In this document: positions 1-64,000 of the stretch, piece by piece
Layout: each line of letters starts with the position of its first letter
Numbering within the stretch: position 1 is the first letter of the stretch
Assembly: GCA_943354165.1 (NCBI GenBank)
Contig: CALRBH010000001.1
Location: forward strand, 80,828-144,827
Length of the DNA stretch: 64,000 nt
Source: Candidatus Uhrbacteria bacterium RIFOXYB12_FULL_58_10
GTDB taxonomy: Bacteria; Patescibacteriota; Patescibacteriia; UBA9934; GWF2-40-263
Direction of reading: 5' to 3'
The notes under the pieces: model-generated
Told to the model about the DNA's origin: nothing
Seen by the model: the letters and a program-made list of their open reading frames with translations, nothing else
Database searches by the model: none
Program-made: the position numbers and the translations under genes

Positions 1-52
1 AACCACGGACGGCCGCCCAAAAGGTGGCCGTTTTTGGTATACTGTTTCCACT

Positions 53-1468
53 ATGTTAAGGAGGAGTACAGACAAGCGCACCAAAATCGTGTGCACGGTT
101 GGGCCTACCTCGGCGGATCCGCGCATTCTTACGCGCATGGTCATGGCCGGGATGAACGTGGCGCGCCTCAACTTTTCTCATGGCACACATGCAAGCCATC
201 AAGCCGTCTTGAAGACCGTGCGGAGCGTGGAGCGCAAAACGAAACAAGTGATCGCCGTCCTTGCAGACTTGCAGGGTCCGAAGATTCGGTTGGGTGAACT
301 TCCGGCGGACGGGGTGGATATTCATACGGGGAGGGAAGTTGTATTTTCAACCGCCTCAAGTGTCTACAAGTCCGGACTCCTTCCGGTAACTTACGCTGGG
401 CTTCATAAAGACGTTAAGGTGGGAGATCGGATTCTCATCGATGACGGGCTGCTCGAAGTGAAGGTGCTGGCCGTACATGGAACGTCCATACGCGCCAAGG
501 TGATAAACGGCGGGCACGTCTCGTCTCACAAGGGGATGAACTTTCCGGACTCCACACTGCGGGTTCCTGCGCTCACGGCGAAGGATCGCGCGGACGCAAA
601 GTTTGCCGTGAAGGCGGGCGTGGAATACATCGCGCTTTCGTTTGTCACCAGCGCAAAGGACATTCGCACCTTGCGCGGGATCATTCAGGCGGCCGCATCG
701 AGAGGAACGGTGCTTCCTCGCATCATCGTGAAGATCGAAAAGCACGAGGCGATCACGCGGTTCCTTGAAATCCTTGCGGAGACGGATGCCGTGATGATTG
801 CACGCGGAGACCTTGGTGTAGAAATTCCCGCCGCGGAAGTTCCGGTGAAGCAGAAGGAAATGATTATGCTGTGCCGGCTCGCGGGCAAACCCGTTGTCGT
901 GGCTACGCAGATGCTCGACTCCATGATCCGCAATCCTCGCCCCACGCGCGCGGAAGTTTCGGACGTCGCGAACGCGGTGTTCGATCATACAGATGCCGTG
1001 ATGCTTTCTGGCGAAACTGCGTCTGGAAAATATCCCGTTGAGGCGGTCACGGCGATGGCGAACATTATTCGTGAAGCCGAACAGTCATCGTTCGATGATA
1101 TCCATTTACCAACCCTCATCTCCGGACGCCCCGAAGCCGCCATCGCCCAAGCGATTAAACTTCTTGCGGATGCGGGGGAGATTCAAGCGGTGGCTGCGCA
1201 TGGAGACCTGACCCCTTGGGCGGAAACACTCCTCAGCGATCGTCCAGAAATTCCATTTGTCTTTGCCTCAAGCGATACGTGCCACTTGCGACAGTCCCAT
1301 CTGCGATGGGGTGTGCATCCAGTGCTGCTTGCCTCCTCCGCATCCAGTACACTTGGACGACATCTTCTTGAGCGTCTGCATGCCAATACCAGCCTTCCTA
1401 AGGGCGCGCGCGTCGCCCTGATCCTTGGCGGGGTGCACGGCTCCGGATTCGACGTAGTTTCGTTGTAG
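53..1468 (+). CDS. pyk: pyruvate kinase
   Basis: 471 aa; N-terminus KIVCTVGPTS, MNVARLNFSHG; conserved PK barrel and C-terminal regulatory domain; TATACT 9 nt upstream of ATG. Confidence 0.9.
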   Translation: MLRRSTDKRTKIVCTVGPTSADPRILTRMVMAGMNVARLNFSHGTHASHQAVLKTVRSVERKTKQVIAVLADLQGPKIRLGELPADGVDIHTGREVVFSTASSVYKSGLLPVTYAGLHKDVKVGDRILIDDGLLEVKVLAVHGTSIRAKVINGGHVSSHKGMNFPDSTLRVPALTAKDRADAKFAVKAGVEYIALSFVTSAKDIRTLRGIIQAAASRGTVLPRIIVKIEKHEAITRFLEILAETDAVMIARGDLGVEIPAAEVPVKQKEMIMLCRLAGKPVVVATQMLDSMIRNPRPTRAEVSDVANAVFDHTDAVMLSGETASGKYPVEAVTAMANIIREAEQSSFDDIHLPTLISGRPEAAIAQAIKLLADAGEIQAVAAHGDLTPWAETLLSDRPEIPFVFASSDTCHLRQSHLRWGVHPVLLASSASSTLGRHLLERLHANTSLPKGARVALILGGVHGSGFDVVSL

Positions 1469-1536
1469 ATCCTAGGTCTTGCAGAGCCCTTTGGCTCATG
1501 TTAAGGTGCTGGCGCTTAGAGAGCGATCACCCCTTT

Positions 1537-1614
1537 GGACTGGTGGTGTAGCCCGGTTAACACGTCTCCCTGTCACGGAGAAGATCGCGGGTTCGAATCC
1601 CGTCCGGTCCGCCA
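1537..1614 (+). tRNA. tRNA-Asp (anticodon GTC), encoded CCA
   Basis: Cloverleaf drawn by hand: acceptor GGACTGG/CCGGTCC with one G-U, anticodon stem TCTCC/GGAGA, loop CTGTCAC, T-arm GCGGG TTCGAAT CCCGT, discriminator G then CCA. Confidence 0.88.
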
Positions 1615-1622
1615 GAAAAATC

Positions 1623-1650
1623 CCAGACCCGTTCTGGGGTTTTTCTTTTG
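1623..1650 (+). terminator. rho-independent terminator after tRNA-Asp
   Basis: CCCAGA-cccgt-TCTGGG hairpin followed by GTTTTTCTTTT. Confidence 0.7.
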
Positions 1651-1662
1651 GGGAAAAAAATG

Positions 1663-1686
1663 AACAGTTGCCGAGGGGCAACTGTT
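1663..1686. terminator. palindromic hairpin, likely bidirectional terminator (ends the minus-strand operon 4149..1706)
   Basis: AACAGTTGCC-gagg-GGCAACTGTT perfect 10-bp stem directly downstream of the minus-strand stop at 1706. Confidence 0.55.
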
Positions 1687-1705
1687 CGTCGTGTCGCAGA
1701 AAGGA

Positions 1706-2305
1706 CTAGTCGATGGTCGGGTCGTTGTAGTCGCCATCAGGCATGGGTTCTTCCACGAAAGGTTTGATCTGTGTGGTCACGAGCTTGCCGCCAACGAGCT
1801 GCAGCGTACCGGCCTGTATGAGCTTGCCGCCGCAGTCGTAGATCAGCTGTCCGTTTTCATGGTGCGGCTTGCCGCGCTCCAGGTGCAACGTGCATGGTGT
1901 CGCCGTCGCCTTCACGCGTTTTTGGGCGATCTCGATGGGTTGCGCGTTCGCGGAGGAGAGGCCGAACCCGCCGATGAGCATGGCCGCAAGGACGGGGCCA
2001 ACGGCCTTCTTCATCCAGCTGAAGGACCAACCTGACCAGATCGAAGGCTCTTCGTAGACCAAATCCTCGACGAAGTCCATGGGCGGCGGAGCGGTCACAA
2101 CTGCGGGCGCTGCCTTCGGAACCGTGATGGGTTTGGGCTTCTCATTTTTCTTTGCGTTCTCGGCACGAACCTTTGCCTTCACGGACTTGGGCTGGTAGAG
2201 CCACATCACTGACATGTCGATCAGCGTGCCTTTATCGGTGAAGACGTCGGTGTTTCTTGGATGCGGTGCGTTCGCTTCTTTGTACCATCCTTCAAATGTC
2301 TGCAT
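1706..2305 (-). CDS. hypothetical single-pass membrane protein with a C-terminal extracytoplasmic 2-Cys domain (paralogous to the C-terminus of the 2461..4149 protein)
   Basis: 199 aa; AAGGA RBS; one TM helix (VGPVLAAMLIGGFGL); C-terminal PCTLHLERGK...LIYDCGG resembles GCTYALYGKEQ...VFFSCPS of the upstream gene. Confidence 0.55.
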   Translation of the reverse strand: MQTFEGWYKEANAPHPRNTDVFTDKGTLIDMSVMWLYQPKSVKAKVRAENAKKNEKPKPITVPKAAPAVVTAPPPMDFVEDLVYEEPSIWSGWSFSWMKKAVGPVLAAMLIGGFGLSSANAQPIEIAQKRVKATATPCTLHLERGKPHHENGQLIYDCGGKLIQAGTLQLVGGKLVTTQIKPFVEEPMPDGDYNDPTID

Positions 2306-2460
2306 GATTGCCGTCCTTTCATGTAGTGCTTCCCGGGATGGGAGAGCCTGAAAACATACACGAAAAAATGCGTTTTGTCAATGGGTGATTGTGTGTTTTC
2401 AATAAAAAAGCGGCGACAAGGAGTATTCCTTGTCGCCGCCCTAGGTTGGGAGTTCCCGTC

Positions 2461-4149
2461 CTAGTTCTGACTCACCACGATCTTCACGATGCGCATGCCC
2501 TCACACAAGGGCTTGCCGTCTGCGTTCACCTTCGCGATCACGGTATTCTCGGTCTCCGAGGGGCAGGAGAAGAACACTCCACCACTCGTGAGCCGTCGGC
2601 CGCGCTGTTCCTTGCCGTACAACGCGTACGTGCACCCTTCGATGACCTCGGGTGTCGACGCGATGACTGGAGCCACAGGTGCCACCACCGGAGTGGGGAC
2701 AGGAGCGACTGGTGGCGTGACCACAGGGACGACCGGCGTCACCACTGGGGTTACGACAGGCTGTACCACTGGCGTCACGACGGCCACTTGTGTCGCCGGT
2801 TGCCGGAAGTGATTGACAAAGAGCCCAATCCCCACCAACAATAGGACCAGCACGGCCGCGATGGCCCCGAGCACCGGCCACGGCGAACCTTCATTTTTCT
2901 TCTCGTCTTTCTTCGGTCCGTCCGTTCCGGAGGTGCCCTTGTTGAGCGGCGACTTCGGAGCGGCGGTCGTAGGGACGTTGAACAGCTTCGGTGCCGGTTG
3001 CGGCTTCGGAGGTTGGGGAAGGTCTGCTTCCTTTTCCTCTGGCACCGGCGGAGGCACCGGAGCTTGCGTCGGCGCCACCGCCTCGGCAACGAAGGCTGCA
3101 GTTTGCGCGCTGACCGTCTCTTCTTCCATGAGCTCAGCCAGTGCCTGTTTGGTCAGGGCTTCGTCCTCGAGACGTTTGTTTTCCGTCGCGATCCGAACTT
3201 CCTCGGCCCCTTCGGCCATCAGATGAGCCACTTCCTGCGGAGGAAGCGCCTCCTCCTGCTTGCGTGCGGCCTCGGCGGATTCCTTCTCCCACTTCTTGTG
3301 CAGCTCCGCCTCGATGCGCTGCTTCTCCTCCGTCACCTTCAGGCGTTCGTCTTTGAGACGCTGTGCTTCGGCTTCATCCAATGCGGCTTGCAGCCGATTG
3401 GCCTCCGCCAGATCAGATGCGGCCTTGTTGGCTTGCACCTGCGCCTTGATCTGTGCGATCTCAGCTTCGGCCCTTGCGGGCTTCTCCTTGGTGGCTTCGG
3501 TGGCAGTGATACCCCCTATCTCGTCCTCGTCCGTCACTGGCGCTTTCGTCGTCGGCGGGGGCATTGGAGCCCCTCCGGCGCCTTTCATTGTGGCCTCGGG
3601 CTTCTGTTTTCTCGGCAGGAGATCCGTTGGAATGTCCTTTTGAGGATCCAGATGCCTTAGCGGCGGCACCTCCGTCGGCAACGGCCTGTCCATGGGCTGC
3701 TTGGCCATATTCACATTCCCGTTCGAGAACACGTCGCCGTCGCTCGTGGGTTCTCCTGTGAGCCCCTCCGGCTGCGGCGTGTCCACCGCGGTGTTCGGCG
3801 GCAACCGCGGAATCTGCCAGAGTTTCTTCATGAAGCGTTTCGTATCCGCCGGCTTGATCTCGATGTGTGTCACTTCTGGATCATAGATCGGAATGCGGAC
3901 CATAACGCTGCCGTCCTTCTGCTTGATTCCGGTGTATTGATTGGTGTCGTGCTCGAGCAGTTCATCGTCGAACATCGTACTTCCGACAATAACCTCGATC
4001 TCTTCCATGTCCGTTGGAGTTCCTCCGAAGGAGAACCTGACGACGCGGATGAACTGCTTGTCATTTCCCCTGAGGCCGTCCACGTGCTCGTGGGTGATCT
4101 CGGGGGCGTTGGGCAGGGTGACGGGGAACTCTTGCTTCTCACTATTCAT
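2461..4149 (-). CDS. hypothetical membrane protein: cytoplasmic beta-rich domain, long coiled coil, one TM helix, Pro/Val/Thr-rich stalk and C-terminal 3-Cys domain
   Basis: Start chosen at ATG 4149 behind a GGAGGA RBS (the track ORF extends to 4200); EAEIAQIKAQ...coiled coil; TM AIAAVLVLLLVGIGLFV; VVTPVVQPVVTPVVTP repeats. Confidence 0.6.
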   Translation of the reverse strand: MNSEKQEFPVTLPNAPEITHEHVDGLRGNDKQFIRVVRFSFGGTPTDMEEIEVIVGSTMFDDELLEHDTNQYTGIKQKDGSVMVRIPIYDPEVTHIEIKPADTKRFMKKLWQIPRLPPNTAVDTPQPEGLTGEPTSDGDVFSNGNVNMAKQPMDRPLPTEVPPLRHLDPQKDIPTDLLPRKQKPEATMKGAGGAPMPPPTTKAPVTDEDEIGGITATEATKEKPARAEAEIAQIKAQVQANKAASDLAEANRLQAALDEAEAQRLKDERLKVTEEKQRIEAELHKKWEKESAEAARKQEEALPPQEVAHLMAEGAEEVRIATENKRLEDEALTKQALAELMEEETVSAQTAAFVAEAVAPTQAPVPPPVPEEKEADLPQPPKPQPAPKLFNVPTTAAPKSPLNKGTSGTDGPKKDEKKNEGSPWPVLGAIAAVLVLLLVGIGLFVNHFRQPATQVAVVTPVVQPVVTPVVTPVVPVVTPPVAPVPTPVVAPVAPVIASTPEVIEGCTYALYGKEQRGRRLTSGGVFFSCPSETENTVIAKVNADGKPLCEGMRIVKIVVSQN

Positions 4150-4286
4150 GTTTCCTCCATATTTGAGTTTCGGGAACGGTTTGTTTTCTTTGACCACCAC
4201 CGCTTTACTATTAAATTTAATTGTGAAGGCGCCTCATAGCCCTTCAATATTTATGGCATGAGCGAACGTGCGAGTATTGCATGTTT

Positions 4287-4301
4287 TTGACAAAATGTCA
4301 A
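4287..4301. promoter_or_regulatory. perfect palindrome TTGACAaaaTGTCAA, a candidate shared -35 element between convergent or divergent units
   Basis: TTGACA on both strands with a 3-nt spacer, in the intergenic region between rplT operon end and the start of 2461..4149. Confidence 0.35.
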
Positions 4302-4318
4302 TGTCTTGCCCTAACATA

Positions 4319-4347
4319 GCCAAAAACGCCCTTGCGGGCGTTTTTGA
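4319..4347. terminator. rho-independent terminator downstream of rplT (minus strand), hairpin with T/A runs on both sides
   Basis: AAAACGCCC-ttgc-GGGCGTTTT. Confidence 0.65.
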
Positions 4348-4354
4348 AGGAGGT

Positions 4355-4702
4355 TTAAGCTTTTACGCTCTTTACCACCGCTTCGAATACAGAGGCGTGG
4401 TCCTTCGCGATGAAGGAGAGCACCTTGCGGTCCAAAGACACGTTGTGTGCCTTGAGGGCGCCGATAAAGCGGGAGTAGGACATGCCGAGTGGACGCAGGG
4501 CGGCGTTGAGCCGAACCGTGAACAGGGCACGCATATCACGCTTTACGAGACGGCGGTCGCGGTAAGCGTACTTACCAGCCTTGAGCTCCGCGGTCTTTGC
4601 GAGCTTGATCTTTGATTTTCGGCCCCACATCATGCCTTTCGTCTTTGCAAGGAGATTCTTGCGACGCTTGGCATGCATGACACCGCGTTTAACGCGTGGC
4701 AT
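4355..4702 (-). CDS. rplT: 50S ribosomal protein L20
   Basis: 115 aa MPRVKRGVMHAKRRKNLLAKTKG..., canonical L20. Confidence 0.95.
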   Translation of the reverse strand: MPRVKRGVMHAKRRKNLLAKTKGMMWGRKSKIKLAKTAELKAGKYAYRDRRLVKRDMRALFTVRLNAALRPLGMSYSRFIGALKAHNVSLDRKVLSFIAKDHASVFEAVVKSVKA

Positions 4703-4711
4703 AGAAGTTTT

Positions 4712-4915
4712 TTATGTACCTGCGTAAGGAAGAAGGGTCTGGAAGGCCTCCGCGTGCGCATTGTTCAGGGTCTGATCGCGGCGCTTTTTGCGGGTGATTT
4801 TTCCAGAATCTCGGCTGTTAAAATGGCCCTGTCCAGCATGACGCTTAAGGACTTTGCCGTTCTTGGTCACCTTTACGCGCTTTGCGAGCGCTTTGTGCGT
4901 CTTGAGCTTCGGCAT
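4712..4915 (-). CDS. rpmI: 50S ribosomal protein L35
   Basis: MPKLKTHKALAKRVKVTKNGKVLKRHAGQGHF...; start taken at the internal MPKLK, since the track ORF has an unlikely N-extension. Confidence 0.88.
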   Translation of the reverse strand: MPKLKTHKALAKRVKVTKNGKVLKRHAGQGHFNSRDSGKITRKKRRDQTLNNAHAEAFQTLLPYAGT

Positions 4916-4974
4916 AACGGGTTCGGTAAGAAGTGCGGGGAGTGTAAGGAATCGGCTGATATCCGTCAAGATAC

Positions 4975-5526
4975 TTAGATGCGGCCTACGATGGCGGTCA
5001 TTCGGCCGGCCATATAGGTGATTTCCTGCTCGGTACGGATGGGGAAGTCGGTTTTCAGGAGTTCCATGAACTTGATGGCGACTTCGCGGGCGATCTCCTG
5101 GTGGCCCTTTTCACGGCCACGGAGCACGAGCTCGATCTTGACCTTATCCCCACGCTCGAGGAATTTCTTGGCCTGTTGATGGCGGACTTCAAGGTCGTGA
5201 TCTCCGATGCGGAGGGAAAGGCGGATCCCCTTGACCTCGACTTCATGCGATTGGGCCTTTTGTTTGCGGGCTTCCTTTTCCTTCTGGTATTTGAACTGGC
5301 CGAAGTTGAGGAGCTTGCAGACCGGCGGGTTTCCCTTAGGAGAGACTTCCACCAGGTCCGATTCTTTGCTGAGCGCAAGCGCGATGGCGTCCGCGGTCGT
5401 CATGACTCCAAGTGGTTCACCTTCAAGCCCAATAACGCGAACCTCAGGGACGAGGATCATTTCATTGGCCTTGTAGCTCGGAACCTCAAATTTGGGTTTC
5501 CGAACCCGGTGTCGATGAATACGCAT
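4975..5526 (-). CDS. infC: translation initiation factor IF-3
   Basis: VIGLEGEPLGVMTTADAIALA..., PPVCKLLNFGQFKYQKEK, C-domain; start uncertain (IF-3 often uses a non-ATG start; the ORF could extend to 5580). Confidence 0.85.
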   Translation of the reverse strand: MRIHRHRVRKPKFEVPSYKANEMILVPEVRVIGLEGEPLGVMTTADAIALALSKESDLVEVSPKGNPPVCKLLNFGQFKYQKEKEARKQKAQSHEVEVKGIRLSLRIGDHDLEVRHQQAKKFLERGDKVKIELVLRGREKGHQEIAREVAIKFMELLKTDFPIRTEQEITYMAGRMTAIVGRI

Positions 5527-5589
5527 AACGTGGCCGATTGTAGCAGAGGAATGGAAAAAAACAAGAGAACGGGCTACCATCCGGTGGCT

Positions 5590-6030
5590 ATGGCAGATCT
5601 AGCGTTCAACAAGCGGGCCGCATTCGATTACGACCTTCTTGAAAAACTTGAGGGCGGGTTAAAGCTGACCGGGCCGGAAGTGAAGTCGGCGAAGGCTGGG
5701 CACGTGCAATTTAAGGGGGCGTTTCTACATGTGCAGAAGGGAGAGCTGTGGCTTAAGAATCTCCACATCTCCAAATACGTTCCGGCGGGGGAGCAGCTGC
5801 TCTATAATCCAACGCGTGATCGGAAGGTGCTTGTCCACAAGCGGGATATTGCTCGGCTCACCGGAAAAACGCATGCGGACGGATTGACATTGGTGCCAAT
5901 TTCGGTGTATCTTCGCAGGAATCTCGTGAAGCTTTCCTTCGCCCTCGCGCGCGGAAAAAAGCTGTTCGAAAAGAAGGACGCGATCAAGAAACGCGATCTC
6001 GACAGGGAAGTCCGCCGCGGCGAGGCGTAG
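5590..6030 (+). CDS. smpB: SsrA-binding protein SmpB
   Basis: MADLAFNKRAAFDYDLLEKLEGGLKLTGPEVKS...; the track ORF from 5101 is an artefactual extension. Confidence 0.93.
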   Translation: MADLAFNKRAAFDYDLLEKLEGGLKLTGPEVKSAKAGHVQFKGAFLHVQKGELWLKNLHISKYVPAGEQLLYNPTRDRKVLVHKRDIARLTGKTHADGLTLVPISVYLRRNLVKLSFALARGKKLFEKKDAIKKRDLDREVRRGEA

Positions 6031-6113
6031 TTAGTAGTTAGTAGATAGTAGTTAGTAGAGTTGGTTGGAAAATTTTCCTACTTACTACTAACTACTTACT
6101 ACTAACTGCTAAC
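6028..6113. repeat. TAG-rich imperfect inverted repeat (GTTAGTAG units) forming a ~30-bp hairpin; an empty copy of the element that flanks the four-helix-bundle gene at 44784..45226
   Basis: TAGTTAGTAGATAGTAGTTAGTAG (identical 24-mer to 44791..44814), 19-nt spacer, then CTACTTACTACTAACTACTTACTACTAAC; starts at the smpB stop codon; stops in all three frames. Confidence 0.7.
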
Positions 6114-6127
6114 GCAGTTAGTCATAT

Positions 6128-6528
6128 GGGGCTGATCGGCTTCGCCGGCAGCCTGTTTCCGTCTAAGCAAGCCGAGGGTGTACTGAACCTCGTAAATCCT
6201 CTGTGCAAAGAAGTCATTTGCCAACCTCTTCTCACAAGTGAAGAGCGCGATCGCTTCGGCGTTCCGCGTTCCGACACTTGCCATGGTTACCGCCTAAGGG
6301 CTTGTAACCCATCCGTCCTGCTGGTTCGTAAGCGGGGTCGCGGGTGTTATATCTACGGACTCTCCTTGATGGACTACCGGTCTTCAGCAAGGGAATTGGC
6401 GGCCGGTCCGTCTGCAGGTATTTCGTTCTGTTTGACCCTGCAGCCGCGTAAATCTAACAGAACTTCGCTTGGAGAAAGGATTGGGGACAGTTGACCAGAC
6501 GGGGGTTCGATTCCCCCCAGCTCCACCA
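6128..6528 (+). ncRNA. ssrA: tmRNA (ssrA)
   Basis: 5' GGGGCTG pairs with 3' CAGCTCC-A-CCA (G3:U70-like wobble); 3' tRNA-like T-arm GGGGGTTCGATTCCCCC; adjacent to smpB; the tag ORF cannot be delineated confidently by eye (candidate in-frame stops at 6295 and 6459). Confidence 0.88.
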
Positions 6529-6590
6529 AAATATCCGATAGGCCTGTCCTCTCGGATATTTTGTTTGGGGAATGGTATACTCCTAGACGT

Positions 6591-7628
6591 ATGCCATTAC
6601 CGAAATCTCCTCTTCCGCAAACCATCACGCTTTCCACCGCCACGTTCATTAAGGCAGCGCTCGTGGTTGGCGGTATTGTCCTTGTCTGGTTCTTGCGTGA
6701 CGTGCTCGCGATCATTTTTGTCGCCCTCTTGCTCGCCGCGCTCATCGATCCGTTTGCGGACCATCTTCATTCGAAGGGGATGCCTCGCGGGCTCGGGGTC
6801 ATCATCATCTATTTATGTCTTGGAACGGTTTCGGTTCTTGGTCTGATTGTTCTTGTCCCAGTTGTCATTGAACAGTTCCTCCAGCTCGTCTCAAACCTTT
6901 CAGGAACCTATTCGGATTTTGCGAGTTCCTTCGGTCAGCTCAAGACGCTCTCGGTGAAGTACGGGTTTGAAACGAATCTTCTTTCAAGTCTTCAGTCGCT
7001 TCAGGAAGCGATCACTGGATCATTTGCTTCCATCTTCTCCACGGTACGCGGATTCTTCGGGGGGATTGCTGCTCTGTTTATCGTGCTCGTCCTCGCCTTT
7101 TACATGGTGGCGGAAGAAGACACGGCACGGAAATATTTTCAGAACATCGCTCCTCTGGAATATCAGCCGTTTCTTTCGCAGCTGTTTGCGAAGATGCAGA
7201 AGCGGATCGGTTCCTGGTTGCGCGGACAGCTCGTCCTTGGGTTGATCGTAGGGACGGCGGTGTATATCGGGTTGAGCTTGCTCGATGTAAAGTACGCGCT
7301 CCTTCTGGGTATTGTCGCCGCGATTTTCGAAGTGATCCCATATGTCGGTCCCGTCCTTTCGCTTATCCCGGCGGCGATCATTGGGTTCGCGCAGGGTCCG
7401 GTCACGGGCCTCTTGGTGGTAGGCCTCTACGTGATCATCCAACAGGTTGAGAATAACGTTCTGGTCCCGAAGATCATGCAAAAGGCGACGGGGCTGAATC
7501 CGGTCGTCAGCATCATTGCCCTTATGATCGGCATCCAGTTCGGCGGGCTGATCGGGGCCATTCTTTCCATTCCGGTCGCGACCATGATTTCCGTCGTGTT
7601 GGAAGATTTGTTTACACCAACCGCCTGA
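6591..7628 (+). CDS. AI-2E family transporter (PerM/YhhT-like, UPF0118)
   Basis: Multi-TM protein with typical C-terminal VENNVLVPKIM...GG motif region; start ATG 6591 with TATACT 9 nt upstream (the track ORF start at 6561 is a TTG). Confidence 0.75.
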   Translation: MPLPKSPLPQTITLSTATFIKAALVVGGIVLVWFLRDVLAIIFVALLLAALIDPFADHLHSKGMPRGLGVIIIYLCLGTVSVLGLIVLVPVVIEQFLQLVSNLSGTYSDFASSFGQLKTLSVKYGFETNLLSSLQSLQEAITGSFASIFSTVRGFFGGIAALFIVLVLAFYMVAEEDTARKYFQNIAPLEYQPFLSQLFAKMQKRIGSWLRGQLVLGLIVGTAVYIGLSLLDVKYALLLGIVAAIFEVIPYVGPVLSLIPAAIIGFAQGPVTGLLVVGLYVIIQQVENNVLVPKIMQKATGLNPVVSIIALMIGIQFGGLIGAILSIPVATMISVVLEDLFTPTA

Positions 7629-7632
7629 GGGT

Positions 7633-8037
7633 ATGCACAAGCATCTCCGTTCTGGATTTCTTGGTGTCATCATCGTTCTTTCCTTTGCCCTCGCGGTTTT
7701 TGTCCTGAAGGCAGGGAAGAGCGCGCCGACGGCAACCACCCCTTACCCCTCCTTGGCGAAGGAGGGGAGTCTGGCTCCGACGGATGGAGAATATCGTGCG
7801 GCCACTCATTCTATTATTGCGGAAGTGCGCGTGGCGTATCCAGCGGCTAAAACCGCCTATGATCGCGAGCAGGCTCTCACGGTCGCGTTGAACAATCTGC
7901 TCGATGTCCGCGTTCCAAGAGAGGAAAAGGATTTTCACCTGGAACTCGCGGTATCCCTTGAGCTTACGCGCTCCGGTTCTCCAGATGGCTGGAAGCGTTT
8001 TCTGGCGACGGTTGAAAAAACGGACTGGTTGAAGTAA
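7633..8037 (+). CDS. hypothetical secreted/membrane-anchored protein
   Basis: 134 aa, N-terminal hydrophobic segment GVIIVLSFALAVFVL; no recognisable domain. Confidence 0.5.
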   Translation: MHKHLRSGFLGVIIVLSFALAVFVLKAGKSAPTATTPYPSLAKEGSLAPTDGEYRAATHSIIAEVRVAYPAAKTAYDREQALTVALNNLLDVRVPREEKDFHLELAVSLELTRSGSPDGWKRFLATVEKTDWLK

Positions 8038-8059
8038 GTAGAAGGAAACACGTTCCGTT

Positions 8060-8764
8060 ATGTCACGAGTTGAAAAAAACGCTCCCGTACAAGATGAGCT
8101 GCGCGCCATGCGCGGAGAGATGCTTGAAACTGTGAAAGTGAGTGGACGCGGGGTGGGGAAGAAGACGGGTTGCGCGATCATTCTCCTTCTTGTGCTGATG
8201 GCGTTTGGTCTTTGGATCCTGGTTCTTTTCGCTCGCACAGGACTCATAACGATTCCAGGTATTTCTCCAATCGTATTTACGGCTCCGGCTCCTGACCATC
8301 AGGTTGCCCCGGGGATCCTGATGGAAGAGAGCATTTCGCAGCAGTTGTCACAGGCCTCCACTTCGACAGCTATCGCGCTGCGCATGTCCGAGGAGTCACT
8401 TACCGCCTCCGTACGCCGAGTGCTGGCGGGATCGAACGTGAATTTCATCGATGCCGAAAAGACGCAGGTCATTGTGGAGACAGACGGTATCGAGATCTTC
8501 ATTCCCGTTGAAGGGAAGGATACGGCGGTCATGGTGCGTTTGCTTCCAGAGATCGAGAACGGTGCGTTTACGCTTTCGATCCGGGGCGTCGATGTCGGGA
8601 CGCTTGCTCTGCCGGGGGTGATTGTGGACTCCATGCTGCGTCCGGCCTTCGATGCGTCGGTGGACGAATTCAATCGAGAACTTGCCAAGCACGTTCTTCT
8701 TGAACAGATCCGTCTCGAGTCAGGCTCCCTTAGTATTTCAGGAACGCGATTCATTCCGCAGTAA
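8060..8764 (+). CDS. hypothetical single-pass membrane protein
   Basis: 234 aa; TM AIILLLVLMAFGLWILVLF; tightly linked to neighbours. Confidence 0.5.
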   Translation: MSRVEKNAPVQDELRAMRGEMLETVKVSGRGVGKKTGCAIILLLVLMAFGLWILVLFARTGLITIPGISPIVFTAPAPDHQVAPGILMEESISQQLSQASTSTAIALRMSEESLTASVRRVLAGSNVNFIDAEKTQVIVETDGIEIFIPVEGKDTAVMVRLLPEIENGAFTLSIRGVDVGTLALPGVIVDSMLRPAFDASVDEFNRELAKHVLLEQIRLESGSLSISGTRFIPQ

Positions 8765-8767
8765 TAC

Positions 8768-9532
8768 ATGGTCATCATCCACCGAGCCACTCCGTTTGCG
8801 ATAGGGCTTGTGACCGCGCTGCTTTTTACCGCGGTGCTGTTGGGTTGGCTTCCGGTGGCTATCGGATTTCCATTGCTTCTTCTTCTGCCGTTCTTGCTGT
8901 TCTCGCGTTTATGCCAGTGGAGCGGGCGTACGTTTCAATTTTGGTATTTCGTGGGGACGCCCGTCGTGTTCCTCCTCTCCTCCATCGGATTCCTCCTGCT
9001 GCTTGAAGACTCCGTGAGCCGGTGGGCGCTTGCTGGGCTTGCGGCCTCGCTTCTATTTGTCTTTGGTGAATTGGTTTTCGTTTACTTACACCTGCCAGCT
9101 TCCTATCAGCCGTATTCCATCGAACATCTTTCCCTGCCGATGAACATCCTCTCGGTTTTTTTTCTTTCTGCGACGTTTTTCGGGACGAACCTGTTTTTGC
9201 AGCTCCCGCTCCCGCTCCTCTCCATCGCCTTCGCATTAGTGGTAATGTTCCTGGTGTTCGGGACGCTGTGGGTAAGTAAGGTGTCATTCACACAGGCGAT
9301 GCCCTATGCGCTTGCCGGCACCTTGCTCGCCACTCAGCTGTTCGCCGTGCTTACGTACCTGCCGACAGGGTATTATACGAATGCGGCGCTTCTCGCCTTA
9401 TACTTTTACCTCTTTTTAGGATGCACACGCGCCCAATCGCTCGCCCGGCTTTCCAAAGATGTGGTTAAGAGATATGTCATCTTCGGGGCGCTGCTCGGAG
9501 CGGTGATCTTAGGGAGCGCGCGCTGGATTTAA
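8768..9532 (+). CDS. hypothetical polytopic membrane protein
   Basis: 254 aa, ~7 hydrophobic helices. Confidence 0.5.
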   Translation: MVIIHRATPFAIGLVTALLFTAVLLGWLPVAIGFPLLLLLPFLLFSRLCQWSGRTFQFWYFVGTPVVFLLSSIGFLLLLEDSVSRWALAGLAASLLFVFGELVFVYLHLPASYQPYSIEHLSLPMNILSVFFLSATFFGTNLFLQLPLPLLSIAFALVVMFLVFGTLWVSKVSFTQAMPYALAGTLLATQLFAVLTYLPTGYYTNAALLALYFYLFLGCTRAQSLARLSKDVVKRYVIFGALLGAVILGSARWI

Positions 9533-9539
9533 CCTTCAT

Positions 9540-10574
9540 ATGTCTACATCGTTTCGACCTCCCATCTCCTGGTTGCTGCTCTGTCTGTTCATTGGGGCCG
9601 CAAGTGGAATCACCGGCGTTTCCATCGCGGTGTATTCTTTTTCCAAGTATGCGCAAACCTTGGAGGAACTTTCTCTTCCGTTGCGGTTAGGGGATGAACG
9701 CCCGGCTCCCGTGACGGTGTCGAAAACGATCGACGCGCTCATGAGTTCGGTCTCCGGATCCGTTGTGCCGCTTTTTGTCTCTGATCGTGCGATGGACCGC
9801 GCGGATTCGGCGGTGGCTTCAGGTGTCGCCCTCACAAGTGATGGGTGGGTGCTGACGTCCGGGAGCGTGGAGGTGAGCCGCGGAAGGGCGTTCATAAAAA
9901 ATACCTCCTATGCCGTGGACCGCGTGGTGCGCGACCCGGCAACCGGATCGGCTTTTATTCATATTGCCGCCGATGGACTTCCGGTGGCGACATTCGGATC
10001 CGGCACTTCGCTGTCTCCTGGATCAGACGTCTATCTCGTTCCCGTGAGCGATCATCTTGTTCGCCGCACCTTGGTGGCCGTGGATCCTGGGGAGGCTTAC
10101 GATCACTCGTGGGACGTCTCCCAGAAACGATTAGTGTTAGATGCCGCCGCAAATGTTCCGCCTGGGACTCCCGTGTTTGATGCGGCAGGGAAGCTGGTCG
10201 GCATCATGGCGGATGCTGTTCGCGCGGTTCCGATCGACACGATTCTTCCCGCCCTCTCTTCCTTGCTTAAAGACGGATCAATTCACCGCATCGTTCTTGG
10301 GGTAAGTGGCACGGATCTTTCTCGGGCGGCGCCTGCAAGCGGATCTTCCGCACGTGCTGGCCTCAAGGTGAGCGCCGTACGGCCAGGTTCAGTCGCGGCT
10401 ATCGCTGGCGTGCGGGCAGGGGACATTATTCTTGAGGTCGATGGGGAGGCGGTTGGACGCCGTACGCTCGACGAGCTCATTCTAGGATTCGCCCCAGGGG
10501 CACGCGTGCCCGTTTCCGTTGAACGCCCAGACGGTTCCGTCGCGGATCTCGAGATGATCCTCACGGACAAATAA
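9540..10574 (+). CDS. membrane-anchored HtrA-like (trypsin-fold) protein with C-terminal PDZ domain, probably catalytically degenerate
   Basis: N-terminal TM; trypsin-like core (TSDGWVLTSGSV..., GTPVFDAAGKLVGI in place of GNSGGP); PDZ GLKVSAVRPGSVAAIAGVRAGDIILEVDGEAV. Confidence 0.55.
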   Translation: MSTSFRPPISWLLLCLFIGAASGITGVSIAVYSFSKYAQTLEELSLPLRLGDERPAPVTVSKTIDALMSSVSGSVVPLFVSDRAMDRADSAVASGVALTSDGWVLTSGSVEVSRGRAFIKNTSYAVDRVVRDPATGSAFIHIAADGLPVATFGSGTSLSPGSDVYLVPVSDHLVRRTLVAVDPGEAYDHSWDVSQKRLVLDAAANVPPGTPVFDAAGKLVGIMADAVRAVPIDTILPALSSLLKDGSIHRIVLGVSGTDLSRAAPASGSSARAGLKVSAVRPGSVAAIAGVRAGDIILEVDGEAVGRRTLDELILGFAPGARVPVSVERPDGSVADLEMILTDK

Positions 10575-10590
10575 GGTATACTGCCCCCAT

Positions 10591-11232
10591 ATGTCACAGC
10601 CTTCGTACGGAGTCGTGCTTGCGAACCGATGGAAATCGCTCGCGGCGTTTACTCTCCTCGGTCTCGTTCTCTCCTTGCTGGTTTCGTTTATCCAGCCGCT
10701 CAAGTATTCCTCGACCGTTCGGCTTCTGGTACGTCAGGACATCGGTTCCTCAGATGCCTACACAGCCAGTCGGAGTGAGGAACGCATCGCGGAAAACCTT
10801 ACGAACATTCTTTATACCACCACGTTTTTTGACGATGTCTTGAACGCCGGGTTCACCATCGATGAACGGACGTTTCCGGCCGAGGATTACAAGCGACGCA
10901 AGGAATGGGGAAGGACGGTTTCCGCCACGGTGGCGCGCGGATCCGGCCTCATGACCGTCGTGGCCTATCATCCGGATGTGAAGCAGGCCGAGCAGATTGC
11001 CCGCGCCGTGGCGTTTGTCTTCACTCAGAAGGCCAAGGACTACACCAGTGCGGCCGGGGTGGACGTGCGGTTGATCGATGCGCCGTTGAATTCCAATTGG
11101 CCGGTGAAGCCTAATTTGCTCGCAAATGGTTTGTCCGGTCTGGTCCTGGGCGGTCTGTTTGGGGTGGCCTACCTGCTATTGCAGGCAGAGCGGATTCGCC
11201 GCCGCCATCAATTGGTTCACGAGGAATTTTAA
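10591..11232 (+). CDS. Wzz-like polysaccharide chain-length determinant (PCP family, short form)
   Basis: TM1 AAFTLLGLVLSLLVSF, Wzz-like N-region LKYSSTVRLLV, C-terminal TM LSGLVLGGLFGVAYLLL then RIRRR. Confidence 0.6.
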   Translation: MSQPSYGVVLANRWKSLAAFTLLGLVLSLLVSFIQPLKYSSTVRLLVRQDIGSSDAYTASRSEERIAENLTNILYTTTFFDDVLNAGFTIDERTFPAEDYKRRKEWGRTVSATVARGSGLMTVVAYHPDVKQAEQIARAVAFVFTQKAKDYTSAAGVDVRLIDAPLNSNWPVKPNLLANGLSGLVLGGLFGVAYLLLQAERIRRRHQLVHEEF

Positions 11233-11308
11233 AAACCCTATTCCGTTAGAGAACGGTCTGATATCATAGCGCGCGTCCCATCCCGGGACGCGCGTTTTTG
11301 GAGGAATC

Positions 11309-11890
11309 ATGCAGCTGATCAATGTGTATCTAGCGATGCTGCTCGCGGCGGCTCCGGTCGCAGCGCAGTACACAGAACTCGCTCCGTTTCTTGGAGTGGG
11401 GACAAGTTTCGTCAGCGTCCCGTTTGAGACTCAGATTGGTGCGCCGGAATGGCAGACAGGTGAAAGGAGCTTTACCGGAGGTGTTACTTTTTCTACCGGA
11501 ATTGATCACACCTTTGGACGACTCGGAGTTCATCTTGATTTCGGACCGCGCGCTACGTTCTTTCCAGAAGAAGGGATGATGATGGGGGTTTTGGTCACCG
11601 GCTGCGTGGACGCGCTTTTCCGTCCGACCCACCATCTGCTGATCGGTCCATCCTTCTGTGTCGAAACCCACGAACCGCTTTGGTACGGTGGGGAAGCGCA
11701 ACGTACGATTTATGGAATGGGCGGGGTTGGGCTGGTCGTTCCGTTCCTGTTGGGCGATGAGACCGAACTGGCTCCTCACGTCTTTCTCGGTATTGCGCCC
11801 GTCTCAGGCGAAGATTCGATGCGTCTTGTTCCGTCCGTTCTGTTAGGGATAGATCTGGAGGTCTTGTTTTCACCGGCATTCCATCCGTAA
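11309..11890 (+). CDS. hypothetical secreted beta-rich protein
   Basis: Signal peptide MQLINVYLAMLLAAAPVAAQ; Gly/aromatic-rich; no recognisable domain. Confidence 0.5.
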   Translation: MQLINVYLAMLLAAAPVAAQYTELAPFLGVGTSFVSVPFETQIGAPEWQTGERSFTGGVTFSTGIDHTFGRLGVHLDFGPRATFFPEEGMMMGVLVTGCVDALFRPTHHLLIGPSFCVETHEPLWYGGEAQRTIYGMGGVGLVVPFLLGDETELAPHVFLGIAPVSGEDSMRLVPSVLLGIDLEVLFSPAFHP

Positions 11891-12103
11891 GGCAAAGGCA
11901 ACCGTTGGAGGTCGTAGACCGCTCTTGGGGCGGTTTTATTCTATCTATAAGCAAAAAATCCACTGGGGCGGCTTGGCCTGGCAAGTCAGAGCGAGGAGGA
12001 GACGCCATGACCGCTGTACCAAGCCGACTCAACGGACTTTTGATGTGCGAACCCTATCAACCTGGCTGTGCGGGGTCAAGAAATTCGTGGCTGTCATGGG
12101 GGA

Positions 12104-12132
12104 TTGACAAAACGGCCAGTTTCTGTTATATT
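12104..12132 (+). promoter_or_regulatory. sigma70-type promoter TTGACA-N17-TATATT
   Basis: Perfect -35 and near-consensus -10 with 17-nt spacer; the transcript would carry a ~310-nt leader to the ATG at 12446. Confidence 0.5.
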
Positions 12133-12445
12133 GCCGGGTCGATCGATCACTCAAATAGCCAATACATCACGCCAAACCGCGCGATTTCAGGCGGTTCGGC
12201 AGAGCACATAGCATCTCCTCCTTGCTATGGGCGCTGTCGGACCACTCGAGTTCACGCGGCCAGCGCGCAGACGCCCTTATCCACAGGGACCCTGCGCGCT
12301 GGTCACGTTGGACCCAATGGTCCTTACAAACGTGTCCTTACAGAGTACCAGCCGTAGGAAGAACGAGCCCAAGGCATTCCGCCAAAAAGCTCACCCTCTT
12401 CCGCGCGCTGTGCCGGAAGGAGAACAAATGCAACAGGAGAGTCCC

Positions 12446-13540
12446 ATGAAAACGAGCATCGTTTCCGTGTTCATCATCACTATGATCGGCTTCGCCTTCC
12501 CGGCCTTTGCGGACGTCTCGTCCACGGATGCCGGCGTCGCCGCGGCACCGGTCCTGTTCGATGAGATCCCCGACATGTGCCTCGCTGACTGCACGCAGGC
12601 CTATCAAACGGCCAACGACGCGTGCCTCAAGCAGTTCAACAACTGCGTGACCGAAGAGCAGGTCCGCGTGGACCCGCCCAAGGTCACTCCCGAGAAGTCC
12701 AAGAAGCCCAAGGCTCCGGAGGCCCCCAAGGCCTCGAAGCAAAAGGTGGAGAACTTCCGGGAGGCGCTCAAGGAACTCGAAAAGCGCACGGAGGACGGGT
12801 TCACCTCCAATGACGAGAAGCTCAAGAAGGTCAAAGAGACCATCAAGCTTCTCGACGATCGCGTCGGCAAGGTCGAAGACCGTGTCGGCAAGGTCGAAGA
12901 GGTCATCAAGAATCTTGTAGGTCGAGCCGACAAGGTCGGCGTCATGGGAATTATTGGGTTCGAAGCCTGCCTGGGCTCCACCCGCCAGGTGGACCTCACC
13001 GATCTGCGGCAGATCGATCAGAATGGGAATAACGTCGGCAACGACGGCACGCTCAAACTGCAAGATCCGGGCGCGGCATGCGTTCGTCCTGTGCTCGGGT
13101 TCGGTCTCCAAAACAAATACATGGTGCTGAAGATCTCGGGCAGCCCGTTTGGCGTCACCTTTGGCTCCGCGCAGGCGTCCAATGGAGATCCCTCGCAGGT
13201 CATCGGCTACGCTCCCAGCGTCGCCGGCGAGTTCCTGGGCTTCGTGACTCCCGACCTCGCGCTTGGAGTGTACGGCCAGTACATGTTCAACAAGGTTGGT
13301 GCACTGCCCAGTGGGAAAGCCTCGCTGGACGCGCAGACCTTCACAGGCGGCCTCGCGGCGGACTGGACCTTCCTGCGATTCGGATCGACGGCGCTCGCGC
13401 TCTCGGCTCGCGTCGGCGGCGGGTACGGTCATCTGTCGACTCGGCTCCCGACCGGCAAGGACAAGTGGTGGCCCGCGCTCGCGCTCGACGGCCAAGCCGG
13501 TGTGACCATGCGGTTCAACCCCTTCCAGGCCGCGGAATGA
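12446..13540 (+). CDS. hypothetical secreted protein: signal peptide, 4-Cys segment, Lys/Pro linker, coiled coil, C-terminal beta-rich domain
   Basis: Start at ATG 12446 behind an AGGAGA RBS (the track ORF 12227 is a GC-driven extension); MKTSIVSVFIITMIGFAFPAFA signal peptide; DRVGKVEDRVGKVEEV heptads. Confidence 0.6.
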   Translation: MKTSIVSVFIITMIGFAFPAFADVSSTDAGVAAAPVLFDEIPDMCLADCTQAYQTANDACLKQFNNCVTEEQVRVDPPKVTPEKSKKPKAPEAPKASKQKVENFREALKELEKRTEDGFTSNDEKLKKVKETIKLLDDRVGKVEDRVGKVEEVIKNLVGRADKVGVMGIIGFEACLGSTRQVDLTDLRQIDQNGNNVGNDGTLKLQDPGAACVRPVLGFGLQNKYMVLKISGSPFGVTFGSAQASNGDPSQVIGYAPSVAGEFLGFVTPDLALGVYGQYMFNKVGALPSGKASLDAQTFTGGLAADWTFLRFGSTALALSARVGGGYGHLSTRLPTGKDKWWPALALDGQAGVTMRFNPFQAAE

Positions 13541-13731
13541 AGTAGGACACGACTACGGTGTGGGGAGGGAGCAGGATTTAATCCTGTCTCTCTCCCCACA
13601 TTCTCTCTCTAAAGCCAGATACGTATGCGGACGAATTTTTCGCCCGCAGACGACCCCGGCTTTCCCGCCTCGTAGGAGGCAAGCCATCCGCCTCTCAAGA
13701 GGCTTGTCAGCAACCCCAGCAGGAGACAGAC

Positions 13732-14760
13732 ATGAACAACGTCAGCAAGTTCCTTTTCATCGCGGCCCTCGTGGCCATCACCTTCAACACGGTCGGCTGC
13801 GAGCCGGCCCAGGCGTCTGGCGCAAACGTCGTCGTGGACGGCGCCGCTGAATGCGAGAACAACGTCGATTGCACTGGCGATGAGGTCTGCACCGACGCAA
13901 CGTGCGTCGATCCCGACACCATCGAGTGCCGTCTCAACAGCGACTGCAACGACGACGACAAGGTCTGCACCGACGCGAAGTGCGTCGACAAGGACCCCCC
14001 GTCCAACGTCGGCTGCACGAACAACGACGGCTGCGAGTTCGACGAGGTGTGCACCAACGGCACCTGCGAAGAGCTCGATTGTGAAGTTGACGAGTGCGCG
14101 GCGGACCACGAGTGCGTGGACCTCCCGCCGGTCAGCGACTGCACGCTCAACAGCGCGTGCGGCGACGCCCAGCAGTGCACCAACGGCCAGTGCGTCAACA
14201 CGTCTTGTCCCTCGGGTCAGCACGCGGTGAACCACAATGAGTGCGTGAACGACACGCCCTCCGGCCAATGCACGCTGAACTCGCAATGCAGCAACGGCCA
14301 GGTGTGCACGAACGGTCAGTGCGTCGGCGGCAACCCGGTCAATCCCGGACCCACGCGCACGGAGCGGTTGTGCCAGAACGCCCCCTCGGGCAAGACGGTG
14401 AACGGTGACCTTACGGGTCGTTCGTTCGCCACCGACGGTGTCACGCTCTTGCAGAGCTCGTTCGCGAACGTCGCAGTGAATGCGGCGCGAACGCAGATCT
14501 GCGGTGACATCACGGTCCAGACCGGCGGGTTCCTTGAACACAACGTCACGTTCATCCCCACCGGCTTCACGGGATACGTGGCGTTCAACCAGAACTCGCA
14601 GAGCTGCCAGATCACGGCGGGTGCGTCATCGGCTCTCGGTGCGCGCTCCTTGTCCCCGGTCGCGATCCCGTGGCACTGTTCCGGACTGGGCTCGTGCAGC
14701 AACGCTGTGCCCGCAAGCAACGAAGGTTGCGATGCGCGCAGCAGCGTCCCGGCTCCTTAG
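13732..14760 (+). CDS. secreted Cys-rich repeat protein (C-x-D/N-x-D-C-T-N-G-x-C modules), possible lipoprotein
   Basis: Signal peptide ending ...NTVGC; >40 Cys in short D/N-rich repeats (CTDATCVD, CTNGQCV); AGGAGA RBS. Confidence 0.65.
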   Translation: MNNVSKFLFIAALVAITFNTVGCEPAQASGANVVVDGAAECENNVDCTGDEVCTDATCVDPDTIECRLNSDCNDDDKVCTDAKCVDKDPPSNVGCTNNDGCEFDEVCTNGTCEELDCEVDECAADHECVDLPPVSDCTLNSACGDAQQCTNGQCVNTSCPSGQHAVNHNECVNDTPSGQCTLNSQCSNGQVCTNGQCVGGNPVNPGPTRTERLCQNAPSGKTVNGDLTGRSFATDGVTLLQSSFANVAVNAARTQICGDITVQTGGFLEHNVTFIPTGFTGYVAFNQNSQSCQITAGASSALGARSLSPVAIPWHCSGLGSCSNAVPASNEGCDARSSVPAP

Positions 14761-14776
14761 CTGGAAGTACGATACT

Positions 14777-14816
14777 AACCCCCATCACATCTGTGAGTGG
14801 GGGTTTCGTCTTTTCT
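14777..14816 (+). terminator. rho-independent terminator
   Basis: AACCCCCA-tcacatctgtgag-TGGGGGTT followed by TCGTCTTTTCT. Confidence 0.65.
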
Positions 14817-14832
14817 GGAGCCGCATGTTCGA

Positions 14833-14861
14833 TTGACAAAAGTCCTTTTTCTTGGTAGAAA
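14833..14861 (+). promoter_or_regulatory. promoter TTGACA-N17-TAGAAA upstream of 14982 gene
   Basis: Same architecture and hexamers as 15784..15812. Confidence 0.45.
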
Positions 14862-14981
14862 AGAACGTTAGTATTTCACTAAGGATCGCGCGCTGATGTG
14901 GGTAGGGAATCCACACCAGGTCACGATCTTTAAACCCATACTTGTATCCTGCCGATCTGGGGCAGGGTACGGAGGTGATCC

Positions 14982-15758
14982 ATGCCGCGTTGGTTAAAAG
15001 CCTTGTTGCTGTCGTGTGTTCCGTTTGCCAAGTCCTGCAGCCTGCTCCTGCCCGCGACCGGATGCTCGCTCTGTGCCGTAGCATCCCAATGCTATGACGA
15101 CGTCGATTGCTCTCCGGGATCTGTGTGCGAGGAGGGGGCCTGTATTTCGAGCGGGACTACCATCGACGAGCCCGATGCCGGACCTGATCCTGGTGAAGGT
15201 GAAGGCGAGGGAGAGGGCGAAGGCGAGGGTGAAGGAGAGGGAGAAGGAGAAGGTGAGGGTGAAGGAGAACCTGATGAGGATGGGGATGGAAATCCCAATT
15301 CTACGGACCCTGCGGTGTTGCGTGATACGAATGCCAACACCAGACCAGATACTCTGTGTATCCTTTCGAGCCAGGTGATGCCGGAGCCGTGGGCAAATGA
15401 TGACGTGTTCCTTCAAATCCAGGGAGGCAGCTTCAATGATTTCGACACCATGACGCTTGGTGCAGAGATCCAAATTGAGCAGTTTGGCCCTGGACTTGGT
15501 TGGTGTCCGGACCTGAGTGGGTTCCCAGATGGAGATTATTTTATCCGGTTCGTGGCTGTTGAGGGGATCGATCAGACTTCTCTGCAGAGCGGATATGTGT
15601 GTTCCAGGGCTGTCATCAGCGACTTTGATGCGGCCTGTACTGGGGCAAATCCCGACCTTCTTTGCGGGTTCCTCTCGCGACAGGATAACTGCGGTGGATT
15701 CGTGGGAAATCTTATTCACGTAACCGTCACTGCAGCCTTTGGGGTGGAACCTGGCTAG
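14982..15758 (+). CDS. secreted protein with N-terminal Cys cluster and (Gly-Glu)16 acidic linker
   Basis: Signal peptide MPRWLKALLLSCVPFA; GEGEGEGEGEGE... stretch; C-terminal 6-Cys domain. Confidence 0.6.
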   Translation: MPRWLKALLLSCVPFAKSCSLLLPATGCSLCAVASQCYDDVDCSPGSVCEEGACISSGTTIDEPDAGPDPGEGEGEGEGEGEGEGEGEGEGEGEGEPDEDGDGNPNSTDPAVLRDTNANTRPDTLCILSSQVMPEPWANDDVFLQIQGGSFNDFDTMTLGAEIQIEQFGPGLGWCPDLSGFPDGDYFIRFVAVEGIDQTSLQSGYVCSRAVISDFDAACTGANPDLLCGFLSRQDNCGGFVGNLIHVTVTAAFGVEPG

Positions 15759-15783
15759 ACAGCACGTTTCTCTAAGCGAGCCT

Positions 15784-15812
15784 TGACAATATCGGTAAAA
15801 TCCGGTAGAAAT
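15784..15812 (+). promoter_or_regulatory. promoter TTGACA-N17-TAGAAA upstream of 15979 gene
   Basis: Identical hexamers and spacing to 14833..14861. Confidence 0.45.
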
Positions 15813-15978
15813 CAAGGTCCGTATTTTTCTTTATACCGTCCAATTTCGTGCTTTGTCTTCGGCATAGGAGGGTCGTGGACTGGGACATGAAACTTTCACA
15901 AGCGTGCTCGTACACGCATCCCCGTCCGCTACCAGTAGCGAGGAGACCAACCATGAAGCAGAGAAAGAGGAGGAGACC

Positions 15979-18330
15979 ATGAGAAGTTTGTTTTTGCTGG
16001 TTTTGTTTGCCATGATGCCCGCCTGCGTCGGCTGCGACGACGGGGATGGCATTCCCACCGAGGACGACTGCGATCCGGAGACGTCGGGTGACAATCAGGT
16101 CATCTCACTCTGCGGATGTCCGGACAACCCTGCCAGCCCTCCGGGCTGTGCGGATAATTCGGGCGAAGGCGAAGGTGAGGGCGACGGTGAAGAAGGCGAA
16201 GGCGAAGGTGAGCCGCTGCAGGAGTGTGTGCTCAACACCGAATGCGACGACGGCGAAGAGTGCACCGATGGAGAGTGCATCCAGATTCCTGTGGAGCCAG
16301 TGTGTACGCCCGGCGAACGCCGGGTATGCAATACGGGTCTCGACGGCGTCTGCATCTTCGGCAGCCAGCGATGCAAGGAGGATGGATCGGACTTCGACAC
16401 ATGCGAAGTCGAGACGTCTCCTGGCGAGCTCGATGAAGTCTGTTTTGATGGCATCGACCAGGACTGCGACGGTCGCATCGACAATGGATGCGCCTGTCCG
16501 GCTGGAGAAGAAGCTGACTGTGTCCTCCCTGCGCTCGACGGCGAATGTCGCCGCGGACGTATGGTGTGCCTACCGGACGGCTCCGAGTTCGGCGAGTGCG
16601 AGCAGGTCACCTTCTTTCAAGAAGAGATCTGCTTAAACGGGTTTGATGAGACGTGCGATGGCACAGCCGACGAAAACTGCGTGTGCTTCCCTGGGCAAAC
16701 CCAGCCGTGCAATTCAGGGTTTGAAGGCGTGTGTGCCGCGGGCGTCCAAACGTGTTTGCCGGATGGTCTGGGGTTTGACTCCTGCCAACCGCTGATCGCG
16801 CCGTTTACGGAACCTGAGACTTGCGAGAACGGGGTCGATGAGGACTGCGACGGTCGTCCGGATTCCGGATGTACCTGTTCGCCTGATGAACGGGCCCTCT
16901 GTGTCGTAGTGAGCGAGGTCGGACCGTGTTCTGTTGGAGAGGCAGTATGTCTTCCCGACGGAAACGGCTTCGGCGCCTGCGTCCAGACGGTACTGCCCGC
17001 CGCAACGGATTCCTGCTTCAACCTGCGGGATGACGACTGCGACGGCACGGTGAACAACGGCTGCGCGTGTGAGGCAGGAACCAGCATCGTCTGCGACACA
17101 GCCCTCGAAGGGATCTGTGCCTCGGGCCTGCAAACCTGTCTTGCGGACGGCTCCGGGTTCGACATCTGTCGTCCCGTGATCCTTCCGTTCGCACAAGCTG
17201 ATACCTGTGGCAACGGCGTCGACGAGGACTGCGACGGGCTCCCGGACAACGGGTGCACCTGCGATCCCGGTGATCAAGTCGACTGCGTTGTGACGGGGCT
17301 CGAGGGCGCATGCAAGATCGGGAAGGCGACCTGTCCTTCTGACGGCAACGCGTTCGGTGCCTGTACACAGACGGTCTTCCCGGCGGCGCAGGATACCTGC
17401 ATCAATGGGATCGACGACGACTGCGATGCGGCGACGGATGAAACGTGCGTCTGCCAGCCGTTCACGTCCCGTCCTTGCGCCACTGGCTTGCCAGGGGTCT
17501 GCAATGGCGGAAGCGAAACGTGCCGCGCCGACGGAACTGGATTCAACGTGTGTCAGGTGCTCATCATTCCCGGAACCCAGGCGGAAACCTGTGGCAACGG
17601 GCTGGATGATAACTGCAACACGGCGGTTGATGACGGGTGCGTAGTGGGTGCGGGCGTCCCTGGGACGCTGGCCTTTGATGACGATGGTGACTGCGAGTGT
17701 GAGATCGTCGCAGGCATCTGCTCGGGGTCTATCAACCCCGTGTGCACGGCGGTTACGGCAGATGACTGCGATGACGCTGCGAGAGTCAAAAGCTCGCTCG
17801 CCAACGAAGTCTGCGGTGGTACGGAGGACTTCGACTGCGATGGCTCGATCGGTGCCGCCGATCCGGACAGCGTGGCGCAGTGTGTAGGAACAATCAGCGT
17901 GAGTTTCGCGGCAGGGAACTTCACAGCCGTGATGAACGGCAATGTGACGGGAACAACCTTGAGCGAGATGACGACAGGCGCGGCTACGCTTCTTGGAAAC
18001 GTTCTGTTCCTTGAAGTCGGTGCCAACTCCGCCGGCTGCAGCTTTGATGCGACGAGTTCGTGTGGGCAAGTGGCCTTCGATCCCCTCACGGATAACTTCG
18101 TCAACAAGGCTCTGGTGTTCGCTGGAGCGATCGGTATTCCGACAGACTTCACTCCGCGGGTGCAGACGAACCAGACGGTGGTGACTCCAGGTACAGGAGT
18201 CGTGGTGCCTGAAGGAGCGTTCATTGATCTCGCCCGTTGGGGGGTGATCAATGGAGCAGGAGGCAAAACCTGTGCCGTATTGCCCGGTGGTCCACTGGGT
18301 GCGGCTCTGACCACACACTGCACGCCGTAG
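15979..18330 (+). CDS. secreted/lipoprotein with seven ~64-aa 8-Cys tandem repeats of the C-x-N-G-x-D-(D/E)-D-C-D-G-x-x-D-x-G-C type (MopE/putative metal-binding-motif-like), (GE)n linkers and a C-terminal Cys-poor domain
   Basis: Start ATG 15979 behind GAGGAGGAG; MRSLFLLVLFAMMPACVGC lipobox-like; repeats e.g. ETCENGVDEDCDGRPDSGCTC x7. Confidence 0.7.
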   Translation: MRSLFLLVLFAMMPACVGCDDGDGIPTEDDCDPETSGDNQVISLCGCPDNPASPPGCADNSGEGEGEGDGEEGEGEGEPLQECVLNTECDDGEECTDGECIQIPVEPVCTPGERRVCNTGLDGVCIFGSQRCKEDGSDFDTCEVETSPGELDEVCFDGIDQDCDGRIDNGCACPAGEEADCVLPALDGECRRGRMVCLPDGSEFGECEQVTFFQEEICLNGFDETCDGTADENCVCFPGQTQPCNSGFEGVCAAGVQTCLPDGLGFDSCQPLIAPFTEPETCENGVDEDCDGRPDSGCTCSPDERALCVVVSEVGPCSVGEAVCLPDGNGFGACVQTVLPAATDSCFNLRDDDCDGTVNNGCACEAGTSIVCDTALEGICASGLQTCLADGSGFDICRPVILPFAQADTCGNGVDEDCDGLPDNGCTCDPGDQVDCVVTGLEGACKIGKATCPSDGNAFGACTQTVFPAAQDTCINGIDDDCDAATDETCVCQPFTSRPCATGLPGVCNGGSETCRADGTGFNVCQVLIIPGTQAETCGNGLDDNCNTAVDDGCVVGAGVPGTLAFDDDGDCECEIVAGICSGSINPVCTAVTADDCDDAARVKSSLANEVCGGTEDFDCDGSIGAADPDSVAQCVGTISVSFAAGNFTAVMNGNVTGTTLSEMTTGAATLLGNVLFLEVGANSAGCSFDATSSCGQVAFDPLTDNFVNKALVFAGAIGIPTDFTPRVQTNQTVVTPGTGVVVPEGAFIDLARWGVINGAGGKTCAVLPGGPLGAALTTHCTP

Positions 18331-18363
18331 TGGTGCAGTTGGGATGATGTCCTAGTTACTTCT

Positions 18364-18416
18364 GCCGGCGGCCGCGATCTCCTCTCTGAGGAATCGCGAC
18401 CGTCGGTCTTTTATTT
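18364..18416 (+). terminator. rho-independent terminator after the Cys-rich gene
   Basis: GCCGGCGGCCGCGAT...ATCGCGACCGTCGGTC hairpin then TTTTATTT. Confidence 0.6.
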
Positions 18417-18424
18417 GGTACACT

Positions 18425-19975
18425 ATGAGCGTTATGTTGGACCTGCAGGCGATGTATGGCCTTACGGAGGAGCGGTCAAAGGGATTGATGGTGGTGCTCG
18501 CCATCTCGTTTGTTGTTCTCATCGGCTCCATGTCGTTTCTTTCGCCGGTAGCGGTGGTGGCCGGGGTGATTGGCGTTCTGCTGCTCGCTCTCACGATTGT
18601 GCGACCGCTCTGGACGCTGAGCCTACTCGCCCTCTACCTTCCGTTCGAGCCGTTTCTGCTCAAGTTTGCGCCGGACGAAGTGTATACGTTTGCCCGGTTC
18701 GGTTCCGAAGGACTCATCTATATTCTTGGGGGGCTCGTGATCGCGCGTATCCTCATGGGGCGTACGTCGAACGTTCAGACGCCTATCAGTCTTCCGTTCG
18801 TCCTGTTCTGCGTTGTTCTCGGCGCGTCCGCGCTTATCAATGCCGTGCCTCCGAGCATCGCCGTACTCGGCATCAGACAGATCATCAGGTTCATCCTGGT
18901 ATTCTTTATCGTCGTACAGCTCGCGCCGTCCAAGTCTTACATTTCAAAACTGACGATCGCACTGTTTGGGATTGCGGCGTTCGAAAGTTTGCTGGCGTTC
19001 GCCCAGCTCGTCATTGGTGCGCCGCTCGACACATTCCTCCTGCCGTCGGACACGCGCGCGATCGGCGACGTTGCCGTTACGGCCGGGACGACCCAGTTCT
19101 GGGACCCGGGCTCGCGCACGTTCGGGACGCTCGGTCGGTATGATCGGCTCGGAAACTTTCTGTTCATGATGCTGTTGTTCGGCGTCGGCTTCCTCACGCA
19201 GCAGGGGAAGCGCGCGATCTCTTTGTCCCGTAATCAACTTCTTTGGCTGTTCGCCCTCGGGTTACCTGCGCTCCTCATGACGTTCTCGCGCGCATCTTGG
19301 TTCGCCTTTCTCTTCGGCTTCCTTTTCATCATGGTGGTGCTGCTGCGCGATAAACGCGTGATGGCGGCGTTCGGGATTTGTGGGGTCCTTGCGGGAGCGT
19401 ACGTGGGATTGTCCGGGCTTAATGTACGGTTCATTACGGAAGCGCCGGGGCAGACCCTCATCGAGCGGTTTTACGAAACGTTCAGCTATGCGCGATGGCG
19501 CGGGGAATATTACGGACTCGGCCGCGTGTTTTGGTTCGTGCAAACCGTGTCAGTTGTCGTCCCCGCTGCGCCGATCTTTGGCTGGGGGCCTGGGCAGTAC
19601 GGGGCAGGGGCCGCGACCACGCTCGTGAATACGCGCGTGTATGACGCGCTCGGCTTGCCGTTCGGGGTCTATGGAACCGATGGGTATATCGATAACAACT
19701 GGTTCTCCTTATGGGGGGAAGCCGGAACGCTCGGACTCGCGTTTTTCCTCTGGATGTACATCGGACTATTTGTGTACGTATGGCGAGGATATCGCCGGAG
19801 TTCCGATGGGTTCACACGCGGGTTGTGCGCGGGGTATCTCGCCCTGCAAATCGGCGTCGCGTTCGCGGCGTTCCTTGCGACATCGTTCGAGACAAGAACG
19901 GTCGGGTACTACTTGTGGATGTATGCCGGGTTCCTCGTGGTGCTGCTTGAGCGTGAACGTCGTACGCCCGTATGA
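18425..19975 (+). CDS. O-antigen ligase / Wzy-type polymerase family membrane protein
   Basis: ~12 TM helices, large periplasmic loop containing the TFSRASW signature of the Wzy_C/O-antigen ligase family. Confidence 0.72.
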   Translation: MSVMLDLQAMYGLTEERSKGLMVVLAISFVVLIGSMSFLSPVAVVAGVIGVLLLALTIVRPLWTLSLLALYLPFEPFLLKFAPDEVYTFARFGSEGLIYILGGLVIARILMGRTSNVQTPISLPFVLFCVVLGASALINAVPPSIAVLGIRQIIRFILVFFIVVQLAPSKSYISKLTIALFGIAAFESLLAFAQLVIGAPLDTFLLPSDTRAIGDVAVTAGTTQFWDPGSRTFGTLGRYDRLGNFLFMMLLFGVGFLTQQGKRAISLSRNQLLWLFALGLPALLMTFSRASWFAFLFGFLFIMVVLLRDKRVMAAFGICGVLAGAYVGLSGLNVRFITEAPGQTLIERFYETFSYARWRGEYYGLGRVFWFVQTVSVVVPAAPIFGWGPGQYGAGAATTLVNTRVYDALGLPFGVYGTDGYIDNNWFSLWGEAGTLGLAFFLWMYIGLFVYVWRGYRRSSDGFTRGLCAGYLALQIGVAFAAFLATSFETRTVGYYLWMYAGFLVVLLERERRTPV

Positions 19976-21198
19976 CCGTCCTTCAAGCGCATAAATTTTA
20001 TTTTCCACGCGGCGGGGCGGAGACGTATCTCTTCGCGCTGTCCGAATATTTAGCGTCGCGCGGGTCAACGGTCGTTCCGTTCGCGATGCAACATCCGGGG
20101 AATCGGCAAACTCCATATTCGCACTATTTCCCTCGGTTCGTTCCTACGGAAAAAGTGAAGATGTCGCCGGCGGGATTGCGTACCGTAGGCCGGATGTTTT
20201 ATAGCTTCGAATCTAAGCGCCAGATGGAGCGATTGTTACGGGACGTCCCCATCGACGTCGCCCATATCCATAATCTGTACACGCAGCTGTCCCCATCGAT
20301 CCTTACTCCGCTCCGGAAGAGAAAGATTCCGACGGTGATGACGGTGCATGATTATCACCTGGTGACTCCGCACTATGCACTTCCGCTTGCCGGGCAGGCC
20401 GTGGACGTTTCTCGTGTGGGAGCATTGCGCGCGGCGCAGACGAAGTTTCATAAGGACTCAATGGCCGCAAGTTTTCTGCAAGCCGCATCTTATCGATTCA
20501 CCCGCCGCTGGAGATTTTATGATCGTGCCATTTCGCTCTTCATCGCTCCGAGTGAATTCATGGCGGCAAAACTGCGCGCGTCCGGATATGACAAGGATCG
20601 CATTCGCGTAATCCATTACGGCATCGACACGCGGACGATCGAACCTCGGTTCGGACACGATGGATATTTTCTGTTCGTCGGAAGGCTCTCGGAAGAGAAG
20701 GGGGTCGATACGGTGCTTGAGCTTGCGCATCGACTTCCGGATCTAAAGTTTAAGATTGTCGGGACCGGGCCAGATGAGGCGTTATTGCACTCCGTTGGCG
20801 ATCGACTTCCGAACGTCGAGTTCATGGGATACCAGCAAGGCCAGCGGTTGCGGGATCTGTACCTTGGTGCCCGGGCGGTATTAGTGCCTTCCAGGTGGGA
20901 GGAGCCTTCCGGTCTGGTTTTGCTTGAGGCCCAGGCCTGTGGAAAACCTGTGATTGCGAGCCATGCCGGTGGCATCCCGGAGGCCATGGAAGACCGCAGG
21001 AGCGGGTTTCTGGTCCCACCGCTTGATATCCACGCCTGGACCGAGGCCGTGCTGCGCCTCGCCTATGACGACCGGTCACGCGAAAAGATGGGCAGGGACG
21101 CCAGAACCCTTATGGAAGACCGGTTTTCGCTCAGGGCCCATTACGAGGCTGTGGAGCATGTTTATGCTGAGGCAATACGATTAGGGGGTAGTGCGTAG
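19972..21198 (+). CDS. glycosyltransferase family 4
   Basis: GT-B; C-terminal EPSGLVLLEAQACGKPVIASHAGGIPE (E-x7-E region). Confidence 0.85.
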   Translation: MTVLQAHKFYFPRGGAETYLFALSEYLASRGSTVVPFAMQHPGNRQTPYSHYFPRFVPTEKVKMSPAGLRTVGRMFYSFESKRQMERLLRDVPIDVAHIHNLYTQLSPSILTPLRKRKIPTVMTVHDYHLVTPHYALPLAGQAVDVSRVGALRAAQTKFHKDSMAASFLQAASYRFTRRWRFYDRAISLFIAPSEFMAAKLRASGYDKDRIRVIHYGIDTRTIEPRFGHDGYFLFVGRLSEEKGVDTVLELAHRLPDLKFKIVGTGPDEALLHSVGDRLPNVEFMGYQQGQRLRDLYLGARAVLVPSRWEEPSGLVLLEAQACGKPVIASHAGGIPEAMEDRRSGFLVPPLDIHAWTEAVLRLAYDDRSREKMGRDARTLMEDRFSLRAHYEAVEHVYAEAIRLGGSA

Positions 21199-21212
21199 TG
21201 TGTAGGGGGTAG
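21183..21212. repeat. stop-codon-rich GTAG motif GTAGTGCGTAGTGTGTAGGGGGTAGG overlapping the stop of the GT4 gene
   Basis: TAG in all three frames; shares the GCGTAGTGTGTA 12-mer with 33424..33448. Confidence 0.55.
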
Positions 21213-21253
21213 GAAAAAAGGGCTCTATTTAGCTAAATAACTGTTGAAATGGC

Positions 21254-21282
21254 TTGACAAAAAGCCATTTTTTTGCTATTCT
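21254..21282 (+). promoter_or_regulatory. promoter TTGACA-N17-TATTCT; the -35 is embedded in the hairpin AAATGGCTT/AAGCCATTT; -10 lies 8 nt from the ATG (leaderless)
   Basis: Hexamers and spacing read directly. Confidence 0.45.
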
Positions 21283-21290
21283 GCGCAGTT

Positions 21291-22463
21291 ATGAAAATCG
21301 CCATGATCGGATCAAAGGGGATTCCCGCCGCCTCCGGAGGAGTGGAGCGGCACGTGGAAGAGCTCTCAACGGAGCTCGTAAAGCTGGGACATGATGTCCT
21401 GGTGTATTCTCGTGCTTGGTATACGGGCGTAAACAAGCCTCGTTTTTCGCATCGCGGGGTGACCTGCGTTTCCGTTCCGTCATTGCGTACGAAGCACTTC
21501 GATTCCATTACTCATACGTTTGCCTCCATTGTGGCAGCGGCTCGTGAAGGGGTGGACGTGTTCCATATCCACGGCGTCGGTCCCGCTTTGCTTTCTTGGC
21601 TTCCTAAGCTGTTGCTTCCGTCCGCCAAGGTGGTTGTGACCTTCCATTGCATTGATCGCCATCATGAGAAATGGGGATGGATTGCCCGCTTCATGCTCCG
21701 CACCGGCGAATGGGCCGCAGTCCGTTTTCCGGACGCGACCATCGCGGTTGCAAAGTCTCTTCAGGATTACTTGCGCCTCACCTATGCCACCCACACCATG
21801 CATGTGCCTAACGGTACCCGCATGCCGGAGGGGGAAGGGGACGCGACCAAGCTCTCAAAGTTTGGACTTGAAAAGGGAAAGTATCTGATGTTCTGCGCCC
21901 GCCTCGTCCGTCACAAGGGGGCCCATGTTCTCGTGGAAGCCTGGAAGCTTCTTTGTAAGGAGCGTCCGGACCTCACGGACGGAATGAAGCTTGCGATTGT
22001 CGGAGGCTCGGCGTTTACGGACGGGTATGTCCGCGAACTCACGGAGCTTGCGAAGGGCGATGAGTCCATCGTTCTCACTGGTGCCCAGCATGGCGAGGAC
22101 CTGCATGCGCTCTTCAGCCATGCGTACGCCTTCGCCCATCCATCGTCTTCTGAAGGGTTGCCGATCTCGGTCCTCGAAGCGATGTCCTACGGCAAGTGCG
22201 TGGTCGCCGCAGACATTCCGGAATCGCGCGAAGTCGTGGAAGGCCACGGTCTCACCTTCAAGGTGGGGAACGTGGAAGACCTTGCCCGCAAACTCGCGAT
22301 GGTGATTGAAAGCCCGGACCTCGCCGCCTCCGTCGGGTATGACGCCCGCGACTTCGTGGCGCGACAGTACGACTGGGACAACATTGCCGAGACCACCAGC
22401 TACCTGTATGAGGCGCTCCAGTTCGAGCCTCGCGTACAGGTCCGGCCAGTTGCCGGGCGATAG
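21291..22463 (+). CDS. glycosyltransferase family 4
   Basis: MKIAMIGSKGIPAASGGVERHVEEL N-terminus; GT-B C-domain with EGLPISVLEAMSYGKCVVAADIPE. Confidence 0.85.
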   Translation: MKIAMIGSKGIPAASGGVERHVEELSTELVKLGHDVLVYSRAWYTGVNKPRFSHRGVTCVSVPSLRTKHFDSITHTFASIVAAAREGVDVFHIHGVGPALLSWLPKLLLPSAKVVVTFHCIDRHHEKWGWIARFMLRTGEWAAVRFPDATIAVAKSLQDYLRLTYATHTMHVPNGTRMPEGEGDATKLSKFGLEKGKYLMFCARLVRHKGAHVLVEAWKLLCKERPDLTDGMKLAIVGGSAFTDGYVRELTELAKGDESIVLTGAQHGEDLHALFSHAYAFAHPSSSEGLPISVLEAMSYGKCVVAADIPESREVVEGHGLTFKVGNVEDLARKLAMVIESPDLAASVGYDARDFVARQYDWDNIAETTSYLYEALQFEPRVQVRPVAGR

Positions 22464-22466
22464 CCG

Positions 22467-22500
22467 AAAACACCCCCGCAGTTGCGGGGGTGTTTTACGT
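22467..22500 (+). terminator. rho-independent terminator
   Basis: AAAACACCCCCGC-agtt-GCGGGGGTGTTTT. Confidence 0.7.
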
Positions 22501-22504
22501 GGTA

Positions 22505-22816
22505 TTATGTCGGCTGCATCCCCGTATCAGGAGGAGGTTCGATGTTGATGGATTTGGGGTTTGGGGAGAACAGTTTGTTCTTGATCTTCCATTGATCTAC
22601 GTACTGACCGATGCCACCTTTGTCCCGCTTATTGCGCACCGTGGTGGTGTGCTGGGACCACTTGAGAAGTGACTCGAAATTGATCTTGTAGCGCCCCTGG
22701 ACCACCACATAGCTCACCGCCCCATCGGTAATGGCCCGGCGTACCGTGCGCTGGGAAATCCCAAACAAACGGGCGGCTTCGGACACGGAAAGGCGGATGA
22801 GGGGGTTGAGAGACAT
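22505..22816 (-). CDS. helix-turn-helix DNA-binding protein (excisionase/MerR-like HTH_17 type)
   Basis: Start taken at MSLNPLIRLSVSEAARLFGISQRTVRRAI (HTH); the track ORF extends to 22900 through the CCCTTACC repeat. Confidence 0.55.
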   Translation of the reverse strand: MSLNPLIRLSVSEAARLFGISQRTVRRAITDGAVSYVVVQGRYKINFESLLKWSQHTTTVRNKRDKGGIGQYVDQWKIKNKLFSPNPKSINIEPPPDTGMQPT

Positions 22817-22829
22817 AGGGTCTTTGTGG

Positions 22830-22868
22830 GGCTGTAAAGGCAGTAAGGGCTGTAAAGGCGGTAAGGGG
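22830..22868. repeat. tandem GGTAAGG/CCTTACC-type repeat upstream of the HTH gene
   Basis: GGCTGTAAAGGCAGTAAGGGCTGTAAAGGCGGTAAGGGG; related units at 30361..30405 and 63395..63500. Confidence 0.5.
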
Positions 22869-22946
22869 ATGAGGTTGTTTGGATACACCAGTGTAGCCAA
22901 ACAGAAGGACTTTCGTCAATCAAGGCTTGATAAAAATCACGATTTC

Positions 22947-22960
22947 GGCTAAGGTTAGCC
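22947..22960. promoter_or_regulatory. perfect palindrome GGCTAAggTTAGCC in the divergent HTH / ECF-sigma intergenic region (candidate operator)
   Basis: 6-2-6 inverted repeat read directly. Confidence 0.35.
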
Positions 22961-23003
22961 ATCGCTAAATATACATGTAAGACTTTGTCTTTTTCTGCAT
23001 CAT

Positions 23004-23546
23004 GTGTCGAAGCAACTAGATCAATTCCTTATTTCTCGGATCCGGGCGTTCCGCGACGAAAGCGCGTTCGAACGGATCATGGCAGATCATCATAAAGCTT
23101 TGCTTCGATTCCTTGAGTTTCGTCTGCCCTCTAAAGCCGATGCAGATGATGCCCTTTCCATCACCATGTTACGGACGTGGAACTATCTCACATCCGGGAC
23201 GCATGTAGAGCACTTGCCAGGACTCATTTATACCATTGCGCGTTCTGTGGTTGCAGAGTTCTACCGCTCGCGTCGATCAACGGTGTCTACTGATCTCTTG
23301 GAAGAAAGCGGAGTGATCATTCCGGATACGCAGCACACAAAGGGTGCCATGGAGGCACGAGTGGATGTTCAGTTCCTCGAAGAGAAGCTCAAAGAGCTTT
23401 CCGAAGAAGATCGAGATCTGATCGTGATGAAACACTTCGAACAATTGAGCACTCAAGAAATTGCGGACCGACTAGAAAAATCTGTAACAGCCACAAGCGT
23501 TGCCCTCCACCGCGCGTTAAAGAAACTCAGGGGGCTTATCGAATAG
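23004..23546 (+). CDS. ECF-type RNA polymerase sigma-70 family factor
   Basis: Region 2 (DDALSITMLRTWNYL...) and region 4 HTH (LSTQEIADRLEKSVTATSVALHRALKKLR). Confidence 0.8.
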   Translation: MSKQLDQFLISRIRAFRDESAFERIMADHHKALLRFLEFRLPSKADADDALSITMLRTWNYLTSGTHVEHLPGLIYTIARSVVAEFYRSRRSTVSTDLLEESGVIIPDTQHTKGAMEARVDVQFLEEKLKELSEEDRDLIVMKHFEQLSTQEIADRLEKSVTATSVALHRALKKLRGLIE

Positions 23547-23550
23547 AGAT

Positions 23551-24693
23551 ATGACGGAGCGCGAACTCATTAAACTTTTGAACAAAGCAAAAGACCTCCC
23601 CCAATTTGGCGGAGGGTTTGATGCATCTGTTGAGACACCAAAAATGTGGGCGCGGATTGCCGGAGAACTCGGTTTTGATCCTGTCATGAAACACCGCGTC
23701 TACACCTGGCAGGAGTGGGCGCAATTTTACGTTCATAAATTCGGCGGCATGTTCCGCCACTCGTTCGCTTACGGACTTTCCGTATTCGCCCTCATGTTCG
23801 GCGGATGGGTTGCCACTGTTAACGCTTCGTTTGATTCCGTGCCAGGCGACACGCTTTATCCGGTGAAGCTCGCTACGGAGAAAATGCAGATCACGCTCGC
23901 AACGTCCACGGAGCGCCGCGCTAAGCTCCACACGGAGTTTGCTGGACGGCGCCTGCAGGAAGTGAACGAGATTTCCGTGTCCGATCGCGGCGACAAGGAC
24001 GCACGCATTAAGGAAGCCGTCGCCTCCTTTAAGACGGAGCTCGCCTCCGCTGGAGACCAGCTCGCGGTTCTCACGGATGGAAATTCAACAGAGGTGGCTG
24101 CTGTTGCCGCCGCCATTGAACAGAAAACAAACGAGTACGCTTCCACGCTCACCCAGGCTGAACTCGGAGATAACTCCAAGGATGATGTGGACTCTGCAAA
24201 GGAAGATGTAGAACGTACGGATGCCCAGGCCATCGATGCTCTCGTCGTCGTTCATGAGTCGGATACAGCTGAACCTTCGCGCGAGGCGCTTGAACGCTCC
24301 TTCCGTCAGGACTTCCAGAGTGTAAAGGACCGCTTGTCCCTCTCGCTCGGCCGGCTCTCCACGGTAGAACGCGTGCTTACCAACCTCGGTCGGATCGAAG
24401 CCTCGGAATACCGCGGACGCATCAACAAGGCCAGGGAAGTGATTGTGGGTCACGATCGCACTCTGGGCGGGTCTCAAGACTACGCTGCCGCCGGCGGATA
24501 TCGCCGCGCGTTTGACCTCCTGCGGATCGTCTCAACGGACGTGAAAGTTTCCGAAGAAATTATTGCCGCGTTGGAAATCGAGATTACGACGTCGGTTGCG
24601 ACGCAGGAGGAAGTAGCTGATGCCACGGACGGCAACCCCACCTCACCTCCCCTTGGCGAAGGGGAGGAACGAGTTCAACCCGCATCGTTTTAA
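23551..24693 (+). CDS. DUF5667-like membrane-anchored protein, putative anti-sigma factor
   Basis: Immediately follows the ECF sigma gene; short cytoplasmic N-terminus, one TM (LSVFALMFGGWVATV), extracytoplasmic helical domain. Confidence 0.5.
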   Translation: MTERELIKLLNKAKDLPQFGGGFDASVETPKMWARIAGELGFDPVMKHRVYTWQEWAQFYVHKFGGMFRHSFAYGLSVFALMFGGWVATVNASFDSVPGDTLYPVKLATEKMQITLATSTERRAKLHTEFAGRRLQEVNEISVSDRGDKDARIKEAVASFKTELASAGDQLAVLTDGNSTEVAAVAAAIEQKTNEYASTLTQAELGDNSKDDVDSAKEDVERTDAQAIDALVVVHESDTAEPSREALERSFRQDFQSVKDRLSLSLGRLSTVERVLTNLGRIEASEYRGRINKAREVIVGHDRTLGGSQDYAAAGGYRRAFDLLRIVSTDVKVSEEIIAALEIEITTSVATQEEVADATDGNPTSPPLGEGEERVQPASF

Positions 24694-24897
24694 AAACTGC
24701 ATCGGGCCCCGTGCTTATCTCCTCACGTGAGTAGGGAGATGAGCTCGGGGAAATCACCCGATAGCCCCGCAGCTAGTTGATGCAACGCAAGGTCGACCAC
24801 GTGTAAAAAACGTGGATGCATCAGCCTCCCGAGATCCGGGTTACCGGATCCGGCACTACAAAGGTTCACCTGGCTTACGCCAGGTATCTACTAAGCT
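24694..24897 (+). promoter_or_regulatory. long structured 5' leader of the giant surface-protein gene
   Basis: Multiple hairpins (CATCTCC...GGGAGATG; CACGTG-taaaaaa-CGTGG; CCGGATCCGG; CCTGGC-ttac-GCCAGG) within ~200 nt before the ATG. Confidence 0.45.
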
Positions 24898-27800
24898 ATG
24901 ACTGATTCTTTGCGAATCGGAAAGCGCGCTCTCACTGTGGCCGTTGCCGCCGTGACCATTCTTTGGTCCGTTGGCTTCTCCGCATTTGTGGCTCCGATGA
25001 CTGCTTCGGCAGCATCGTCTGGTGACGTTATTCGCGGCACCACGCTTTCCACCCTTTACTACCTCGCTTCAAACGGACAGCGCTACGCATTCCCTAACGA
25101 AAAGACTTACAAGTCTTGGTACGCAGACTTCTCGGGCGTTCAGACTCTTTCTGATTCCGCTCTTGCTGCGATCCCACTCGCTGGGAACATTGTGTACCGC
25201 CCAGGAGCTCGCTGGATTAAAATCCAGTCTGATCCTAAGACCTACGCCGTGACTCCACAGGGTCAGATCCGCTGGATCGAAACTGAGGCAGTTGCTGTCG
25301 GTCTTGCCGGTGCTAACTGGAACACATTCATCGATGACGTTTCGGATGTGTTCTTCGTTGACTACTCGGTAGGCGCTTCTCTCGCTTCGGCTGCCAACGG
25401 TTATTCTGGCATGCTCGTTGAAGAGGCTGGCAAGAACTGGCTTCTTTCGAGCAACCAGAAGCGTGAGGTTACCTCCGCTGGTTTCTCGGGCAACCGTTTC
25501 CAGACGCGCCATGTCCTCTCCGGTGACGGTGTAAACCTCGCTGGGATGACTGTGGGTGCTATGGTCACGGGTGCAGAAGCAGGTCTTACGGACACCGCAC
25601 AGCTCGGTGCAGCAGTGACAGGTGGTCTTTCCATCTCGCTCGCTTCTGACACCCCAGCTTCGACGACGGTTCCAGGCGGCGCTGACTCCGTTGAGTTCAC
25701 CAAGTTCAAGCTTGTTGCAAACTCCGGTTCAGCAACCATCAACCAGATCGTTGTGAGCCTCGGCGGCGTTGGGGCGACCAGCAACATCGACAACGTGTAC
25801 CTCTACAAGGGGAGCACACGTCTTACCGATGGTCGCTCGGTCAACTCGACTACGCGCAAGGCGACCTTCACAGGTCTCAACATCGCTCTCGCTGCCGGTG
25901 ACATCGTGTACCTCTCGGTACGCGCTGATACCAACGCAGCCGCAGGCGGTGGCGACACAGCTAACTTCTCCATCGCTGCTTCCGGCGATGTGACTGGCAC
26001 TGCTACGGTCTCTGGGAACTTCCCAATTTCTGGGAACACCATGAGTTTCTCCGATCAGAACGCCGGTACCATCACGGTAAGCAAGAACGCCACCATCACC
26101 GACCCAACGGTTGGCCAGGAGAATGCCGTGATTGGTAAGTTTAAAGTTGAAGCCGCTACGGAAGACGCTTCGCTTAAGCAGATTACCCTCAACATCGATG
26201 ATGCTGGCGACCACTCCAACTTCAAACTTTGGAAGGGTTCCACGCAGCTCGCTACGGGGACATCTGACGGCGAACTCGTCACCTTCGTGCTCACTAACCC
26301 ACTGCTCGTAGCAGAGGGCGACTCCGAAAACCTTCAGGTTTCGGCTGACATCGGTGGCGAGAAGGACGACGACATCAAAGTCGCGATTGAAGCTGAAGCA
26401 GACGTCGTTGCCATCGGTGGCGATTTCGGCTTCAACATGTCCACTGTCATCACTCTTTACGATGACGAAGGCGGCGCTTGTGTGGACGGAACAACAACTG
26501 GCTGTTCGTTCTCAGAAGTCCTTGGTGGTGAACTTACGTTCGCTTTCAACGGTCCAGCTGCAGACGACATTCAGATCGACGGCGATGACGTTGTGCTCTT
26601 GAAGTTCTCCATCACTTCGGAAGAAGCGGTTGAGATCAAGACGCTGAAGGTCACCGTCGCATGTTCCACTGGTGCGGAATGTGATAACGACAACAACGAC
26701 GAAGGCGGTCTCATTAACGACGTAACTGGCGCAGACAGCCCAGATACGCTCAATCTTGAGAACATCACTATTCGTAAGTCCGACGGTTCCGCTTGGATGG
26801 GTCCTGAGGAGCTCTCAGCCGCTGGCTCTGACGCAACTCAGACTCTTTCCTTCACGGACAACCAGAACATGACGGCCGGGCAGACGCTCGACCTTATGGT
26901 CACTGCAGACGTCGACAACGTTGATGGTCTCAGCGATGACAAGTACCGCGCTACATTGGAGCTTGGTACCGCTGGTGATGTTGAGGCAGAGGATGCAAAT
27001 GGCGACGATCTCGCCCTCGGCGACATCGTTCCAGGTACTGATCTCGTAGGAAACGAGATGACTGCAACCAACTCCTCCCTCTCGGTGCAGGTTTCGACTC
27101 CACCATCCTCTGGTACCTTCGTTAAGGGCCTCCAGAACGTGGCTGTGCTCGGCCTTGCCTTTGAGGCTGGGGATGCATCTGACGTAAAGGTCACCGACCT
27201 TGTGCTCAATGCTGATCTCGACACCACTGTCGGCGGCGGCGTTACCAGCACGGACTTGGTCCGCGATTCTGTGAACTCCTGCTCGCTTTACGACAGCCAG
27301 TCTGGAGCCCTTATTGCTGGCCCAGAGTCCTTCGACGCCGCTAATGAAGAAGCTTCGTTCGACAACTTCTCCTGGACCGTATCGGCCGGAGAAACCGAAA
27401 AGATGATCGTGAAGTGTAACTTCGCGAACGTTGATTCCAACGATGCTGACGATGATGAATACAACTTCTTCATCGACACCATTGGTACTGACATCACCGC
27501 AGAAGATACAGACGGCGATGACGTTGATCCAACAGCAGGTGCTGCTGGCCTCAACGAAGCCGTAGAAACAGTGGTCATCACGATCACGAACGCAGGCACC
27601 TTGATCATTAGTCTCGACGGTTCCACCGCTGCTTCGAACATCATCCTTGGTGCTTCGACCGGTGTGGCCATGTCGAAGTTTAAGTTCGAGGCAGGGGACG
27701 AGTCCTTCCTCGTGAAGGAACTTACCCTGGACAACTGTGTCACGCTCGTTGCAGACGCCGATGGCGACTGTGCAGACGGCGGTGAAGCCCTTGGTGCTGA

Positions 27801-28740
27801 TGACATCGCATCTGCGGTGAAACTCAGCTACCAGAACGAGGCAGGCGCTACGGTCACCAAGACCGGCTTCCTCTCGGGTAACACCATGAACGTCTCCGGC
27901 CTGGACTTCTTTATCCCATCCGGTACGACTCGTGTGCTCACCGTCACGATTGATACCAACGCGGTATCTTCCGTCGGTGCAGACTCCGGTACTCTTATTC
28001 AGCTCAACTTCAATGCCGAGGCCTCGGGTACGGCAACCTTCGAAGCTGTTGGATCTGGTTCCGGTGAAACGCTTACTGAAGTTGAGATTGATGCCGCCAA
28101 CTCTGGCGAATACATCGTTACGAACGACATGGTCGTTCGTAAGACAAAGCCAACGATCTCGCTCGCTTCGGGAAGCCCAAGCGGTGCAAGCATTCCTGGT
28201 CTCTCAGAAGTCCTTCGCTTCAACGTCGCTGCGGATTCCCGTGGCTTCGTGACCCTCGACGCAGTGACCTTCAAGGTAACCACGACCGATGGCGCTGCAA
28301 GCGGTTGGGCAGACTGTGATGACGCCTCGTTCGCAGTTGCAACGGGTTGGGAACTCTTCGACAACGACGATTCATCGGATAAACTCGATGACGCCGCTGA
28401 TTGGACCTTCCGAGATGGCGCAGGCGCTAACGTCTGTGGCGCCGGTGTTCCTCTCAAGTTCGTTGAACTTGACTTCGAAGGCGCTGCAACTCACCCAGCT
28501 GAAGAAATCGGTGCAGGTACAACGAAGACGTACGTTCTCCGCGTTGACACCACTGGTGCCGACTCAGCTGACGACGATTCGATCCGCATCGACATTCCAG
28601 ATGAGGCAGAAATCGATGCCGTTGTTGGCATGACTGCTATCCCATCTGCGATTCGTTGGGATGACGACGTGGAAGGCGACGACATCAACGGTGATCTTGT
28701 CAAGAACCTTTCCGTCACTGGCGGCACACTCGTTTACTAA
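24898..28740 (+). CDS. giant (1280 aa) secreted surface/S-layer-like protein with repeated Ig-like beta domains
   Basis: Signal peptide ...PMTASAAS; acidic, Thr/Ser/Gly/Asp-rich; recurring LYKGSTRLTDG / LWKGSTQLATG modules; no LPXTG. Confidence 0.7.
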   Translation: MTDSLRIGKRALTVAVAAVTILWSVGFSAFVAPMTASAASSGDVIRGTTLSTLYYLASNGQRYAFPNEKTYKSWYADFSGVQTLSDSALAAIPLAGNIVYRPGARWIKIQSDPKTYAVTPQGQIRWIETEAVAVGLAGANWNTFIDDVSDVFFVDYSVGASLASAANGYSGMLVEEAGKNWLLSSNQKREVTSAGFSGNRFQTRHVLSGDGVNLAGMTVGAMVTGAEAGLTDTAQLGAAVTGGLSISLASDTPASTTVPGGADSVEFTKFKLVANSGSATINQIVVSLGGVGATSNIDNVYLYKGSTRLTDGRSVNSTTRKATFTGLNIALAAGDIVYLSVRADTNAAAGGGDTANFSIAASGDVTGTATVSGNFPISGNTMSFSDQNAGTITVSKNATITDPTVGQENAVIGKFKVEAATEDASLKQITLNIDDAGDHSNFKLWKGSTQLATGTSDGELVTFVLTNPLLVAEGDSENLQVSADIGGEKDDDIKVAIEAEADVVAIGGDFGFNMSTVITLYDDEGGACVDGTTTGCSFSEVLGGELTFAFNGPAADDIQIDGDDVVLLKFSITSEEAVEIKTLKVTVACSTGAECDNDNNDEGGLINDVTGADSPDTLNLENITIRKSDGSAWMGPEELSAAGSDATQTLSFTDNQNMTAGQTLDLMVTADVDNVDGLSDDKYRATLELGTAGDVEAEDANGDDLALGDIVPGTDLVGNEMTATNSSLSVQVSTPPSSGTFVKGLQNVAVLGLAFEAGDASDVKVTDLVLNADLDTTVGGGVTSTDLVRDSVNSCSLYDSQSGALIAGPESFDAANEEASFDNFSWTVSAGETEKMIVKCNFANVDSNDADDDEYNFFIDTIGTDITAEDTDGDDVDPTAGAAGLNEAVETVVITITNAGTLIISLDGSTAASNIILGASTGVAMSKFKFEAGDESFLVKELTLDNCVTLVADADGDCADGGEALGADDIASAVKLSYQNEAGATVTKTGFLSGNTMNVSGLDFFIPSGTTRVLTVTIDTNAVSSVGADSGTLIQLNFNAEASGTATFEAVGSGSGETLTEVEIDAANSGEYIVTNDMVVRKTKPTISLASGSPSGASIPGLSEVLRFNVAADSRGFVTLDAVTFKVTTTDGAASGWADCDDASFAVATGWELFDNDDSSDKLDDAADWTFRDGAGANVCGAGVPLKFVELDFEGAATHPAEEIGAGTTKTYVLRVDTTGADSADDDSIRIDIPDEAEIDAVVGMTAIPSAIRWDDDVEGDDINGDLVKNLSVTGGTLVY

Positions 28741-28790
28741 GCCTCGGCTTAGCGAACAGTACGCCGCGCTCAGCGCGGTGGCTGCTAGAA

Positions 28791-28830
28791 GCAAACTCCC
28801 CGCCCGCAAGGGTGGGGAGTTTGTGTTTGG
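28791..28830 (+). terminator. rho-independent terminator after the surface-protein gene
   Basis: CAAACTCCCC-gcccgcaagggt-GGGGAGTTTG then TGTTTGG; stem identical to that at 30296..30322. Confidence 0.65.
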
Positions 28831-28919
28831 GGGACAACTAGTTCCAAACTGGAACCAGTTCACAATACACAGGAATATGGATAGCAATATGCCAAATATG
28901 CCTATTACAATTTTGATTT

Positions 28920-28946
28920 GAACTGTTACAAAATATGTAACAGTTC
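28920..28946. promoter_or_regulatory. perfect 11-bp inverted repeat GAACTGTTACA-aaatat-TGTAACAGTTC, candidate TA operator
   Basis: Just upstream of the TTGACG-N17-TATGAT promoter of the toxin-antitoxin operon, in an AT-rich island. Confidence 0.55.
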
Positions 28947-28952
28947 AACGGA

Positions 28953-28981
28953 TTGACGCGTTTCTCCCTCATTAGTATGAT
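28953..28981 (+). promoter_or_regulatory. promoter TTGACG-N17-TATGAT of the antitoxin-toxin operon, -10 lies 8 nt from the ATG
   Basis: Hexamers and spacing read directly. Confidence 0.5.
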
Positions 28982-28989
28982 TCATCTGT

Positions 28990-29235
28990 ATGGTAAAGCA
29001 AAAACTTTCAGCCAAAGTGGATCGTAAAACGATTATCCACGCCGTTGACCAACTCTCTCCAGATCGTGCGAGGATCGCGGTGGATTTTTTGGAGTTTCTC
29101 CATCAGAAAGATGCTGAATGGGATGCAACTACAGAACTCCTTTCGGATAAAAAGTTGATGAGCGATATCGCCACCGCAAGAAGGGATGTGGCAAAAGGAA
29201 TCGGACTCTCGTCTTGGCGCAAAACATCTGCGTAA
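28990..29235 (+). CDS. putative type II antitoxin (cognate of the downstream RelE/ParE toxin)
   Basis: 81 aa, small acidic protein, stop 1 nt before the toxin ATG. Confidence 0.55.
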   Translation: MVKQKLSAKVDRKTIIHAVDQLSPDRARIAVDFLEFLHQKDAEWDATTELLSDKKLMSDIATARRDVAKGIGLSSWRKTSA

Positions 29236-29236
29236 T

Positions 29237-29494
29237 ATGTTCGAGGTCCAGCTTCATATAAAAGCCAGGAAATCATATGAACGGCTTCCAAAACAGGCCG
29301 TTCTTCTTGTTGATCGCGGATTTGCTCTTCTTGAGTCGGATCCGTTTTCCGGGCCACAGATTAAACGTCTGCACGGTCCACTTGCCGGGCTATATCGTTT
29401 ACGGGCTGGAAGATATCGTATTGTTTATCAGATCATAAATGATCATCAAATAGTCGTAGTTCTTGTCATTGGCTCAAGAGAGAGTGTGTATTAA
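29237..29494 (+). CDS. type II toxin, RelE/ParE family
   Basis: ...GLYRLRAGRYRIVYQIINDHQIVVVLVIGSRESVY matches the RelE/ParE C-terminal signature; start at MFEVQ. Confidence 0.85.
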   Translation: MFEVQLHIKARKSYERLPKQAVLLVDRGFALLESDPFSGPQIKRLHGPLAGLYRLRAGRYRIVYQIINDHQIVVVLVIGSRESVY

Positions 29495-29544
29495 TAAGGT
29501 TTGCCATTTCGCCCACATTTCGCTAAGATTCCGCAACGAATGTA

Positions 29545-30288
29545 ATGATTGATCGATATCCCTGTATGTCTAAGCAGATCCGGCCGAAAACGCTTCTAAC
29601 TGCCCTTGCCGCCGTCATTGTGATTGTGGTTGGCGGGATGTGGTACGACCGCTCCACAAATCTTTCTCAGGATACGACTTCTAAGCAGATTATCGTTGAT
29701 ACCGTGGATCGCGGGATGTCGCCGGAACAGCGCGATACGTTTTATAAAAAAATTGCGGAACTTCAGGTACAGATCGCAGACGATGCCAATGAAGGCAAAC
29801 GCGATATCAGCAAAATCCTCCAGCTCGGAAACATGTTTTACACCGCCGGGGAACTCGCTCAGGCGAACGAGCAATACAAGGATATTTTGCGCACCAACCC
29901 TACGGACACTCCGGCTATGGAGAATATGGGACAGTCTCTCATGGAAATGGGGGACTATGAGGGAGCGGCCGCTCTTTGGGTGAGGTCGCTTAATATTTCT
30001 GCCAATGAGCAGATCTACATTAAACTTGTGGACCTCATTACGGAGCGTCTTCCCGCCAAGAATGCGCGCATTCAGGAGATCCTTGAATCCGCCATTGCCA
30101 ACATCGGCCAGACCCCAACGCTTCTCAAACGTCTCGCGCAGTGGTACGGGGAAAATGGAAAATACGAGGAGGCCATTTCTCATTACGAGGTCGCCCAGAA
30201 GCTGAACCTCAAGGACACCAGCATTAAGGAAGAGATAGACGCTCTGCGTCTGAAGCAGGCTCAAGCACTGCGATTACAGGAACGGTAA
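29545..30288 (+). CDS. membrane-anchored TPR-repeat protein
   Basis: N-terminal TM (LLTALAAVIVIVVGG) then 3-4 TPR-like helical repeats (YEGAAALWVRSL, YEEAISHYEVAQKL); alternative start at 29566. Confidence 0.65.
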   Translation: MIDRYPCMSKQIRPKTLLTALAAVIVIVVGGMWYDRSTNLSQDTTSKQIIVDTVDRGMSPEQRDTFYKKIAELQVQIADDANEGKRDISKILQLGNMFYTAGELAQANEQYKDILRTNPTDTPAMENMGQSLMEMGDYEGAAALWVRSLNISANEQIYIKLVDLITERLPAKNARIQEILESAIANIGQTPTLLKRLAQWYGENGKYEEAISHYEVAQKLNLKDTSIKEEIDALRLKQAQALRLQER

Positions 30289-30295
30289 TAATTCT

Positions 30296-30330
30296 CAAAC
30301 TCCCCTCCAGCAGGGGAGTTTGAGTTTGCT
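30296..30330 (+). terminator. rho-independent terminator sharing the stem sequence of 28791..28823
   Basis: CAAACTCCCC-tccagca-GGGGAGTTTG then AGTTTGCTTC. Confidence 0.6.
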
Positions 30331-30351
30331 TCATGTTATAATAGCAAAATT

Positions 30352-32403
30352 ATGCGTCGCCTTCTTACCCTTACCGCCCTTACAGCCATTACCGCCCTTA
30401 CCACCCAACCCGCACTCGCAGCCATCCCGAACGATCCTCTCATTGAACAGCAATGGTACCTGGCCAAGGTTCAGGCATTCAACGCATGGGACCACGGGAC
30501 GGGAACGGATGACGTCGTCGTTGCGGTGCTTGATACGGGTATTGATCTTGATCATCCGGATATAAAAGAGAATCTTTGGCGTAACGAAGGAGAGGTGAAA
30601 GGCGATGGGATCGATAATGATCAGAATGGTTTTGTTGACGATACGAACGGTTGGGATTTCATTGATGGGGACAACAGTCCGACTCCTTCCGCCGTGAACG
30701 CGCCGAGCGATGACGCGGTCGTGCATGGAACCGTCATTGCCGGAGTTATCGCCGCTGTTGGAAACAACGGGGAAGGGATCGCCGGGCTCAACTGGAAGGC
30801 GAAGATCATGCCGGTCCGCATCCTGGACCAATTCGGTTCCGGGACGAGCGAGGGAGCGCGTAAGGCCATCGAATACGCCGTGGCCAATCATGCCGACGTC
30901 ATTAATTTGAGTTTTACCGGATTCGAAGTCGACGAGGTCTTTAAGGACGTGGTTCACCGCGCGTACCAGGCAGGGGTGATTGTTGTTGCGGCTGTGGGGA
31001 ATAAAAGCGGCGGGGGAGTGAACCTGGACGAGACACCCGTGTATCCGGCCTGCTTCATGGGACTCGATGGGGACTGGGTGCTCGGTGTCGCCGCGACCAC
31101 TCGTCAGGACACCAAGGCTGGATTTTCAAACTACGGTTCGACCTGTACGGACATCAGTGCACCTGGGATCGAAGTGTTTGGCACGTCTTTTCAGGATCCG
31201 ACGGTAAACGGGTTTGGCCAGGCTTATCTTGGCGGATGGGCAGGTACATCGATTGCGTCTCCGATGGTGGCTGGCGCGGCTGCGCTGCTTAAGGCCAAGT
31301 ATCCGTTCATCACGCCAACGCAGGTAAAAACTGCATTGCAGCTTTCCGTGGATCCGCTTGCGGAAGTTGGGACGCCTGCCGCGGGGAAACTCGGTGCGGG
31401 TCGGCTGAACGTTGCTCGGGCGTTTGAGGTCGCGGGACAGTTTACGTTTGGGACGTCTTTGCCGATTCCTTCAGGACCCGCACCGGCAGTTCTCCCACCC
31501 CCTCCAACTCCCCCTCCGGGAGGGGGAGGGTTCGAGTCTGTTCGGATCGTCCTTGCGGCTGGGCCGGGTGCTGCGCCTCGAGTTCAGGTTTTTGATGAAG
31601 GCGGGCATGCGTCTGCATCGTTCTTGGCGTATGCCGAGGCGTTTAAGGGCGGCGTGCGCGTTGCGGCTGGCGATGTGGATGGGGACGGCGTCATGGAAAT
31701 CATCACGGTGCCCGGGCCAGGTGGCGGTCCGCACGTGCGTATCTTCACTCTTTCTGGCACGGTGAAAGGACAGTTTTTTGCCGGGGACAAGGCTGACCGG
31801 CGCGGATTAAACGTGTCGGTTGCGGATGTGGACGGCGATTTGAAATGGGAGATTATCACCAGCACGGAAGTGGGCGGGCTTGGGGAGGTGAACGTCTTTA
31901 CCATGGACGGAACTCGGCTTTCGAGCTTCAAACCGTTTCCAGGATCCAAGGAAGCGATTCGTGCGACGGGCGTGGACGCGGATGGAGATCGGCGAGATGA
32001 GATTGCCGTAGCGCTCGGCGCCGGGGCGAAACCGGAAGTGCGATTGTTTAGTTCCACCGGTTCGCTGAAGAAGAGTTTTCTTGCATATGGGGCAGGGTTC
32101 CTTGGCGGGATCTATTTGACTGCCGCGGATCTCGATGCAGACGGCAGCGAGGAAATCGTTGCGGGAACCGGGACTGGAGGAGGACCGCAGGTGCGGACGT
32201 TCACCGGCAAGGGTGCCGTCGTGGATTCTTTCTTCGCCTTTGACGCCACGCACCGCAAAGGGGTGATGGTCGCGGGGGCGGGCACGTTCCTTGTGGCCCT
32301 TGAAGGAAGCAGCGGAGCTGTGAAGCTCCTGAATCGCAAGGGACAGACCATGGGCGGATTCGATGTCCTCCCGGGCAATTATTCATTAGCTGTCCTTGAA
32401 TAA
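30352..32403 (+). CDS. secreted subtilisin-like serine protease (S8) with C-terminal FG-GAP/VCBS-like beta-propeller repeats
   Basis: Triad motifs VLDTGIDLDHPD, HGTVIAGVIAA, GTSIASPMVAGAAALL; repeats AAGDVDGDGVMEII, TAADLDADGSEEIV; the signal peptide is encoded by the CCCTTACC repeat; TATAAT 9 nt before the ATG. Confidence 0.85.
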   Translation: MRRLLTLTALTAITALTTQPALAAIPNDPLIEQQWYLAKVQAFNAWDHGTGTDDVVVAVLDTGIDLDHPDIKENLWRNEGEVKGDGIDNDQNGFVDDTNGWDFIDGDNSPTPSAVNAPSDDAVVHGTVIAGVIAAVGNNGEGIAGLNWKAKIMPVRILDQFGSGTSEGARKAIEYAVANHADVINLSFTGFEVDEVFKDVVHRAYQAGVIVVAAVGNKSGGGVNLDETPVYPACFMGLDGDWVLGVAATTRQDTKAGFSNYGSTCTDISAPGIEVFGTSFQDPTVNGFGQAYLGGWAGTSIASPMVAGAAALLKAKYPFITPTQVKTALQLSVDPLAEVGTPAAGKLGAGRLNVARAFEVAGQFTFGTSLPIPSGPAPAVLPPPPTPPPGGGGFESVRIVLAAGPGAAPRVQVFDEGGHASASFLAYAEAFKGGVRVAAGDVDGDGVMEIITVPGPGGGPHVRIFTLSGTVKGQFFAGDKADRRGLNVSVADVDGDLKWEIITSTEVGGLGEVNVFTMDGTRLSSFKPFPGSKEAIRATGVDADGDRRDEIAVALGAGAKPEVRLFSSTGSLKKSFLAYGAGFLGGIYLTAADLDADGSEEIVAGTGTGGGPQVRTFTGKGAVVDSFFAFDATHRKGVMVAGAGTFLVALEGSSGAVKLLNRKGQTMGGFDVLPGNYSLAVLE

Positions 32404-32420
32404 GGTACAATGTCCCCACT

Positions 32421-33431
32421 ATGCCAACCCAACCATTTGAAAAGAAAAACGTGCTTGTCACCGGCGGGGCCGGGTTCATCGGATCCCATCTCTGCGAACG
32501 GCTGCTCATGGATGGCCATCGCGTGATCTGCTTGGATAACTTTTCCACCAGTCACGTCCGTAATATCAACGACCTGCTTTCGAATCCAAACTTTCAGTTC
32601 CTCCGCCTCGACATCAACGAGCCGATGAACCTCGAGCAGTACACCGAGCTGTCCGGATTCAAGCTTCCGTTCCAGGGGATCCAGGAGATCTATCACTTGG
32701 CGTGTCCGACATCGATTAAACAGTTCGACCAGTTCCGTGCGCAGACGCTGCTCGCCAGTTCCGTGGGCACGTACAATGTACTTGAGCTCGCCCGGAAATA
32801 TCGCGCGAAGATTTTGCTGTCGTCGAGTTCGGTCGTCTACGGATCGCGACGCAAGGAACATCCAGTTGTCGTGGAAACGGATTTGGGAACGGTTGACCAG
32901 CTCTCCCCCCGCGCCTGTTACGATGAAGGCCGCCGGTTTTCGGAAACCATGTTTGCCACCTACCAGCAGGTGCACGGGCTTGAGACGCGCATCGCGCGCA
33001 TCTTCCGCACGTATGGTCCTCGCATGCCGCTTTTTGACGGCCATCTCATTCCGGATTTCGTCCTCAACGCCCTCGAAGGGAAAGATCTGGTGGTATACGA
33101 CCATGGAGGATTCCACTCGTCGTTCGTCTTCGTGACGGACGTCGTGGACGCGCTCGTCCGCCTTATGGGCACGCCGACCGATCCGGGTCCCGCCAACGTG
33201 GGAAGCGACGTCGACATGCTTGTGGACGATGTCGCGGCGATGATCGTCAAGCTGACGGAATCGACTTCGCCGGTAAAGCAAGGCGAGGACCTTCTGTTCC
33301 TCTCGGAGCTTCCGATTCCAAACATTGACCGCATGCGCGAGATTGGATGGTTTCCGATCGTGCGGCTGGAGGACGGGCTTGAGAAGACGGTCGAATACAT
33401 GAAGGCGAATCGGCTGCTCTTGAGCGTGTAG
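32421..33431 (+). CDS. NAD-dependent UDP-glucuronate decarboxylase (UXS / UDP-xylose synthase-like SDR)
   Basis: VLVTGGAGFIGSHLCERLL, YDEGRRFSE (YxxxK region), extended-SDR epimerase/dehydratase fold. Confidence 0.8.
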   Translation: MPTQPFEKKNVLVTGGAGFIGSHLCERLLMDGHRVICLDNFSTSHVRNINDLLSNPNFQFLRLDINEPMNLEQYTELSGFKLPFQGIQEIYHLACPTSIKQFDQFRAQTLLASSVGTYNVLELARKYRAKILLSSSSVVYGSRRKEHPVVVETDLGTVDQLSPRACYDEGRRFSETMFATYQQVHGLETRIARIFRTYGPRMPLFDGHLIPDFVLNALEGKDLVVYDHGGFHSSFVFVTDVVDALVRLMGTPTDPGPANVGSDVDMLVDDVAAMIVKLTESTSPVKQGEDLLFLSELPIPNIDRMREIGWFPIVRLEDGLEKTVEYMKANRLLLSV

Positions 33432-33448
33432 GGCGTAGTGTGTAAGGT
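33424..33448. repeat. stop-codon-rich motif GTAGGGCGTAGTGTGTAAGGTATAGG overlapping the stop of the UXS gene
   Basis: Shares GCGTAGTGTGTA with 21183..21212; TAG/TAA in all three frames. Confidence 0.5.
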
Positions 33449-33458
33449 ATAGGAATCT

Positions 33459-34124
33459 ATGCGAGTTATCGCGGTTATTCCTTGTTATAACGAGGCAAGC
33501 GAGGTGGGACGGGTCGTGCAAACGGTCCGTTCCTTTGTCGCACAAGTGATCGTGGTAGACGACGGCTCTAACGACGCGAGTGCAGAAGAAGCGCGCAAGG
33601 CCGGAGCGGTGGTGGTGCAACATGTCATCAACCGCGGATTGGGCGCTTCGCTCGGCACTGGGTTTGCCGCCGCTCTCATGAACGGCGCGGATGCCGTGGT
33701 CACGTTGGATGCCGATGGTCAGCACGACCCGTCGGAAATCCCGTCGCTCGTCGCGGCGCTTGAAGCTGGGGCAGATGCGGCGCTCGGATCGCGCATGCTT
33801 ACGCGCACGGGGATGCCGGCGCGCCGCCAGTTCGCGAACACGCTTGGAAACGTCCTTACGTTTCTCTTGTTCGGCTCATGGGTCACGGACAGCCAGTCCG
33901 GATACCGCGCGATCAACGCATCGACGCTTGCGAAGATGGATCTCAAGACCAACCGGATGGAAGTGTCCTCGGAAATCATCGCCGAGCTTTGCCGTGTAGG
34001 CGCGTGCGTCGTCGAGGTTCCCATCAAGGCGATCTACACGGAGTATTCGCTTTCCAAGGGGCAGAACTGGTTTGTCGGAATTAAAACCGCGATCAAGCTT
34101 CTTCTTCGCCGCCTCTCCTCGTAA
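33459..34124 (+). CDS. glycosyltransferase family 2, polyprenyl-phosphate sugar transferase type (DPM1/GtrB-like, soluble)
   Basis: VIPCYNEASE, VVDDGSNDAS, DADGQHDP motifs. Confidence 0.85.
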   Translation: MRVIAVIPCYNEASEVGRVVQTVRSFVAQVIVVDDGSNDASAEEARKAGAVVVQHVINRGLGASLGTGFAAALMNGADAVVTLDADGQHDPSEIPSLVAALEAGADAALGSRMLTRTGMPARRQFANTLGNVLTFLLFGSWVTDSQSGYRAINASTLAKMDLKTNRMEVSSEIIAELCRVGACVVEVPIKAIYTEYSLSKGQNWFVGIKTAIKLLLRRLSS

Positions 34125-34126
34125 CT

Positions 34127-34477
34127 ATGTCGTTCACCCTCATCCAAATCATTCTCATCGGCGTTGCCTTGCTCGGAGCGTTCCGTACTGTGCGACAGTT
34201 TAGGGCCGGCCGCGTGCCACCCGCCTGGCTCGCCTTTTGGGGAGCGTGCTGGACGGCACTCGCGGTCGTCGCCTTCATTCCGCAGACGACCGACATCGCG
34301 GCGAACATTTTCGGCGTCGGCCGCGGAGTTGATCTTGCGGTGTACGTTTCCATCGTTCTTCTGTTCGCCCTCTCCTTCAAGCTCCTCATGAAGATCGAGG
34401 ATCTTGAGCGCGACATTACCAGGCTCGTCCGCGCGCTCGCCCTTAAGGATTCCGATAAGACTGATCATGTCGCCTAA
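34127..34477 (+). CDS. DUF2304-like small membrane protein (GT2 partner)
   Basis: 116 aa, 3 TM, directly downstream of the GtrB-like GT2. Confidence 0.55.
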   Translation: MSFTLIQIILIGVALLGAFRTVRQFRAGRVPPAWLAFWGACWTALAVVAFIPQTTDIAANIFGVGRGVDLAVYVSIVLLFALSFKLLMKIEDLERDITRLVRALALKDSDKTDHVA

Positions 34478-35546
34478 GGTTTCCATCGTCTACCTTTCGT
34501 ACAACTCCGTCCCGTATCTCCCGGACGTCGTGGACGCATGGGTAAAGATCGACTATCCGCGCGAGTCTCTTGAAATCGTGATCGTCGATAATGCGTCGGC
34601 CGACGGGAGCGTGGCGTGGATTCAGGAACATGTTCTTCCTCGGTCCGGTGCAGGTCTTCCCTCAATCATCTTTTTTTCACAGAAGGAGAACCTCGGATTT
34701 GCGGGTGGGTGCAATATTGGGATGGAGTACGCCATAGCGAACGGCGCTTCGTACGTCTATTTGCACAACAACGACTTGAAGCTCGATTCGGCTTCCATGA
34801 AGGAAGCGGTTTCACTCGCGGAATCAGATGCGTCCATCGGGTCCGTGCAGTCGCTCATGTGCCTGTGGCAGGATCCCTTGCGGGTTAATTCGACGGGAGG
34901 CATGGTGCACTTTCTTGGATTCGGGTTTGTGCGCGACAACGGACGGCTGCTTGCTGACTGTTCCGTTACGGATGGCGGGGAGATCGCGTACGGAAGTGGG
35001 GCAGCGACGCTCTACCGCTCTTCGTGTTTGAAAGAAGTTGGCCTGCTCGATTCGTTCTTGTGGCTCTATCACGAAGATTTGGAACTTGGCTGGCGCTTGC
35101 GGTTGGCCGGATTCAAGAACGTGCTTTCGACGAAATCGATCGCGTACCACAAGTACGAATTTCGTCGATCGACTTCGAAGATTTTTTGGATGGAGCGCAA
35201 CCGACTGCTCGTTCATCTTTCGCTATTGAAGCCTGGAACGATTATTTTGCTTGCGCCGTTTCTTTTGGCGCTTGAACCGGCTCTCATTCTGTTTTCCATC
35301 AAGGGCGGATGGTGGAAAGAAAAGTTCCGCGCGCTCGCGGCATTTTTCTCGCCGAAGCTCTGGACGTACCTGTACGAAAAACGAAAAGAAGCCCGGATGC
35401 TGCGTCGGGTGTCCGACCGAGAGATTGTAAGGATGTGGACGGGGAAGATCGTTCATCAGGAAACCTCGAATCCGCTAGTGGACCGGTTCGCGAATCCGGT
35501 GCTTGGTGGCGTCTGGGAGGTTTTGAAGAACCTGATAGTATGGTGA
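34467..35546 (+). CDS. glycosyltransferase family 2
   Basis: Start MSPKVSIVYLSYNS (overlaps the upstream stop); IVDNASADGS; NLGFAGGCNIG. Confidence 0.8.
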   Translation: MSPKVSIVYLSYNSVPYLPDVVDAWVKIDYPRESLEIVIVDNASADGSVAWIQEHVLPRSGAGLPSIIFFSQKENLGFAGGCNIGMEYAIANGASYVYLHNNDLKLDSASMKEAVSLAESDASIGSVQSLMCLWQDPLRVNSTGGMVHFLGFGFVRDNGRLLADCSVTDGGEIAYGSGAATLYRSSCLKEVGLLDSFLWLYHEDLELGWRLRLAGFKNVLSTKSIAYHKYEFRRSTSKIFWMERNRLLVHLSLLKPGTIILLAPFLLALEPALILFSIKGGWWKEKFRALAAFFSPKLWTYLYEKRKEARMLRRVSDREIVRMWTGKIVHQETSNPLVDRFANPVLGGVWEVLKNLIVW

Positions 35547-35565
35547 GATTGTAGATGTTTAGAGT

Positions 35566-35655
35566 GGGCAGGGTTTGCAGGGTGGGCAAGGGTGTAGGAA
35601 ATTTTTATAAAAAGCCATTCCATCACCCCGCCCATCCTTGCCCACCCCACAAACC
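35566..35655. repeat. long imperfect hairpin with G-tract-rich arm (GGGcaGGGtttgcaGGGtGGGcaaGGG), potential G-quadruplex / i-motif pair
   Basis: Left arm GGGTTTGCAGGGTGGGCAAGG, right arm CCTTGCCCACCCCACAAACCC; between two GT genes. Confidence 0.5.
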
Positions 35656-35666
35656 CCTCGATTCCT

Positions 35667-36845
35667 ATGAAAATCGCCCAGGTCGTCTCAACATATCCTC
35701 CCTATCATGGCGGCATGGGCCGTGTGGCGTTTGAATATACGGAACGTTTGCGGGCACACGGGAACAATGTCCACGTGTTCACGCCGCAGTATCGGAATGG
35801 TGGAGACCCCACTTCGCCAAGGCTTCGAGGGGCAGGAGATCCGGAGTATGTTCATCGCGTGCCGTCCCCGCTTACGGCGGGGAATGCGGGCGTAGTGCCG
35901 TCGCTTTTCAACCGCATGAAAGGGTTCGATGTCGTGCATCTCCATTATCCTTTTTTTGGCGGGGCCGAACCCGTTATTATTCGGAAAGCAATACGGGACG
36001 ATCAGGCGCTCGTGATGACCTATCACATGGACGCCGTGGCAGATGGCGTGCGCGGCGCCATATTTGAAGCGCATCGCCGACTGTTGTTTCCGTGGATCGT
36101 CGGACGCTGCGATCGCATCCTCGTAAGTTCCAAGGAGTATGCGCAGTCCTCTTCGCTCTCTCGCGTGCACGGAGCGCTTGAGAAGGTGGAGATCCATCCG
36201 TTCGGGATCGACCTGCAGCGATTCTCTCCCGGGAGCGAACCGGAGTTGCGCGCGCAGCTCGGGATCACGGAAGCGGTTCCTCTGATTATTTTTGTCGGCG
36301 GGTTGGATACGGCACATCACTTTAAAGGATTACCCGTGCTGCTTAAGGCTCTTGAAACTCTTTCTGCGACGAAGTGGCATCTTCTTGTGATCGGTGACGG
36401 GGACATGCAGCCTACGTTTCAGGCGAACGTGTCTGCTGGCGCCATCAAGGATCGCGTGACGTTTCTTGGAAACGTGACGGACGAGGAGCTTCCGCGCTGG
36501 TACCGTGCGGCGGACCTTCACGTGTTTCCGTCCACGGAGCGCGCAGAGGCGTTCGGGCTCGTGGCGCTCGAGGCCGCCGCGTCCGGCATTCCGTCCATCG
36601 CGTCCGCGCTTCCCGGCGTTGCTTCCGTCGTACTCGATGGAGAGACGGGGATGCTTGTCCCCCCAAACGATGCGACCGCGCTCGCGAAGGCGATCGAACT
36701 TCTGTTGCTTCGGGCCGACGTGCGCGAACGTTTCGGCATGGCCGCGCGCAAACGCGCGGAAGCGGATTTCGCGTGGGGGCCGATCATTTCGAAGCTTGAA
36801 GGGACCTACCGCTCGCTGCTCGCTACACGAACCATGCGCGTATGA
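35667..36845 (+). CDS. glycosyltransferase family 4
   Basis: MKIAQVVSTYPPYHGGMGRVAFEY; C-terminal EAFGLVALEAAASGIPSIAS. Confidence 0.85.
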   Translation: MKIAQVVSTYPPYHGGMGRVAFEYTERLRAHGNNVHVFTPQYRNGGDPTSPRLRGAGDPEYVHRVPSPLTAGNAGVVPSLFNRMKGFDVVHLHYPFFGGAEPVIIRKAIRDDQALVMTYHMDAVADGVRGAIFEAHRRLLFPWIVGRCDRILVSSKEYAQSSSLSRVHGALEKVEIHPFGIDLQRFSPGSEPELRAQLGITEAVPLIIFVGGLDTAHHFKGLPVLLKALETLSATKWHLLVIGDGDMQPTFQANVSAGAIKDRVTFLGNVTDEELPRWYRAADLHVFPSTERAEAFGLVALEAAASGIPSIASALPGVASVVLDGETGMLVPPNDATALAKAIELLLLRADVRERFGMAARKRAEADFAWGPIISKLEGTYRSLLATRTMRV

Positions 36846-38041
36846 AGATTCTCATCCTCTCAAATCTCTACCCACCGTATGCGCGCGGGGGAGCGGAACA
36901 GGTGGCCGCACGCAGCGCCGCCGAACTGTTCGTGCGCGGACACAAGGTCAGTGTCCTCTCTACTCGTCCGTACGAGGGAAGGGATTCGCTGACTGCACGC
37001 GTCATGGAACGCGATCTCGAGCCCGTGTATAGGTTTTTTCCGCTCAACCTCTATCACTCACTTAATGATCATAAACACAGTTTTCCGATACGCTGGGCCT
37101 GGCATTCGTGGGACATCGTAAATCCTCATGCGCGGTATGAGATGTTTCGCGTGCTCACGCATGTGGAACCGGACGTGGTGCTTTCGCATAACCTGAAAGG
37201 CCTTGGACTGTCCGTCATTCCGGAAATTCGCCGATTCGGGATCAGACACGTGCATGTGGTCCATGACGTGCAACTTTCCATTCCAAGCGGTCTGCTCATC
37301 AAGGGATCAGAGCATGCCTGGCCGAATCTTCCTCCGCTTCGTACGGCGTATGAGCTCGCCGTAAAGGCGACCGTCGGTTCGCCCGATGTCATTGTTTCGC
37401 CGTCCAAGTTCCTTGCGGATTTTTACAAAGCTCGCGGATTTTTTCCGAAGAGCCAAGTCGAGATTCTTCCGAATCCAGCGCCGGATTCGGGGATTCCGCT
37501 GCGCGGTCCGCGTCATCCGGGTCCGGTTCGATTACTTTTCGCGGGACAGCTTGAAGACCACAAGGGCATTCGGTTTCTTTTGCGCGCTCTCGAGAAATGG
37601 GGACAGCCGTTCGAGCTTCATGTTGCCGGCGAGGGCGTTCTTTCGCCGATGGTGAAGTCATGGGCCATGCGTGACAAGCGCGTGAAGTACCACGGATACG
37701 TTTCCTTCGGGCACCTCGTGAAGTTGTTCGCGATCTGCGATGCGGTGACGGTGCCGTCGCTCTGCTACGAAAATTCTCCCACGGTGATCTATGAGAGTCA
37801 GCGCGCCGGACTTCCGGTGATCGGGGCGAATATCGGTGGAATCGGTGAGCTGGTGGAGCATGGACGTAACGGACTGCTTTTTGAAGCCGGGAATGAGAAG
37901 CAACTGCTTGCGACGCTCGATCTGTTCGTGAAGGAGCAGACCGTGTGGCGCGGACGAGACGCAAACATCCGTGATGGGGTTGAACCGTATGCGCTCGGAC
38001 ACTATGTGGATAAGCTTGAACAGTTGATGAAACCTGTATGA
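36842..38041 (+). CDS. glycosyltransferase family 4
   Basis: MKILILSNLYPPYARGGAEQVAA; C-terminal ENSPTVIYESQRAGLPVIGANIGG. Confidence 0.85.
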   Translation: MKILILSNLYPPYARGGAEQVAARSAAELFVRGHKVSVLSTRPYEGRDSLTARVMERDLEPVYRFFPLNLYHSLNDHKHSFPIRWAWHSWDIVNPHARYEMFRVLTHVEPDVVLSHNLKGLGLSVIPEIRRFGIRHVHVVHDVQLSIPSGLLIKGSEHAWPNLPPLRTAYELAVKATVGSPDVIVSPSKFLADFYKARGFFPKSQVEILPNPAPDSGIPLRGPRHPGPVRLLFAGQLEDHKGIRFLLRALEKWGQPFELHVAGEGVLSPMVKSWAMRDKRVKYHGYVSFGHLVKLFAICDAVTVPSLCYENSPTVIYESQRAGLPVIGANIGGIGELVEHGRNGLLFEAGNEKQLLATLDLFVKEQTVWRGRDANIRDGVEPYALGHYVDKLEQLMKPV

Positions 38042-38715
38042 AGTCTTTCAAGGCATGGCTGTGGGCTTGGCCAGACGGTGTTGTGTGGAAAGCGACGCGC
38101 AAGGCGTCGATCGCTTCCCGCAAGAGGAAGTTCGAGCTGTTCATGGAACACATGAAGCCCGGCGCCGAAACGACCGTGCTCGACGTTGGCGTGTCCGGCG
38201 CGGCCACGGACAATCGCGGGGAGAATTTTTTGGAGGAATGGTATGCCTTCCCGAGGCGCATCACCGCGCTTGGGGTCGATGACCTGTCTAAGTTTCAGGA
38301 GCGATATCCGTGCGTCCAGGTCGTCTCCGGAGACGGGAAGTCGCTTCCGTTTTCCGACAAGTCGTTTGACATCGTCTTTTCAAATGCCGTCATTGAGCAT
38401 GTGGGCGATGCGGAGAACCAGAAAAAATTCGTCGCGGAATGCCTTCGTGCAGGGAAGCGCGTGTTTCTTACTACTCCCGCGCGAACGTTTCCGCTCGAAG
38501 CGCATACGATGATCCCGTTCGTCCACTGGCTTCCGCGATCGCTTCGCAATTCCATCTATCGAAAACTCGGCCGCGTTCATGAAGGAACCGGCGACAACCT
38601 CGTCCTCTTAAGCGGCCGCTCGCTGCGCGCCGTTTTTCCGCGTGACGCCAAGGTGAAGATCGTCCGCCAGCGGATGCTTGGGATGACGACCGTGCTTATT
38701 GCGATCGCGGAGTAG
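38038..38715 (+). CDS. class I SAM-dependent methyltransferase
   Basis: VLDVGVSGAATD (motif I), FDIVFSNAVIEHV (Methyltransf_11-like). Confidence 0.72.
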   Translation: MKSFKAWLWAWPDGVVWKATRKASIASRKRKFELFMEHMKPGAETTVLDVGVSGAATDNRGENFLEEWYAFPRRITALGVDDLSKFQERYPCVQVVSGDGKSLPFSDKSFDIVFSNAVIEHVGDAENQKKFVAECLRAGKRVFLTTPARTFPLEAHTMIPFVHWLPRSLRNSIYRKLGRVHEGTGDNLVLLSGRSLRAVFPRDAKVKIVRQRMLGMTTVLIAIAE

Positions 38716-40882
38716 TCATATCAAACCTGAACACGGTGATCGCCCCGTTATCGATCGCGAACCAGTCGTCGGCGATGTTCTTTGAGGTCTCCACGATGCG
38801 GTTGCTCTGCCACCAGTACTCGTTTACGGCAGAGAAGACGAATTCTACGGGAGACTGTACGCACGTCGGGGAGGCGTCGCATTGTGCGTTCAGAAGTTTT
38901 GCTGCTTCCTCAGCGATCTCGCGGGACGGGGCGTCGTTCATCTTGAGGAAGAGGGAATAGAGCTCGCCACCGGTTGGGATCGGATAGAAGAATGCGTCGC
39001 CATAGTAGCGGGTGAAGCCGAGGGTACGGACCGCCGCCGCGGAAACCGTCTGGTTGGCGAGGACCGCATAGGGCCTGCCGCCCGCCGCGCGGTCGATCTC
39101 GTAGACCGCGTTCACATCGCTCTGCGAGGTGTTGAAGGCGCGGCCACGTTCGTGGGCGTCGTTCCGTGGATAGGCCATGTACAGGAGGGAGGTCGCGGCT
39201 CCGGCTATGAGCACGATGCTCCCGATGCGCATGAGGAGACCGCGGTGTTGCGCGCGCACAAGAAGCGTTCCGAGGATGGCGAGGAACCCCGGGGCCGCAA
39301 AGAAAACAGCGAGCGGGATCAGACGCTGCGCGTAGTTTTGGCGTTCGTAATCTATCAGGAACGAGAAGTCCACGGCGGTCGAAAGCAGTAAATAGTTCAC
39401 AAGAAGGATTCCTGCGACGGCGATGCCGGGGAAGAGCGCGCGGCGCCACGGTTTCTTAACGACAAACGTCACGAAGGCCGCACACAGGATGAGCGGAACC
39501 ATGTTCTTGCCCACCAGATATGCGGCGTCGAGAAGCGGGCGGAATCCGTTTTTCAGGAACAGGCCGAGGTTGAGCGAAGCGATGAGGGTCGTTGGATTGA
39601 GGCGCGAAAGGTCGAGCCCGGTGCCTGTGTGGGCGAGGAGGGCGTTCGCGATAAACGACGCCGGCAACAGCATCGCTCCTGTGACGATGATGACGATACG
39701 GAAGGCTTGCGCGAGTCTGGGTGTGCGCGAACGCGTTGGATCGCTCAAGAGGATGCAGACGTAGAGCAGGGTGGGAATCCCGGCGATCGGATGAATGGCA
39801 CAGGCGGCCACGGCGGGAATAAGAAGCATGAACGGCCGCGGGCGTTCCTTGCCCGCAAGAGCGGGGAGTGAGGCGAGAACGGTAGCGAGCGCGAGGAGGT
39901 TGGCGATCCCTTGGGGTGTGGTTGGAATCAGTGTGACGAATGGGAGCAGAAGCAATCCCGCCGTTCCAGCCATGGCCGCTCGTCGATCAGGGAGGATATG
40001 CGAGAGTCCTAGATACGCAAGCGCCGGCAAAAGGAGAGCGGCAAGAATTGGGAGCAGCCACGGATCAAGTACGTCGACGGGAACACGAAAGGCCATCGAG
40101 ATGATTGTTTCGAAGGCGTAGGCTCCCGCATAATACAGCGGCTTTGGAGAAATGGTTCCGTGATCGATGATGTGTGTGACGGTCGCACGATGAAGAAACG
40201 GATCGAATCCGTAGCCGATGGGAAATAGGATGATGCCCGCGCCAAGCACGGTGACGATGAGTCCCGAAAGCAGCATCAACGACATCCATTTTTCGCGTCC
40301 ACGGACGAGGAGGGTCACGACTCCTATCGATGCAAGAAAGAATGCGGCGAGCGCGCCTGCCGTCCCGGCGGTCCAGGCGGTACGTACGCTTTCCGCGGTG
40401 GCAAGCGCGGCGAGGGTGTGGAACGTAAAGGCAAGTGCCGCCATCACTCCGGCACTTACGAGCAGAACTGGTCCCGGAACCCGGTGCGCGGACGCAGGCA
40501 TTCGATCATGCCGTCGCGCGATGAATCCGCGAGGCACGTTTCTCGCGAGGAGGGCCGTGAGCGGAACGCTGAGCGCGACGAATCCAATCGCCATGTCTTT
40601 GGTGAAGGGAAACAGATAATACCAGGCGGCTCCTATGATAAGGATTCCGCCAAGGGTGATCAACATGCCGGCCCCTGTGCGCAACAGAGGGGATTCTTCA
40701 GGGGCAACACGGGTTCCAAGGAGCCACCCCATGGCGAGGAGCCATACGCACGCAAGGACAGCTCCAAGCGCCAGCGGGCCTCCATAAAATGCGTTTATGA
40801 GGAAAACCCCTAGAAAAACAACAGAAATTATGGTACGTTCTACATGAGGGAACCGCATATGGTCAGAGTGTACCGTGTGCAC
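38696..40882 (-). CDS. large polytopic membrane protein with C-terminal soluble domain (hypothetical; possibly polysaccharide-related)
   Basis: ~15 TM helices then ~250-aa hydrophilic domain; the start at 40882 is a GTG (alternative ATG at 40858); convergent 20-nt overlap with the methyltransferase gene. Confidence 0.5.
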   Translation of the reverse strand: MHTVHSDHMRFPHVERTIISVVFLGVFLINAFYGGPLALGAVLACVWLLAMGWLLGTRVAPEESPLLRTGAGMLITLGGILIIGAAWYYLFPFTKDMAIGFVALSVPLTALLARNVPRGFIARRHDRMPASAHRVPGPVLLVSAGVMAALAFTFHTLAALATAESVRTAWTAGTAGALAAFFLASIGVVTLLVRGREKWMSLMLLSGLIVTVLGAGIILFPIGYGFDPFLHRATVTHIIDHGTISPKPLYYAGAYAFETIISMAFRVPVDVLDPWLLPILAALLLPALAYLGLSHILPDRRAAMAGTAGLLLLPFVTLIPTTPQGIANLLALATVLASLPALAGKERPRPFMLLIPAVAACAIHPIAGIPTLLYVCILLSDPTRSRTPRLAQAFRIVIIVTGAMLLPASFIANALLAHTGTGLDLSRLNPTTLIASLNLGLFLKNGFRPLLDAAYLVGKNMVPLILCAAFVTFVVKKPWRRALFPGIAVAGILLVNYLLLSTAVDFSFLIDYERQNYAQRLIPLAVFFAAPGFLAILGTLLVRAQHRGLLMRIGSIVLIAGAATSLLYMAYPRNDAHERGRAFNTSQSDVNAVYEIDRAAGGRPYAVLANQTVSAAAVRTLGFTRYYGDAFFYPIPTGGELYSLFLKMNDAPSREIAEEAAKLLNAQCDASPTCVQSPVEFVFSAVNEYWWQSNRIVETSKNIADDWFAIDNGAITVFRFDMTTPRSQ

Positions 40883-40897
40883 GTCTCCTAGTCACTC

Positions 40898-41470
40898 ATG
40901 CGCAATCCATTAACCCCTTATCCGCACGACCGGCTCATGGCGGCTCTCGTGCTGCCGTTTATCCCCAAGTGGGTGACGCCAAACATGGTCACCATTTTTC
41001 GGTTCCTGCTTATCCCGTTCGTCGTCTGGCGGATCTATCTCGGGGATTACGCCACAGGACTTCCCTTGTTCGTATTCGCGGCTTTTACAGACGTCATTGA
41101 CGGTTCCGTCGCAAGGTTGCGCAATCAAGTCACGACTTGGGGAACGTTCTACGATCCACTCGCGGACAAGCTTCTCATCGCCCCCGTCGCCCTACTCGTG
41201 GTGACACGTCACGCGTCATTCGACCTCGCGCTCGTGATGGCCCTTTTTGAAATATTGATCGGGATCGGTGCCGTAGTATGGAGGCGTCGCGGCCAGCAGG
41301 TGAGTGCGAATAATTACGGAAAAACAAAAATGGTGTTGCAGGTCGTGGGCGTTTCCCTGCTGATCATCTCCGTTCTGTTCTCCGTTCCCCTTGCCGCCAA
41401 TCTAGGAGTGCTGCTTCTGTTCGCCTCCATTGGGTGTGCCGTGGTAAGCCTGTTCACGTATGGGATTTAG
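40898..41470 (+). CDS. CDP-alcohol phosphatidyltransferase family protein
   Basis: DVIDGSVARLRNQVTTWGTFYDPLADK matches D-G-x2-A-R-x8-G-x3-D-x3-D. Confidence 0.8.
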   Translation: MRNPLTPYPHDRLMAALVLPFIPKWVTPNMVTIFRFLLIPFVVWRIYLGDYATGLPLFVFAAFTDVIDGSVARLRNQVTTWGTFYDPLADKLLIAPVALLVVTRHASFDLALVMALFEILIGIGAVVWRRRGQQVSANNYGKTKMVLQVVGVSLLIISVLFSVPLAANLGVLLLFASIGCAVVSLFTYGI

Positions 41471-43124
41471 CAAGCCGGCCGCAACGGCTCTTGTCGTTTG
41501 CGTGGCCATCGTCGCGCTGCTCGGTTCTTTTTCGCTGTTTACGAACGAGCGCACGTTCGTCTCTCCGGATGAAAATGCCAATTATTTTTTTACACACACC
41601 TTTTTTCAGACGGGGAGGCTTTCCGCTCATGAGTCGCTGGGCGCGGACTTGGACGATGCCTTGCATCCACGTTCCATGGTTTCGCGTGAAGGGTCCCTCA
41701 TGCCCGTAAGTTTTCTTGGATTGCTCGTCACGTATGGTGCGGTCGCCAAGCTTTTTGGAATGGGGATCGTGCCTTTTCTTACACCCTTTCTGTTTGTGTG
41801 CTCCATTTTTGCGTTCCGTGCGCTCATGAACCGCCTGTTCGACCGGGATACGGCGCTCGTGGCCACTGTGTTGTATGCGTTCCATCCAGCCATGTGGTAT
41901 TACGCCGCCCGCGCGATGATGCATAACGTGCCATTTACCGTGCTCCTCGTGTTCGCGGCGTACGTGCTCGTGTGCAAGCCGTTCGCCCATAAGTTTTCCA
42001 AGGATCGTTTCGCGGCCTTTGCGGACGCTGGACTTTCTGGCCTGCTGGTGGGAACGGCGCTTTTTTTCCGTACGTCCGAGATCATCTGGATGTTTCTCGC
42101 GGTCGTCGTCGCGCTTGTCGCGTCACGCGTGCGGTTTACGTCGCGTCGCGTAGTGGTATTTGTCTTCGGCGTTGTTCTCGGCCTCGTTCCCATGCTGTTC
42201 TTCAACGCCTCCACCTACGGATCCCCGTTTACGTTCGGGTATACCGTGACTCCGCTTTCCGGCAGCTCGAACCCCCTCCAACTCCCCCTCCGAGAGGGGG
42301 AGGGTTCGATGGCGATGCCTGAGGTGGATCCGCCGGAACGGATCGGGGCGTTTCCGTTTGGCCTCCACCCGCGTGCAACGCTTGTGCATCTTTCGGAATA
42401 TGGATTCGGGCTGTTTTGGTGGCTCACGATCCTCGCGGCCGGCGGGATGATCATCTTGCTGCAGTCGCGTGACGCATCGCCTGAGCAGAATCAGCTGCGC
42501 AAGGCGTACGGCGCGTTCTTTATCGTCTCGGCCGGCTATCTCGCGCTCATGTATGGGAGTTGGACCATCCGGGACAATCCGGACCCCACGGCCATCACCA
42601 TCGGCAATTCCTACGTGCGCTACTGGCTGCCGGCGTACGTGTTGTCCGTTCCGCTCGCGGCCGTCTGCATCATGTGGATTTCCCGGCGACTGCTCACTCC
42701 TGCGCGCCGAGCGCTTGTGGCGAGCGCTCTTACGCTCATGTGCGTAGCCCTCAGTGTCGCTACGGTGTTTTACACGAAAGGCGATGGGCTGATCGACGCG
42801 CGGAAGACGCTCGCGGAAACCGCTTCCATCCGTGGGCAGCTGCTCAACCTCACGGAATCCGATTCGGTGATCATCGCGGACCGGGCGGACAAGTTCCTGT
42901 TTCCGTACCGACGGGTCGTGACGCCGTTGCGCGATGAGCACACATACTCGCTCATGCCGCGCATCGTCCTGCGCGTTCCGCTCTACTATTACGGCGTGAC
43001 GTTCCCGGAGAAGGACTTGGAATACTTGAACACCGAAAAGCTTCCGCCCCTCGGGCTGCAGATTGAGGAGCTTCGATCGTTCAAGGCGGAAACGCTTTAC
43101 CGCATTTATCGCTTGCCTTCATGA
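41460..43124 (+). CDS. GT-C fold glycosyltransferase (ArnT/PMT-like, family 39/83-type)
   Basis: ~11 TM; first periplasmic loop SPDENANYF (DE motif); overlaps the upstream stop. Confidence 0.6.
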   Translation: MGFSKPAATALVVCVAIVALLGSFSLFTNERTFVSPDENANYFFTHTFFQTGRLSAHESLGADLDDALHPRSMVSREGSLMPVSFLGLLVTYGAVAKLFGMGIVPFLTPFLFVCSIFAFRALMNRLFDRDTALVATVLYAFHPAMWYYAARAMMHNVPFTVLLVFAAYVLVCKPFAHKFSKDRFAAFADAGLSGLLVGTALFFRTSEIIWMFLAVVVALVASRVRFTSRRVVVFVFGVVLGLVPMLFFNASTYGSPFTFGYTVTPLSGSSNPLQLPLREGEGSMAMPEVDPPERIGAFPFGLHPRATLVHLSEYGFGLFWWLTILAAGGMIILLQSRDASPEQNQLRKAYGAFFIVSAGYLALMYGSWTIRDNPDPTAITIGNSYVRYWLPAYVLSVPLAAVCIMWISRRLLTPARRALVASALTLMCVALSVATVFYTKGDGLIDARKTLAETASIRGQLLNLTESDSVIIADRADKFLFPYRRVVTPLRDEHTYSLMPRIVLRVPLYYYGVTFPEKDLEYLNTEKLPPLGLQIEELRSFKAETLYRIYRLPS

Positions 43125-44596
43125 AGTCCATCCGTGCGATTCAGGCTTTGATCATTCTTGTCCCCGTCATCCTGTTCGGCTGGCTGCTTTGGCAGGAGCT
43201 CGTCCCGACGGGCACGTTTATCATGGAGCGAGTCGCAGGAACGGCCTCGCCGTTTATTGATCGATTGCTTCCGGACGGACGCGTGCAGCTCGCTGATCCT
43301 CATTCCGCTCGTCCTACGGATACCATCACGGGCGACCCTGCGTTCTTTTTCGTCCATCCGCACCGCGGATTTGAATCCGGCGAGGTGGAAATTCGTTTTC
43401 AGAATACGGGCGTGCCCATCGTTGAGTTTGGTGGACTGGCGCGCGAAGAAGGACAGGTCTATGACCTCACGCCCATTCAGAACCGGCTGATCGACACCTC
43501 CACATGGACGCGTCATGAAGAACAAGGAATCACTCTTCTTGAGCGCGAGCCGAAGTTCGCGACGATCGCTGATTTTCTTGCGAACCCTCCGCCGCGCCAT
43601 GAGATTTCCACCTATCACTATCGACTCGCCCGCGCGTACCGGATGCCCGGGTATGTCGCACAAGGAGGCACCAGGAACATCGACGTTTCTTTGCGCGGAT
43701 TTCATGAATTCGAAACGTACCTGAAGAACGAGCCGCTTTCGTTCACGTTTTCTTATACGGATGAGAACCGCGGGGAAGGGCCGGACCCGTTTGAGGTGAT
43801 CGTCTTCAATGAGAACAACGAAGCCGTGACGGACGTCCATGTGGCGGATGACGGAAATACAGGCGATGATGCGCGGCCTTCCAGAATACGCACCGCGACC
43901 GTTTCGCTCGCATTGGTTCCGGAAGGGACGTACAAACTTGAGATACGGGTTGGCACGGACATTTTTTTGAGATCGATTCAGACAAGCGCGAACAAGCTCG
44001 TCGCGATGAACACCATCATTCTCGGAGATGAGGTTGGCTACAAGCCCGTGCCGTCGAGCGTGCGGATGTGGACGGAGTCGAAGACGCTCGCGTTTGAGAC
44101 GACGCACGCGGAAGGGGTGCAGTCGGTGGAGGTTGGGGCGAACGCCGTTGCTCTCGCGACGCCATTTACGCGCGTGGAATACGACGTGAAGGAATCCGGC
44201 GTCGTGCGCATTACGGTTCCGAAGGGCGATGCGCGCGTGTTCGGCGACGGACATTATGCGTTTGCCCCGGACCAGTTTTTCAATCCGGATCCTGTACGTC
44301 TGAACGCCACCACGAATCTTGATCGGCTCGGGGTAAACTATGTCATCGCCGCCTATACTCCGCCTGTGAAGGACCCTTCGACAAGCTCAGGGCAGGGAGG
44401 GGAATGGCTCGTGGCGCGCGTTCCGTTTAACACAGAAGGACTCGTTCAACTGAACGGCACCTGGAAATTTGCGTTCTCGCTTCCGGGAATCGAGCGGACA
44501 GGCGGCGCGGTGAACGTCCGATCCGTCTCGTTCACCATGCACCGGGCTCCTCTCACCATCTCTGTATTGATGACCCTGATCCGTTCGCGCTTATGA
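43121..44596 (+). CDS. hypothetical membrane-anchored extracytoplasmic protein
   Basis: N-terminal TM ALIILVPVILFGWLLW; 450-aa beta-rich ectodomain; translationally coupled to the GT-C. Confidence 0.5.
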   Translation: MKSIRAIQALIILVPVILFGWLLWQELVPTGTFIMERVAGTASPFIDRLLPDGRVQLADPHSARPTDTITGDPAFFFVHPHRGFESGEVEIRFQNTGVPIVEFGGLAREEGQVYDLTPIQNRLIDTSTWTRHEEQGITLLEREPKFATIADFLANPPPRHEISTYHYRLARAYRMPGYVAQGGTRNIDVSLRGFHEFETYLKNEPLSFTFSYTDENRGEGPDPFEVIVFNENNEAVTDVHVADDGNTGDDARPSRIRTATVSLALVPEGTYKLEIRVGTDIFLRSIQTSANKLVAMNTIILGDEVGYKPVPSSVRMWTESKTLAFETTHAEGVQSVEVGANAVALATPFTRVEYDVKESGVVRITVPKGDARVFGDGHYAFAPDQFFNPDPVRLNATTNLDRLGVNYVIAAYTPPVKDPSTSSGQGGEWLVARVPFNTEGLVQLNGTWKFAFSLPGIERTGGAVNVRSVSFTMHRAPLTISVLMTLIRSRL

Positions 44597-44793
44597 AACC
44601 GTTCACGCTTCGTCTCATCGCTACGTTGTTCCGCGTAAGTGCCCTCTCGTACGTTTTATTCTGGGCGGCAGATGCGATGAGGCCAGGGTTTGTGTCACGA
44701 TACGTCTCCGTCCACTTGTTCGGGTTGCTTGCGCTTGTGTTCGGAACCCTTTTTGCGGTATATGGAGAGGACGTTGGGGGTCGTAGTAAGTAG
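44593..44793 (+). CDS. small 2-TM membrane protein
   Basis: 66 aa, overlapping start with the upstream gene. Confidence 0.4.
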   Translation: MKPFTLRLIATLFRVSALSYVLFWAADAMRPGFVSRYVSVHLFGLLALVFGTLFAVYGEDVGGRSK

Positions 44794-45226
44794 TTAGTAG
44801 ATAGTAGTTAGTAGGTATGGATGATGATTTGCGCAGGGATAAACGTTCATATAAAGATTTGACGGTTTGGCAGAAGTCCATGGATTTGGTTGTGCTTATC
44901 TACGAACTGACAAAAGATTTTCCTGCCGATCAGAAATTTAGTCTTGTGAATCAGATGCAGCGTGCGGCTGTCTCTGTGCCGTTGAATATCGCGGAAGGTT
45001 CACGTAGACGAAGTGAAGCAGATAATATTCGTTTTCTCCGCATCGCGTTTGGATCAGCGTCTGAACTCGAAACCCAGATCCTTATCTCTCAACGTCTCCG
45101 GTTCGGTCATTCTGAGAAATATTCAGGCATAAAAAGCTTGCTTATAGAGGTTCTCAAGATGCTAAACAAAATGTCAGAATGACCGTAACCCTACTTTCTA
45201 CTTACTACTATCTTCTAACTACACCC
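44784..45226 (+). mobile_element. cassette: four-helix-bundle (23S rRNA IVS protein) gene bracketed by TAG-rich imperfect inverted repeats, inserted exactly between two host genes
   Basis: Left arm GTAGTAAGTAGTTAGTAGATAGTAGTTAGTAGG overlaps the upstream stop codon; right arm CCCTACTTTCTACTTACTACTATCTTCTAACTACACCC ends 2 nt before the HIT ATG; 24-nt core identical to 6031..6054. Confidence 0.6.
44817..45182 (+). CDS. four helix bundle protein (TIGR02436; 23S rRNA-intervening-sequence protein family)
   Basis: 121 aa; YKDLTVWQKSMDLVVLIYELTKDFPADQKFSLVNQMQRAAVSVPLNIAEG... typical of the family. Confidence 0.85.
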   Translation: MDDDLRRDKRSYKDLTVWQKSMDLVVLIYELTKDFPADQKFSLVNQMQRAAVSVPLNIAEGSRRRSEADNIRFLRIAFGSASELETQILISQRLRFGHSEKYSGIKSLLIEVLKMLNKMSE

Positions 45227-45228
45227 AT

Positions 45229-45645
45229 ATGTCTGACTGTATTTTCTGTAAAATCATTGCGGGGGACATTCCTGCCATAAAGATTCATGAGGACGAGCAG
45301 TGCATTGCATTTCTCGATATCCATCCAGTGAACCCTGGGCACACGCTGATCGTTCCGAAGGAACACCATGCAAATTTTCTTGAGACGCCTAAGGAACTCG
45401 TGGCGGTGATCATGGCGCTCGGACAGAAGCTTTCGCCGGCCATCCTTAAAGCCGTCGGTTCCGATTCGTTTAATTTTTCTACGAACAACGGCCGCGCAGC
45501 AGGACAGTTGATTGCTCATACGCATTTTCACCTGATCCCGCGCTTTCCGGCAGACGGCCATAAGATGTGGCATGGGTCTGACGAGCATCAGGATTTTGCG
45601 GCGATGGCCACGAAGATTCGAGAGGCAGTAGGCAGTGGGGAGTAG
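45229..45645 (+). CDS. HIT family hydrolase
   Basis: CIFCKIIAGDIPA; HTHFHLIPR histidine triad. Confidence 0.9.
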   Translation: MSDCIFCKIIAGDIPAIKIHEDEQCIAFLDIHPVNPGHTLIVPKEHHANFLETPKELVAVIMALGQKLSPAILKAVGSDSFNFSTNNGRAAGQLIAHTHFHLIPRFPADGHKMWHGSDEHQDFAAMATKIREAVGSGE

Positions 45646-45654
45646 GAAGTAGAT

Positions 45655-46593
45655 ATGAAAATACTTGTTACTGGCGGAGCGGGATTCATTGGATCCGCGT
45701 TCGTGCGCTACATCATCCGGGAACATGCGAACGACGAGGTGATCACCCTCGATGCGTTGACGTACGCGGGGAATCTCGAAAATCTTTTGGACGTGAAGGA
45801 CAATCCGCGTCACGTGTTCGTGAAAGGGGACATCTGCGACCGGAAACTCGTAAGCGATTTCGTGAAGAAATGTGACGCGGTGGTGCACTTCGCCGCGGAG
45901 ACGCATGTTGACCGATCGATTGTCGGAGCGAGCGAGTTTGTCCGGACGAACGTCGTCGGCACCCTTTCGATTCTTGATGCCGTGAAGGAACATGGAAAGC
46001 GACTGCATCATATTTCAACCGATGAGGTGTTCGGTGCCCTCGGACCCAAAGATCCGCCGTTCAACGAGAACACGCCGTACGCTCCGCGCAATCCGTACAG
46101 CGCTTCGAAGGCCGCGGCCGATCATCTTATTCGTTCGTACGTCATTACCCATGGCGTGAAGGCGACGATTTCGAACTGTTCGAATAATTACGGCCCCTAT
46201 CATTTTCCAGAGAAGATGATTCCGCTGTTCATTTCAAATCTGCTTTCCGGAAAGAAGGTGCCGGTGTATGGCAAGGGCGATCAGATGCGTGACTGGATTT
46301 ACGTGGAAGATCACGTTCGCGGCGTGGACCTTGCGCTGCGCAACGGCAAGATCGGCGAAACGTATCTCTTCGGCGGTGACGGAGAAATTACGAACCTCGA
46401 GCTCACGAAGAAGCTTCTCACATTGTGTGGACGCGATGAGGATGCGATTGAATTCGTCGCGGACCGTCCTGGCCACGATCGACGCTATGCGGTCGATTAT
46501 TCGAAGGCGAAACGAGAACTCGGTTGGGAACCGAAGATCAGCTTGGATGAAGGATTGAAGCGGACCGTGAAGTGGTTTAAGGCGAAGCTATGA
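45655..46593 (+). CDS. rfbB: dTDP-glucose 4,6-dehydratase
   Basis: MKILVTGGAGFIGSAFVRY; YSASKAAADHL; RmlB-length and layout. Confidence 0.88.
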   Translation: MKILVTGGAGFIGSAFVRYIIREHANDEVITLDALTYAGNLENLLDVKDNPRHVFVKGDICDRKLVSDFVKKCDAVVHFAAETHVDRSIVGASEFVRTNVVGTLSILDAVKEHGKRLHHISTDEVFGALGPKDPPFNENTPYAPRNPYSASKAAADHLIRSYVITHGVKATISNCSNNYGPYHFPEKMIPLFISNLLSGKKVPVYGKGDQMRDWIYVEDHVRGVDLALRNGKIGETYLFGGDGEITNLELTKKLLTLCGRDEDAIEFVADRPGHDRRYAVDYSKAKRELGWEPKISLDEGLKRTVKWFKAKL

Positions 46594-47423
46594 AGATCCT
46601 GATTTTCGGAAAGGGATTTGTGGGCAATCGCTGCGCGTCCGCCTGGCCGGATGCGGTGCTTTCGGACGTACGCGTCTCGAATAAAGAGGAAGCGCTCGCG
46701 GAAATCAAGCGCGTACAGCCTGATGCGGTGTTGAATGCCGCTGGTGTGAAAGGGAAACCGAACGTGGACTGGTGCGATACGCATCAGATGGAAACCATTC
46801 TCGGCAACACGCTCGAACCGATCGTTCTCGCGCAGGCGTGTCAGGAAGTGGGCGTCTATCTTCTGCACATCGGATCCGGTTGCATCTTTTACGGTGACTC
46901 TCCGCATCCGGACAAGACGTGGCGTGAAGACGATTTCGGGAATCCGCGCCCTACATATAGTCGCGCTAAGTGGGCGGCGGATCTTGTGCTGTCGACATTG
47001 CCGAATGTGGCCATCGCGCGCATTCGCATGCCCATCGATCATGTTCGGAATTCCGGAAACCTTTTGCAAAAGCTCGCGGCGTACCCGAAGGTCATCGACG
47101 TCGAAAATTCGATTACGGTTGTAGATGACATGGTGTCCGTTTTCCGTCAGCTCATGGAAAAGAAGGCGCCGGGGATTTTTCATGTCACGAATCCAGGCAC
47201 AGCTCGCCACCGCGAGATTCTTGGATTGTATAAAGACCTTGTTGACCCGAATCATTCCTGTGAATGGATTTCTGAAGAGGATCTCGTGGTCCAGGGTCTG
47301 GCAACAAAGAAGCGTTCAAATAATTTTCTCGCTTCAACGCGCCTTGCCGAGGTTGGCATCGCGATGCGACCCGTGAAAGAGGCGTTGCGGGATACGGTTG
47401 AAAAATACGCGCGGGCCAAGTAA
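46590..47423 (+). CDS. rfbD: dTDP-4-dehydrorhamnose reductase
   Basis: 277 aa RmlD-like SDR; GKGFVGNR; YSRAKWAADL; ATGA overlap with rfbB. Confidence 0.78.
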   Translation: MKILIFGKGFVGNRCASAWPDAVLSDVRVSNKEEALAEIKRVQPDAVLNAAGVKGKPNVDWCDTHQMETILGNTLEPIVLAQACQEVGVYLLHIGSGCIFYGDSPHPDKTWREDDFGNPRPTYSRAKWAADLVLSTLPNVAIARIRMPIDHVRNSGNLLQKLAAYPKVIDVENSITVVDDMVSVFRQLMEKKAPGIFHVTNPGTARHREILGLYKDLVDPNHSCEWISEEDLVVQGLATKKRSNNFLASTRLAEVGIAMRPVKEALRDTVEKYARAK

Positions 47424-47435
47424 GGTTTGCCCGTT

Positions 47436-48521
47436 ATGAAAGCCCTGATTGCGGCGGGAGGCCGGGCCACGCGCCTGCGTCCCATCACCTGGACCATCAA
47501 CAAGCACCTGATCCCGATGACCAACCGGCCCATGTTGGCGCACGCGATCGACAAGATCGTGGAGGCGGGGATCACGGACATCATCGTGAGCGTGAATCCC
47601 GGCGAGACGGATTCCATGAGAGCGGCGCTCGGCGACGGGTCCGCATGGGGAGCCCGACTTACGTATCTCGAGCAGCGGGGCGGAGCGCTCGGTGTCGCGC
47701 ACGTGGTCGCAAACGCGGAGGATCTTCTGCGAGGAGAGAAGTTTTTGTTTTATCTCGGCGACAACATTATTCTCGGCAGCCTCAAGAAGTTCGTCGACCG
47801 TTTTCTCGACGAAGAGCTCGACTGCATGCTCGCGTTCTCTCGCGTGAAAGATCCGCAGCGATTTGGTGTTCCAGAATTTGCTGAAGACGGAAAAACGTTG
47901 CTTCGCGTGATTGAAAAGCCGGCGCATCCGCCTTCGGACTTTGCCGTTACCGGCATTTATCTTTACAACGACCGCTACTTTGACGGGTTCTTTTCCATCA
48001 AGCCGTCCTCACGAGGAGAATACGAAATTTCCGATGTGAACTCCTGGTTCGTGGAGAACGGAAAGGTGGGTTATGAGGAAATTACCGGATGGTGGAAGGA
48101 TACCGGCACGCCGGACGCGCTTCTCGAAGGGAACGCGCTCATGATGGACGACATGCCGCGCGAGCAGTTCCGTGTGGACGTGGACGTTCCGGATTCCGCC
48201 CAGGTTCAAGGACTCGTGAAGATCGGCAAGGGAACCGTTATTGGCGAGAAGGTGCTTATTCGCGGGCCGGTCGTCATTGGCGAGCATTGTCAGATCGACA
48301 ACGCCTACATTGGTCCTCATACTTCCATTGGTGATGGCGCCTCCGTAAAAAATGCGGAAGTGGAACACTCGATCATTTTTCCAGGCGCCTCGATTGATAC
48401 CAAACGTCGCATCGTAAGCAGCCTTATCGGAAAAAACGCTATCGTACACGATGCCGTTCAGACCCTTCCGCGTTCAGGATCCAGACTGGTGATTGGGGAC
48501 AGTAGTTCCGTTGAGCTGTAA
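47436..48521 (+). CDS. rfbA: glucose-1-phosphate thymidylyltransferase, long form with C-terminal left-handed beta-helix
   Basis: MKALIAAGGRATRLRPIT (G-x-G-T-R-L); LbH hexapeptide repeats at the C-terminus; start ATG 47436 (the track start at 47427 is a TTG). Confidence 0.78.
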   Translation: MKALIAAGGRATRLRPITWTINKHLIPMTNRPMLAHAIDKIVEAGITDIIVSVNPGETDSMRAALGDGSAWGARLTYLEQRGGALGVAHVVANAEDLLRGEKFLFYLGDNIILGSLKKFVDRFLDEELDCMLAFSRVKDPQRFGVPEFAEDGKTLLRVIEKPAHPPSDFAVTGIYLYNDRYFDGFFSIKPSSRGEYEISDVNSWFVENGKVGYEEITGWWKDTGTPDALLEGNALMMDDMPREQFRVDVDVPDSAQVQGLVKIGKGTVIGEKVLIRGPVVIGEHCQIDNAYIGPHTSIGDGASVKNAEVEHSIIFPGASIDTKRRIVSSLIGKNAIVHDAVQTLPRSGSRLVIGDSSSVEL

Positions 48522-49826
48522 TTATTGCAGGGCGCGCCGATAGACTCCCTGATCCCCATTTGTGCGGAAGAACCAGAGTTCACGGGCACGACGGTCAAAA
48601 CCGAGGGCGGTGGCCGATCCCTCGAATAATTTGAATGTCGCTCTTCCTTCCTGTGAGACGGTTTCAATGGCGGTCACAGCATGGTCATCTGCGTAAATGA
48701 TAGCGGCCCCTGAAGGGAGCCAGAGAATTTCGCGGAGCTCGCTTGAAACCCTCGTGAGGGTTTCAGAACTATTTTTCTCAAGCGAATAGACGTTCAGCTC
48801 ATGTCCATCTCCGTTGGTGGCGAGGAACTTGGCGTCCGGCGACCAGCTTGTGAGGGAGGTTTGGGAAGAAAAAAGAATGGGGCGATCGGATCCGCGCGCA
48901 TCCAGGAGAATGACGCGTCTCGTGCCGGTCTCCTTCAGCAGGGCATAGCCGGACGGAGCCCACTCAAACGACCAGGTGCCGCGTGGGATCACGGCAAGTG
49001 GAGTGATGGTGGTTCCTTCGAGCCTTGATACAGCTTCTCCGGACGGGGAGGATTCCAAAATAAGAAAGCCGGATCCGGATCCCATGGCAGCTTTTACGCC
49101 GACGGGGAACGTTCGGCGCGTTTCCGATTCAAGATCCACGAGAACGAGCGTCTTTGGCTCATGGACGAATATGCGGGATTCTGAAGTCGGATCAAATTCC
49201 GCCGCAAGACTGGTGTGGAAAGAGGCGGTAAGTCCCGTGTCGATCCGCACGAATGTTGTTTCCGTTTTTGTATGGATGCGCAATAGGTGTCCTTCTGGAT
49301 GAAAGGAAAGCGCAAGATCACTGGCGCTCAACGCCGGAATGCGCGACAGGAGCGTTTTGTTTTCACCAAATTCATTGAGCGTCCAGAGCTCGACCCATCC
49401 GGCCTCCGTGCGCGCTACGATGAATGTTCCGATCGTTGCGGCTCCTGCATGGATGAATCCTGATTCGATTTTGGTGGCGGGAGCGGTAAGGAACAGAGGA
49501 ATACCTTCAAGAAAAACGGTTTGTCGCGCCACGACAGAAAGCGTTCTCTCCCAGGGGAAATAGCCGGATTTTTTCAGGAGCACCTCATGCGCTCCGGCGG
49601 GAATCGCATCAATCACAGACGGAGTGCGGGAGCCGATGAGCCTTCCGTCAATGGAAATCTCCGCGGAACGGGGGAGGGTAGATACGGAGATAAGGCCGGT
49701 CTGGACGATCCGCGCTGTTTTCCAATTTATGCGGAAACCAGCGGTATAGAGGACGACTGCGGGTGCCACCATGAAAAAACCCAACACAAAGAGGGTATAC
49801 AGCACGCGCCGGGTCCAACGATTCAT
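48522..49826 (-). CDS. PEGA domain protein with TolB-like beta-propeller
   Basis: Start at MNRWTRRV behind a GGAG RBS; TM; PEGA segment AEISIDGRLIGSRTPSVIDAIPAGAHEVLLKKSGYFPWE; WD/TolB-like repeats. Confidence 0.65.
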   Translation of the reverse strand: MNRWTRRVLYTLFVLGFFMVAPAVVLYTAGFRINWKTARIVQTGLISVSTLPRSAEISIDGRLIGSRTPSVIDAIPAGAHEVLLKKSGYFPWERTLSVVARQTVFLEGIPLFLTAPATKIESGFIHAGAATIGTFIVARTEAGWVELWTLNEFGENKTLLSRIPALSASDLALSFHPEGHLLRIHTKTETTFVRIDTGLTASFHTSLAAEFDPTSESRIFVHEPKTLVLVDLESETRRTFPVGVKAAMGSGSGFLILESSPSGEAVSRLEGTTITPLAVIPRGTWSFEWAPSGYALLKETGTRRVILLDARGSDRPILFSSQTSLTSWSPDAKFLATNGDGHELNVYSLEKNSSETLTRVSSELREILWLPSGAAIIYADDHAVTAIETVSQEGRATFKLFEGSATALGFDRRARELWFFRTNGDQGVYRRALQ

Positions 49827-49964
49827 AATGGCTCCAGCATACGGAAAATATGCCATTCTGCAAATCCTCCTTCGCTCTGCGGAGCTTCGGAGGACAGGCC
49901 GGCCTGCCAGCCGAAGCCTTAGCGAAGGCTGGTTGTCCGTTTCGTACAATCCCGATATGATGCC

Positions 49965-51212
49965 ATGCATATGTTGTCACCTCTTGAAAAGCATGCGCGT
50001 AGCTCTTCGCGTTCGCTTGTCACGCTCAGTCTTCTTCTTGCGGTCGCCTTTTCTTTTTCTGTCGGCGTGCTGCTTGGGCATGAACAGGGGGCGCGTGCGT
50101 CCGTGCCGGACGGAGAAGGCCGTGTGATTCATATTGGGGATGCGGCGCCTTCGCTTGGGGAAGACGTCGATTTCCGCCAGTTCTGGAACATCTGGAATCT
50201 GGTGAAGGAGTCCTACGTGCACCAGCCCGTTTCGGACAAGGAATTGTTTTACGGCGCGCTGAAGGGCATGGTGGCAGGAACCGGTGATCCGTACACTGTG
50301 TATTTTGACCCTGAGGAGGCGGGGGATTTCGCGGCGAACCTCGACGGCAAGTTCGAAGGTATCGGCGCGGAGATTGGCATCAAGGAAAACCAGCTTCAGA
50401 TCGTGGCCCCCCTTCCGAAGACTCCGTCGGAAAAGGCCGGTATCAGGAGTGGAGACCGCATTTACAAGATCGATGAGTCCGAGACCACTGGCATGTCCGT
50501 GGAAAAGGCAGTCACGCTTATCCGCGGGGAAAAAGGGACGCCTGTCACGCTTACCATCGGCCGAGAAGGAGTTGACGAGCTTCTTGTCATCAAGATCATA
50601 CGAGACACCATCAAGATCGACAGCGTGAAGTATGAGAAGGACGGGACTATCGCGATCATCTCCGTGTATACGTTCAATGACGACACGAACTCGCTGTTCG
50701 TCGATGCGGTGAACAAGGCACTGGCAGATGGTGCGACCGGCGTCATCCTCGATCTCCGCGGGGATCCGGGTGGCCTGCTTTCCTCCGCCATCAACCTCGC
50801 CTCCGTCTGGGTCGGCTACGATCCTGTACTCATTGAACGCACGCAAGACAAGTCGCAGACGTTCCGGGGCATCTCCGCCCCAAGGCTGAACACCGTTCCT
50901 ACCGTCGTGCTCGTAAACGGTGGGAGCGCATCCGCCTCCGAAATTCTCGCCGGAGCCCTGCAGGATTACGGTCTTGCCACCCTCGTAGGGGAACAGACGT
51001 TCGGGAAGGGGTCCGTACAGGACTATCAGCAGCTGCCAGACGGTTCCGCGGTAAAGATTACCGTGGCCGAGTGGTTCACCCCTAAGGGCCGCGGGATCAA
51101 TAAGACCGGGATCACCCCGGATGTCGTCGTTCCGTTCACTCAAGAAGACTTCCATGCCAAACGCGATCCACAAAAGGCCAAGGCCCTCGAGATCCTCCGG
51201 ACGAAGCGATAA
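49965..51212 (+). CDS. carboxyl-terminal processing protease (S41, CtpA/Prc family) with PDZ
   Basis: N-terminal TM; PDZ (GIRSGDRIYKID); VLDLRGDPGGLL, Ser/Lys dyad region. Confidence 0.85.
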   Translation: MHMLSPLEKHARSSSRSLVTLSLLLAVAFSFSVGVLLGHEQGARASVPDGEGRVIHIGDAAPSLGEDVDFRQFWNIWNLVKESYVHQPVSDKELFYGALKGMVAGTGDPYTVYFDPEEAGDFAANLDGKFEGIGAEIGIKENQLQIVAPLPKTPSEKAGIRSGDRIYKIDESETTGMSVEKAVTLIRGEKGTPVTLTIGREGVDELLVIKIIRDTIKIDSVKYEKDGTIAIISVYTFNDDTNSLFVDAVNKALADGATGVILDLRGDPGGLLSSAINLASVWVGYDPVLIERTQDKSQTFRGISAPRLNTVPTVVLVNGGSASASEILAGALQDYGLATLVGEQTFGKGSVQDYQQLPDGSAVKITVAEWFTPKGRGINKTGITPDVVVPFTQEDFHAKRDPQKAKALEILRTKR

Positions 51213-51246
51213 GCGTCTGCCTAAGGGGAGCGAGCGTGTAGACCGC

Positions 51247-51699
51247 GAGGTGTCCTCGGGCGGGTTGGTATTCAGGCGTTCGCCAAAGGGTGTGCAGTTT
51301 GCGCTCATGCTGGATTCTTACGGGAAGTGGGCGTTCCCAAAGGGGCACGTGGAACCCGGAGAATCGCGCGAGGAAGCCGCGGCGCGTGAGACGCTGGAGG
51401 AGCTTGGGCTGGAGCAGGTCCGGCTGCTTGAGTACCTCGGGAAAATCGACATCTGGTTCCGTGACCGTTTTGAGAAGAAAGGAACCCTCATTCATAAGGA
51501 CATCCATTACTTCCTCTTCGAGACCACGCCGGAGGCGGAGTTGAAGCCTGATCCGGGGGAGCATGTGTACGATGCCCGATGGGTTCCGGCCGGCAAGATC
51601 ACCAAGACCTCCAACTATCCGGACATGCTTCCCATTATCCGCCGAGCCCTTGGGTTTGTTCGGCAAGAGACCGATGCGGCCGCCCAGGACAACGTATGA
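51247..51699 (+). CDS. NUDIX hydrolase
   Basis: Nudix box GHVEPGESREEAAARETLEELG; start uncertain (GTG 51247 proposed; the track ORF start overlaps the S41 gene). Confidence 0.65.
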   Translation, partial: EVSSGGLVFRRSPKGVQFALMLDSYGKWAFPKGHVEPGESREEAAARETLEELGLEQVRLLEYLGKIDIWFRDRFEKKGTLIHKDIHYFLFETTPEAELKPDPGEHVYDARWVPAGKITKTSNYPDMLPIIRRALGFVRQETDAAAQDNV

Positions 51700-52460
51700 A
51701 ACGTTTTATCGCCTTTGCCCGCATCTTCACCGGGGACATTAGGGGGTTCCGTGAGGGATTCGCGTATCTGTTTCGCGGGGCGCATCGCCTGTTTAGGGAT
51801 CGCACGCTGTATCCGTATCTCGTCGCTCCCGTCCTGTTAAACATTTTGCTGTTTCTTGCGTTTCTGTGGGTGGCGGCTCAGGTGTTTGTCGCTGTGTTCG
51901 GTCGCGGGGTTCCGGAGAGCTGGTGGGGGATCGCTCTGTTTGTCGGCGTCATCATCGCGAGTCTCATTACACTGCTTTTCGTTGGTTCGGCGCTGTTTGT
52001 CTTTCTCGGGTCCATCATCTGCGCGCCGTTTTATGAAGCTATCGCCGTCCGGATCGCGCGCGAGCAGGGCAGGATCGTGGTTGACCGGCCTTGGTGGAGT
52101 CAGATGGGATCCATCATGGCGCGCTCTGCCAAGAAGTGGTGGTGGTACCTGCTGATCCAGCTCGGGCTTTTGGTGCTGTTTTTCATGCCGATCGCGGTCG
52201 GGCCGGTGGCGTACTCCGTGTGCGGGTTTCTCGTCACGACGTTTTTCCTTGCGTGGGAATATCTCGACATGTCATTTGACTTTCGCGGGCTTTCGTTCGA
52301 ACAGCGGTGGAAATGGTGCCTCCTGCACCGGGGAATCCTGTTCGGATTCGGTACAGCGATATTCCTGGGATTCGCGATCCCCATCTTAAACCTTTTCATT
52401 CCGGCCTGCGCAGTCGTCGGATCTATTTTGCTCTTCGAACACAAGGACAATCCTCGATAA
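51696..52460 (+). CDS. CysZ/EI24-family membrane protein
   Basis: Start MKRFIAF (ATGA overlap with the NUDIX stop); 4-5 TM with LFRDRTLYPYLVAPVLLN and PFYEAIAVRIARE segments. Confidence 0.5.
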   Translation: MKRFIAFARIFTGDIRGFREGFAYLFRGAHRLFRDRTLYPYLVAPVLLNILLFLAFLWVAAQVFVAVFGRGVPESWWGIALFVGVIIASLITLLFVGSALFVFLGSIICAPFYEAIAVRIAREQGRIVVDRPWWSQMGSIMARSAKKWWWYLLIQLGLLVLFFMPIAVGPVAYSVCGFLVTTFFLAWEYLDMSFDFRGLSFEQRWKWCLLHRGILFGFGTAIFLGFAIPILNLFIPACAVVGSILLFEHKDNPR

Positions 52461-53387
52461 ATGCAGTATACTGCCCTGGATATGCTAGTCTCGGGGGAGC
52501 AACAGACCGTGTGGATACTTGTCGCGATTGTTTGTGTTCTCCTGCTGTGTATTGCGCAGCTCCTTATACACTTGCGTCGCGTCGTGAGGAGGCATCGCCG
52601 ATACCTAAGACCCATGGAAGAAGCTATGTGGGACCAGACGTTGCTGGTGAAGGGACTGACCAAGCGGATCGACGCCATTAAAGAAACGGAAGACACGGTC
52701 GTGTACCGCCTGTGTACAGGACTCAAGTCGCCGCTTAAGCGCTTGCAGTGGAACATCGATAACCTCTTTCTCTCCACACGCATGGCACTGCCGCCCGCGG
52801 ATGTCCGCGCACTCCGTGAAATCCAGGAGGCCGGTCATTCCATCACGCACTCCGTCACAAAACTAGTCACGCTCCTCGACATTCAGGAAGGGCGGGGGAA
52901 AATCCGGCTCGAGACCGTCGATCCCGCGGCCCTCGTGCGGGCGGTCTATGCCGCGAGTCGTCAGACGATGGACCACCTAGGACTCGCGTTCGATCTTTCG
53001 CTTCCAAAGCGTGCCATTAAGGACGTTCCGATGGACCGGGGGAGAATTCGCGAATGCCTCGAGTTTTTTCTTGAAAACGCCCGGTCGTACACCCCGCAGG
53101 GCGGGAATGTAACCATCGCGCTTGCCGAGACGAAAACAGGGATCCGCATCTCCGTTACTGATACAGGTATGGGGATTCCCATGAACGAGCAGAATAAGGT
53201 CTGGGAGAAGTTTTTCCGTTCCCCGTCTGCGGCGGAGCAGAAGCCGGACGGAACCGGAGCCGGCCTCGCCATCGTCAAATATTACGTGAAAGCGCACGGG
53301 GGCCACGTCGGGTTTACCAGCCGGCACGGGAAGGGGAGTATGTTTTGGATGGAACTCCCCTCAGTCCCTTTCATGGCGAACCCTTGA
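52461..53387 (+). CDS. sensor histidine kinase (single N-terminal TM, HisKA + HATPase_c); no response regulator adjacent
   Basis: G-box region GTGAGLAIVKYYVKAHGGHVGF. Confidence 0.8.
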   Translation: MQYTALDMLVSGEQQTVWILVAIVCVLLLCIAQLLIHLRRVVRRHRRYLRPMEEAMWDQTLLVKGLTKRIDAIKETEDTVVYRLCTGLKSPLKRLQWNIDNLFLSTRMALPPADVRALREIQEAGHSITHSVTKLVTLLDIQEGRGKIRLETVDPAALVRAVYAASRQTMDHLGLAFDLSLPKRAIKDVPMDRGRIRECLEFFLENARSYTPQGGNVTIALAETKTGIRISVTDTGMGIPMNEQNKVWEKFFRSPSAAEQKPDGTGAGLAIVKYYVKAHGGHVGFTSRHGKGSMFWMELPSVPFMANP

Positions 53388-53460
53388 CGCCGCGAGGGTG
53401 ACGTATCGGAAAACGCATGTTACCATGGCTTTTGTACGAAATTAACTTATCCACACCCGT

Positions 53461-53742
53461 ATGGCAAAGATGACCAAGAGTCAGACGATGGCCGCTCTCG
53501 CGGACGCAACCGGCATGTCTAAGAAGGACGTCGGCATGTTCCTCGACAAGATGGCTGAGCTCGCTTACAAAGAGGTTAAGGTCAGCGGTGAGTTCGTCGT
53601 TCCAGGTCTCGGTAAGCTCGTGAAGGTTCACCGCGCAGAGCGCATGGGCCGCAACCCAGCGACCGGCGAGTCTATCAAGATCAAGGCAAAGACCGTCGTA
53701 AAGTTCCGCGTGGCCAAGGCGGCAAAGGACGCCGTTCTCTAA
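53461..53742 (+). CDS. DNA-binding protein HU
   Basis: MTKSQTMAALADATGMSKKDV...GRNPATGESIKIKAKTVVKFR. Confidence 0.9.
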   Translation: MAKMTKSQTMAALADATGMSKKDVGMFLDKMAELAYKEVKVSGEFVVPGLGKLVKVHRAERMGRNPATGESIKIKAKTVVKFRVAKAAKDAVL

Positions 53743-53753
53743 GCATTGATGAT

Positions 53754-53792
53754 AAAACGCCCTCCCTTTACGGGAGGGTGTTTTTGTTCTAC
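53754..53792 (+). terminator. rho-independent terminator after HU gene
   Basis: AAAACGCCCTCCC-tttac-GGGAGGGTGTTTTTGTTCT. Confidence 0.75.
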
Positions 53793-53835
53793 GCGCCACT
53801 CTTTTCTTTTTCTCCAGCTATGGGAAGCTGCCTGC

Positions 53836-54981
53836 ATGGAATCCAAGAGAAAAGTAAAAGCGATCCTCGTAGACATCATTCACCCCCGAATGCTGCCCGA
53901 ACATGCCCTTGAGCGTATGGGAGAGCTTGAAGAGCTCGTCCGTACGTATGGCGGGATCGTCATCGTGAAAACTTACCAGCGCCGGTTCGAGCCACACCCG
54001 CGTACGTTCATTGGTCCGGGGAAGGTGGCGGACATGATGGAAGAGGGGAAGAAGTTTGGCGTCGAGCTTATTATCGTCAATGACCAGCTCAAGCCTCGGC
54101 AGATGTATAACGTAATGGAGATTCTAAAGGGGAACCCTTCGACAGGCTCAGGGCCTAGCGGGATTCAGTGCTGGGATCGGCTTGATTTAATCCTCAAGAT
54201 TTTCGGGAAGCATGCGAAGACGACGGAAGCCCGCCTCGAAATCGAACTTGCGAGCATTCGGCACATGGGGCCGCGCATTTATGGGATGGGCATGGAGCTT
54301 TCGCGGCAGGGAGGCGGTATCGGCACGTCCGGGATTGGGGAAACCAACACGGAGCGCATGAAGCGGCACTTGCAGGAACAGGAGCTGAAGATCAAGGAAC
54401 GGATCGAACGGTACGAGCGAGTGCGGGGTCAGCATCGACAGAATCGGACTCGCAATGGATTCAAGACAGCGGCAATCGTCGGGTATACCAATGCGGGTAA
54501 GACGACGCTTTTGAACGCCCTCACTGGCAGAAAGGAATACGCGGCGAACGAGTTGTTCGCGACGCTGGATACGCGGGTGGGGGAGTGGTACCTGCCGACG
54601 ATCGGAAAAAGCGTGCTTCTTTCGGATACGATCGGGTTCATCAAGAACCTTCCGCCGGAGCTCATCAAGGCGTTCGCCTCCACGCTTTCCGAAGCGGTGG
54701 AAGCCAATATTCTTCTTCATGCCGTAGACGCCTCCGATGAACATGCCGCGGCGCATATCCGGGTGGTGGAGGAGATTCTTGGCCGTTTAGGGATCATGGG
54801 GAGCCCTCGGATCATCGTATTTACCAAGTCCGAGGATGTGACGAAGGCTGCGAGAAAACGCTTAAAATCGCTTGTGGGCGAACTTCCGTGCGTGTTCGTT
54901 TCCTCGATAACCCGTGAGGGTTTGGAGGCCCTTGGGGAGGAACTCATCCACACCCTCCAGCAGGCCCCCCCGAAGCCGTAG
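53836..54981 (+). CDS. hflX: GTPase HflX
   Basis: HflX N-domain; G1 GYTNAGKTTL, G3 DTIGF; start at MESKRK. Confidence 0.85.
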   Translation: MESKRKVKAILVDIIHPRMLPEHALERMGELEELVRTYGGIVIVKTYQRRFEPHPRTFIGPGKVADMMEEGKKFGVELIIVNDQLKPRQMYNVMEILKGNPSTGSGPSGIQCWDRLDLILKIFGKHAKTTEARLEIELASIRHMGPRIYGMGMELSRQGGGIGTSGIGETNTERMKRHLQEQELKIKERIERYERVRGQHRQNRTRNGFKTAAIVGYTNAGKTTLLNALTGRKEYAANELFATLDTRVGEWYLPTIGKSVLLSDTIGFIKNLPPELIKAFASTLSEAVEANILLHAVDASDEHAAAHIRVVEEILGRLGIMGSPRIIVFTKSEDVTKAARKRLKSLVGELPCVFVSSITREGLEALGEELIHTLQQAPPKP

Positions 54982-55041
54982 CGAAGGAGGGCTTGCCTGT
55001 TCCCAGGCCTTTTGCTATTATCCCGCCGAACTAGACGACCT

Positions 55042-55278
55042 ATGAAGACCTGCATTGTCACGGGCAAAAAGCCCATCTCCGGCTTTCTCGTAAGCCACTC
55101 CAACCGCCATGTGAAGCGCTGGTTGTTTCCAGCCGTCACCAAGCGCACACTTTTGAACCCAGCAACGGGTCGCAAGGTCACGGTGATGATCTCTAACCGA
55201 GGTCTCCGCACCCTGAAGAAGTGGCAGCGTGAAGGGAAGGTGTACAACCTTTCGACCATGGGATCAGAGCTTTGCTAA
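55042..55278 (+). CDS. rpmB: 50S ribosomal protein L28
   Basis: MKTCIVTGKKPISGFLVSHSNRHVKRW... Confidence 0.88.
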   Translation: MKTCIVTGKKPISGFLVSHSNRHVKRWLFPAVTKRTLLNPATGRKVTVMISNRGLRTLKKWQREGKVYNLSTMGSELC

Positions 55279-55285
55279 ACATCAT

Positions 55286-55314
55286 CTCCGCCCCTCGGGC
55301 GGAGTTTTGTTTTG
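55286..55314 (+). terminator. rho-independent terminator after rpmB
   Basis: CTCCGCCC-ctc-GGGCGGAG then TTTTGTTTTG. Confidence 0.75.
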
Positions 55315-55351
55315 TGGTAAAATGAATCACCGATAATTTTCATTTTTCGCT

Positions 55352-55753
55352 ATGGCTGACCTGAACCGTCTCCAAGAAATTCACAACGAGATGCACGGGA
55401 AGAAGCATCGCCGGAAAGAGCTTGCCCAGACGTTCAAGGATGAACTCGCCCAGCATGCTCGCTATCAGGAGCTTCTGGAGGAAATGGAGACCTTAAAGAT
55501 TGAAAAGAGTTCCATCGAAAATCTCGTTCGCGAAACCGCCCCTAAGGATGCCGCTGAGCTCGAAGATCTCAAGGTGGAGATCAAGGCCGATGAAGAACTG
55601 CTCTCCGACCTCGCCATGACGCTCATCATGCAAAACGAAATTGTTGAACTCGTGGATGAGCAGTTGAACCGATATGTCGCCCACATGCTCGTGAAGTTTA
55701 AGAAGGATGGCATGGTGGATACGGACAAGCAAAAAAAATCTACCGAAGCGTGA
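55352..55753 (+). CDS. hypothetical coiled-coil protein
   Basis: 133 aa, charged heptad-rich, no recognisable domain. Confidence 0.45.
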   Translation: MADLNRLQEIHNEMHGKKHRRKELAQTFKDELAQHARYQELLEEMETLKIEKSSIENLVRETAPKDAAELEDLKVEIKADEELLSDLAMTLIMQNEIVELVDEQLNRYVAHMLVKFKKDGMVDTDKQKKSTEA

Positions 55754-55768
55754 TATACTCATTGAAGT

Positions 55769-56509
55769 ATGGCCAAAGGGGGAAAGAACAAGAAACAACC
55801 ATTCGACATGCACGGTCGTGTTTGTCGTATTCCGCTTCCCCCTGACGAAGCAGTACAGACGGCGGTCCCTGCGCAGATGAACGAGATCACTTGGCGCATT
55901 TTCCGCATCATGGCGGAGTTTGTGGAAGGATTTCAGTTCCTTTCCCAGTTTAACCGCGAAGTCAGCATCTTCGGTTCTGCGCGGTTGAAAGAGGATCACA
56001 AGTGGTACCAGGAAGCGCGTAGGCTCGGGCAGCTGCTTGCCGAATGCGGATTCACTACCATTACTGGTGGCGGCCCTGGGATCATGGAAGCGGCCAATCG
56101 CGGCGCGATGGAGCGCGAGGGCATTTCCGTTGGCATCAACATCCAGCTTCCTCTTGAGCAGCGCATCAACCCCTATGTGAACAAGGGGAGGGGTTTCCAT
56201 TATTTTTTTACGCGTAAAATCATGCTTGCGGCTTCCGCCCAGGCGTATGTCTTTTTCCCGGGCGGGTTCGGGACGCTCGATGAAATGTTTGAAATGATCA
56301 CGCTCATCCAGACGGGGAAGTCCATCAGGATTCCCATCGTGCTTGTCGGGAAATCCTTTTGGCGGCCCTTGTTCGACTGGGTGGACGCCCAGATGATTCC
56401 GCACAAGCTCATCGCACCGGAAGACCGCGCCATCTACCGCATCGTCGATACGGCGGAGGAGGCGTTCGACATCATTCAGGACGAATCCAGGGAACGGAGT
56501 TTCTTTTGA
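55769..56509 (+). CDS. LOG family protein (TIGR00730; cytokinin riboside 5'-monophosphate phosphoribohydrolase-like)
   Basis: VSIFGSARL, GGGPGIMEAANRGA, PGGFGTLDEMFEMITLIQTGK motifs. Confidence 0.85.
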   Translation: MAKGGKNKKQPFDMHGRVCRIPLPPDEAVQTAVPAQMNEITWRIFRIMAEFVEGFQFLSQFNREVSIFGSARLKEDHKWYQEARRLGQLLAECGFTTITGGGPGIMEAANRGAMEREGISVGINIQLPLEQRINPYVNKGRGFHYFFTRKIMLAASAQAYVFFPGGFGTLDEMFEMITLIQTGKSIRIPIVLVGKSFWRPLFDWVDAQMIPHKLIAPEDRAIYRIVDTAEEAFDIIQDESRERSFF

Positions 56510-56510
56510 T

Positions 56511-57896
56511 ATGGCCAAGCATCATCACAACAGCAGCATACCCGAAGCGTGGGTCATTGACGTTGATATGGGCTACGGCCACAGCCGTGCGGCGTTTGCG
56601 CTGCGCGACCTGTGCGGGGGATCGGTGATCACCGCCAACGCCTATAAGGGAATCCCCGACCTCGACCGCCGCCTCTGGAAGCTCACCCGCCAGGCATATG
56701 AGTTCGTGTCCAGGCTCAAGCCTATTCCGCTCATCGGAGATGCGGCGTTCGAGATCATGGACCGCATGCAGAGGATCCCAAACTTCTACCCAAGGCGCGA
56801 CCTGTCGAAGCCGAGTCTTCAAGTACGTCAAACCTATACGTTACTCAAGCGCGGGCTGTGCAAGCACCTGATCGCCGCACTCGGCAAAAAACCCCTCGGC
56901 CGTAGCTCGTATAAGCCTATTGGCGAGGCGCTTCCACTCGTTTCCACCTTTCCCATTCCTGCGCTCGCCGCCGAATATTTCAACTATCCAGGCGAGATCT
57001 ACTGCGTGACCACGGATACGGACGTGAACCGGGCCTGGGTCCCGCTTGATCCCAAGCGGAGCCGCATCAAGTACTTCGCCTCGTCCGGGCGCGTGGTGGA
57101 GCGGCTGAAATTATACGGCGTAAAGGAGAGCCACATCTTCCTTACGGGGTTTCCTATGCCCAAGGAACTCATTGGCGGGCCGAACGCCAAGCCTCTCAAG
57201 GAACTTCTTGCCGCCCGGTTGTGCAACCTCGATCCAAAGGGGATTTTTCATGAGCGTTACTCAAAAGCGCTCCATCAGGAGCTTGGAACGGAGCTTTGCC
57301 GGATGACCAAGGCGGCACACCCCCTCACCCTCACGTATTCCGTGGGCGGGGCCGGGGCGCAGCGCCAGCTCGGGGTGGACATCATGAAAAGCCTTCGTAC
57401 GCACATCACACGGCGCAACATCCGTGTGAACTTAGTGGCCGGTGTGCGACATGACGTAGCGAAGTTTTATCAGGAGGCGGCCATAGATCTTGGGCTGCGC
57501 AAGCACCTTGGTAAAGGGCTCGTGATCCCCACGTTCGAATCGCGCCTCGGGTATTTCGAAGGGTTCACGAAGATCTTGGAGACGACGGACATCCTCTGGA
57601 CGAAGCCGAGCGAGCTCTCGTTCTATACCGGTCTCGGACTTCCCATCATTATGGCACCTACCATCGGCAGCCAGGAGGATTTTAATAGGCTCTGGCTGCA
57701 GTACGTGGGAGGAGGGGCCATGCAGTTTGAGACCCCGCACGTGAACGAATGGCTGTTCGACTGGATCGATTCCGGCTCCCTCGCACGCCTCGCCTGGAAC
57801 GGCTATGTGCAGGCGCCCACGCATGGCACGTACCGAATTGAGGATACGGTCCTCGGCCGGCCGAGTGAGCTGGAGGAATTGCCGCTCATCGTATGA
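56511..57896 (+). CDS. putative GT-B glycosyltransferase resembling MGDG-synthase / diacylglycerol glycosyltransferase (GT28-like)
   Basis: N-terminal VIDVDMGYGHSRAAFAL resembles the MGDG-synthase G-G-G-H-R-A-S motif; otherwise unassigned. Confidence 0.4.
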   Translation: MAKHHHNSSIPEAWVIDVDMGYGHSRAAFALRDLCGGSVITANAYKGIPDLDRRLWKLTRQAYEFVSRLKPIPLIGDAAFEIMDRMQRIPNFYPRRDLSKPSLQVRQTYTLLKRGLCKHLIAALGKKPLGRSSYKPIGEALPLVSTFPIPALAAEYFNYPGEIYCVTTDTDVNRAWVPLDPKRSRIKYFASSGRVVERLKLYGVKESHIFLTGFPMPKELIGGPNAKPLKELLAARLCNLDPKGIFHERYSKALHQELGTELCRMTKAAHPLTLTYSVGGAGAQRQLGVDIMKSLRTHITRRNIRVNLVAGVRHDVAKFYQEAAIDLGLRKHLGKGLVIPTFESRLGYFEGFTKILETTDILWTKPSELSFYTGLGLPIIMAPTIGSQEDFNRLWLQYVGGGAMQFETPHVNEWLFDWIDSGSLARLAWNGYVQAPTHGTYRIEDTVLGRPSELEELPLIV

Positions 57897-60655
57897 AGCG
57901 ATCCCCGTTGAGTGTCATTGTCTTTATTCTCATTGCCCTTGGCGTCGGTGTCTGGTGGGTGTATTTGCAGTTCCTCGTCGTTCACACCCTCCCCATCAAT
58001 TTCCTCTTTAATGCGGCGTATGCCGTCCCGTTCTTTGTGGCTGGGGGCATCATGTTGCGTTCCGTCTGGGGCTGGCGGCACAAACATGTTCCTGAATCCC
58101 CTATCATCCTCCTCATTCTTCTTTCCCTGGTGTTTTATGGCTTTGCGCAGCTTGCGTGGACCTATAATAATTTTACCTTTGGGGTTGAGGTCCCGGAATT
58201 TTCCCTCGCCGATGTTTTCTATATCTCTTCTGTCCTGCTGCAATTGATGGGTGCCGGGAGTCTTCTTGTCCATCAGGTTCGTAAGCAGCCAAGTAAACTC
58301 GCTGCGACAGGCTTCTACATATTTATCGCCGTCCTTGCGAGTTTTGCAAGCGCCTATGGCCTGTTTTCTGTCCTGAAAGGCCTTCAGAACAGCCGTGTCA
58401 TAACGCTTGAGTCGTTTTACACCACCGTATCTTTTTTCACGATCTTTGCCACCATTTTCGCCATCAATCGTGACAAGCACGGGGAAATGCGCCCGTTCCT
58501 TTACCTGTTTTTCGTCTCAGCGGTGGCTCATGCAGGAGCGGATTTCTTTTTCGCTTTGCGTGCGAGATCTGAGCTGTACTGGAATGGAGATTTCGTAGAC
58601 GGCATGTATGCGATGTCCGCTCTTTTTGTGTATTATGCGGCGCTTTGCCTCCCAGCATCACTCGACCATAGTGCCAAGGAGGAATACACCAAAGACCGAT
58701 GGGGAAGTTTTCTCCTTCCGATTGCGATCCTGCTCGTAGGCTTGCTTGCCGCCGTACAGGTTGGAGATTTCTTGTTTGTGGATAGACAACATCAACTCCA
58801 AAATGATGCGGACATGGCTGTGGAGCGCTATGTGGAAATCGTGCAGAAAAACATGCAAGTTCATATCGCATCGGTTCTTGCGGTAGCAGGATTTATTGAG
58901 GGAGATGAACAGATTACGGAAGAAGAATTCAAGAAAATTATTCAGGTACTGCATATCGATGAAACGCTTCCGGATCTCCGTCTTTATTTTGTCGGCCTTG
59001 ATCATCGTGTGGTATTTTCCGAAAAGCCATCGATCATAGGTTTGGACGTTTTCTCAGATCCGCAGTGGCAACTGATTCTGGAGGAAACGATCGCTTCCAC
59101 CAAACTCGTCATCTCCAAGCCGGTACCTCTCGTCTCAAGGGTTCCCGGCATTCTGCTCATGAAATCCGTCTATAAAGACGGGGTGTACGTAGGAACAGTC
59201 GTGGGGACCGTGAGATTGTCAGAGCTCATGACGGCGCTTCATGCTTTTTCTGAGCAAGAACAGCTCGATATTCAACTACTGCTTTCGGAGTCCATTGTGT
59301 CTTCGGACGGACTTGCGGTGTTCAATCTCGCATTTGACCCGATTTTTTTGGATCCATCTCTCATTGAGAAGAGGGTGTTCGTTCCGTTTCATCCACAAGC
59401 CATCATGGGCCGTGCCGTGTTCCTGGTAGGTACGGATGAATGGCAGTTGGATGTCGGTATCCGTCAGGATCGGCAAAATTCTGCTTATACAATAGCGATC
59501 TCTGTGTTTCTTGGGGTGTTCACGTTGATATTTGCGCTCGCGATGGTGGTGTATTTACTCACCTCTCAGCGTGTGCGCCTGCGCGAGCAGTTGGAGATGA
59601 AAACGCGCTCCCTAAAGAAATCCATTTCCGACCTTTCTGAAAAGAAGTCTTACCTCGATAGCGTAAGCGATGCGGTCGTTGTGCGTGCTGGATCCGCAGT
59701 TCTCTATAAAAACGCCGCCGCCGTGCGCCTGTTCGGAACGGAGAACGGACACAAGGAATGGCCTTACAACACGATAAATATCGACAGAGATGAGGTGCAC
59801 GAATCTTTGGTGCAGAAGCATGTGTTCGAAGGGGAGGGTCAGACGGGCAAGAAGGACCTTTCACGTGATGTCCTTGTGTCCGTTCGGATGCTTGCGGAAG
59901 ATGGGCGTCGTGGAACGGAACTTTTGTTGGCGCGAGACATTACGGATCGAAAAAACATCGAGCGGGCAAAGACGCAGTTCGTTTCGCTTGTCGCCCATCA
60001 GTTGCGCACTCCGATGACCCAGCTGCGATGGATGGTGGAAACCATGGAAGGATCGAAACGCCTGTCGGCGCACACACGTGAGACCCTTGAGGATATGCAC
60101 GCAATTATCCTAAAAGAGAATCAATTCGTGGGCGACCTATTGAATGTTTCGCGTATTGAACGCGGAGTACTCAAGCTTAATACGGGAAACGTTGGCGTCG
60201 AAGACCTCCTCAAAAAGACGGTGTCCCCGCTCCTTCCCCTAGTTAAGGAGCGGAAGATTTATATAATCATTGAGGATATTCCACGCACAGCTCGCATTCA
60301 TGTCGATGAAGAGAAGACGATCGAGGCGCTCAGGAATCTGGTGGATAATGCTGTGAAGTATGCGCCGGTCGGTTCCACGGTTACGTTGGATGCCGTACGG
60401 AACAGGGATGCCTGGGAAGTGCGCGTCACGGATCAGGGTGCAGGCATTCCGGATGAATTGCAGTCGCGGCTCTTCGATATTAAAACCAGCATCTCCGTCT
60501 CATCGAATCAAAATGCGTCCAGTACCGGCCTTGGGCTGTACCTTACGAAAAAGTTTATTGAAGGCATGGGAGGCACCATCAGGTTTGAGACCTCTTCCAA
60601 AGGGACAACGTTCTTCGTGCAGCTTCCATCCGCCTCTAAAGAATCCGCCGCCTAG
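57893..60655 (+). CDS. large sensor histidine kinase: polytopic N-terminal membrane domain, extracytoplasmic sensor, PAS-like, HisKA, HATPase_c; no cognate regulator nearby
   Basis: H-box LVAHQLRTPMTQL; G-box GLGLYLTKKFIEGMGGTIRF. Confidence 0.8.
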   Translation: MKRSPLSVIVFILIALGVGVWWVYLQFLVVHTLPINFLFNAAYAVPFFVAGGIMLRSVWGWRHKHVPESPIILLILLSLVFYGFAQLAWTYNNFTFGVEVPEFSLADVFYISSVLLQLMGAGSLLVHQVRKQPSKLAATGFYIFIAVLASFASAYGLFSVLKGLQNSRVITLESFYTTVSFFTIFATIFAINRDKHGEMRPFLYLFFVSAVAHAGADFFFALRARSELYWNGDFVDGMYAMSALFVYYAALCLPASLDHSAKEEYTKDRWGSFLLPIAILLVGLLAAVQVGDFLFVDRQHQLQNDADMAVERYVEIVQKNMQVHIASVLAVAGFIEGDEQITEEEFKKIIQVLHIDETLPDLRLYFVGLDHRVVFSEKPSIIGLDVFSDPQWQLILEETIASTKLVISKPVPLVSRVPGILLMKSVYKDGVYVGTVVGTVRLSELMTALHAFSEQEQLDIQLLLSESIVSSDGLAVFNLAFDPIFLDPSLIEKRVFVPFHPQAIMGRAVFLVGTDEWQLDVGIRQDRQNSAYTIAISVFLGVFTLIFALAMVVYLLTSQRVRLREQLEMKTRSLKKSISDLSEKKSYLDSVSDAVVVRAGSAVLYKNAAAVRLFGTENGHKEWPYNTINIDRDEVHESLVQKHVFEGEGQTGKKDLSRDVLVSVRMLAEDGRRGTELLLARDITDRKNIERAKTQFVSLVAHQLRTPMTQLRWMVETMEGSKRLSAHTRETLEDMHAIILKENQFVGDLLNVSRIERGVLKLNTGNVGVEDLLKKTVSPLLPLVKERKIYIIIEDIPRTARIHVDEEKTIEALRNLVDNAVKYAPVGSTVTLDAVRNRDAWEVRVTDQGAGIPDELQSRLFDIKTSISVSSNQNASSTGLGLYLTKKFIEGMGGTIRFETSSKGTTFFVQLPSASKESAA

Positions 60656-60696
60656 GCTTGTCCTTCCGGCTCCCGCGCGTTATCCTCCTAGACGTT

Positions 60697-60867
60697 ATGG
60701 AAGATCAAAATACGGCCTATTGTCCCTCTTGTCGTGAAGACCGCGTACTGCTTGACGCGGAGCCTGTGCGCATCCCTTCCGGAAGTGGCACGCAGGAAGC
60801 TCTGAAGGGAACCTGTGCCGTCTGCGGCGTAGCCATCATCTCTATTACTTCGAAGGAAACGCGTTGA
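60697..60867 (+). CDS. small zinc-ribbon protein
   Basis: CPSC...(29 aa)...CAVC pairs; 56 aa. Confidence 0.4.
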   Translation: MEDQNTAYCPSCREDRVLLDAEPVRIPSGSGTQEALKGTCAVCGVAIISITSKETR

Positions 60868-60868
60868 T

Positions 60869-62437
60869 ATGGCTACATCCATTAAAGTGTTGCTGGAAGC
60901 CGTGGAGCACGAGCGCGCCCTGCACGGGGCCGCCACCTCTGGAGAGGTGATCATGGTGAGCGACACCGTATCCGCTGCGGCAAGCGTGTACGAATCGCTG
61001 CGGAATACCCTTGAATACGATGAAGAACATTTACTCAGGCGCAATGCGATCCGACGCATCCTCAAGCGCCGTATCGGCGAGGAGTCGGCAGAGGCGTTTT
61101 CCATCGATCTGTTGCGCGAGCTCATTTGGGCGCGGTATCTCCCAAATGGGAAGGTTCCTGAAATGATGGTGGCCACGGTCGCCGGCATCCTTGCAAAATA
61201 CCGCGTGCTGTTTGATACAGCCGAAGGAGCCGGCAACGACATGGAAGAGTGGCTGCTCGACGTAGTTTCCGCCGAGGTTGAATATGCGCTCTCTCCACCC
61301 TATGGAGACGAAGCACTTGCAAACCTCGCCTATGAGGAACTGCGCAGCCGCATCCAGTGGGCGTCTACGGTAGTTGCTGAACAGGACCGCGACCTGCAGC
61401 TATATATCGCCGTTCACCGAGCGGCCCTGAAGTCGAACCTCGCGACGTTGCGTTTCCGCACGCTCTGCCTATTTTTCCCAGACTGGTCGAAAGCGCACAA
61501 GGACAGTTCTGTGGTTTCGGAACTCTCCGCGGCCCTTCCGGACGTCATCCAGACCATCGAGCGACACATGCAGCATCCGGCCTCGGACCAAATGTTCCGG
61601 CTGGTGCGCAAGTATATTTTCGCCTTCCAACTTCTGCATGATGTCGCCCGGGACCACCCGGAAGATCTGTCAGCTGCGTTGAACGGTGATACGGCGGGGC
61701 TCGACGCTTCGCTCAAGAAGGCGGCGTCTTCCCGTTACCGCAAATTTCATGCCCGATTGCGCCGCGGCGTGGTGCGTGCAGTGCTGTTCCTGTTGTGCAC
61801 CAAATCCATCCTCGCGCTCCTGATCGAGCTTCCGTATGAACGATTTGTGCTCGGTGAGTCCGCGTGGACTCCGCTTCTCGTCAACATTACGTTCCATCCG
61901 TTCCTTCTCGGATTCATCGGTCTCACGGTGACGATTCCGGAAAAGAAAAATACGGCACGTGTTCTTGAACTTGCTCACGCGCTCCTCGGCCAGGGCAATG
62001 ATTTCACCGTCACGTTCAAAGCCAAGCGCACCTGGGGCCGCGGCACCCTCGCGCTCGTGTTCCGCCTGCTGTACGCCGCGTTCTTCCTGTTTACCATCGG
62101 CGTCATCGCGACGTTCCTCACGGCGTTGCACTTCAATCCGCTTTCCATCGCGTTCTTCATCTTTTTCCTCGCGCTCGTGACCTTCTTCGGGTTGAAAATC
62201 CGGAGTAGTCGTAAGGAGCTCCTGGTCATTGAGACAGGTGGCGGGTTCTTCGGAACCATCTCCGACGTCCTATTTCTTCCGCTCATCCGCGCCGGACGCT
62301 GGATTGCCATGCGCGCGCCACGCGTGAACATCTTCCTGTTCTTCCTCGACTACATCATTGAGGCGCCGTTCAAGAGCGCGATCCGTCTGATCGAAGGCTG
62401 GCTCTCTTATCTACGCGAAAAGCGTGAAGAAATATAA
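60869..62437 (+). CDS. hypothetical protein with soluble N-terminal helical domain and 4-5 C-terminal TM helices
   Basis: 522 aa; no motif recognised. Confidence 0.5.
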   Translation: MATSIKVLLEAVEHERALHGAATSGEVIMVSDTVSAAASVYESLRNTLEYDEEHLLRRNAIRRILKRRIGEESAEAFSIDLLRELIWARYLPNGKVPEMMVATVAGILAKYRVLFDTAEGAGNDMEEWLLDVVSAEVEYALSPPYGDEALANLAYEELRSRIQWASTVVAEQDRDLQLYIAVHRAALKSNLATLRFRTLCLFFPDWSKAHKDSSVVSELSAALPDVIQTIERHMQHPASDQMFRLVRKYIFAFQLLHDVARDHPEDLSAALNGDTAGLDASLKKAASSRYRKFHARLRRGVVRAVLFLLCTKSILALLIELPYERFVLGESAWTPLLVNITFHPFLLGFIGLTVTIPEKKNTARVLELAHALLGQGNDFTVTFKAKRTWGRGTLALVFRLLYAAFFLFTIGVIATFLTALHFNPLSIAFFIFFLALVTFFGLKIRSSRKELLVIETGGGFFGTISDVLFLPLIRAGRWIAMRAPRVNIFLFFLDYIIEAPFKSAIRLIEGWLSYLREKREEI

Positions 62438-62439
62438 CT

Positions 62440-63399
62440 ATGAAGCTCTCGCCTATTGCGATCTTGGTTGCAATTTGCGTGAGCCTCGCCGCTCTTGCGG
62501 TTTGGGCCATGCCTCAAGTGGAGCCGCGCTGGGGCGTGACGTTTTCCACCAAGTATTCTCGCGAGCTCGGGTTGAATCCGGAAACCGTGTTTTGGGAGGT
62601 GGTGAACGACCTGAACGTCCGTGCAATCCGGTTGCCCGTGTATTGGGATGAGGTGAATCCACAATTCGACGTTTGGAATTGGCAGCCGTACGACCATCTG
62701 GTTGAAATGGCCGATGAGAAGGGGGTCGCCCTCACGCTTGCGGTGGGAATGAAGACGCCGCGCTGGCCGGAATGCCATGTTCCAGAATGGGCCGCCTCCA
62801 TTTCCTCCATCGATTCATTCGACAAGCAGCGATCCGCCTACATCGATGCGGTTATTAAACGATACGACGGACACGTCTCCGTGGAGCGGTATCAGATCGA
62901 GAATGAGCCGTTGTTTCCGTTTGGTGAGTGTCCGGGTTCCAGCATCGAGCGGCTGGAAGAAGAAGTGCATCGTGCGAGGCTTGTGACGACGAAGCCAATA
63001 CAAATCACGGCGAGCGGAGAATTCGAGCTCTGGAGCCGTGTGGCCCCTCTTGTCGATGTCCTTGGCGTTTCCCTTTATCGCATTTCCTGGAACGATGCAT
63101 ACGGTTTTTTTCGCTATCCCATTCCCGCCGCGTATTACCGATTACGGGCTATGGGTATCCAGCGTCCGGTTATTATTTCCGAGCTTCAGGCCGAGCCGTG
63201 GTTTCCCGTCTCCATTGAGAGTCACCCCGCCTCTTATTGGGCGCAGCTGTTCACGTCCAATGATTTCCGCGACCAGGTCCGCTTTGCCCGCCGGACCGGA
63301 TTGTCCGAAGCGTATCTTTGGGGGGTGGAGTGGTGGTACTATTTGCGTGCTCACGGATATCCAGAGCTTTGGGACGCTGCGCGTCCTCTTTGGCGGTAA
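62440..63399 (+). CDS. secreted TIM-barrel glycoside hydrolase (GH5/GH113/PslG-like)
   Basis: Signal/TM anchor; conserved ENEP (acid/base) and SELQAEPW (nucleophile) typical of clan GH-A. Confidence 0.55.
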   Translation: MKLSPIAILVAICVSLAALAVWAMPQVEPRWGVTFSTKYSRELGLNPETVFWEVVNDLNVRAIRLPVYWDEVNPQFDVWNWQPYDHLVEMADEKGVALTLAVGMKTPRWPECHVPEWAASISSIDSFDKQRSAYIDAVIKRYDGHVSVERYQIENEPLFPFGECPGSSIERLEEEVHRARLVTTKPIQITASGEFELWSRVAPLVDVLGVSLYRISWNDAYGFFRYPIPAAYYRLRAMGIQRPVIISELQAEPWFPVSIESHPASYWAQLFTSNDFRDQVRFARRTGLSEAYLWGVEWWYYLRAHGYPELWDAARPLWR

Positions 63400-63500
63400 G
63401 GGCGGTTAGGGTTGTAAGGGGAGTAAGGGATTTTCCTTTCGCTCTATTCGTTCTGTCGCCCTTACCGTCCATTACCACCCTTACAACCCTTACCACCCAA
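63395..63500. repeat. inverted repeat of GGTAAGGG/CCCTTACC units (G-quadruplex-capable left arm) between the GH gene stop and the next gene
   Basis: GGTAAGGGCGGTTAGGGTTGTAAGGGGAGTAAGGG ... CCCTTACCGTCCATTACCACCCTTACAACCCTTACCACCCAAC; shares CCCTTACCACCCAAC with 30391..30405. Confidence 0.55.
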
Positions 63501-63515
63501 CGATCCCACGAATCT

Positions 63516-64000
63516 ATGCCCAACAAAGAAATCGTTTTAGATATCGAAACCGCTAACACCTTTCAAGAGGTCGGCTCTTATGATCATACCAAGCTTGTCA
63601 TGTCCGTTTGCGGCGTCTATTTCTACGAAACAGACGAATACCGGGCGTATGAGCTCCATGAGATGAAGGATCTTTGGCCCCGGCTTGAAAGCTGTGATCG
63701 CATCATCGGCTACAACACCATCGGGTTCGATATGCCCGTCATGAATAACTATTATCCGGGGGATCTTCTTAAGCTCAATCAACTTGATATTCTGGCCGAG
63801 ATCCAAAAAGCCCTTGGGTTCCGTTTGAAACTCGATGACGTTGCCGCGGCTTCGCTTGGTCACGGAAAAACGGGCCATGGGCTCCAGGCGGTTGAGTGGT
63901 GGAAGCAGGGGGAGAAGGAAAAGGTGAAGACCTACTGCCTCGATGACGTCCGGGTGACCAAGGAACTGTACGAATACGGCCTGAAATACAACGCGGTCGC
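63516..64000 (+). CDS. DEDD/RNase H-fold 3'-5' exonuclease-like protein (partial, runs off the window)
   Basis: LDIETANTF (Exo I D-x-E), YNTIGFDMPVM (Exo II), CLDDVRVTKELY (Exo III Y-x3-D region). Confidence 0.5.
   Translation, partial: MPNKEIVLDIETANTFQEVGSYDHTKLVMSVCGVYFYETDEYRAYELHEMKDLWPRLESCDRIIGYNTIGFDMPVMNNYYPGDLLKLNQLDILAEIQKALGFRLKLDDVAAASLGHGKTGHGLQAVEWWKQGEKEKVKTYCLDDVRVTKELYEYGLKYNAV

Follow-up and report, generated by a model that had tools for sequence, protein, structure and literature searches.

A four-helix-bundle gene between inverted heptamer arrays in a patescibacterial genome, a probable counterpart of rRNA intervening sequences outside rRNA

The window, by which we mean the whole stretch of 64,000 nucleotides that was analysed, contains a cassette of ~440 bp at 44783–45222. 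It consists of a G-rich array of ~4.5 heptamers, a four-helix-bundle (4HB) gene that follows almost without a spacer, and a complementary C-rich array. A search with Rfam found no rRNA within the 64-kb window, and the cassette sits among protein-coding genes. The features at this locus are the following.

44593–44793, + strand: truncated membrane-protein gene, first 66 codons, recognized by alignment to relatives; its stop TAG (44791–44793) lies within the left arm.
44783–44815, + strand: left arm, ~4.6 GTAGWWA heptamers in tandem, the sense strand being rich in G; it ends 1 nt 5′ of the ATG.
44817–45182, + strand: 4HB cargo gene, 121 aa, PF05635/TIGR02436, recognized by profile and PDB matches; homologue of the Avd protein of diversity-generating retroelements (DGRs).
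45190–45222, + strand: right arm, reverse-complement heptamers CTACTWW, 7 nt past the stop codon and 6 nt ahead of the HIT ATG.
45229–45645, + strand: HIT-family gene, with its final codons and TAG stop within one heptamer array.
45623–45652, + strand: single unpaired array of the AGGCAGT/AGTAGGA type, at the HIT stop and the start of rmlB.

Beyond the genes adjacent to the cassette lie a gene of unknown function and rmlB-like genes.

A sequence-only reading of this DNA had assigned the 121-aa product to the TIGR02436-type four-helix-bundle proteins. Profile searches bear this out, with both family cut-offs exceeded: PF05635 matches with an E value of 2.5e-38 (131 bits, cut-off 33.8) over profile positions 1–106 of 106, and TIGR02436 with an E value of 5.8e-35 (119.8 bits, cut-off 24). 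The protein is also similar in sequence to two solved pentamers, PDB 2GSC (XCC0516; E = 1.9e-24) and PDB 2RLD (E = 1.9e-7). The PHROG family 'Avd protein of DGR' matches the ORF at 1.8e-8, and the NCBIfam model DivGenRetAVD matches it weakly, at 23.7 bits for a cut-off of 80. In L002, a closer relative, a 4HB gene with 89% amino acid identity occupies the same site and is flanked by arms of the same type; the gene was thus found there together with its repeats. The dN/dS ratio against L002 is 0.13, and the 4HB protein is under purifying selection. In the same comparison, the dS of the 4HB gene is 0.42, compared with 0.9–1.3 for the flanking genes. PADLOC returned no match, and membership of a defence system was accordingly rejected.

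The gene had been described as bracketed by imperfect inverted repeats, and these are now resolved as inverted GTAGWWA arrays of ~32 nt on both sides. The complementarity between the arms is 79% over 33 nt and rises to 92% over 25 nt when the register is shifted by one unit. The duplex predicted for them, of about 30 base pairs, has a free energy of −39 kcal/mol, and the fold of the cassette has a z-score of −3.6. The inward-facing, TAG-bearing heptamers shut all reading frames, and the stop codon of the upstream gene now comes from them. A search for promoters and terminators gave no match in the cassette arms or at the cassette ends; the single promoter-like match, inside the 4HB ORF, was not above shuffle level.

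A second element in the window, reported from the letters alone as two arms without cargo that form a ~30-bp hairpin in the spacer between smpB and the tmRNA gene, was confirmed by its fold and coordinates.

5590–6030, + strand: smpB, 146 aa, a normal length; the first TAG of the left arm of the hairpin (6028–6030) is its stop codon.
6027–6058, + strand: left arm of the hairpin, 4.6 GTAGTTA units, with an exact 24-mer in common with the left arm of the cassette.
6059–6077, + strand: loop of 19 nt, without an ORF.
6078–6113, + strand: right arm of the hairpin, 5.1 CTACTAA units.
6128–6528, + strand: tmRNA gene (Rfam RF00023, 105 bits).

The tmRNA gene detected by Rfam was missed by ARAGORN. The hairpin (6027–6113) has 30-nt arms with a complementarity of 90%, a minimum free energy of −50 kcal/mol (z = −8.5) and an arm duplex of −42.6 kcal/mol. 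The proposed 24-nt core common to both loci is indeed an exact match: TAGTTAGTAGATAGTAGTTAGTAG occurs at 44791–44814 and at 6035–6058, and shuffled sequences give 0 occurrences expected by chance. Nor is it a ubiquitous motif, as the 11-mer GTAGTTAGTAG, searched with one mismatch allowed, has 14 matches in the window, every one of them within the two loci, compared with 0.1 expected.

Relatives that lack the cassette show what occupied the site. Their gene order is PMT_2, a 48x-aa gene, a 119–128-aa membrane-protein gene and HIT; the membrane-protein gene is intact and the 4HB gene is absent. The 66-aa ORF of the window matches the N-terminal half of the orthologues in L210 (128 aa) and L211 (124 aa) and ends where the arm begins, and the form of this truncated gene in L002 is 72 aa long. 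About 170–190 nt of host DNA were lost alongside the insertion. The sequence-only reading is corrected here on two points. The 4HB gene does not lie precisely between two intact host genes, as the cassette has replaced the 3′ half of the membrane-protein gene, and the upstream stop is not the host gene's own, as the TAG belongs to the left arm and the 66-aa ORF is truncated. At the second site, smpB and the tmRNA gene are separated by 0–7 nt in four of the five relative loci (L246–L250), compared with 97 nt in the window, and the fifth has a different hairpin between the two genes. Because both the cassette and the cargo-less hairpin are missing from the orthologous sites in related Patescibacteria, they are, by this comparison of sequences, lineage-specific insertions and not conserved host hairpins.

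The single array at 45623–45652 is missing in L002, where HIT and rmlB overlap by ATGA. The window holds one further single array.

21182–21213, + strand: single array of GTAG-core heptamers (TAGGGGG/TAGTGCG...), overlapping the stop of the ORF at 19972–21198.

The cassette, the hairpin and both single arrays are shown to be insertions specific to the lineage, and all of them lie at 3′ ends in runs of co-directional genes. Neither junction shows a direct duplication, in a comparison with orthologous empty sites that are too diverged for junctions to be placed at the level of the base; no transposase or recombinase was seen beside any copy, nor was any other signature of mobility found.

The arrangement recurs around 4HB genes in other genomes. 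Homologues at 57–65% identity occur in four unrelated gene neighbourhoods, with AGTAG-type heptamer arrays on both sides in all four. In a wider sample, tandem repeats were present in 72 of 110 upstream flanks (65%) and 62 of 107 downstream flanks (58%) of 4HB genes, compared with 11 of 214 controls (5%). Among the repeat-bearing flanks, the period was 7 in 55 upstream and 44 downstream cases; the arrays have a median of 4.5 copies and a length of about 30 nt. Metagenomic 4HB loci scored above the 95th percentile of permuted flank pairs in 47 of 70 cases and above the control maximum in 33 of 70, and 19 of 31 loci on viral contigs had inverted arms. By contrast, none of 114 other genes in the sampled loci lies between arms that reach that score. 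Some IMG/VR viral contigs carry the element, as do some cyanobacterial plasmids, and no rRNA context was seen among the sampled 4HB loci. About a third of 4HB genes are without arms, and the arrays around the Pseudanabaena gene are direct, not inverted. AGTAG units, which occur at only 2 of 74 metagenomic loci, were rejected as a universal flank of 4HB genes; units differ, while the architecture stays the same. In the literature, we found no earlier report that links 4HB genes to heptamer arrays, the nearest being a study of Coxiella (PMC4990558) and that of Rehm et al. (PMC4692102). The earlier suggestion of an element family with and without cargo is supported by these observations, in that both elements are absent at orthologous sites and the repeats accompany the gene elsewhere.

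The arms have a polarity and a characteristic position. G exceeds C in the upstream arm at 41 of 45 4HB loci, the right arm begins 0–2 nt past the stop codon at 18 of 46, and the stop of the upstream ORF falls within −10 to +11 nt of the start of the arm at 21 of 34. When the letters of each unit were shuffled, TAG was expected in 15.4 and any stop codon in 38.4 of the 70 upstream units; the observed numbers are 31 and 47. Inward-reading arms shut all three frames in 19 of 35 cases, compared with 5.2 for shuffled arms. The supply of stops in all frames therefore has only partial support as the sole rationale for the arms, but the role is not universal, because the published units of Xanthomonas and Nostoc (PMC4692102) contain no stop codons. 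Strict specificity between protein and unit appears weak: arm similarity rises only at protein identities of ≥60%, in a small sample. An explanation by G-quadruplexes was rejected, as GTAGWWA has neither G-tracts nor a GG(G) run; among 70 units beside 4HB genes, only 17 contain GGG.

Arrays also occur without the gene. The repeat unit varies among genomes, and one unit type recurs inside a genome: a locus's own unit recurred elsewhere in the same 4HB locus in 14 of 56 cases, compared with 0 of 327 for foreign units. The locus L076 contains a filled and an empty element 1 kb apart, and unit copy number varies between the near-identical loci L003 and L005. Other genomes yielded 128 strict GTAG arrays; 90 of these lack a partner arm within 800 nt and 79 come after a co-oriented ORF, and 24 hairpins of GTAG arrays have a loop of under 150 nt. 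A 4HB gene is nearby in only 4 of the 120 loci that contain these arrays, and the idea that every GTAG array marks such a gene was rejected on this count. Two GTAG arrays lie downstream of 5S rRNA, outside 23S.

The explanation that we consider probable is that the cassette is an insertion cassette of the intervening sequence (IVS) type located outside rRNA, with hairpin-only and single-array relatives; its processing and spread are steps that we infer. The hairpin at 6027–6113 would be a cargo-less form built from the genome-specific heptamer dialect of the cassette, and the arrays at 45623–45652 and 21182–21213 would be its one-armed relatives. As the TAG-bearing arms supply the upstream stop, the element can land in an ORF or at its end. 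The lack of a recognizable promoter or terminator suggests that the cassette depends for its transcription on read-through from the host operon. In the read-through transcript, the arms are predicted to pair as a ~30-bp stem, which RNase III may cut, by analogy with the rRNA IVSs of Coxiella and Leptospira, and this cut would release the RNA of the cassette from the host mRNA. The arms and the gene might then spread as a unit within and between genomes, through array-to-array recombination or a trans-acting factor. The explanation is weakest at the mode of spread. Moreover, the mismatches between the arms, of which 46 would be G–U on the sense RNA and 43 would be A–C, show no bias toward G–U, and pairing specific to the sense RNA was rejected on this ground. 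Because a selected RNA stem should favour G–U, this symmetry weakens a purely RNA-level reading; it suits homogenization at the DNA level, or a function on two strands, at least as well.

The arrays could instead be simple repeats of the host, born by slippage and kept as intercistronic hairpins through REP-like mRNA stabilization or some other secondary structure, as with the GGGNATC repeats in Xanthomonas and Nostoc. The 4HB gene would be a passenger that lands or survives preferentially in hairpin loops, and the arms would be its target and not part of a mobile unit. We regard this as unlikely, although several observations favour it. Arrays far outnumber 4HB genes, as the 4 of 120 loci and the 24 short-looped hairpins attest; gene junctions acquire single arrays independently; a genome-specific unit type is common to filled, empty and single arrays; and GTAGWWA flanks visibly divergent 4HB proteins in four phyla, namely Patescibacteria, Elusimicrobiota, Fibrobacterota and Bacteroidota. 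The arrays of Rehm et al., which are cargo-free, have about 4 units and lie ≤50 bp past stops (PMC4692102), are in keeping with it, as is the position of rRNA IVSs at the tips of existing rRNA hairpins. However, relatives have neither hairpin nor gene at the cassette site, so that two successive insertions at one spot would be needed, and no other gene family lies between such arms (0 of 114). The arms also hug the ORF, as seen in the 18 of 46 right arms that begin directly past the stop, and leave little trace of a former loop. Finally, close homologues in different contexts have a unit type in common in 17–50% of cases, compared with 1% for distant ones, in a small sample.

We give a still smaller chance to the possibility that the arms act at the DNA level as termini of a mobile element, MITE-like or dependent on hairpins, in the form of a cruciform or a single-strand hairpin, with the RNA stem incidental. 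The recogniser would be an unlinked recombinase or the 4HB protein itself. The symmetry of mismatch types between the strands would be accounted for, as would the presence/absence polymorphism of both copies, the variation in unit number (L003 versus L005, and among Coxiella strains) and the copies on viral contigs and plasmids; the dS of the 4HB gene, lower than that of its neighbours, would fit an exchange of the cassette at a later time. Against this, no copy was seen to have a target-site duplication, a transposase or a recombinase beside it. In addition, the G-rich-upstream polarity (41 of 45, with 79 of 128 arrays co-oriented) points to a constraint linked to transcription or translation, which a symmetric cruciform does not predict.

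A more speculative proposal, which we think improbable, is that the Avd-like 4HB protein and the inverted arrays make up a self-contained, transposase-free mobile element. The pentameric protein would recognize arrays of ~4–5 units, as RNA or DNA. Acting by itself or together with a polymerase or reverse transcriptase of the host, it would seed arrays at stop codons or copy them there. ORF-bearing rRNA IVSs, cargo-less hairpins and the abundant heptamers known as STRR and GGGGAYT in cyanobacteria and as GGGAATC in xanthomonads might then all stem from one system, with a dialect for each genome. Finally, that the two loci are alike through chance low complexity, with hairpins of no common origin or role, can be dismissed: an exact 24-nt match between two tandem arrays of the same unit is not very improbable on its own, but shuffles give no expected matches, both loci are insertions, and more than 100 independent loci show the architecture, with permuted flanks and the flanks of 114 other genes as controls.

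Should the IVS-type explanation hold, and rRNA IVSs be the rRNA-resident members of a larger heptamer-armed 4HB family, hundreds of non-rRNA copies would become available, together with empty sites for comparison. The origin and function of rRNA IVSs, at issue since 1990, could then be approached from many more cases. The period-7 repeats, which abound in Xanthomonas and cyanobacteria, would gain a candidate tie to a conserved protein partner, and the finding is an argument against the view that four units are generally preferred because they form G-quadruplexes. There are also consequences for annotation, as host genes are shortened or lengthened by such elements and take their stop codons from them: the 66-aa fragment would be called a gene, and in the window the C termini of SmpB and HIT are altered by arrays.

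Among known systems, Avd of DGRs and the 4HB cargo appear from their sequences to belong to a homologous four-helix-bundle fold family. The cargo differs from Avd in scoring far under the Avd cut-off and in its neighbours, which are the truncated membrane-protein gene and HIT, with no reverse transcriptase. REP/BIME elements and MITEs are, like the elements described here, short imperfect palindromes between co-directional genes just past stop codons, present in several copies per genome and variably present among relatives. The palindrome head GTAG of REPs resembles the GTAG core of the units in the window. Unlike in REP/BIMEs and MITEs, however, the arms are tandem heptamer arrays and not a unique palindrome, a RAYT or transposase and a target-site duplication were not seen, and some copies carry a conserved gene for a protein that is not a transposase.

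Rehm et al. (2015) described GGGAATC heptamers in Xanthomonas and GGGGA(C/T)T heptamers in Nostoc that occur genome-wide, are cargo-free and transcribed, form 70–75 convergent pairs per genome and were read as G-quadruplex formers; S23/4HB genes between the pairs are unmentioned, with 0 occurrences of 'S23' in the text (PMC4692102). These repeats have in common with the 4HB-flanking arrays the period of 7, the preference for about 4 units and the inverted (convergent) pairs. Both have a G-rich coding strand, lie ≤50 bp past or overlap a stop codon, stand between co-directional genes and vary in length among relatives. The GTAGWWA arrays differ from this class in having no G-tracts able to form a G-quadruplex.

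With respect to the ORF-bearing 23S IVSs of Coxiella and Leptospira (those of Salmonella are not known to contain an ORF, a correction to the sequence-only reading), the cassette differs in its setting, which is an mRNA operon in which it truncates a protein gene. The heptamer is GTAGWWA in the cassette and GACAGAT in the Coxiella IVS, and the ORF is under purifying selection in the former and decaying in the latter. RNase III cuts the 28-bp terminal stem of the Coxiella 23S IVS (PMC4990558), whereas the stem of the cassette is predicted from its sequence. The tandem GACAGAT heptamers of the Coxiella IVS, whose number varies between strains, lie directly 5′ of the S23p ATG (PMC4990558), and in the cassette, too, heptamers abut the ATG; a Shine–Dalgarno sequence is poor or absent in both (PMC4990558). 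The cargo belongs to the same family, PF05635/S23p, and in both cases the loop contains the ORF on the sense strand. The cassette and the rRNA IVSs are alike in size, at about 430–440 nt, and both end in terminal inverted repeats with a stem of about 28–30 bp.

The 121-aa gene that the sequence-only reading assigned to the TIGR02436 type is indeed a four-helix-bundle (4HB) gene, and it is bracketed by inverted repeats, as that reading had also claimed. The ORF matches PF05635 (23S_rRNA_IVP) over its full length (131 bits, E = 2.5e-38) and TIGR02436 (E = 5.8e-35); it is similar to XCC0516 (2GSC, a solved pentameric four-helix bundle; E = 1.9e-24) and, more distantly, to the Avd protein of diversity-generating retroelements (PHROG, 1.8e-8). 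The two arms form about 30 base pairs with a pairing energy of −39 kcal/mol. The relevant features are as follows.

44783–44815, left arm, about 4.6 tandem heptamers GTAGWWA, directly upstream of the 4HB ORF
44817–45182, + strand, 4HB ORF, 121 aa, matched by the PF05635 and TIGR02436 profiles
45190–45222, right arm, reverse-complement heptamer array, directly downstream of the 4HB ORF
6128–6528, tmRNA gene (Rfam), separated from smpB by a second hairpin

Against L002, a closer relative that carries the cassette (4HB 89% identical), the 4HB gene shows a dN/dS of 0.13, a purifying signal according to which the protein is maintained. The dS of the gene (44817–45182 versus L002 1512–1883) is 0.42, under half the value for the host genes on either side (0.91–1.34), which could reflect either nucleotide-level constraint or a later exchange of the cassette.

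A 24-mer of the cassette had been said to recur in a gene-less hairpin. An exact copy was found at 6035–6058, in the smpB–tmRNA spacer, where two 30-nt arms, 90% complementary, surround a 19-nt loop (MFE −50 kcal/mol, z = −8.5). The motif is not ubiquitous: it has no site in the 64 kb beyond these two loci, and none in shuffles. The tmRNA gene, which Rfam recovers along the whole length of its model at 105 bits, was missed by ARAGORN. The gap holding the hairpin is 97 nt, and the smpB stop codon is the first TAG of the hairpin arm. In four loci with 73%-identical SmpB, the tmRNA gene lies 0 or 7 nt past the smpB stop; a fifth relative locus (L250, 1945–2115) has an unrelated hairpin of ~165 nt in this spacer, a long inverted repeat (ATGAACCTTCGAAACGG... 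/ ...CCGTTTCGGAGGTTCAT) that is not heptamer-based. Hairpin elements thus seem to have landed at this junction repeatedly. Because only 0–7 nt lie between smpB and ssrA in relatives, the two are presumably co-transcribed, in which case the hairpin would be transcribed as well.

By the names of its homologues, the source organism belongs to the Patescibacteria, near Uhrbacteria. Comparison with relatives shows that both the cassette and the smpB–tmRNA hairpin are insertions. At the cassette site, relatives recruited through the neighbouring 491-aa protein (49–60% identity) show a conserved gene order (PMT_2, a 48x-aa gene, a small protein, HIT) and lack the 4HB gene; in L002, as in the window, the insertion is present with its arms and the small-protein gene is truncated. 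The small protein is 119–128 aa in the relatives, and a 66-aa ORF of the window (44593–44793) aligns to its N-terminal half and ends at the start of the left arm, with a TAG belonging to that arm as its stop codon. The cassette therefore replaced ~170–190 nt of the host gene. The first reading had placed the 4HB gene between a host stop and the HIT ATG, but that stop is not an original one: the upstream gene is truncated rather than intact. An unpaired array of related heptamers at 45623–45652 adds four residues to HIT and provides its TAG stop; L002 lacks this array, and its HIT and rmlB genes share an ATGA overlap. Neither a mobility enzyme nor a target duplication or excision event was evident at the copies.

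These junctions reflect what the arms do: they supply stop codons. Each GTAG-type array in the window overlaps the stop codon of the ORF that precedes it. The units contain TAG twice as often as expected (31 versus 15.4), and arms read inward block all three frames in 19 of 35 cases, compared with 5.2 for shuffled arms. As the period is not a multiple of three, one stop per unit covers all frames, so that translation still terminates when the element lands within an ORF or at its end. Neither the arms nor the cassette ends contain a promoter- or terminator-like site, and the single promoter-like match, inside the 4HB ORF, does not rise above shuffles; the cassette is therefore likely to be transcribed by read-through. 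Its stem is of a length that suits RNase III, and the corresponding rRNA stem is cut by this enzyme, from which we infer that the cassette stem would be cleaved in the same way. The excess of G-U pairs expected of a sense RNA is absent from the arm mismatches (46 G-U versus 43 A-C). This symmetry counts against a purely RNA-level constraint; DNA-level homogenization, or a role that the arms play as DNA, may account for it.

The armed architecture is general for the 4HB family. Homologues at 57–65% identity occupy four unrelated contexts, one of them between pheS and pheT, all with AGTAG-type arrays on both sides. Such units are rare among 80 metagenomic 4HB loci (45–58% identity). Complementarity between the upstream and the downstream flank was assessed in the 70 metagenomic loci offering at least 100 nt to either side of the gene, using permuted flank pairs as the control: it exceeded the 95th percentile of the permuted pairs in 47 and the permutation maximum in 33. 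Of 114 other genes on these stretches of DNA, none reached that level. Viral contigs from IMG/VR behave alike (19 of 31 4HB loci). A tandem repeat occurs in 72 of 110 upstream and 62 of 107 downstream flanks, compared with 11 of 214 control segments; the period is 7 in 55 upstream and 44 downstream repeat-bearing flanks and 8 in most of the remainder, with a median of 4.5 units (~30 nt). The unit varies among loci (TGGTGAG, AGGGATT, AGGTAAC, GCTAGTC, TCAGGGG and others), and the upstream arm is richer in G than in C at 41 of 45 loci. The right arm frequently begins 0–2 nt past the 4HB stop codon, and a co-oriented upstream ORF typically ends no more than a few nucleotides from where the left arm starts. 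Every genome has its own repeat unit: in 14 of 56 loci, the unit of the local cassette was found again elsewhere in the surrounding few kb, compared with 0 of 327 tests using units of other loci. A Tannerellaceae contig carries a filled and an empty GTAG element at successive gene junctions, like the window, and a Nostoc punctiforme 4HB gene is preceded by five TCAGGAG units. About one-third of 4HB genes have no detectable arms, and strict GTAG arrays in other genomes are mostly unpaired, with a 4HB gene in only 4 of 120 loci. The arrays may depend on the protein, or the gene may simply make use of a repeat system of the host.

In two cyanobacterial plasmids, the 4HB gene lies between cas6 and cas4 of a CRISPR–cas operon. 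Arms AGGTGAC/CTGTCAC flank it in Anabaena sp. 90 pANA02 (L253), and very long direct, not inverted, arrays in Pseudanabaena galeata pPg_01 (L254; (AAAGCTA)x14 upstream, (AAAGCCA)x10 downstream). Comparison locus L197 has two inverted-array pairs (211–708 and 1395–1893; unit CGAGACG / TCGCGTC), each ~440 nt apart and separated by 1.2 kb, which suggests two cassettes in tandem. Three GTAG-type arrays lie ~1.3 kb apart on a Saccharibacteria contig (L065; 3961–4060, 5292–5400 and 6556–6660). A conserved small hairpin (AAGGTCACACCT...AGGAGTGACCTTG) after each of the first two suggests a composite repeat family; the third has its own inverted pair (GTAGCYNG / CTGGCTAC).

Further arrays were observed in the window. 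The cargo-less hairpin at 63392–63498, with inverted arrays of 9-nt units, (GGCGGTAAG)x4.2, a 29-nt loop and (CCCTTACCA)x4.3, lies between ORF 62440–63399, whose TAA falls in the first unit, and the next gene; an element of the same kind seems to be written here in a second repeat 'dialect'. The complement of its unit forms a C-rich array at 30368–30406 ((CCCTTACCG)x4.3) in the first 20 codons of ORF 30352–32403, encoding a repetitive N-terminus (LTLTALTAITALTT) that resembles a signal peptide; coding sequence seems to have absorbed a repeat arm here. An intercistronic inverted repeat (GTGGGCAGGGTTTGCAGGGTGGGCAAGG / CCTTGCCCACCCCACAAACCC) lies at 35560–35650, between ORFs 34404–35546 and 35667–36845.

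That 4HB genes occur outside rRNA is well established; they are annotated as 'four helix bundle protein' or 'S23 ribosomal protein'. The feature is real, the first reading was correct in outline, and the cassette is an instance of a broader regularity that seems not to have been described before: in the part of the literature covered, no paper was found that ties heptamer arrays to PF05635 genes or that reports IVS-type cassettes within mRNA operons, though an earlier description is possible. The mechanism, both cleavage by RNase III and the way the element spreads, we infer from architecture.

The closest described repeats are the heptamer arrays of Xanthomonas and Nostoc, of about four units, which are transcribed and lie on the coding strand just past stop codons, many in convergent pairs; they were read as G-quadruplex formers of unknown function, and 4HB genes go unmentioned (Rehm et al. 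2015, PMC4692102). GTAGWWA arrays share the preferences in unit number and position but cannot form a G-quadruplex. A single array in the window (22829–22867; (GGGCTGTAA/AGGCAGTAA)x4.3), on the non-coding strand just upstream of an apparent minus-strand gene start, takes the second position preferred by those repeats.

Near rRNA, a group I intron interrupts the 23S rRNA gene of an Omnitrophica MAG (L026, 4269–4630) and a Paceibacterota MAG (L087, 1522–1785), with GTAG heptamer arrays downstream of the 5S rRNA gene, ~45 nt off in L026 and ~200 nt off on the opposite strand in L087. The Coxiella burnetii intervening sequence (IVS) is a 428–444-nt element with a 28-bp terminal stem cut in vitro by RNase III; two or three tandem GACAGAT heptamers, differing in number among strains, and one degenerate copy immediately precede the start codon of S23p, which has a poor ribosome-binding site (PMC4990558). 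The window cassette has this same layout, so the IVS analogy was sound, but it does not reside in 23S rRNA, the defining feature of an IVS, and is therefore named here an IVS-type cassette outside rRNA.

Follow-up and report, generated by a model that had tools for sequence, protein, structure and literature searches.

What are the 9-nt repeats that fill the junction between a GH-like gene and an exonuclease gene at 63.4 kb of the analysed stretch of DNA (64 kb, below called the window), and which other repeats do they belong with? A sequence-only reading of the window had described them as a repeat family at three gene 5' ends. The family is real, dispersed and tied to gene boundaries, and all four reported sites exist, but not all of them are 5' ends: the elements at 63.4 and 35.6 kb span whole stop-to-start junctions, while those at 22.8 kb (5' UTR) and 30.4 kb (coding) are lone C-rich arms. 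This Uhrbacteria-like Patescibacteria genome has a class of stem-loop elements with repeat arms, to which the CCCTTACC/GGTAAGGG units contribute one family. Two points had been overlooked: the 9-mer is one of several 7- and 9-nt unit families with a common stop-to-start hairpin architecture, and a 23S-rRNA-IVS-protein cassette has arrays of the heptamer family as its terminal inverted repeats. The explanation favoured here, with about even confidence, is that of IVS-like, repeat-armed stem-loops within operon transcripts, which are probably of selfish origin and probably mark sites of double-stranded RNA processing or stability.

The hairpin at the GH-like gene/exonuclease junction

The following parts were delimited:
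63391-63508, plus strand: hairpin element at the GH-like gene/exonuclease junction
63392-63431, plus strand: G-rich 5' arm, about 4.2 units of GGNNGTAAG (TRF, pattern search)
63432-63458, plus strand: T/C-rich hairpin loop (folding, promoter scan)
63459-63508, plus strand: C-rich 3' arm, about 4.3 units of CCCTTACCN, with terminal CCCTTACCACCCAAC (TRF, folding)

The inverted repeat previously proposed at 63395-63500 was confirmed, since 63391-63508 folds into a stem of about 35 bp at -47.4 kcal/mol (z = -3.7). The TAA stop codon of the upstream GH-like gene (63397-63399) lies within unit 1 of the G arm, in which TAG or TAA recurs in frame every 9 nt, and the stem base ends 8 nt upstream of the exonuclease ATG at 63516. 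Within each unit two bases vary and frequently fail to pair, which leaves the 9-mer stems as 7-13 bp helices broken by small internal loops; no compensatory covariation that would show selection on pairing was found in them. The junction scan gave no promoter-like site in the loop, and neither promoter-like nor terminator-like sites were detected in either 9-mer junction (63300-63600 and 35480-35720). With Rfam, only tmRNA and one tRNA were found in the window at the gathering score, and no family matched the hairpin, for which only sub-threshold matches to generic long hairpins (miRNA precursors) were obtained at E ≤ 1. Among 80 Patescibacteria loci compared for synteny, the GH and exonuclease genes are neighbours only in this organism, so that there is no orthologous spacer to compare.

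Other copies of the 9-nt unit

The heptanucleotide CCCTTAC occurs 12 times in the window compared to 3.6 expected, a count never reached in shuffles. The three-unit pattern CCCTTACNNCCCTTACNNCCCTTAC was found eight times with up to 3 mismatches (none expected by chance in the window), and all matches are confined to four arms (pattern search):
22829-22867, minus strand
30359-30401
63396-63429, minus strand
63469-63493

Tandem arrays of period 9 were identified by TRF at 22829-22867, 30368-30406, 63392-63429 and 63459-63498 (4.2-4.3 copies) and at 35564-35594 (3.3 copies). A 15-mer reported as shared between two arms is exact, but is located at 30395-30409 and 63487-63501 rather than at 30391 and 63486. 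One shared 15-mer alone is at chance level (4-15 such pairs per resampled window), and it becomes meaningful because the C arms align in register.

Outside the 63.4 kb junction, the 9-nt arrays of the window are:
22829-22867, minus strand: lone C-rich arm of 4.3 units, CCCTTACCG/CCTTTACAG, in the 5' UTR of an HTH_17 gene (TRF)
30361-30409, plus strand: lone C-rich arm within the coding sequence of an S8 protease, where LTLTALTAITALTTQ is encoded as the hydrophobic core of the signal peptide
35562-35664, plus strand: hairpin of the same build with another unit, comprising a G arm of 3.3 units of GTGGGCAGG (35564-35594), an AT-rich loop and a C arm (approx. 35620-35660)

The HTH_17 gene starts with an ATG at 22816-22814, and a promoter-like site (22919-22890) is located upstream of its C arm. 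Lone arms, including this one, do not fold on their own, and any role of theirs can therefore not be that of the hairpin. The 35.6 kb element, located between a GT2 stop codon (35544-46) and a GT4 ATG (35667), reaches -47 kcal/mol (z = -3.6); its unit is GTGGGCAGG and not GGTAAGGG.

The repeat within the S8 protease gene had been correctly translated as MRRLLTLTALTAITALTTQPALAAIPNDP, and the suggestion that a repeat was taken up into coding sequence is borne out by this one copy, which lies in frame in the signal peptide. It shares both the register and the terminal CCCTTACCACCCAAC of the other C arms. The closest N-terminus found, that of P0127, reads MRRLL[FFLVTAGILIG]QPVFAAVPNDP compared to MRRLL[TLTALTAITALTT]QPALAAIPNDP in the window (core in brackets): the residues flanking the core match, and the hydrophobic core alone is replaced. 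The S8 homologues listed have ordinary hydrophobic cores without the repeat. Judged by sequence, this copy is a true family member that substitutes the hydrophobic core only.

A second 9-mer hairpin of the same organism is located between two ribonucleotide-reductase genes (locus L001, 10738-10864; -53 kcal/mol, z = -4.7). The 63.4 kb hairpin recurs in a separate Logan assembly of read set SRR7054680 (L001), which carries identical contigs and the sample of which may be the same as that of the window assembly. A metagenome scan for CCCTTACNNCCCTTAC gave at least 120 stretches; no further family members were found among the matches listed, nearly all of which were single chance matches or antisense Gly-Lys-Gly-type (collagen-like) coding repeats in unrelated GC contexts. 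Ungapped hairpins of at least 22 pairs are rare in the other 80 loci, and none of them has the GGTAAGGG unit.

Heptamer elements and the PF05635 cassette

Four heptamer elements were found in the window:
6024-6119, plus strand: hairpin of GTAGTTA x4.6 (6027-6058) and CTACTAA x5.1 (6078-6113) (TRF, folding)
21182-21213, plus strand: lone G-rich array, TAGGGGG/TAGTGCG x4.6, which spans the TAG stop (21196-98) of a GT4 gene and has a canonical terminator after it
44783-45222, plus strand: IVS-like cassette with a GTAGTTA-type G arm (44783-44814), a PF05635 gene (44817-45182) and a CTACTAA-type C arm (45191-45222)
45623-45652, plus strand: lone G-rich array, AGGCAGT-type x4.3, across the stop codon of the HIT gene (TAG 45643-45)

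The first of these fills the spacer between smpB, whose TAG stop (6028-6030) lies in unit 1, and tmRNA, whose 5' end is at 6128; it folds at -46.9 kcal/mol (z = -7.6). Arrays of this kind lead to spurious or extended ORF calls, for example a false 'ORF' over the tmRNA. In the cassette, the G arm holds the TAG stop of a small ORF (44593-44793), the C arm directly precedes the ATG of the HIT gene at 45229, and both arms are 92% complementary over 25 nt, their terminal stem being present in the MFE structure. An identical 25-mer is common to the smpB-tmRNA hairpin, which contains no ORF, and an arm of the PF05635 cassette. The array across the HIT gene stop provides the SD-like sequence of the next gene (ATG 45655).

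Complementary flanks bracket PF05635 genes in seven other Patescibacteria contexts, one of them between pheS and pheT. A G-rich arm bearing TAG or TAA upstream and a C-rich arm bearing CTA or TTA downstream were found as in the window at L209, L210, L214 and L217, the TAGTTA/CTACTAA heptamer pattern being clearest in L209, L210 and L217. TAGTTA-type arms surround PF05635 genes across genomes with 57-89% identity in that protein, the strain with the 89% identical protein being that of SRR22000213. The stem-loop elements are read as ORF-less relatives of the cassette at 44783-45222, in which similar arms enclose a PF05635 gene. The loops of the 9-mer hairpins are 27-57 nt long and none holds a PF05635 gene, so that the link of this family to the IVS-type cassettes is one of shared architecture only.

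Placement, polarity and comparison with relatives

In a full element, 4-5 units of 7 or 9 nt, all of them with TAG or TAA, make up a G/T-rich array, which is followed by a loop of 20-60 nt and a complementary C-rich array. The three hairpins of the window have similar energies (about -47 kcal/mol, z = -3.6 to -7.6) and each fills the exact stop-to-start spacer; the arm length is approx. 30-36 nt across hairpins at -47 to -53 kcal/mol. In 9 of 9 arrays the polarity is the same, with the stop-bearing G arm after a gene and the C arm before a gene in sense orientation, the minus-strand HTH gene included. Plausible operon partners flank the hairpins (smpB-tmRNA, GT2-GT4 and the two ribonucleotide-reductase genes). 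Pairing of a 5' C arm with a 3' G arm across each gene was rejected as a general rule, as the HTH and S8 genes are without a 3' G arm; genes that do follow it are a UDP-glucose dehydrogenase gene in L036 and, with the arm order reversed, the PF05635 gene.

In two relatives with 73% identical SmpB, the smpB-tmRNA spacer is 0-9 nt long, and in a relative at 71% SmpB identity an unrelated 125-nt hairpin (-70 kcal/mol) is located at the same position. As these relatives lack the hairpin or have a different one, the elements are lineage-specific insertions. In a strain from SRR22388311 with 99% identical SmpB (aligned part), GTAGTCA replaces GTAGTTA and the contig breaks within the array; assemblies are broken by these arrays. 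An unrelated 45-nt palindrome is common to two coding regions. Neither an RNase III gene (rnc) nor a transposase, RAYT or other mobilising enzyme was found among the approx. 50 ORFs scanned in the 64 kb window.

Possible origin and role of the elements

In the favoured explanation, the elements would be selfish insertions that enter gene junctions, where their stop-rich units would cut short read-through in the host frame. We infer that they are mobile, transcribed as part of operon mRNAs and cleaved there: the RNA stem of about 30-36 bp would be a double-strand-specific processing or stability site, for which RNase III is the obvious candidate nuclease, as with the stems of 23S rRNA IVSs. Processing of the stem might separate the flanking cistrons or free the tmRNA from the smpB transcript. 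Lone arms would be half-elements, one C arm of which was apparently absorbed in frame into the S8 signal peptide.

It is unlikely that the elements are purely DNA-level selfish palindromes of the REP or MITE type, for which RNA structure would be irrelevant; the hairpin would then be the substrate of a hairpin-recognising transposase or a product of replication, and junctions would be the only tolerated sites. The dispersed copies with an identical 25-mer at two loci, the presence, absence and replacement of elements at one junction among relatives, the contigs that end within arrays and the second, unrelated palindrome in two coding regions are in line with such an origin. The strict sense polarity is unexpected for a symmetric palindrome inserted randomly, no transposase or RAYT gene was found in the window and no target-site duplication, which a MITE would have besides its terminal inverted repeats, can be recognised, the inverted arms being repetitive.

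It is improbable that the arrays serve as binding sites of the ribosome or of a protein that binds single-stranded nucleic acid. In that case, the array rich in C and poor in G would be an unstructured leader for SD-free initiation, masked by the G arm until the stem is opened by the ribosome on the upstream gene (translational coupling). C arms stop 5-20 nt upstream of start codons, the upstream stop codon lies within the stem base, one lone C arm is part of a 5' UTR and another lies at the 5' end of what is probably a leaderless mRNA, and heptamer repeats just upstream of starts in place of an RBS have been described (MacGregor 2015, PMC4679880). The genes following C arms are all without SD; however, this absence is not special, as an SD sequence is present in only 14 of the 52 window genes, and the organism appears to rely largely on leaderless, SD-free initiation. 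Moreover, one hairpin precedes tmRNA, for which no start codon is used in translation, several different units would require several binders, and relatives do without the element at the same junction.

Neutral by-products of replication slippage, i.e. 7-9 nt simple-sequence repeats of a small genome with neither function nor mobility, are a rather improbable explanation. Slippage would account for the differences between close strains, both in unit sequence (GTAGTTA or GTAGTCA) and in unit number (4.6 or about 8), and arrays of period 5-11 are common (0.52 per 10 kb across 86 Patescibacteria loci); heptamers are the commonest class of long SSRs in prokaryotes according to Mrazek 2007, as quoted in PMC4679880. 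It would not, however, put a complementary array 20-60 nt downstream, duplicate a 25-mer together with its variant unit at another locus, preserve the TAGTTA-type arms of PF05635 genes whose proteins share only 57-89% identity between genomes or impose one polarity on all nine arrays.

Intrinsic, possibly bidirectional, transcription terminators would fit strong stems directly after stop codons, but are very improbable, as no T tract follows the stems, the terminator scan was empty, the genome's own terminators elsewhere in the window are canonical (GC stem and T run), and the stems lie between functionally linked genes. G-quadruplex-forming regulatory elements, emphasised by the sequence-only reading, are just as hard to credit: the G3N1-7 consensus is indeed matched at 63400-63429 and 35566-35592, but G4Hunter gives no more than 1.56, a score of at least 1.5 is reached by 23 regions of the 56% GC window, the hairpin remains the MFE structure when G-quadruplexes are allowed (-47 kcal/mol compared to -13 to -15 kcal/mol for isolated G arms), and the sister families GTAGTTA and AGGCAGT have the same architecture without G tracts.

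A bolder reading, which we regard as quite improbable, takes the arrays for the cis-acting sites of post-transcriptional 'punctuation' throughout the genome, in a system tied to the PF05635 (IVP/Avd-like) protein. In the one solved structure cited in PMC4990558 this protein is a homopentamer, and each subunit would correspond to one of the 4-5 tandem units of 7-9 nt. If the stems were bound, or cut by RNase III, operon transcripts would become monocistronic RNAs with very short leaders, which would suit leaderless, SD-free initiation. ORF-less hairpins such as that at 63391-63508 would then be regulated in trans and would not be junk.

The data suggest that IVS-type cassettes with stop-bearing tandem-repeat arms are found between ordinary genes, even between pheS and pheT, and that they leave behind ORF-less hairpins and half-arms, which can turn into leader or coding sequence. 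To our knowledge, no function or mobility mechanism of PF05635 'IVS proteins' and IVS stems has become known in more than 30 years, and we know of hardly any work on gene regulation in Patescibacteria. The elements thereby offer a specific model of how operon RNA may be processed in this group, and one that can be put to the test.

Comparison with known systems

Several identities were considered and rejected. TIGR-Tas arrays contain many 36-nt units (edge repeat, spacer A, loop repeat, spacer B) beside a Nop-domain Tas gene; the arrays described here have 4-5 units of 7-9 nt, no variable spacers and no Nop-domain protein. For integron attC sites, the RYYYAAC consensus is matched by ACCCAAC, but at the wrong end, and GTTRRRY is not matched by GTTAGGG; the flanks are housekeeping genes, and no integrase is present. 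A DGR was rejected as well, as PF05635 is Avd-like but no reverse transcriptase is encoded nearby.

REP/BIME sequences of enterobacteria and pseudomonads are dispersed imperfect palindromes in intercistronic operon spacers, which stabilise mRNA 3' ends, carry a conserved GTAG head and are mobilised by RAYT transposases. The elements resemble them as dispersed palindromes in intercistronic spacers, but REPs are not built of tandem 7-9 nt units, and no RAYT was found among the window ORFs scanned. Rickettsia palindromic elements (RPE) are non-coding repeats inserted in frame in protein genes. The S8 copy is similar in that a dispersed non-coding repeat, absent from the homologues listed, is translated in frame within the host protein as its signal-peptide core. 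It differs in being one arm only, which replaces a segment of similar length (+2 aa) and adds no new one.

TAACTGA heptamers of Beggiatoaceae, Cyanobacteria and Bacteroidetes form sets of 2-6 units just upstream of SD-less gene starts, with occasional copies inside ORFs and 169 direct sets versus 1 indirect (PMC4679880). They are thus nearly all direct and unpartnered, whereas the paired inverted array is the defining feature here. A TCAGTTA/TAACTGA hairpin was observed in one Patescibacteria locus (L069).

Cyanobacterial STRR, for example in the hupS/hupL spacer, are tandem repeats of about 7 bp that form hairpins between co-transcribed genes, and transcript stability or translational coupling has been proposed for them (PMC2670836). 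Paired tandem arrays in spacers are found here as well (TRF periods 7 and 9, 3.3-5.1 copies), but in another phylum, with other unit sequences, 9-nt units in addition, built-in stops, strict polarity and PF05635 cassettes.

In Coxiella burnetii, the 23S IVS is considered to be selfish; RNase III cuts its 28-bp terminal stem, and tandem heptamer repeats of strain-variable copy number precede the S23p start (PMC4990558). Terminal inverted repeats, a stem of approx. 25-30 bp, an optionally enclosed PF05635 ORF (here in the heptamer cassette) and a 5' arm of tandem heptamers with variable copy number between strains are shared with the elements of this study. In contrast to 23S IVSs, the latter are located between protein genes or smpB and tmRNA and not within 23S rRNA, no rRNA being encoded in the window, and most copies are without an ORF: PF05635 is present in the heptamer cassette 44783-45222 and absent from all 9-mer hairpins, and the 63.4 kb family has 9-nt G/C-rich units. 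Cutting of the stem by RNase III is known for the 23S IVS and is proposed for the elements described here. Altogether, the elements are a variant of two known kinds of hairpin, those of the IVS and of the cyanobacterial STRR.

CCCTTAC repeat family

The source genome belongs to Uhrbacteria-related Patescibacteria; its SmpB and GH-like protein are 65-73% and 35-44% identical, respectively, to those of such MAGs. The repeat family that the sequence-only reading had proposed for gene 5' ends is real, and its sequences are present at their sites as described. The window (56% GC) contains 12 copies of CCCTTAC compared to 3.6 expected, and the observed number was attained in none of the shuffles. 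A three-unit pattern, searched with up to 3 mismatches, gave 8 matches, all inside four arms, with 0 expected. The following period-9 arrays were identified with TRF:

22829-22867, about 4.3 copies
30368-30406, about 4.3 copies
63392-63429, about 4.3 copies
63459-63498, about 4.3 copies
35564-35594, 3.3 copies of a different unit, GTGGGCAGG

The shared 15-mer pointed out earlier is an exact match (30395-30409 and 63487-63501), but as a lone pair it is at chance level in 64 kb (4-15 such pairs per resampled window). Kinship of the four C-rich arms is established instead by their in-register alignment and the common terminus ...CCCTTACCACCC(A/C)A.

Hairpins between stop and start codons

While the repeat family was recognized in the sequence-only reading, the main point, a repeat-armed hairpin reaching from stop to start codon and apparently related to the cassettes of 23S rRNA intervening sequences (IVSs), fell outside it. 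Two hairpins and two lone arms without a fold of their own were found:

63391-63508, 9-mer hairpin separating a GH-like gene from an RNase_H_2-type exonuclease gene (predicted -47.4 kcal/mol, z = -3.7)
35562-35664, hairpin built alike from a different unit, flanked by a GT2 and a GT4 gene (-47 kcal/mol, z = -3.6)
22829-22867, minus strand, lone C-rich arm that follows a TTGACG-18-TACACT site and belongs to the 5' UTR of an HTH_17 gene
30361-30409, lone C-rich arm within the S8 protease gene

The 5' (G) arm of 63391-63508 consists of four GGNNGTAAG units, the first of which contains the TAA (63397-99) of the GH-like gene, and an in-frame TAG/TAA is repeated every 9 nt. The 3' (C) arm is the complementary CCCTTACCN array, and the predicted stem closes 8 nt upstream of the next ATG. 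This hairpin is also present in L001, assembled separately by Logan from read set SRR7054680, and is thus unlikely to be an artefact of one assembler. L001 contains a second, GGTAAGGG/CCCTTACC hairpin (-53.2 kcal/mol, z = -4.7) between two ribonucleotide-reductase genes, about 2.7 kb past the window end.

In almost all N-termini of S8 homologues inspected, a signal peptide of about 20 aa is followed by ..A-x-(T/V/I)-P-(N/D)-D-P. The window protease (MRRLL-TLTALTAITALTT-QPALAAIPNDPLIEQQWYL) differs from the closest N-terminus, that of homologue P0127 (MRRLL-FFLVTAGILIG-QPVFAAVPNDPLIEQQWYL), only in the hydrophobic core, which is unusually Thr-rich. The core DNA is a bona fide C arm of the 9-mer family, open in all three frames. 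The previously suggested coding exaptation is plausible, and the arrangement fits capture or replacement of the core by a half-element. A TATAAT ends 9 nt upstream of the ATG, so the S8 mRNA is probably leaderless. Upstream of the ATGs at 53, 10591, 18425, 30352, 32421, 33459 and 55769 there are -10-like boxes (TATACT, TATAAT, TACAAT, TACACT), in many cases following GG or TG, whose distance to the start codon is about 12 nt or less (mostly 7-12 nt); the organism seems to use leaderless initiation commonly. The S8 protease gene has a GC-rich palindrome of about 45 nt (ACCCCCTCCAACTCCCCCTCCGGGAGGGGGAGGGTTCGA) in common with an unrelated ORF of 554 aa (31485-31536, 42260-42311); this element is translated in different reading frames (..PPPPTPPPGGGGFES.. 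vs ..NPLQLPLREGEGSM..) and may represent a second dispersed palindrome family within coding sequence.

Heptamer arrays and array polarity

Heptamer arrays in the window are laid out like the 9-mer arrays (TRF). GTAGTTA (x4.6) and CTACTAA (x5.1) form a predicted hairpin (-46.9 kcal/mol, z = -7.6) spanning the interval from the smpB stop, a TAG located in the first unit, to 9 nt short of the 5' end of tmRNA (6128-6528, Rfam). Since tmRNA occupies this position, a 122-aa "ORF" at 6126-6494 is spurious. The 309-aa ORF at 5101-6030 is an over-extended smpB (homologues have about 146 aa) overlapping infC on the opposite strand (4975-5580). Two lone G-rich heptamer arrays each span a stop codon:

21182-21213
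45623-45652

In 9 of 9 arrays or array pairs, including that of the minus-strand HTH gene, a stop-bearing G/T-rich arm follows a gene and a C-rich arm precedes one in sense orientation (p ~0.002 under random orientation, assuming independent placements). L082, a GC-rich relative, has sense-orientation C-rich arrays directly upstream of starts at 227-255 and 7869-7897 (GCCTTCATC x3.2 before a DAGK gene; CAACCCC x4, minus strand, before SD and ATG), which agrees with the polarity in the window. In-frame hexamer and nonamer repeats (GAAGGA, GGCGAA, CCCAAGAAG) in large function-unassigned ORFs (15192-15269, 16162-16211, 12689-12733) encode low-complexity stretches of protein and have no relation to the junction arrays.

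Cassettes with PF05635 genes

The genes for PF05635 "23S rRNA intervening sequence protein" (IVP) of the window and seven further Patescibacteria contexts were compared:

Window, 44817-45182, bracketed by GTAGTTA/CTACTAA-type arms
L209, protein 89% identical, synteny as in the window
L210, methyltransferase / IVP / solute-binding protein
L214, RmuC / IVP / YqeY
L217, 2451-2934, pheS / IVP / pheT, heptamer-periodic arms
L218 and L220, complementary flanks
L060, tRNA / IVP / rpmG

pheS and pheT are normally adjacent. The window arms (25 nt, 92% complementary) form the terminal stem in both MFE and centroid structures, and an identical 25-mer is common to them and the arms of the smpB-tmRNA hairpin. 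Complementary flanks were found in 7/7 further contexts (duplex z = -2.2 to -5.2). In L209, L210, L214, L217 and the window, the upstream arm is G-rich with TAG/TAA and the downstream arm C-rich with CTA/TTA; L209, L210 and L217 show the TAGTTA/CTACTAA pattern most clearly. The stop of the upstream gene sometimes lies within the arm. A hydrophobic 66-aa ORF (44593-44793), likewise called in Logan contig L208, has its start overlapping the upstream stop (ATGA), and its own stop is a TAG in the G arm of the window cassette.

In the 23S IVS of Coxiella burnetii, the classic element with a PF05635 gene, RNase III cuts a 28-bp terminal stem, and tandem heptamer repeats, strain-variable in copy number, precede the ORF start (PMC4990558). 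Because of this similarity and the complementary PF05635 flanks, the description that best fits the heptamer hairpins is that of IVS-type cassettes and their ORF-less derivatives, situated in mRNA junctions rather than rRNA. The 9-mer family has every architectural feature in common with them, and we infer that it belongs to the same class; no 9-mer array with a PF05635 gene was found among the window and the contexts examined.

Occurrence in relatives

In two genomes with 73% identical SmpB, the smpB-tmRNA spacer has 0-9 nt and no hairpin. In L086 (71% identical SmpB), the interval from the smpB stop to the tmRNA 5' end is exactly filled by a 125-nt hairpin (3215-3355, -70 kcal/mol, z = -8.5) that is non-periodic and unrelated; different stem-loops have independently entered this junction. 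A strain with 99% identical SmpB (aligned part) has GTAGTCA in place of GTAGTTA units, and nucleotide identity falls toward the smpB 3' end. Its contig L087 ends within the array (2271-2299); when such genomes are assembled from short reads, tandem arrays may cause fragmentation. Because the spacer of relatives contains no element, another hairpin or altered units, sequence comparison indicates lineage-specific insertions with units changing in concert, not conserved operon parts.

The density of period 5-11 arrays is 0.52 per 10 kb over 86 Patescibacteria loci, compared with 1.56 per 10 kb in the window. Several of these loci have heptamer-armed hairpins (including L004, L009, L016, L043 and L069), and low-complexity ATTAG/CTAAT hairpins are present in L036, where the hairpin arms also flank a UDP-glucose dehydrogenase gene. 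The GGTAAGGG unit is absent from the hairpins of the compared loci, these six among them. A hairpin in L069 (5286-5370) with TCAGTTA x5 and TAACTGA-like arms adjoins tRNA-like sequence and, read by eye, probably lies between two tRNA genes. TAACTGA is the heptamer that has been reported in high abundance ahead of start codons in Beggiatoaceae, Cyanobacteria and Bacteroidetes (PMC4679880).

Possible function and alternatives

The elements might be transcribed inside operon RNAs as stem-loops serving as double-strand-specific processing or stability sites, with RNase III as the obvious candidate, and might spread as selfish insertions whose stop-rich units curb read-through out of the upstream gene; we give this account about an even chance. 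When a 7-nt unit carries one TAG, a stop occurs in every frame within 21 nt.

A selfish palindrome acting only as DNA is improbable, as the polarity speaks against it. To the same degree we doubt that the arrays bind a protein or the ribosome or provide translational coupling, as proposed for TAACTGA repeats (PMC4679880), a reading weakened by the tmRNA case and by SD-like motifs in only 14/52 window genes. Neutral slippage, slightly less probable still, leaves the paired inverted arms, the dispersed 25-mer and the conserved PF05635 flanks unexplained. Terminators are very improbable, since scans of the two junctions (63300-63600 and 35480-35720) revealed no promoter-like or terminator-like site, while canonical terminators with GC stem and T-run are in use elsewhere in the window; the G-quadruplexes of the sequence-only reading are unsupported and equally improbable.

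Comparison with known systems

Full-text literature searches found neither such arrays nor the arms of PF05635 cassettes described for Patescibacteria, and Rfam contains no family matching the repeat-armed hairpin. The closest known systems are 23S rRNA IVSs, the cyanobacterial STRR hairpins between hupS and hupL (PMC2670836), TAACTGA arrays (PMC4679880), REP/BIME and Rickettsia palindromic elements (RPE). The putative half-element capture in the S8 gene is comparable in kind to RPE.
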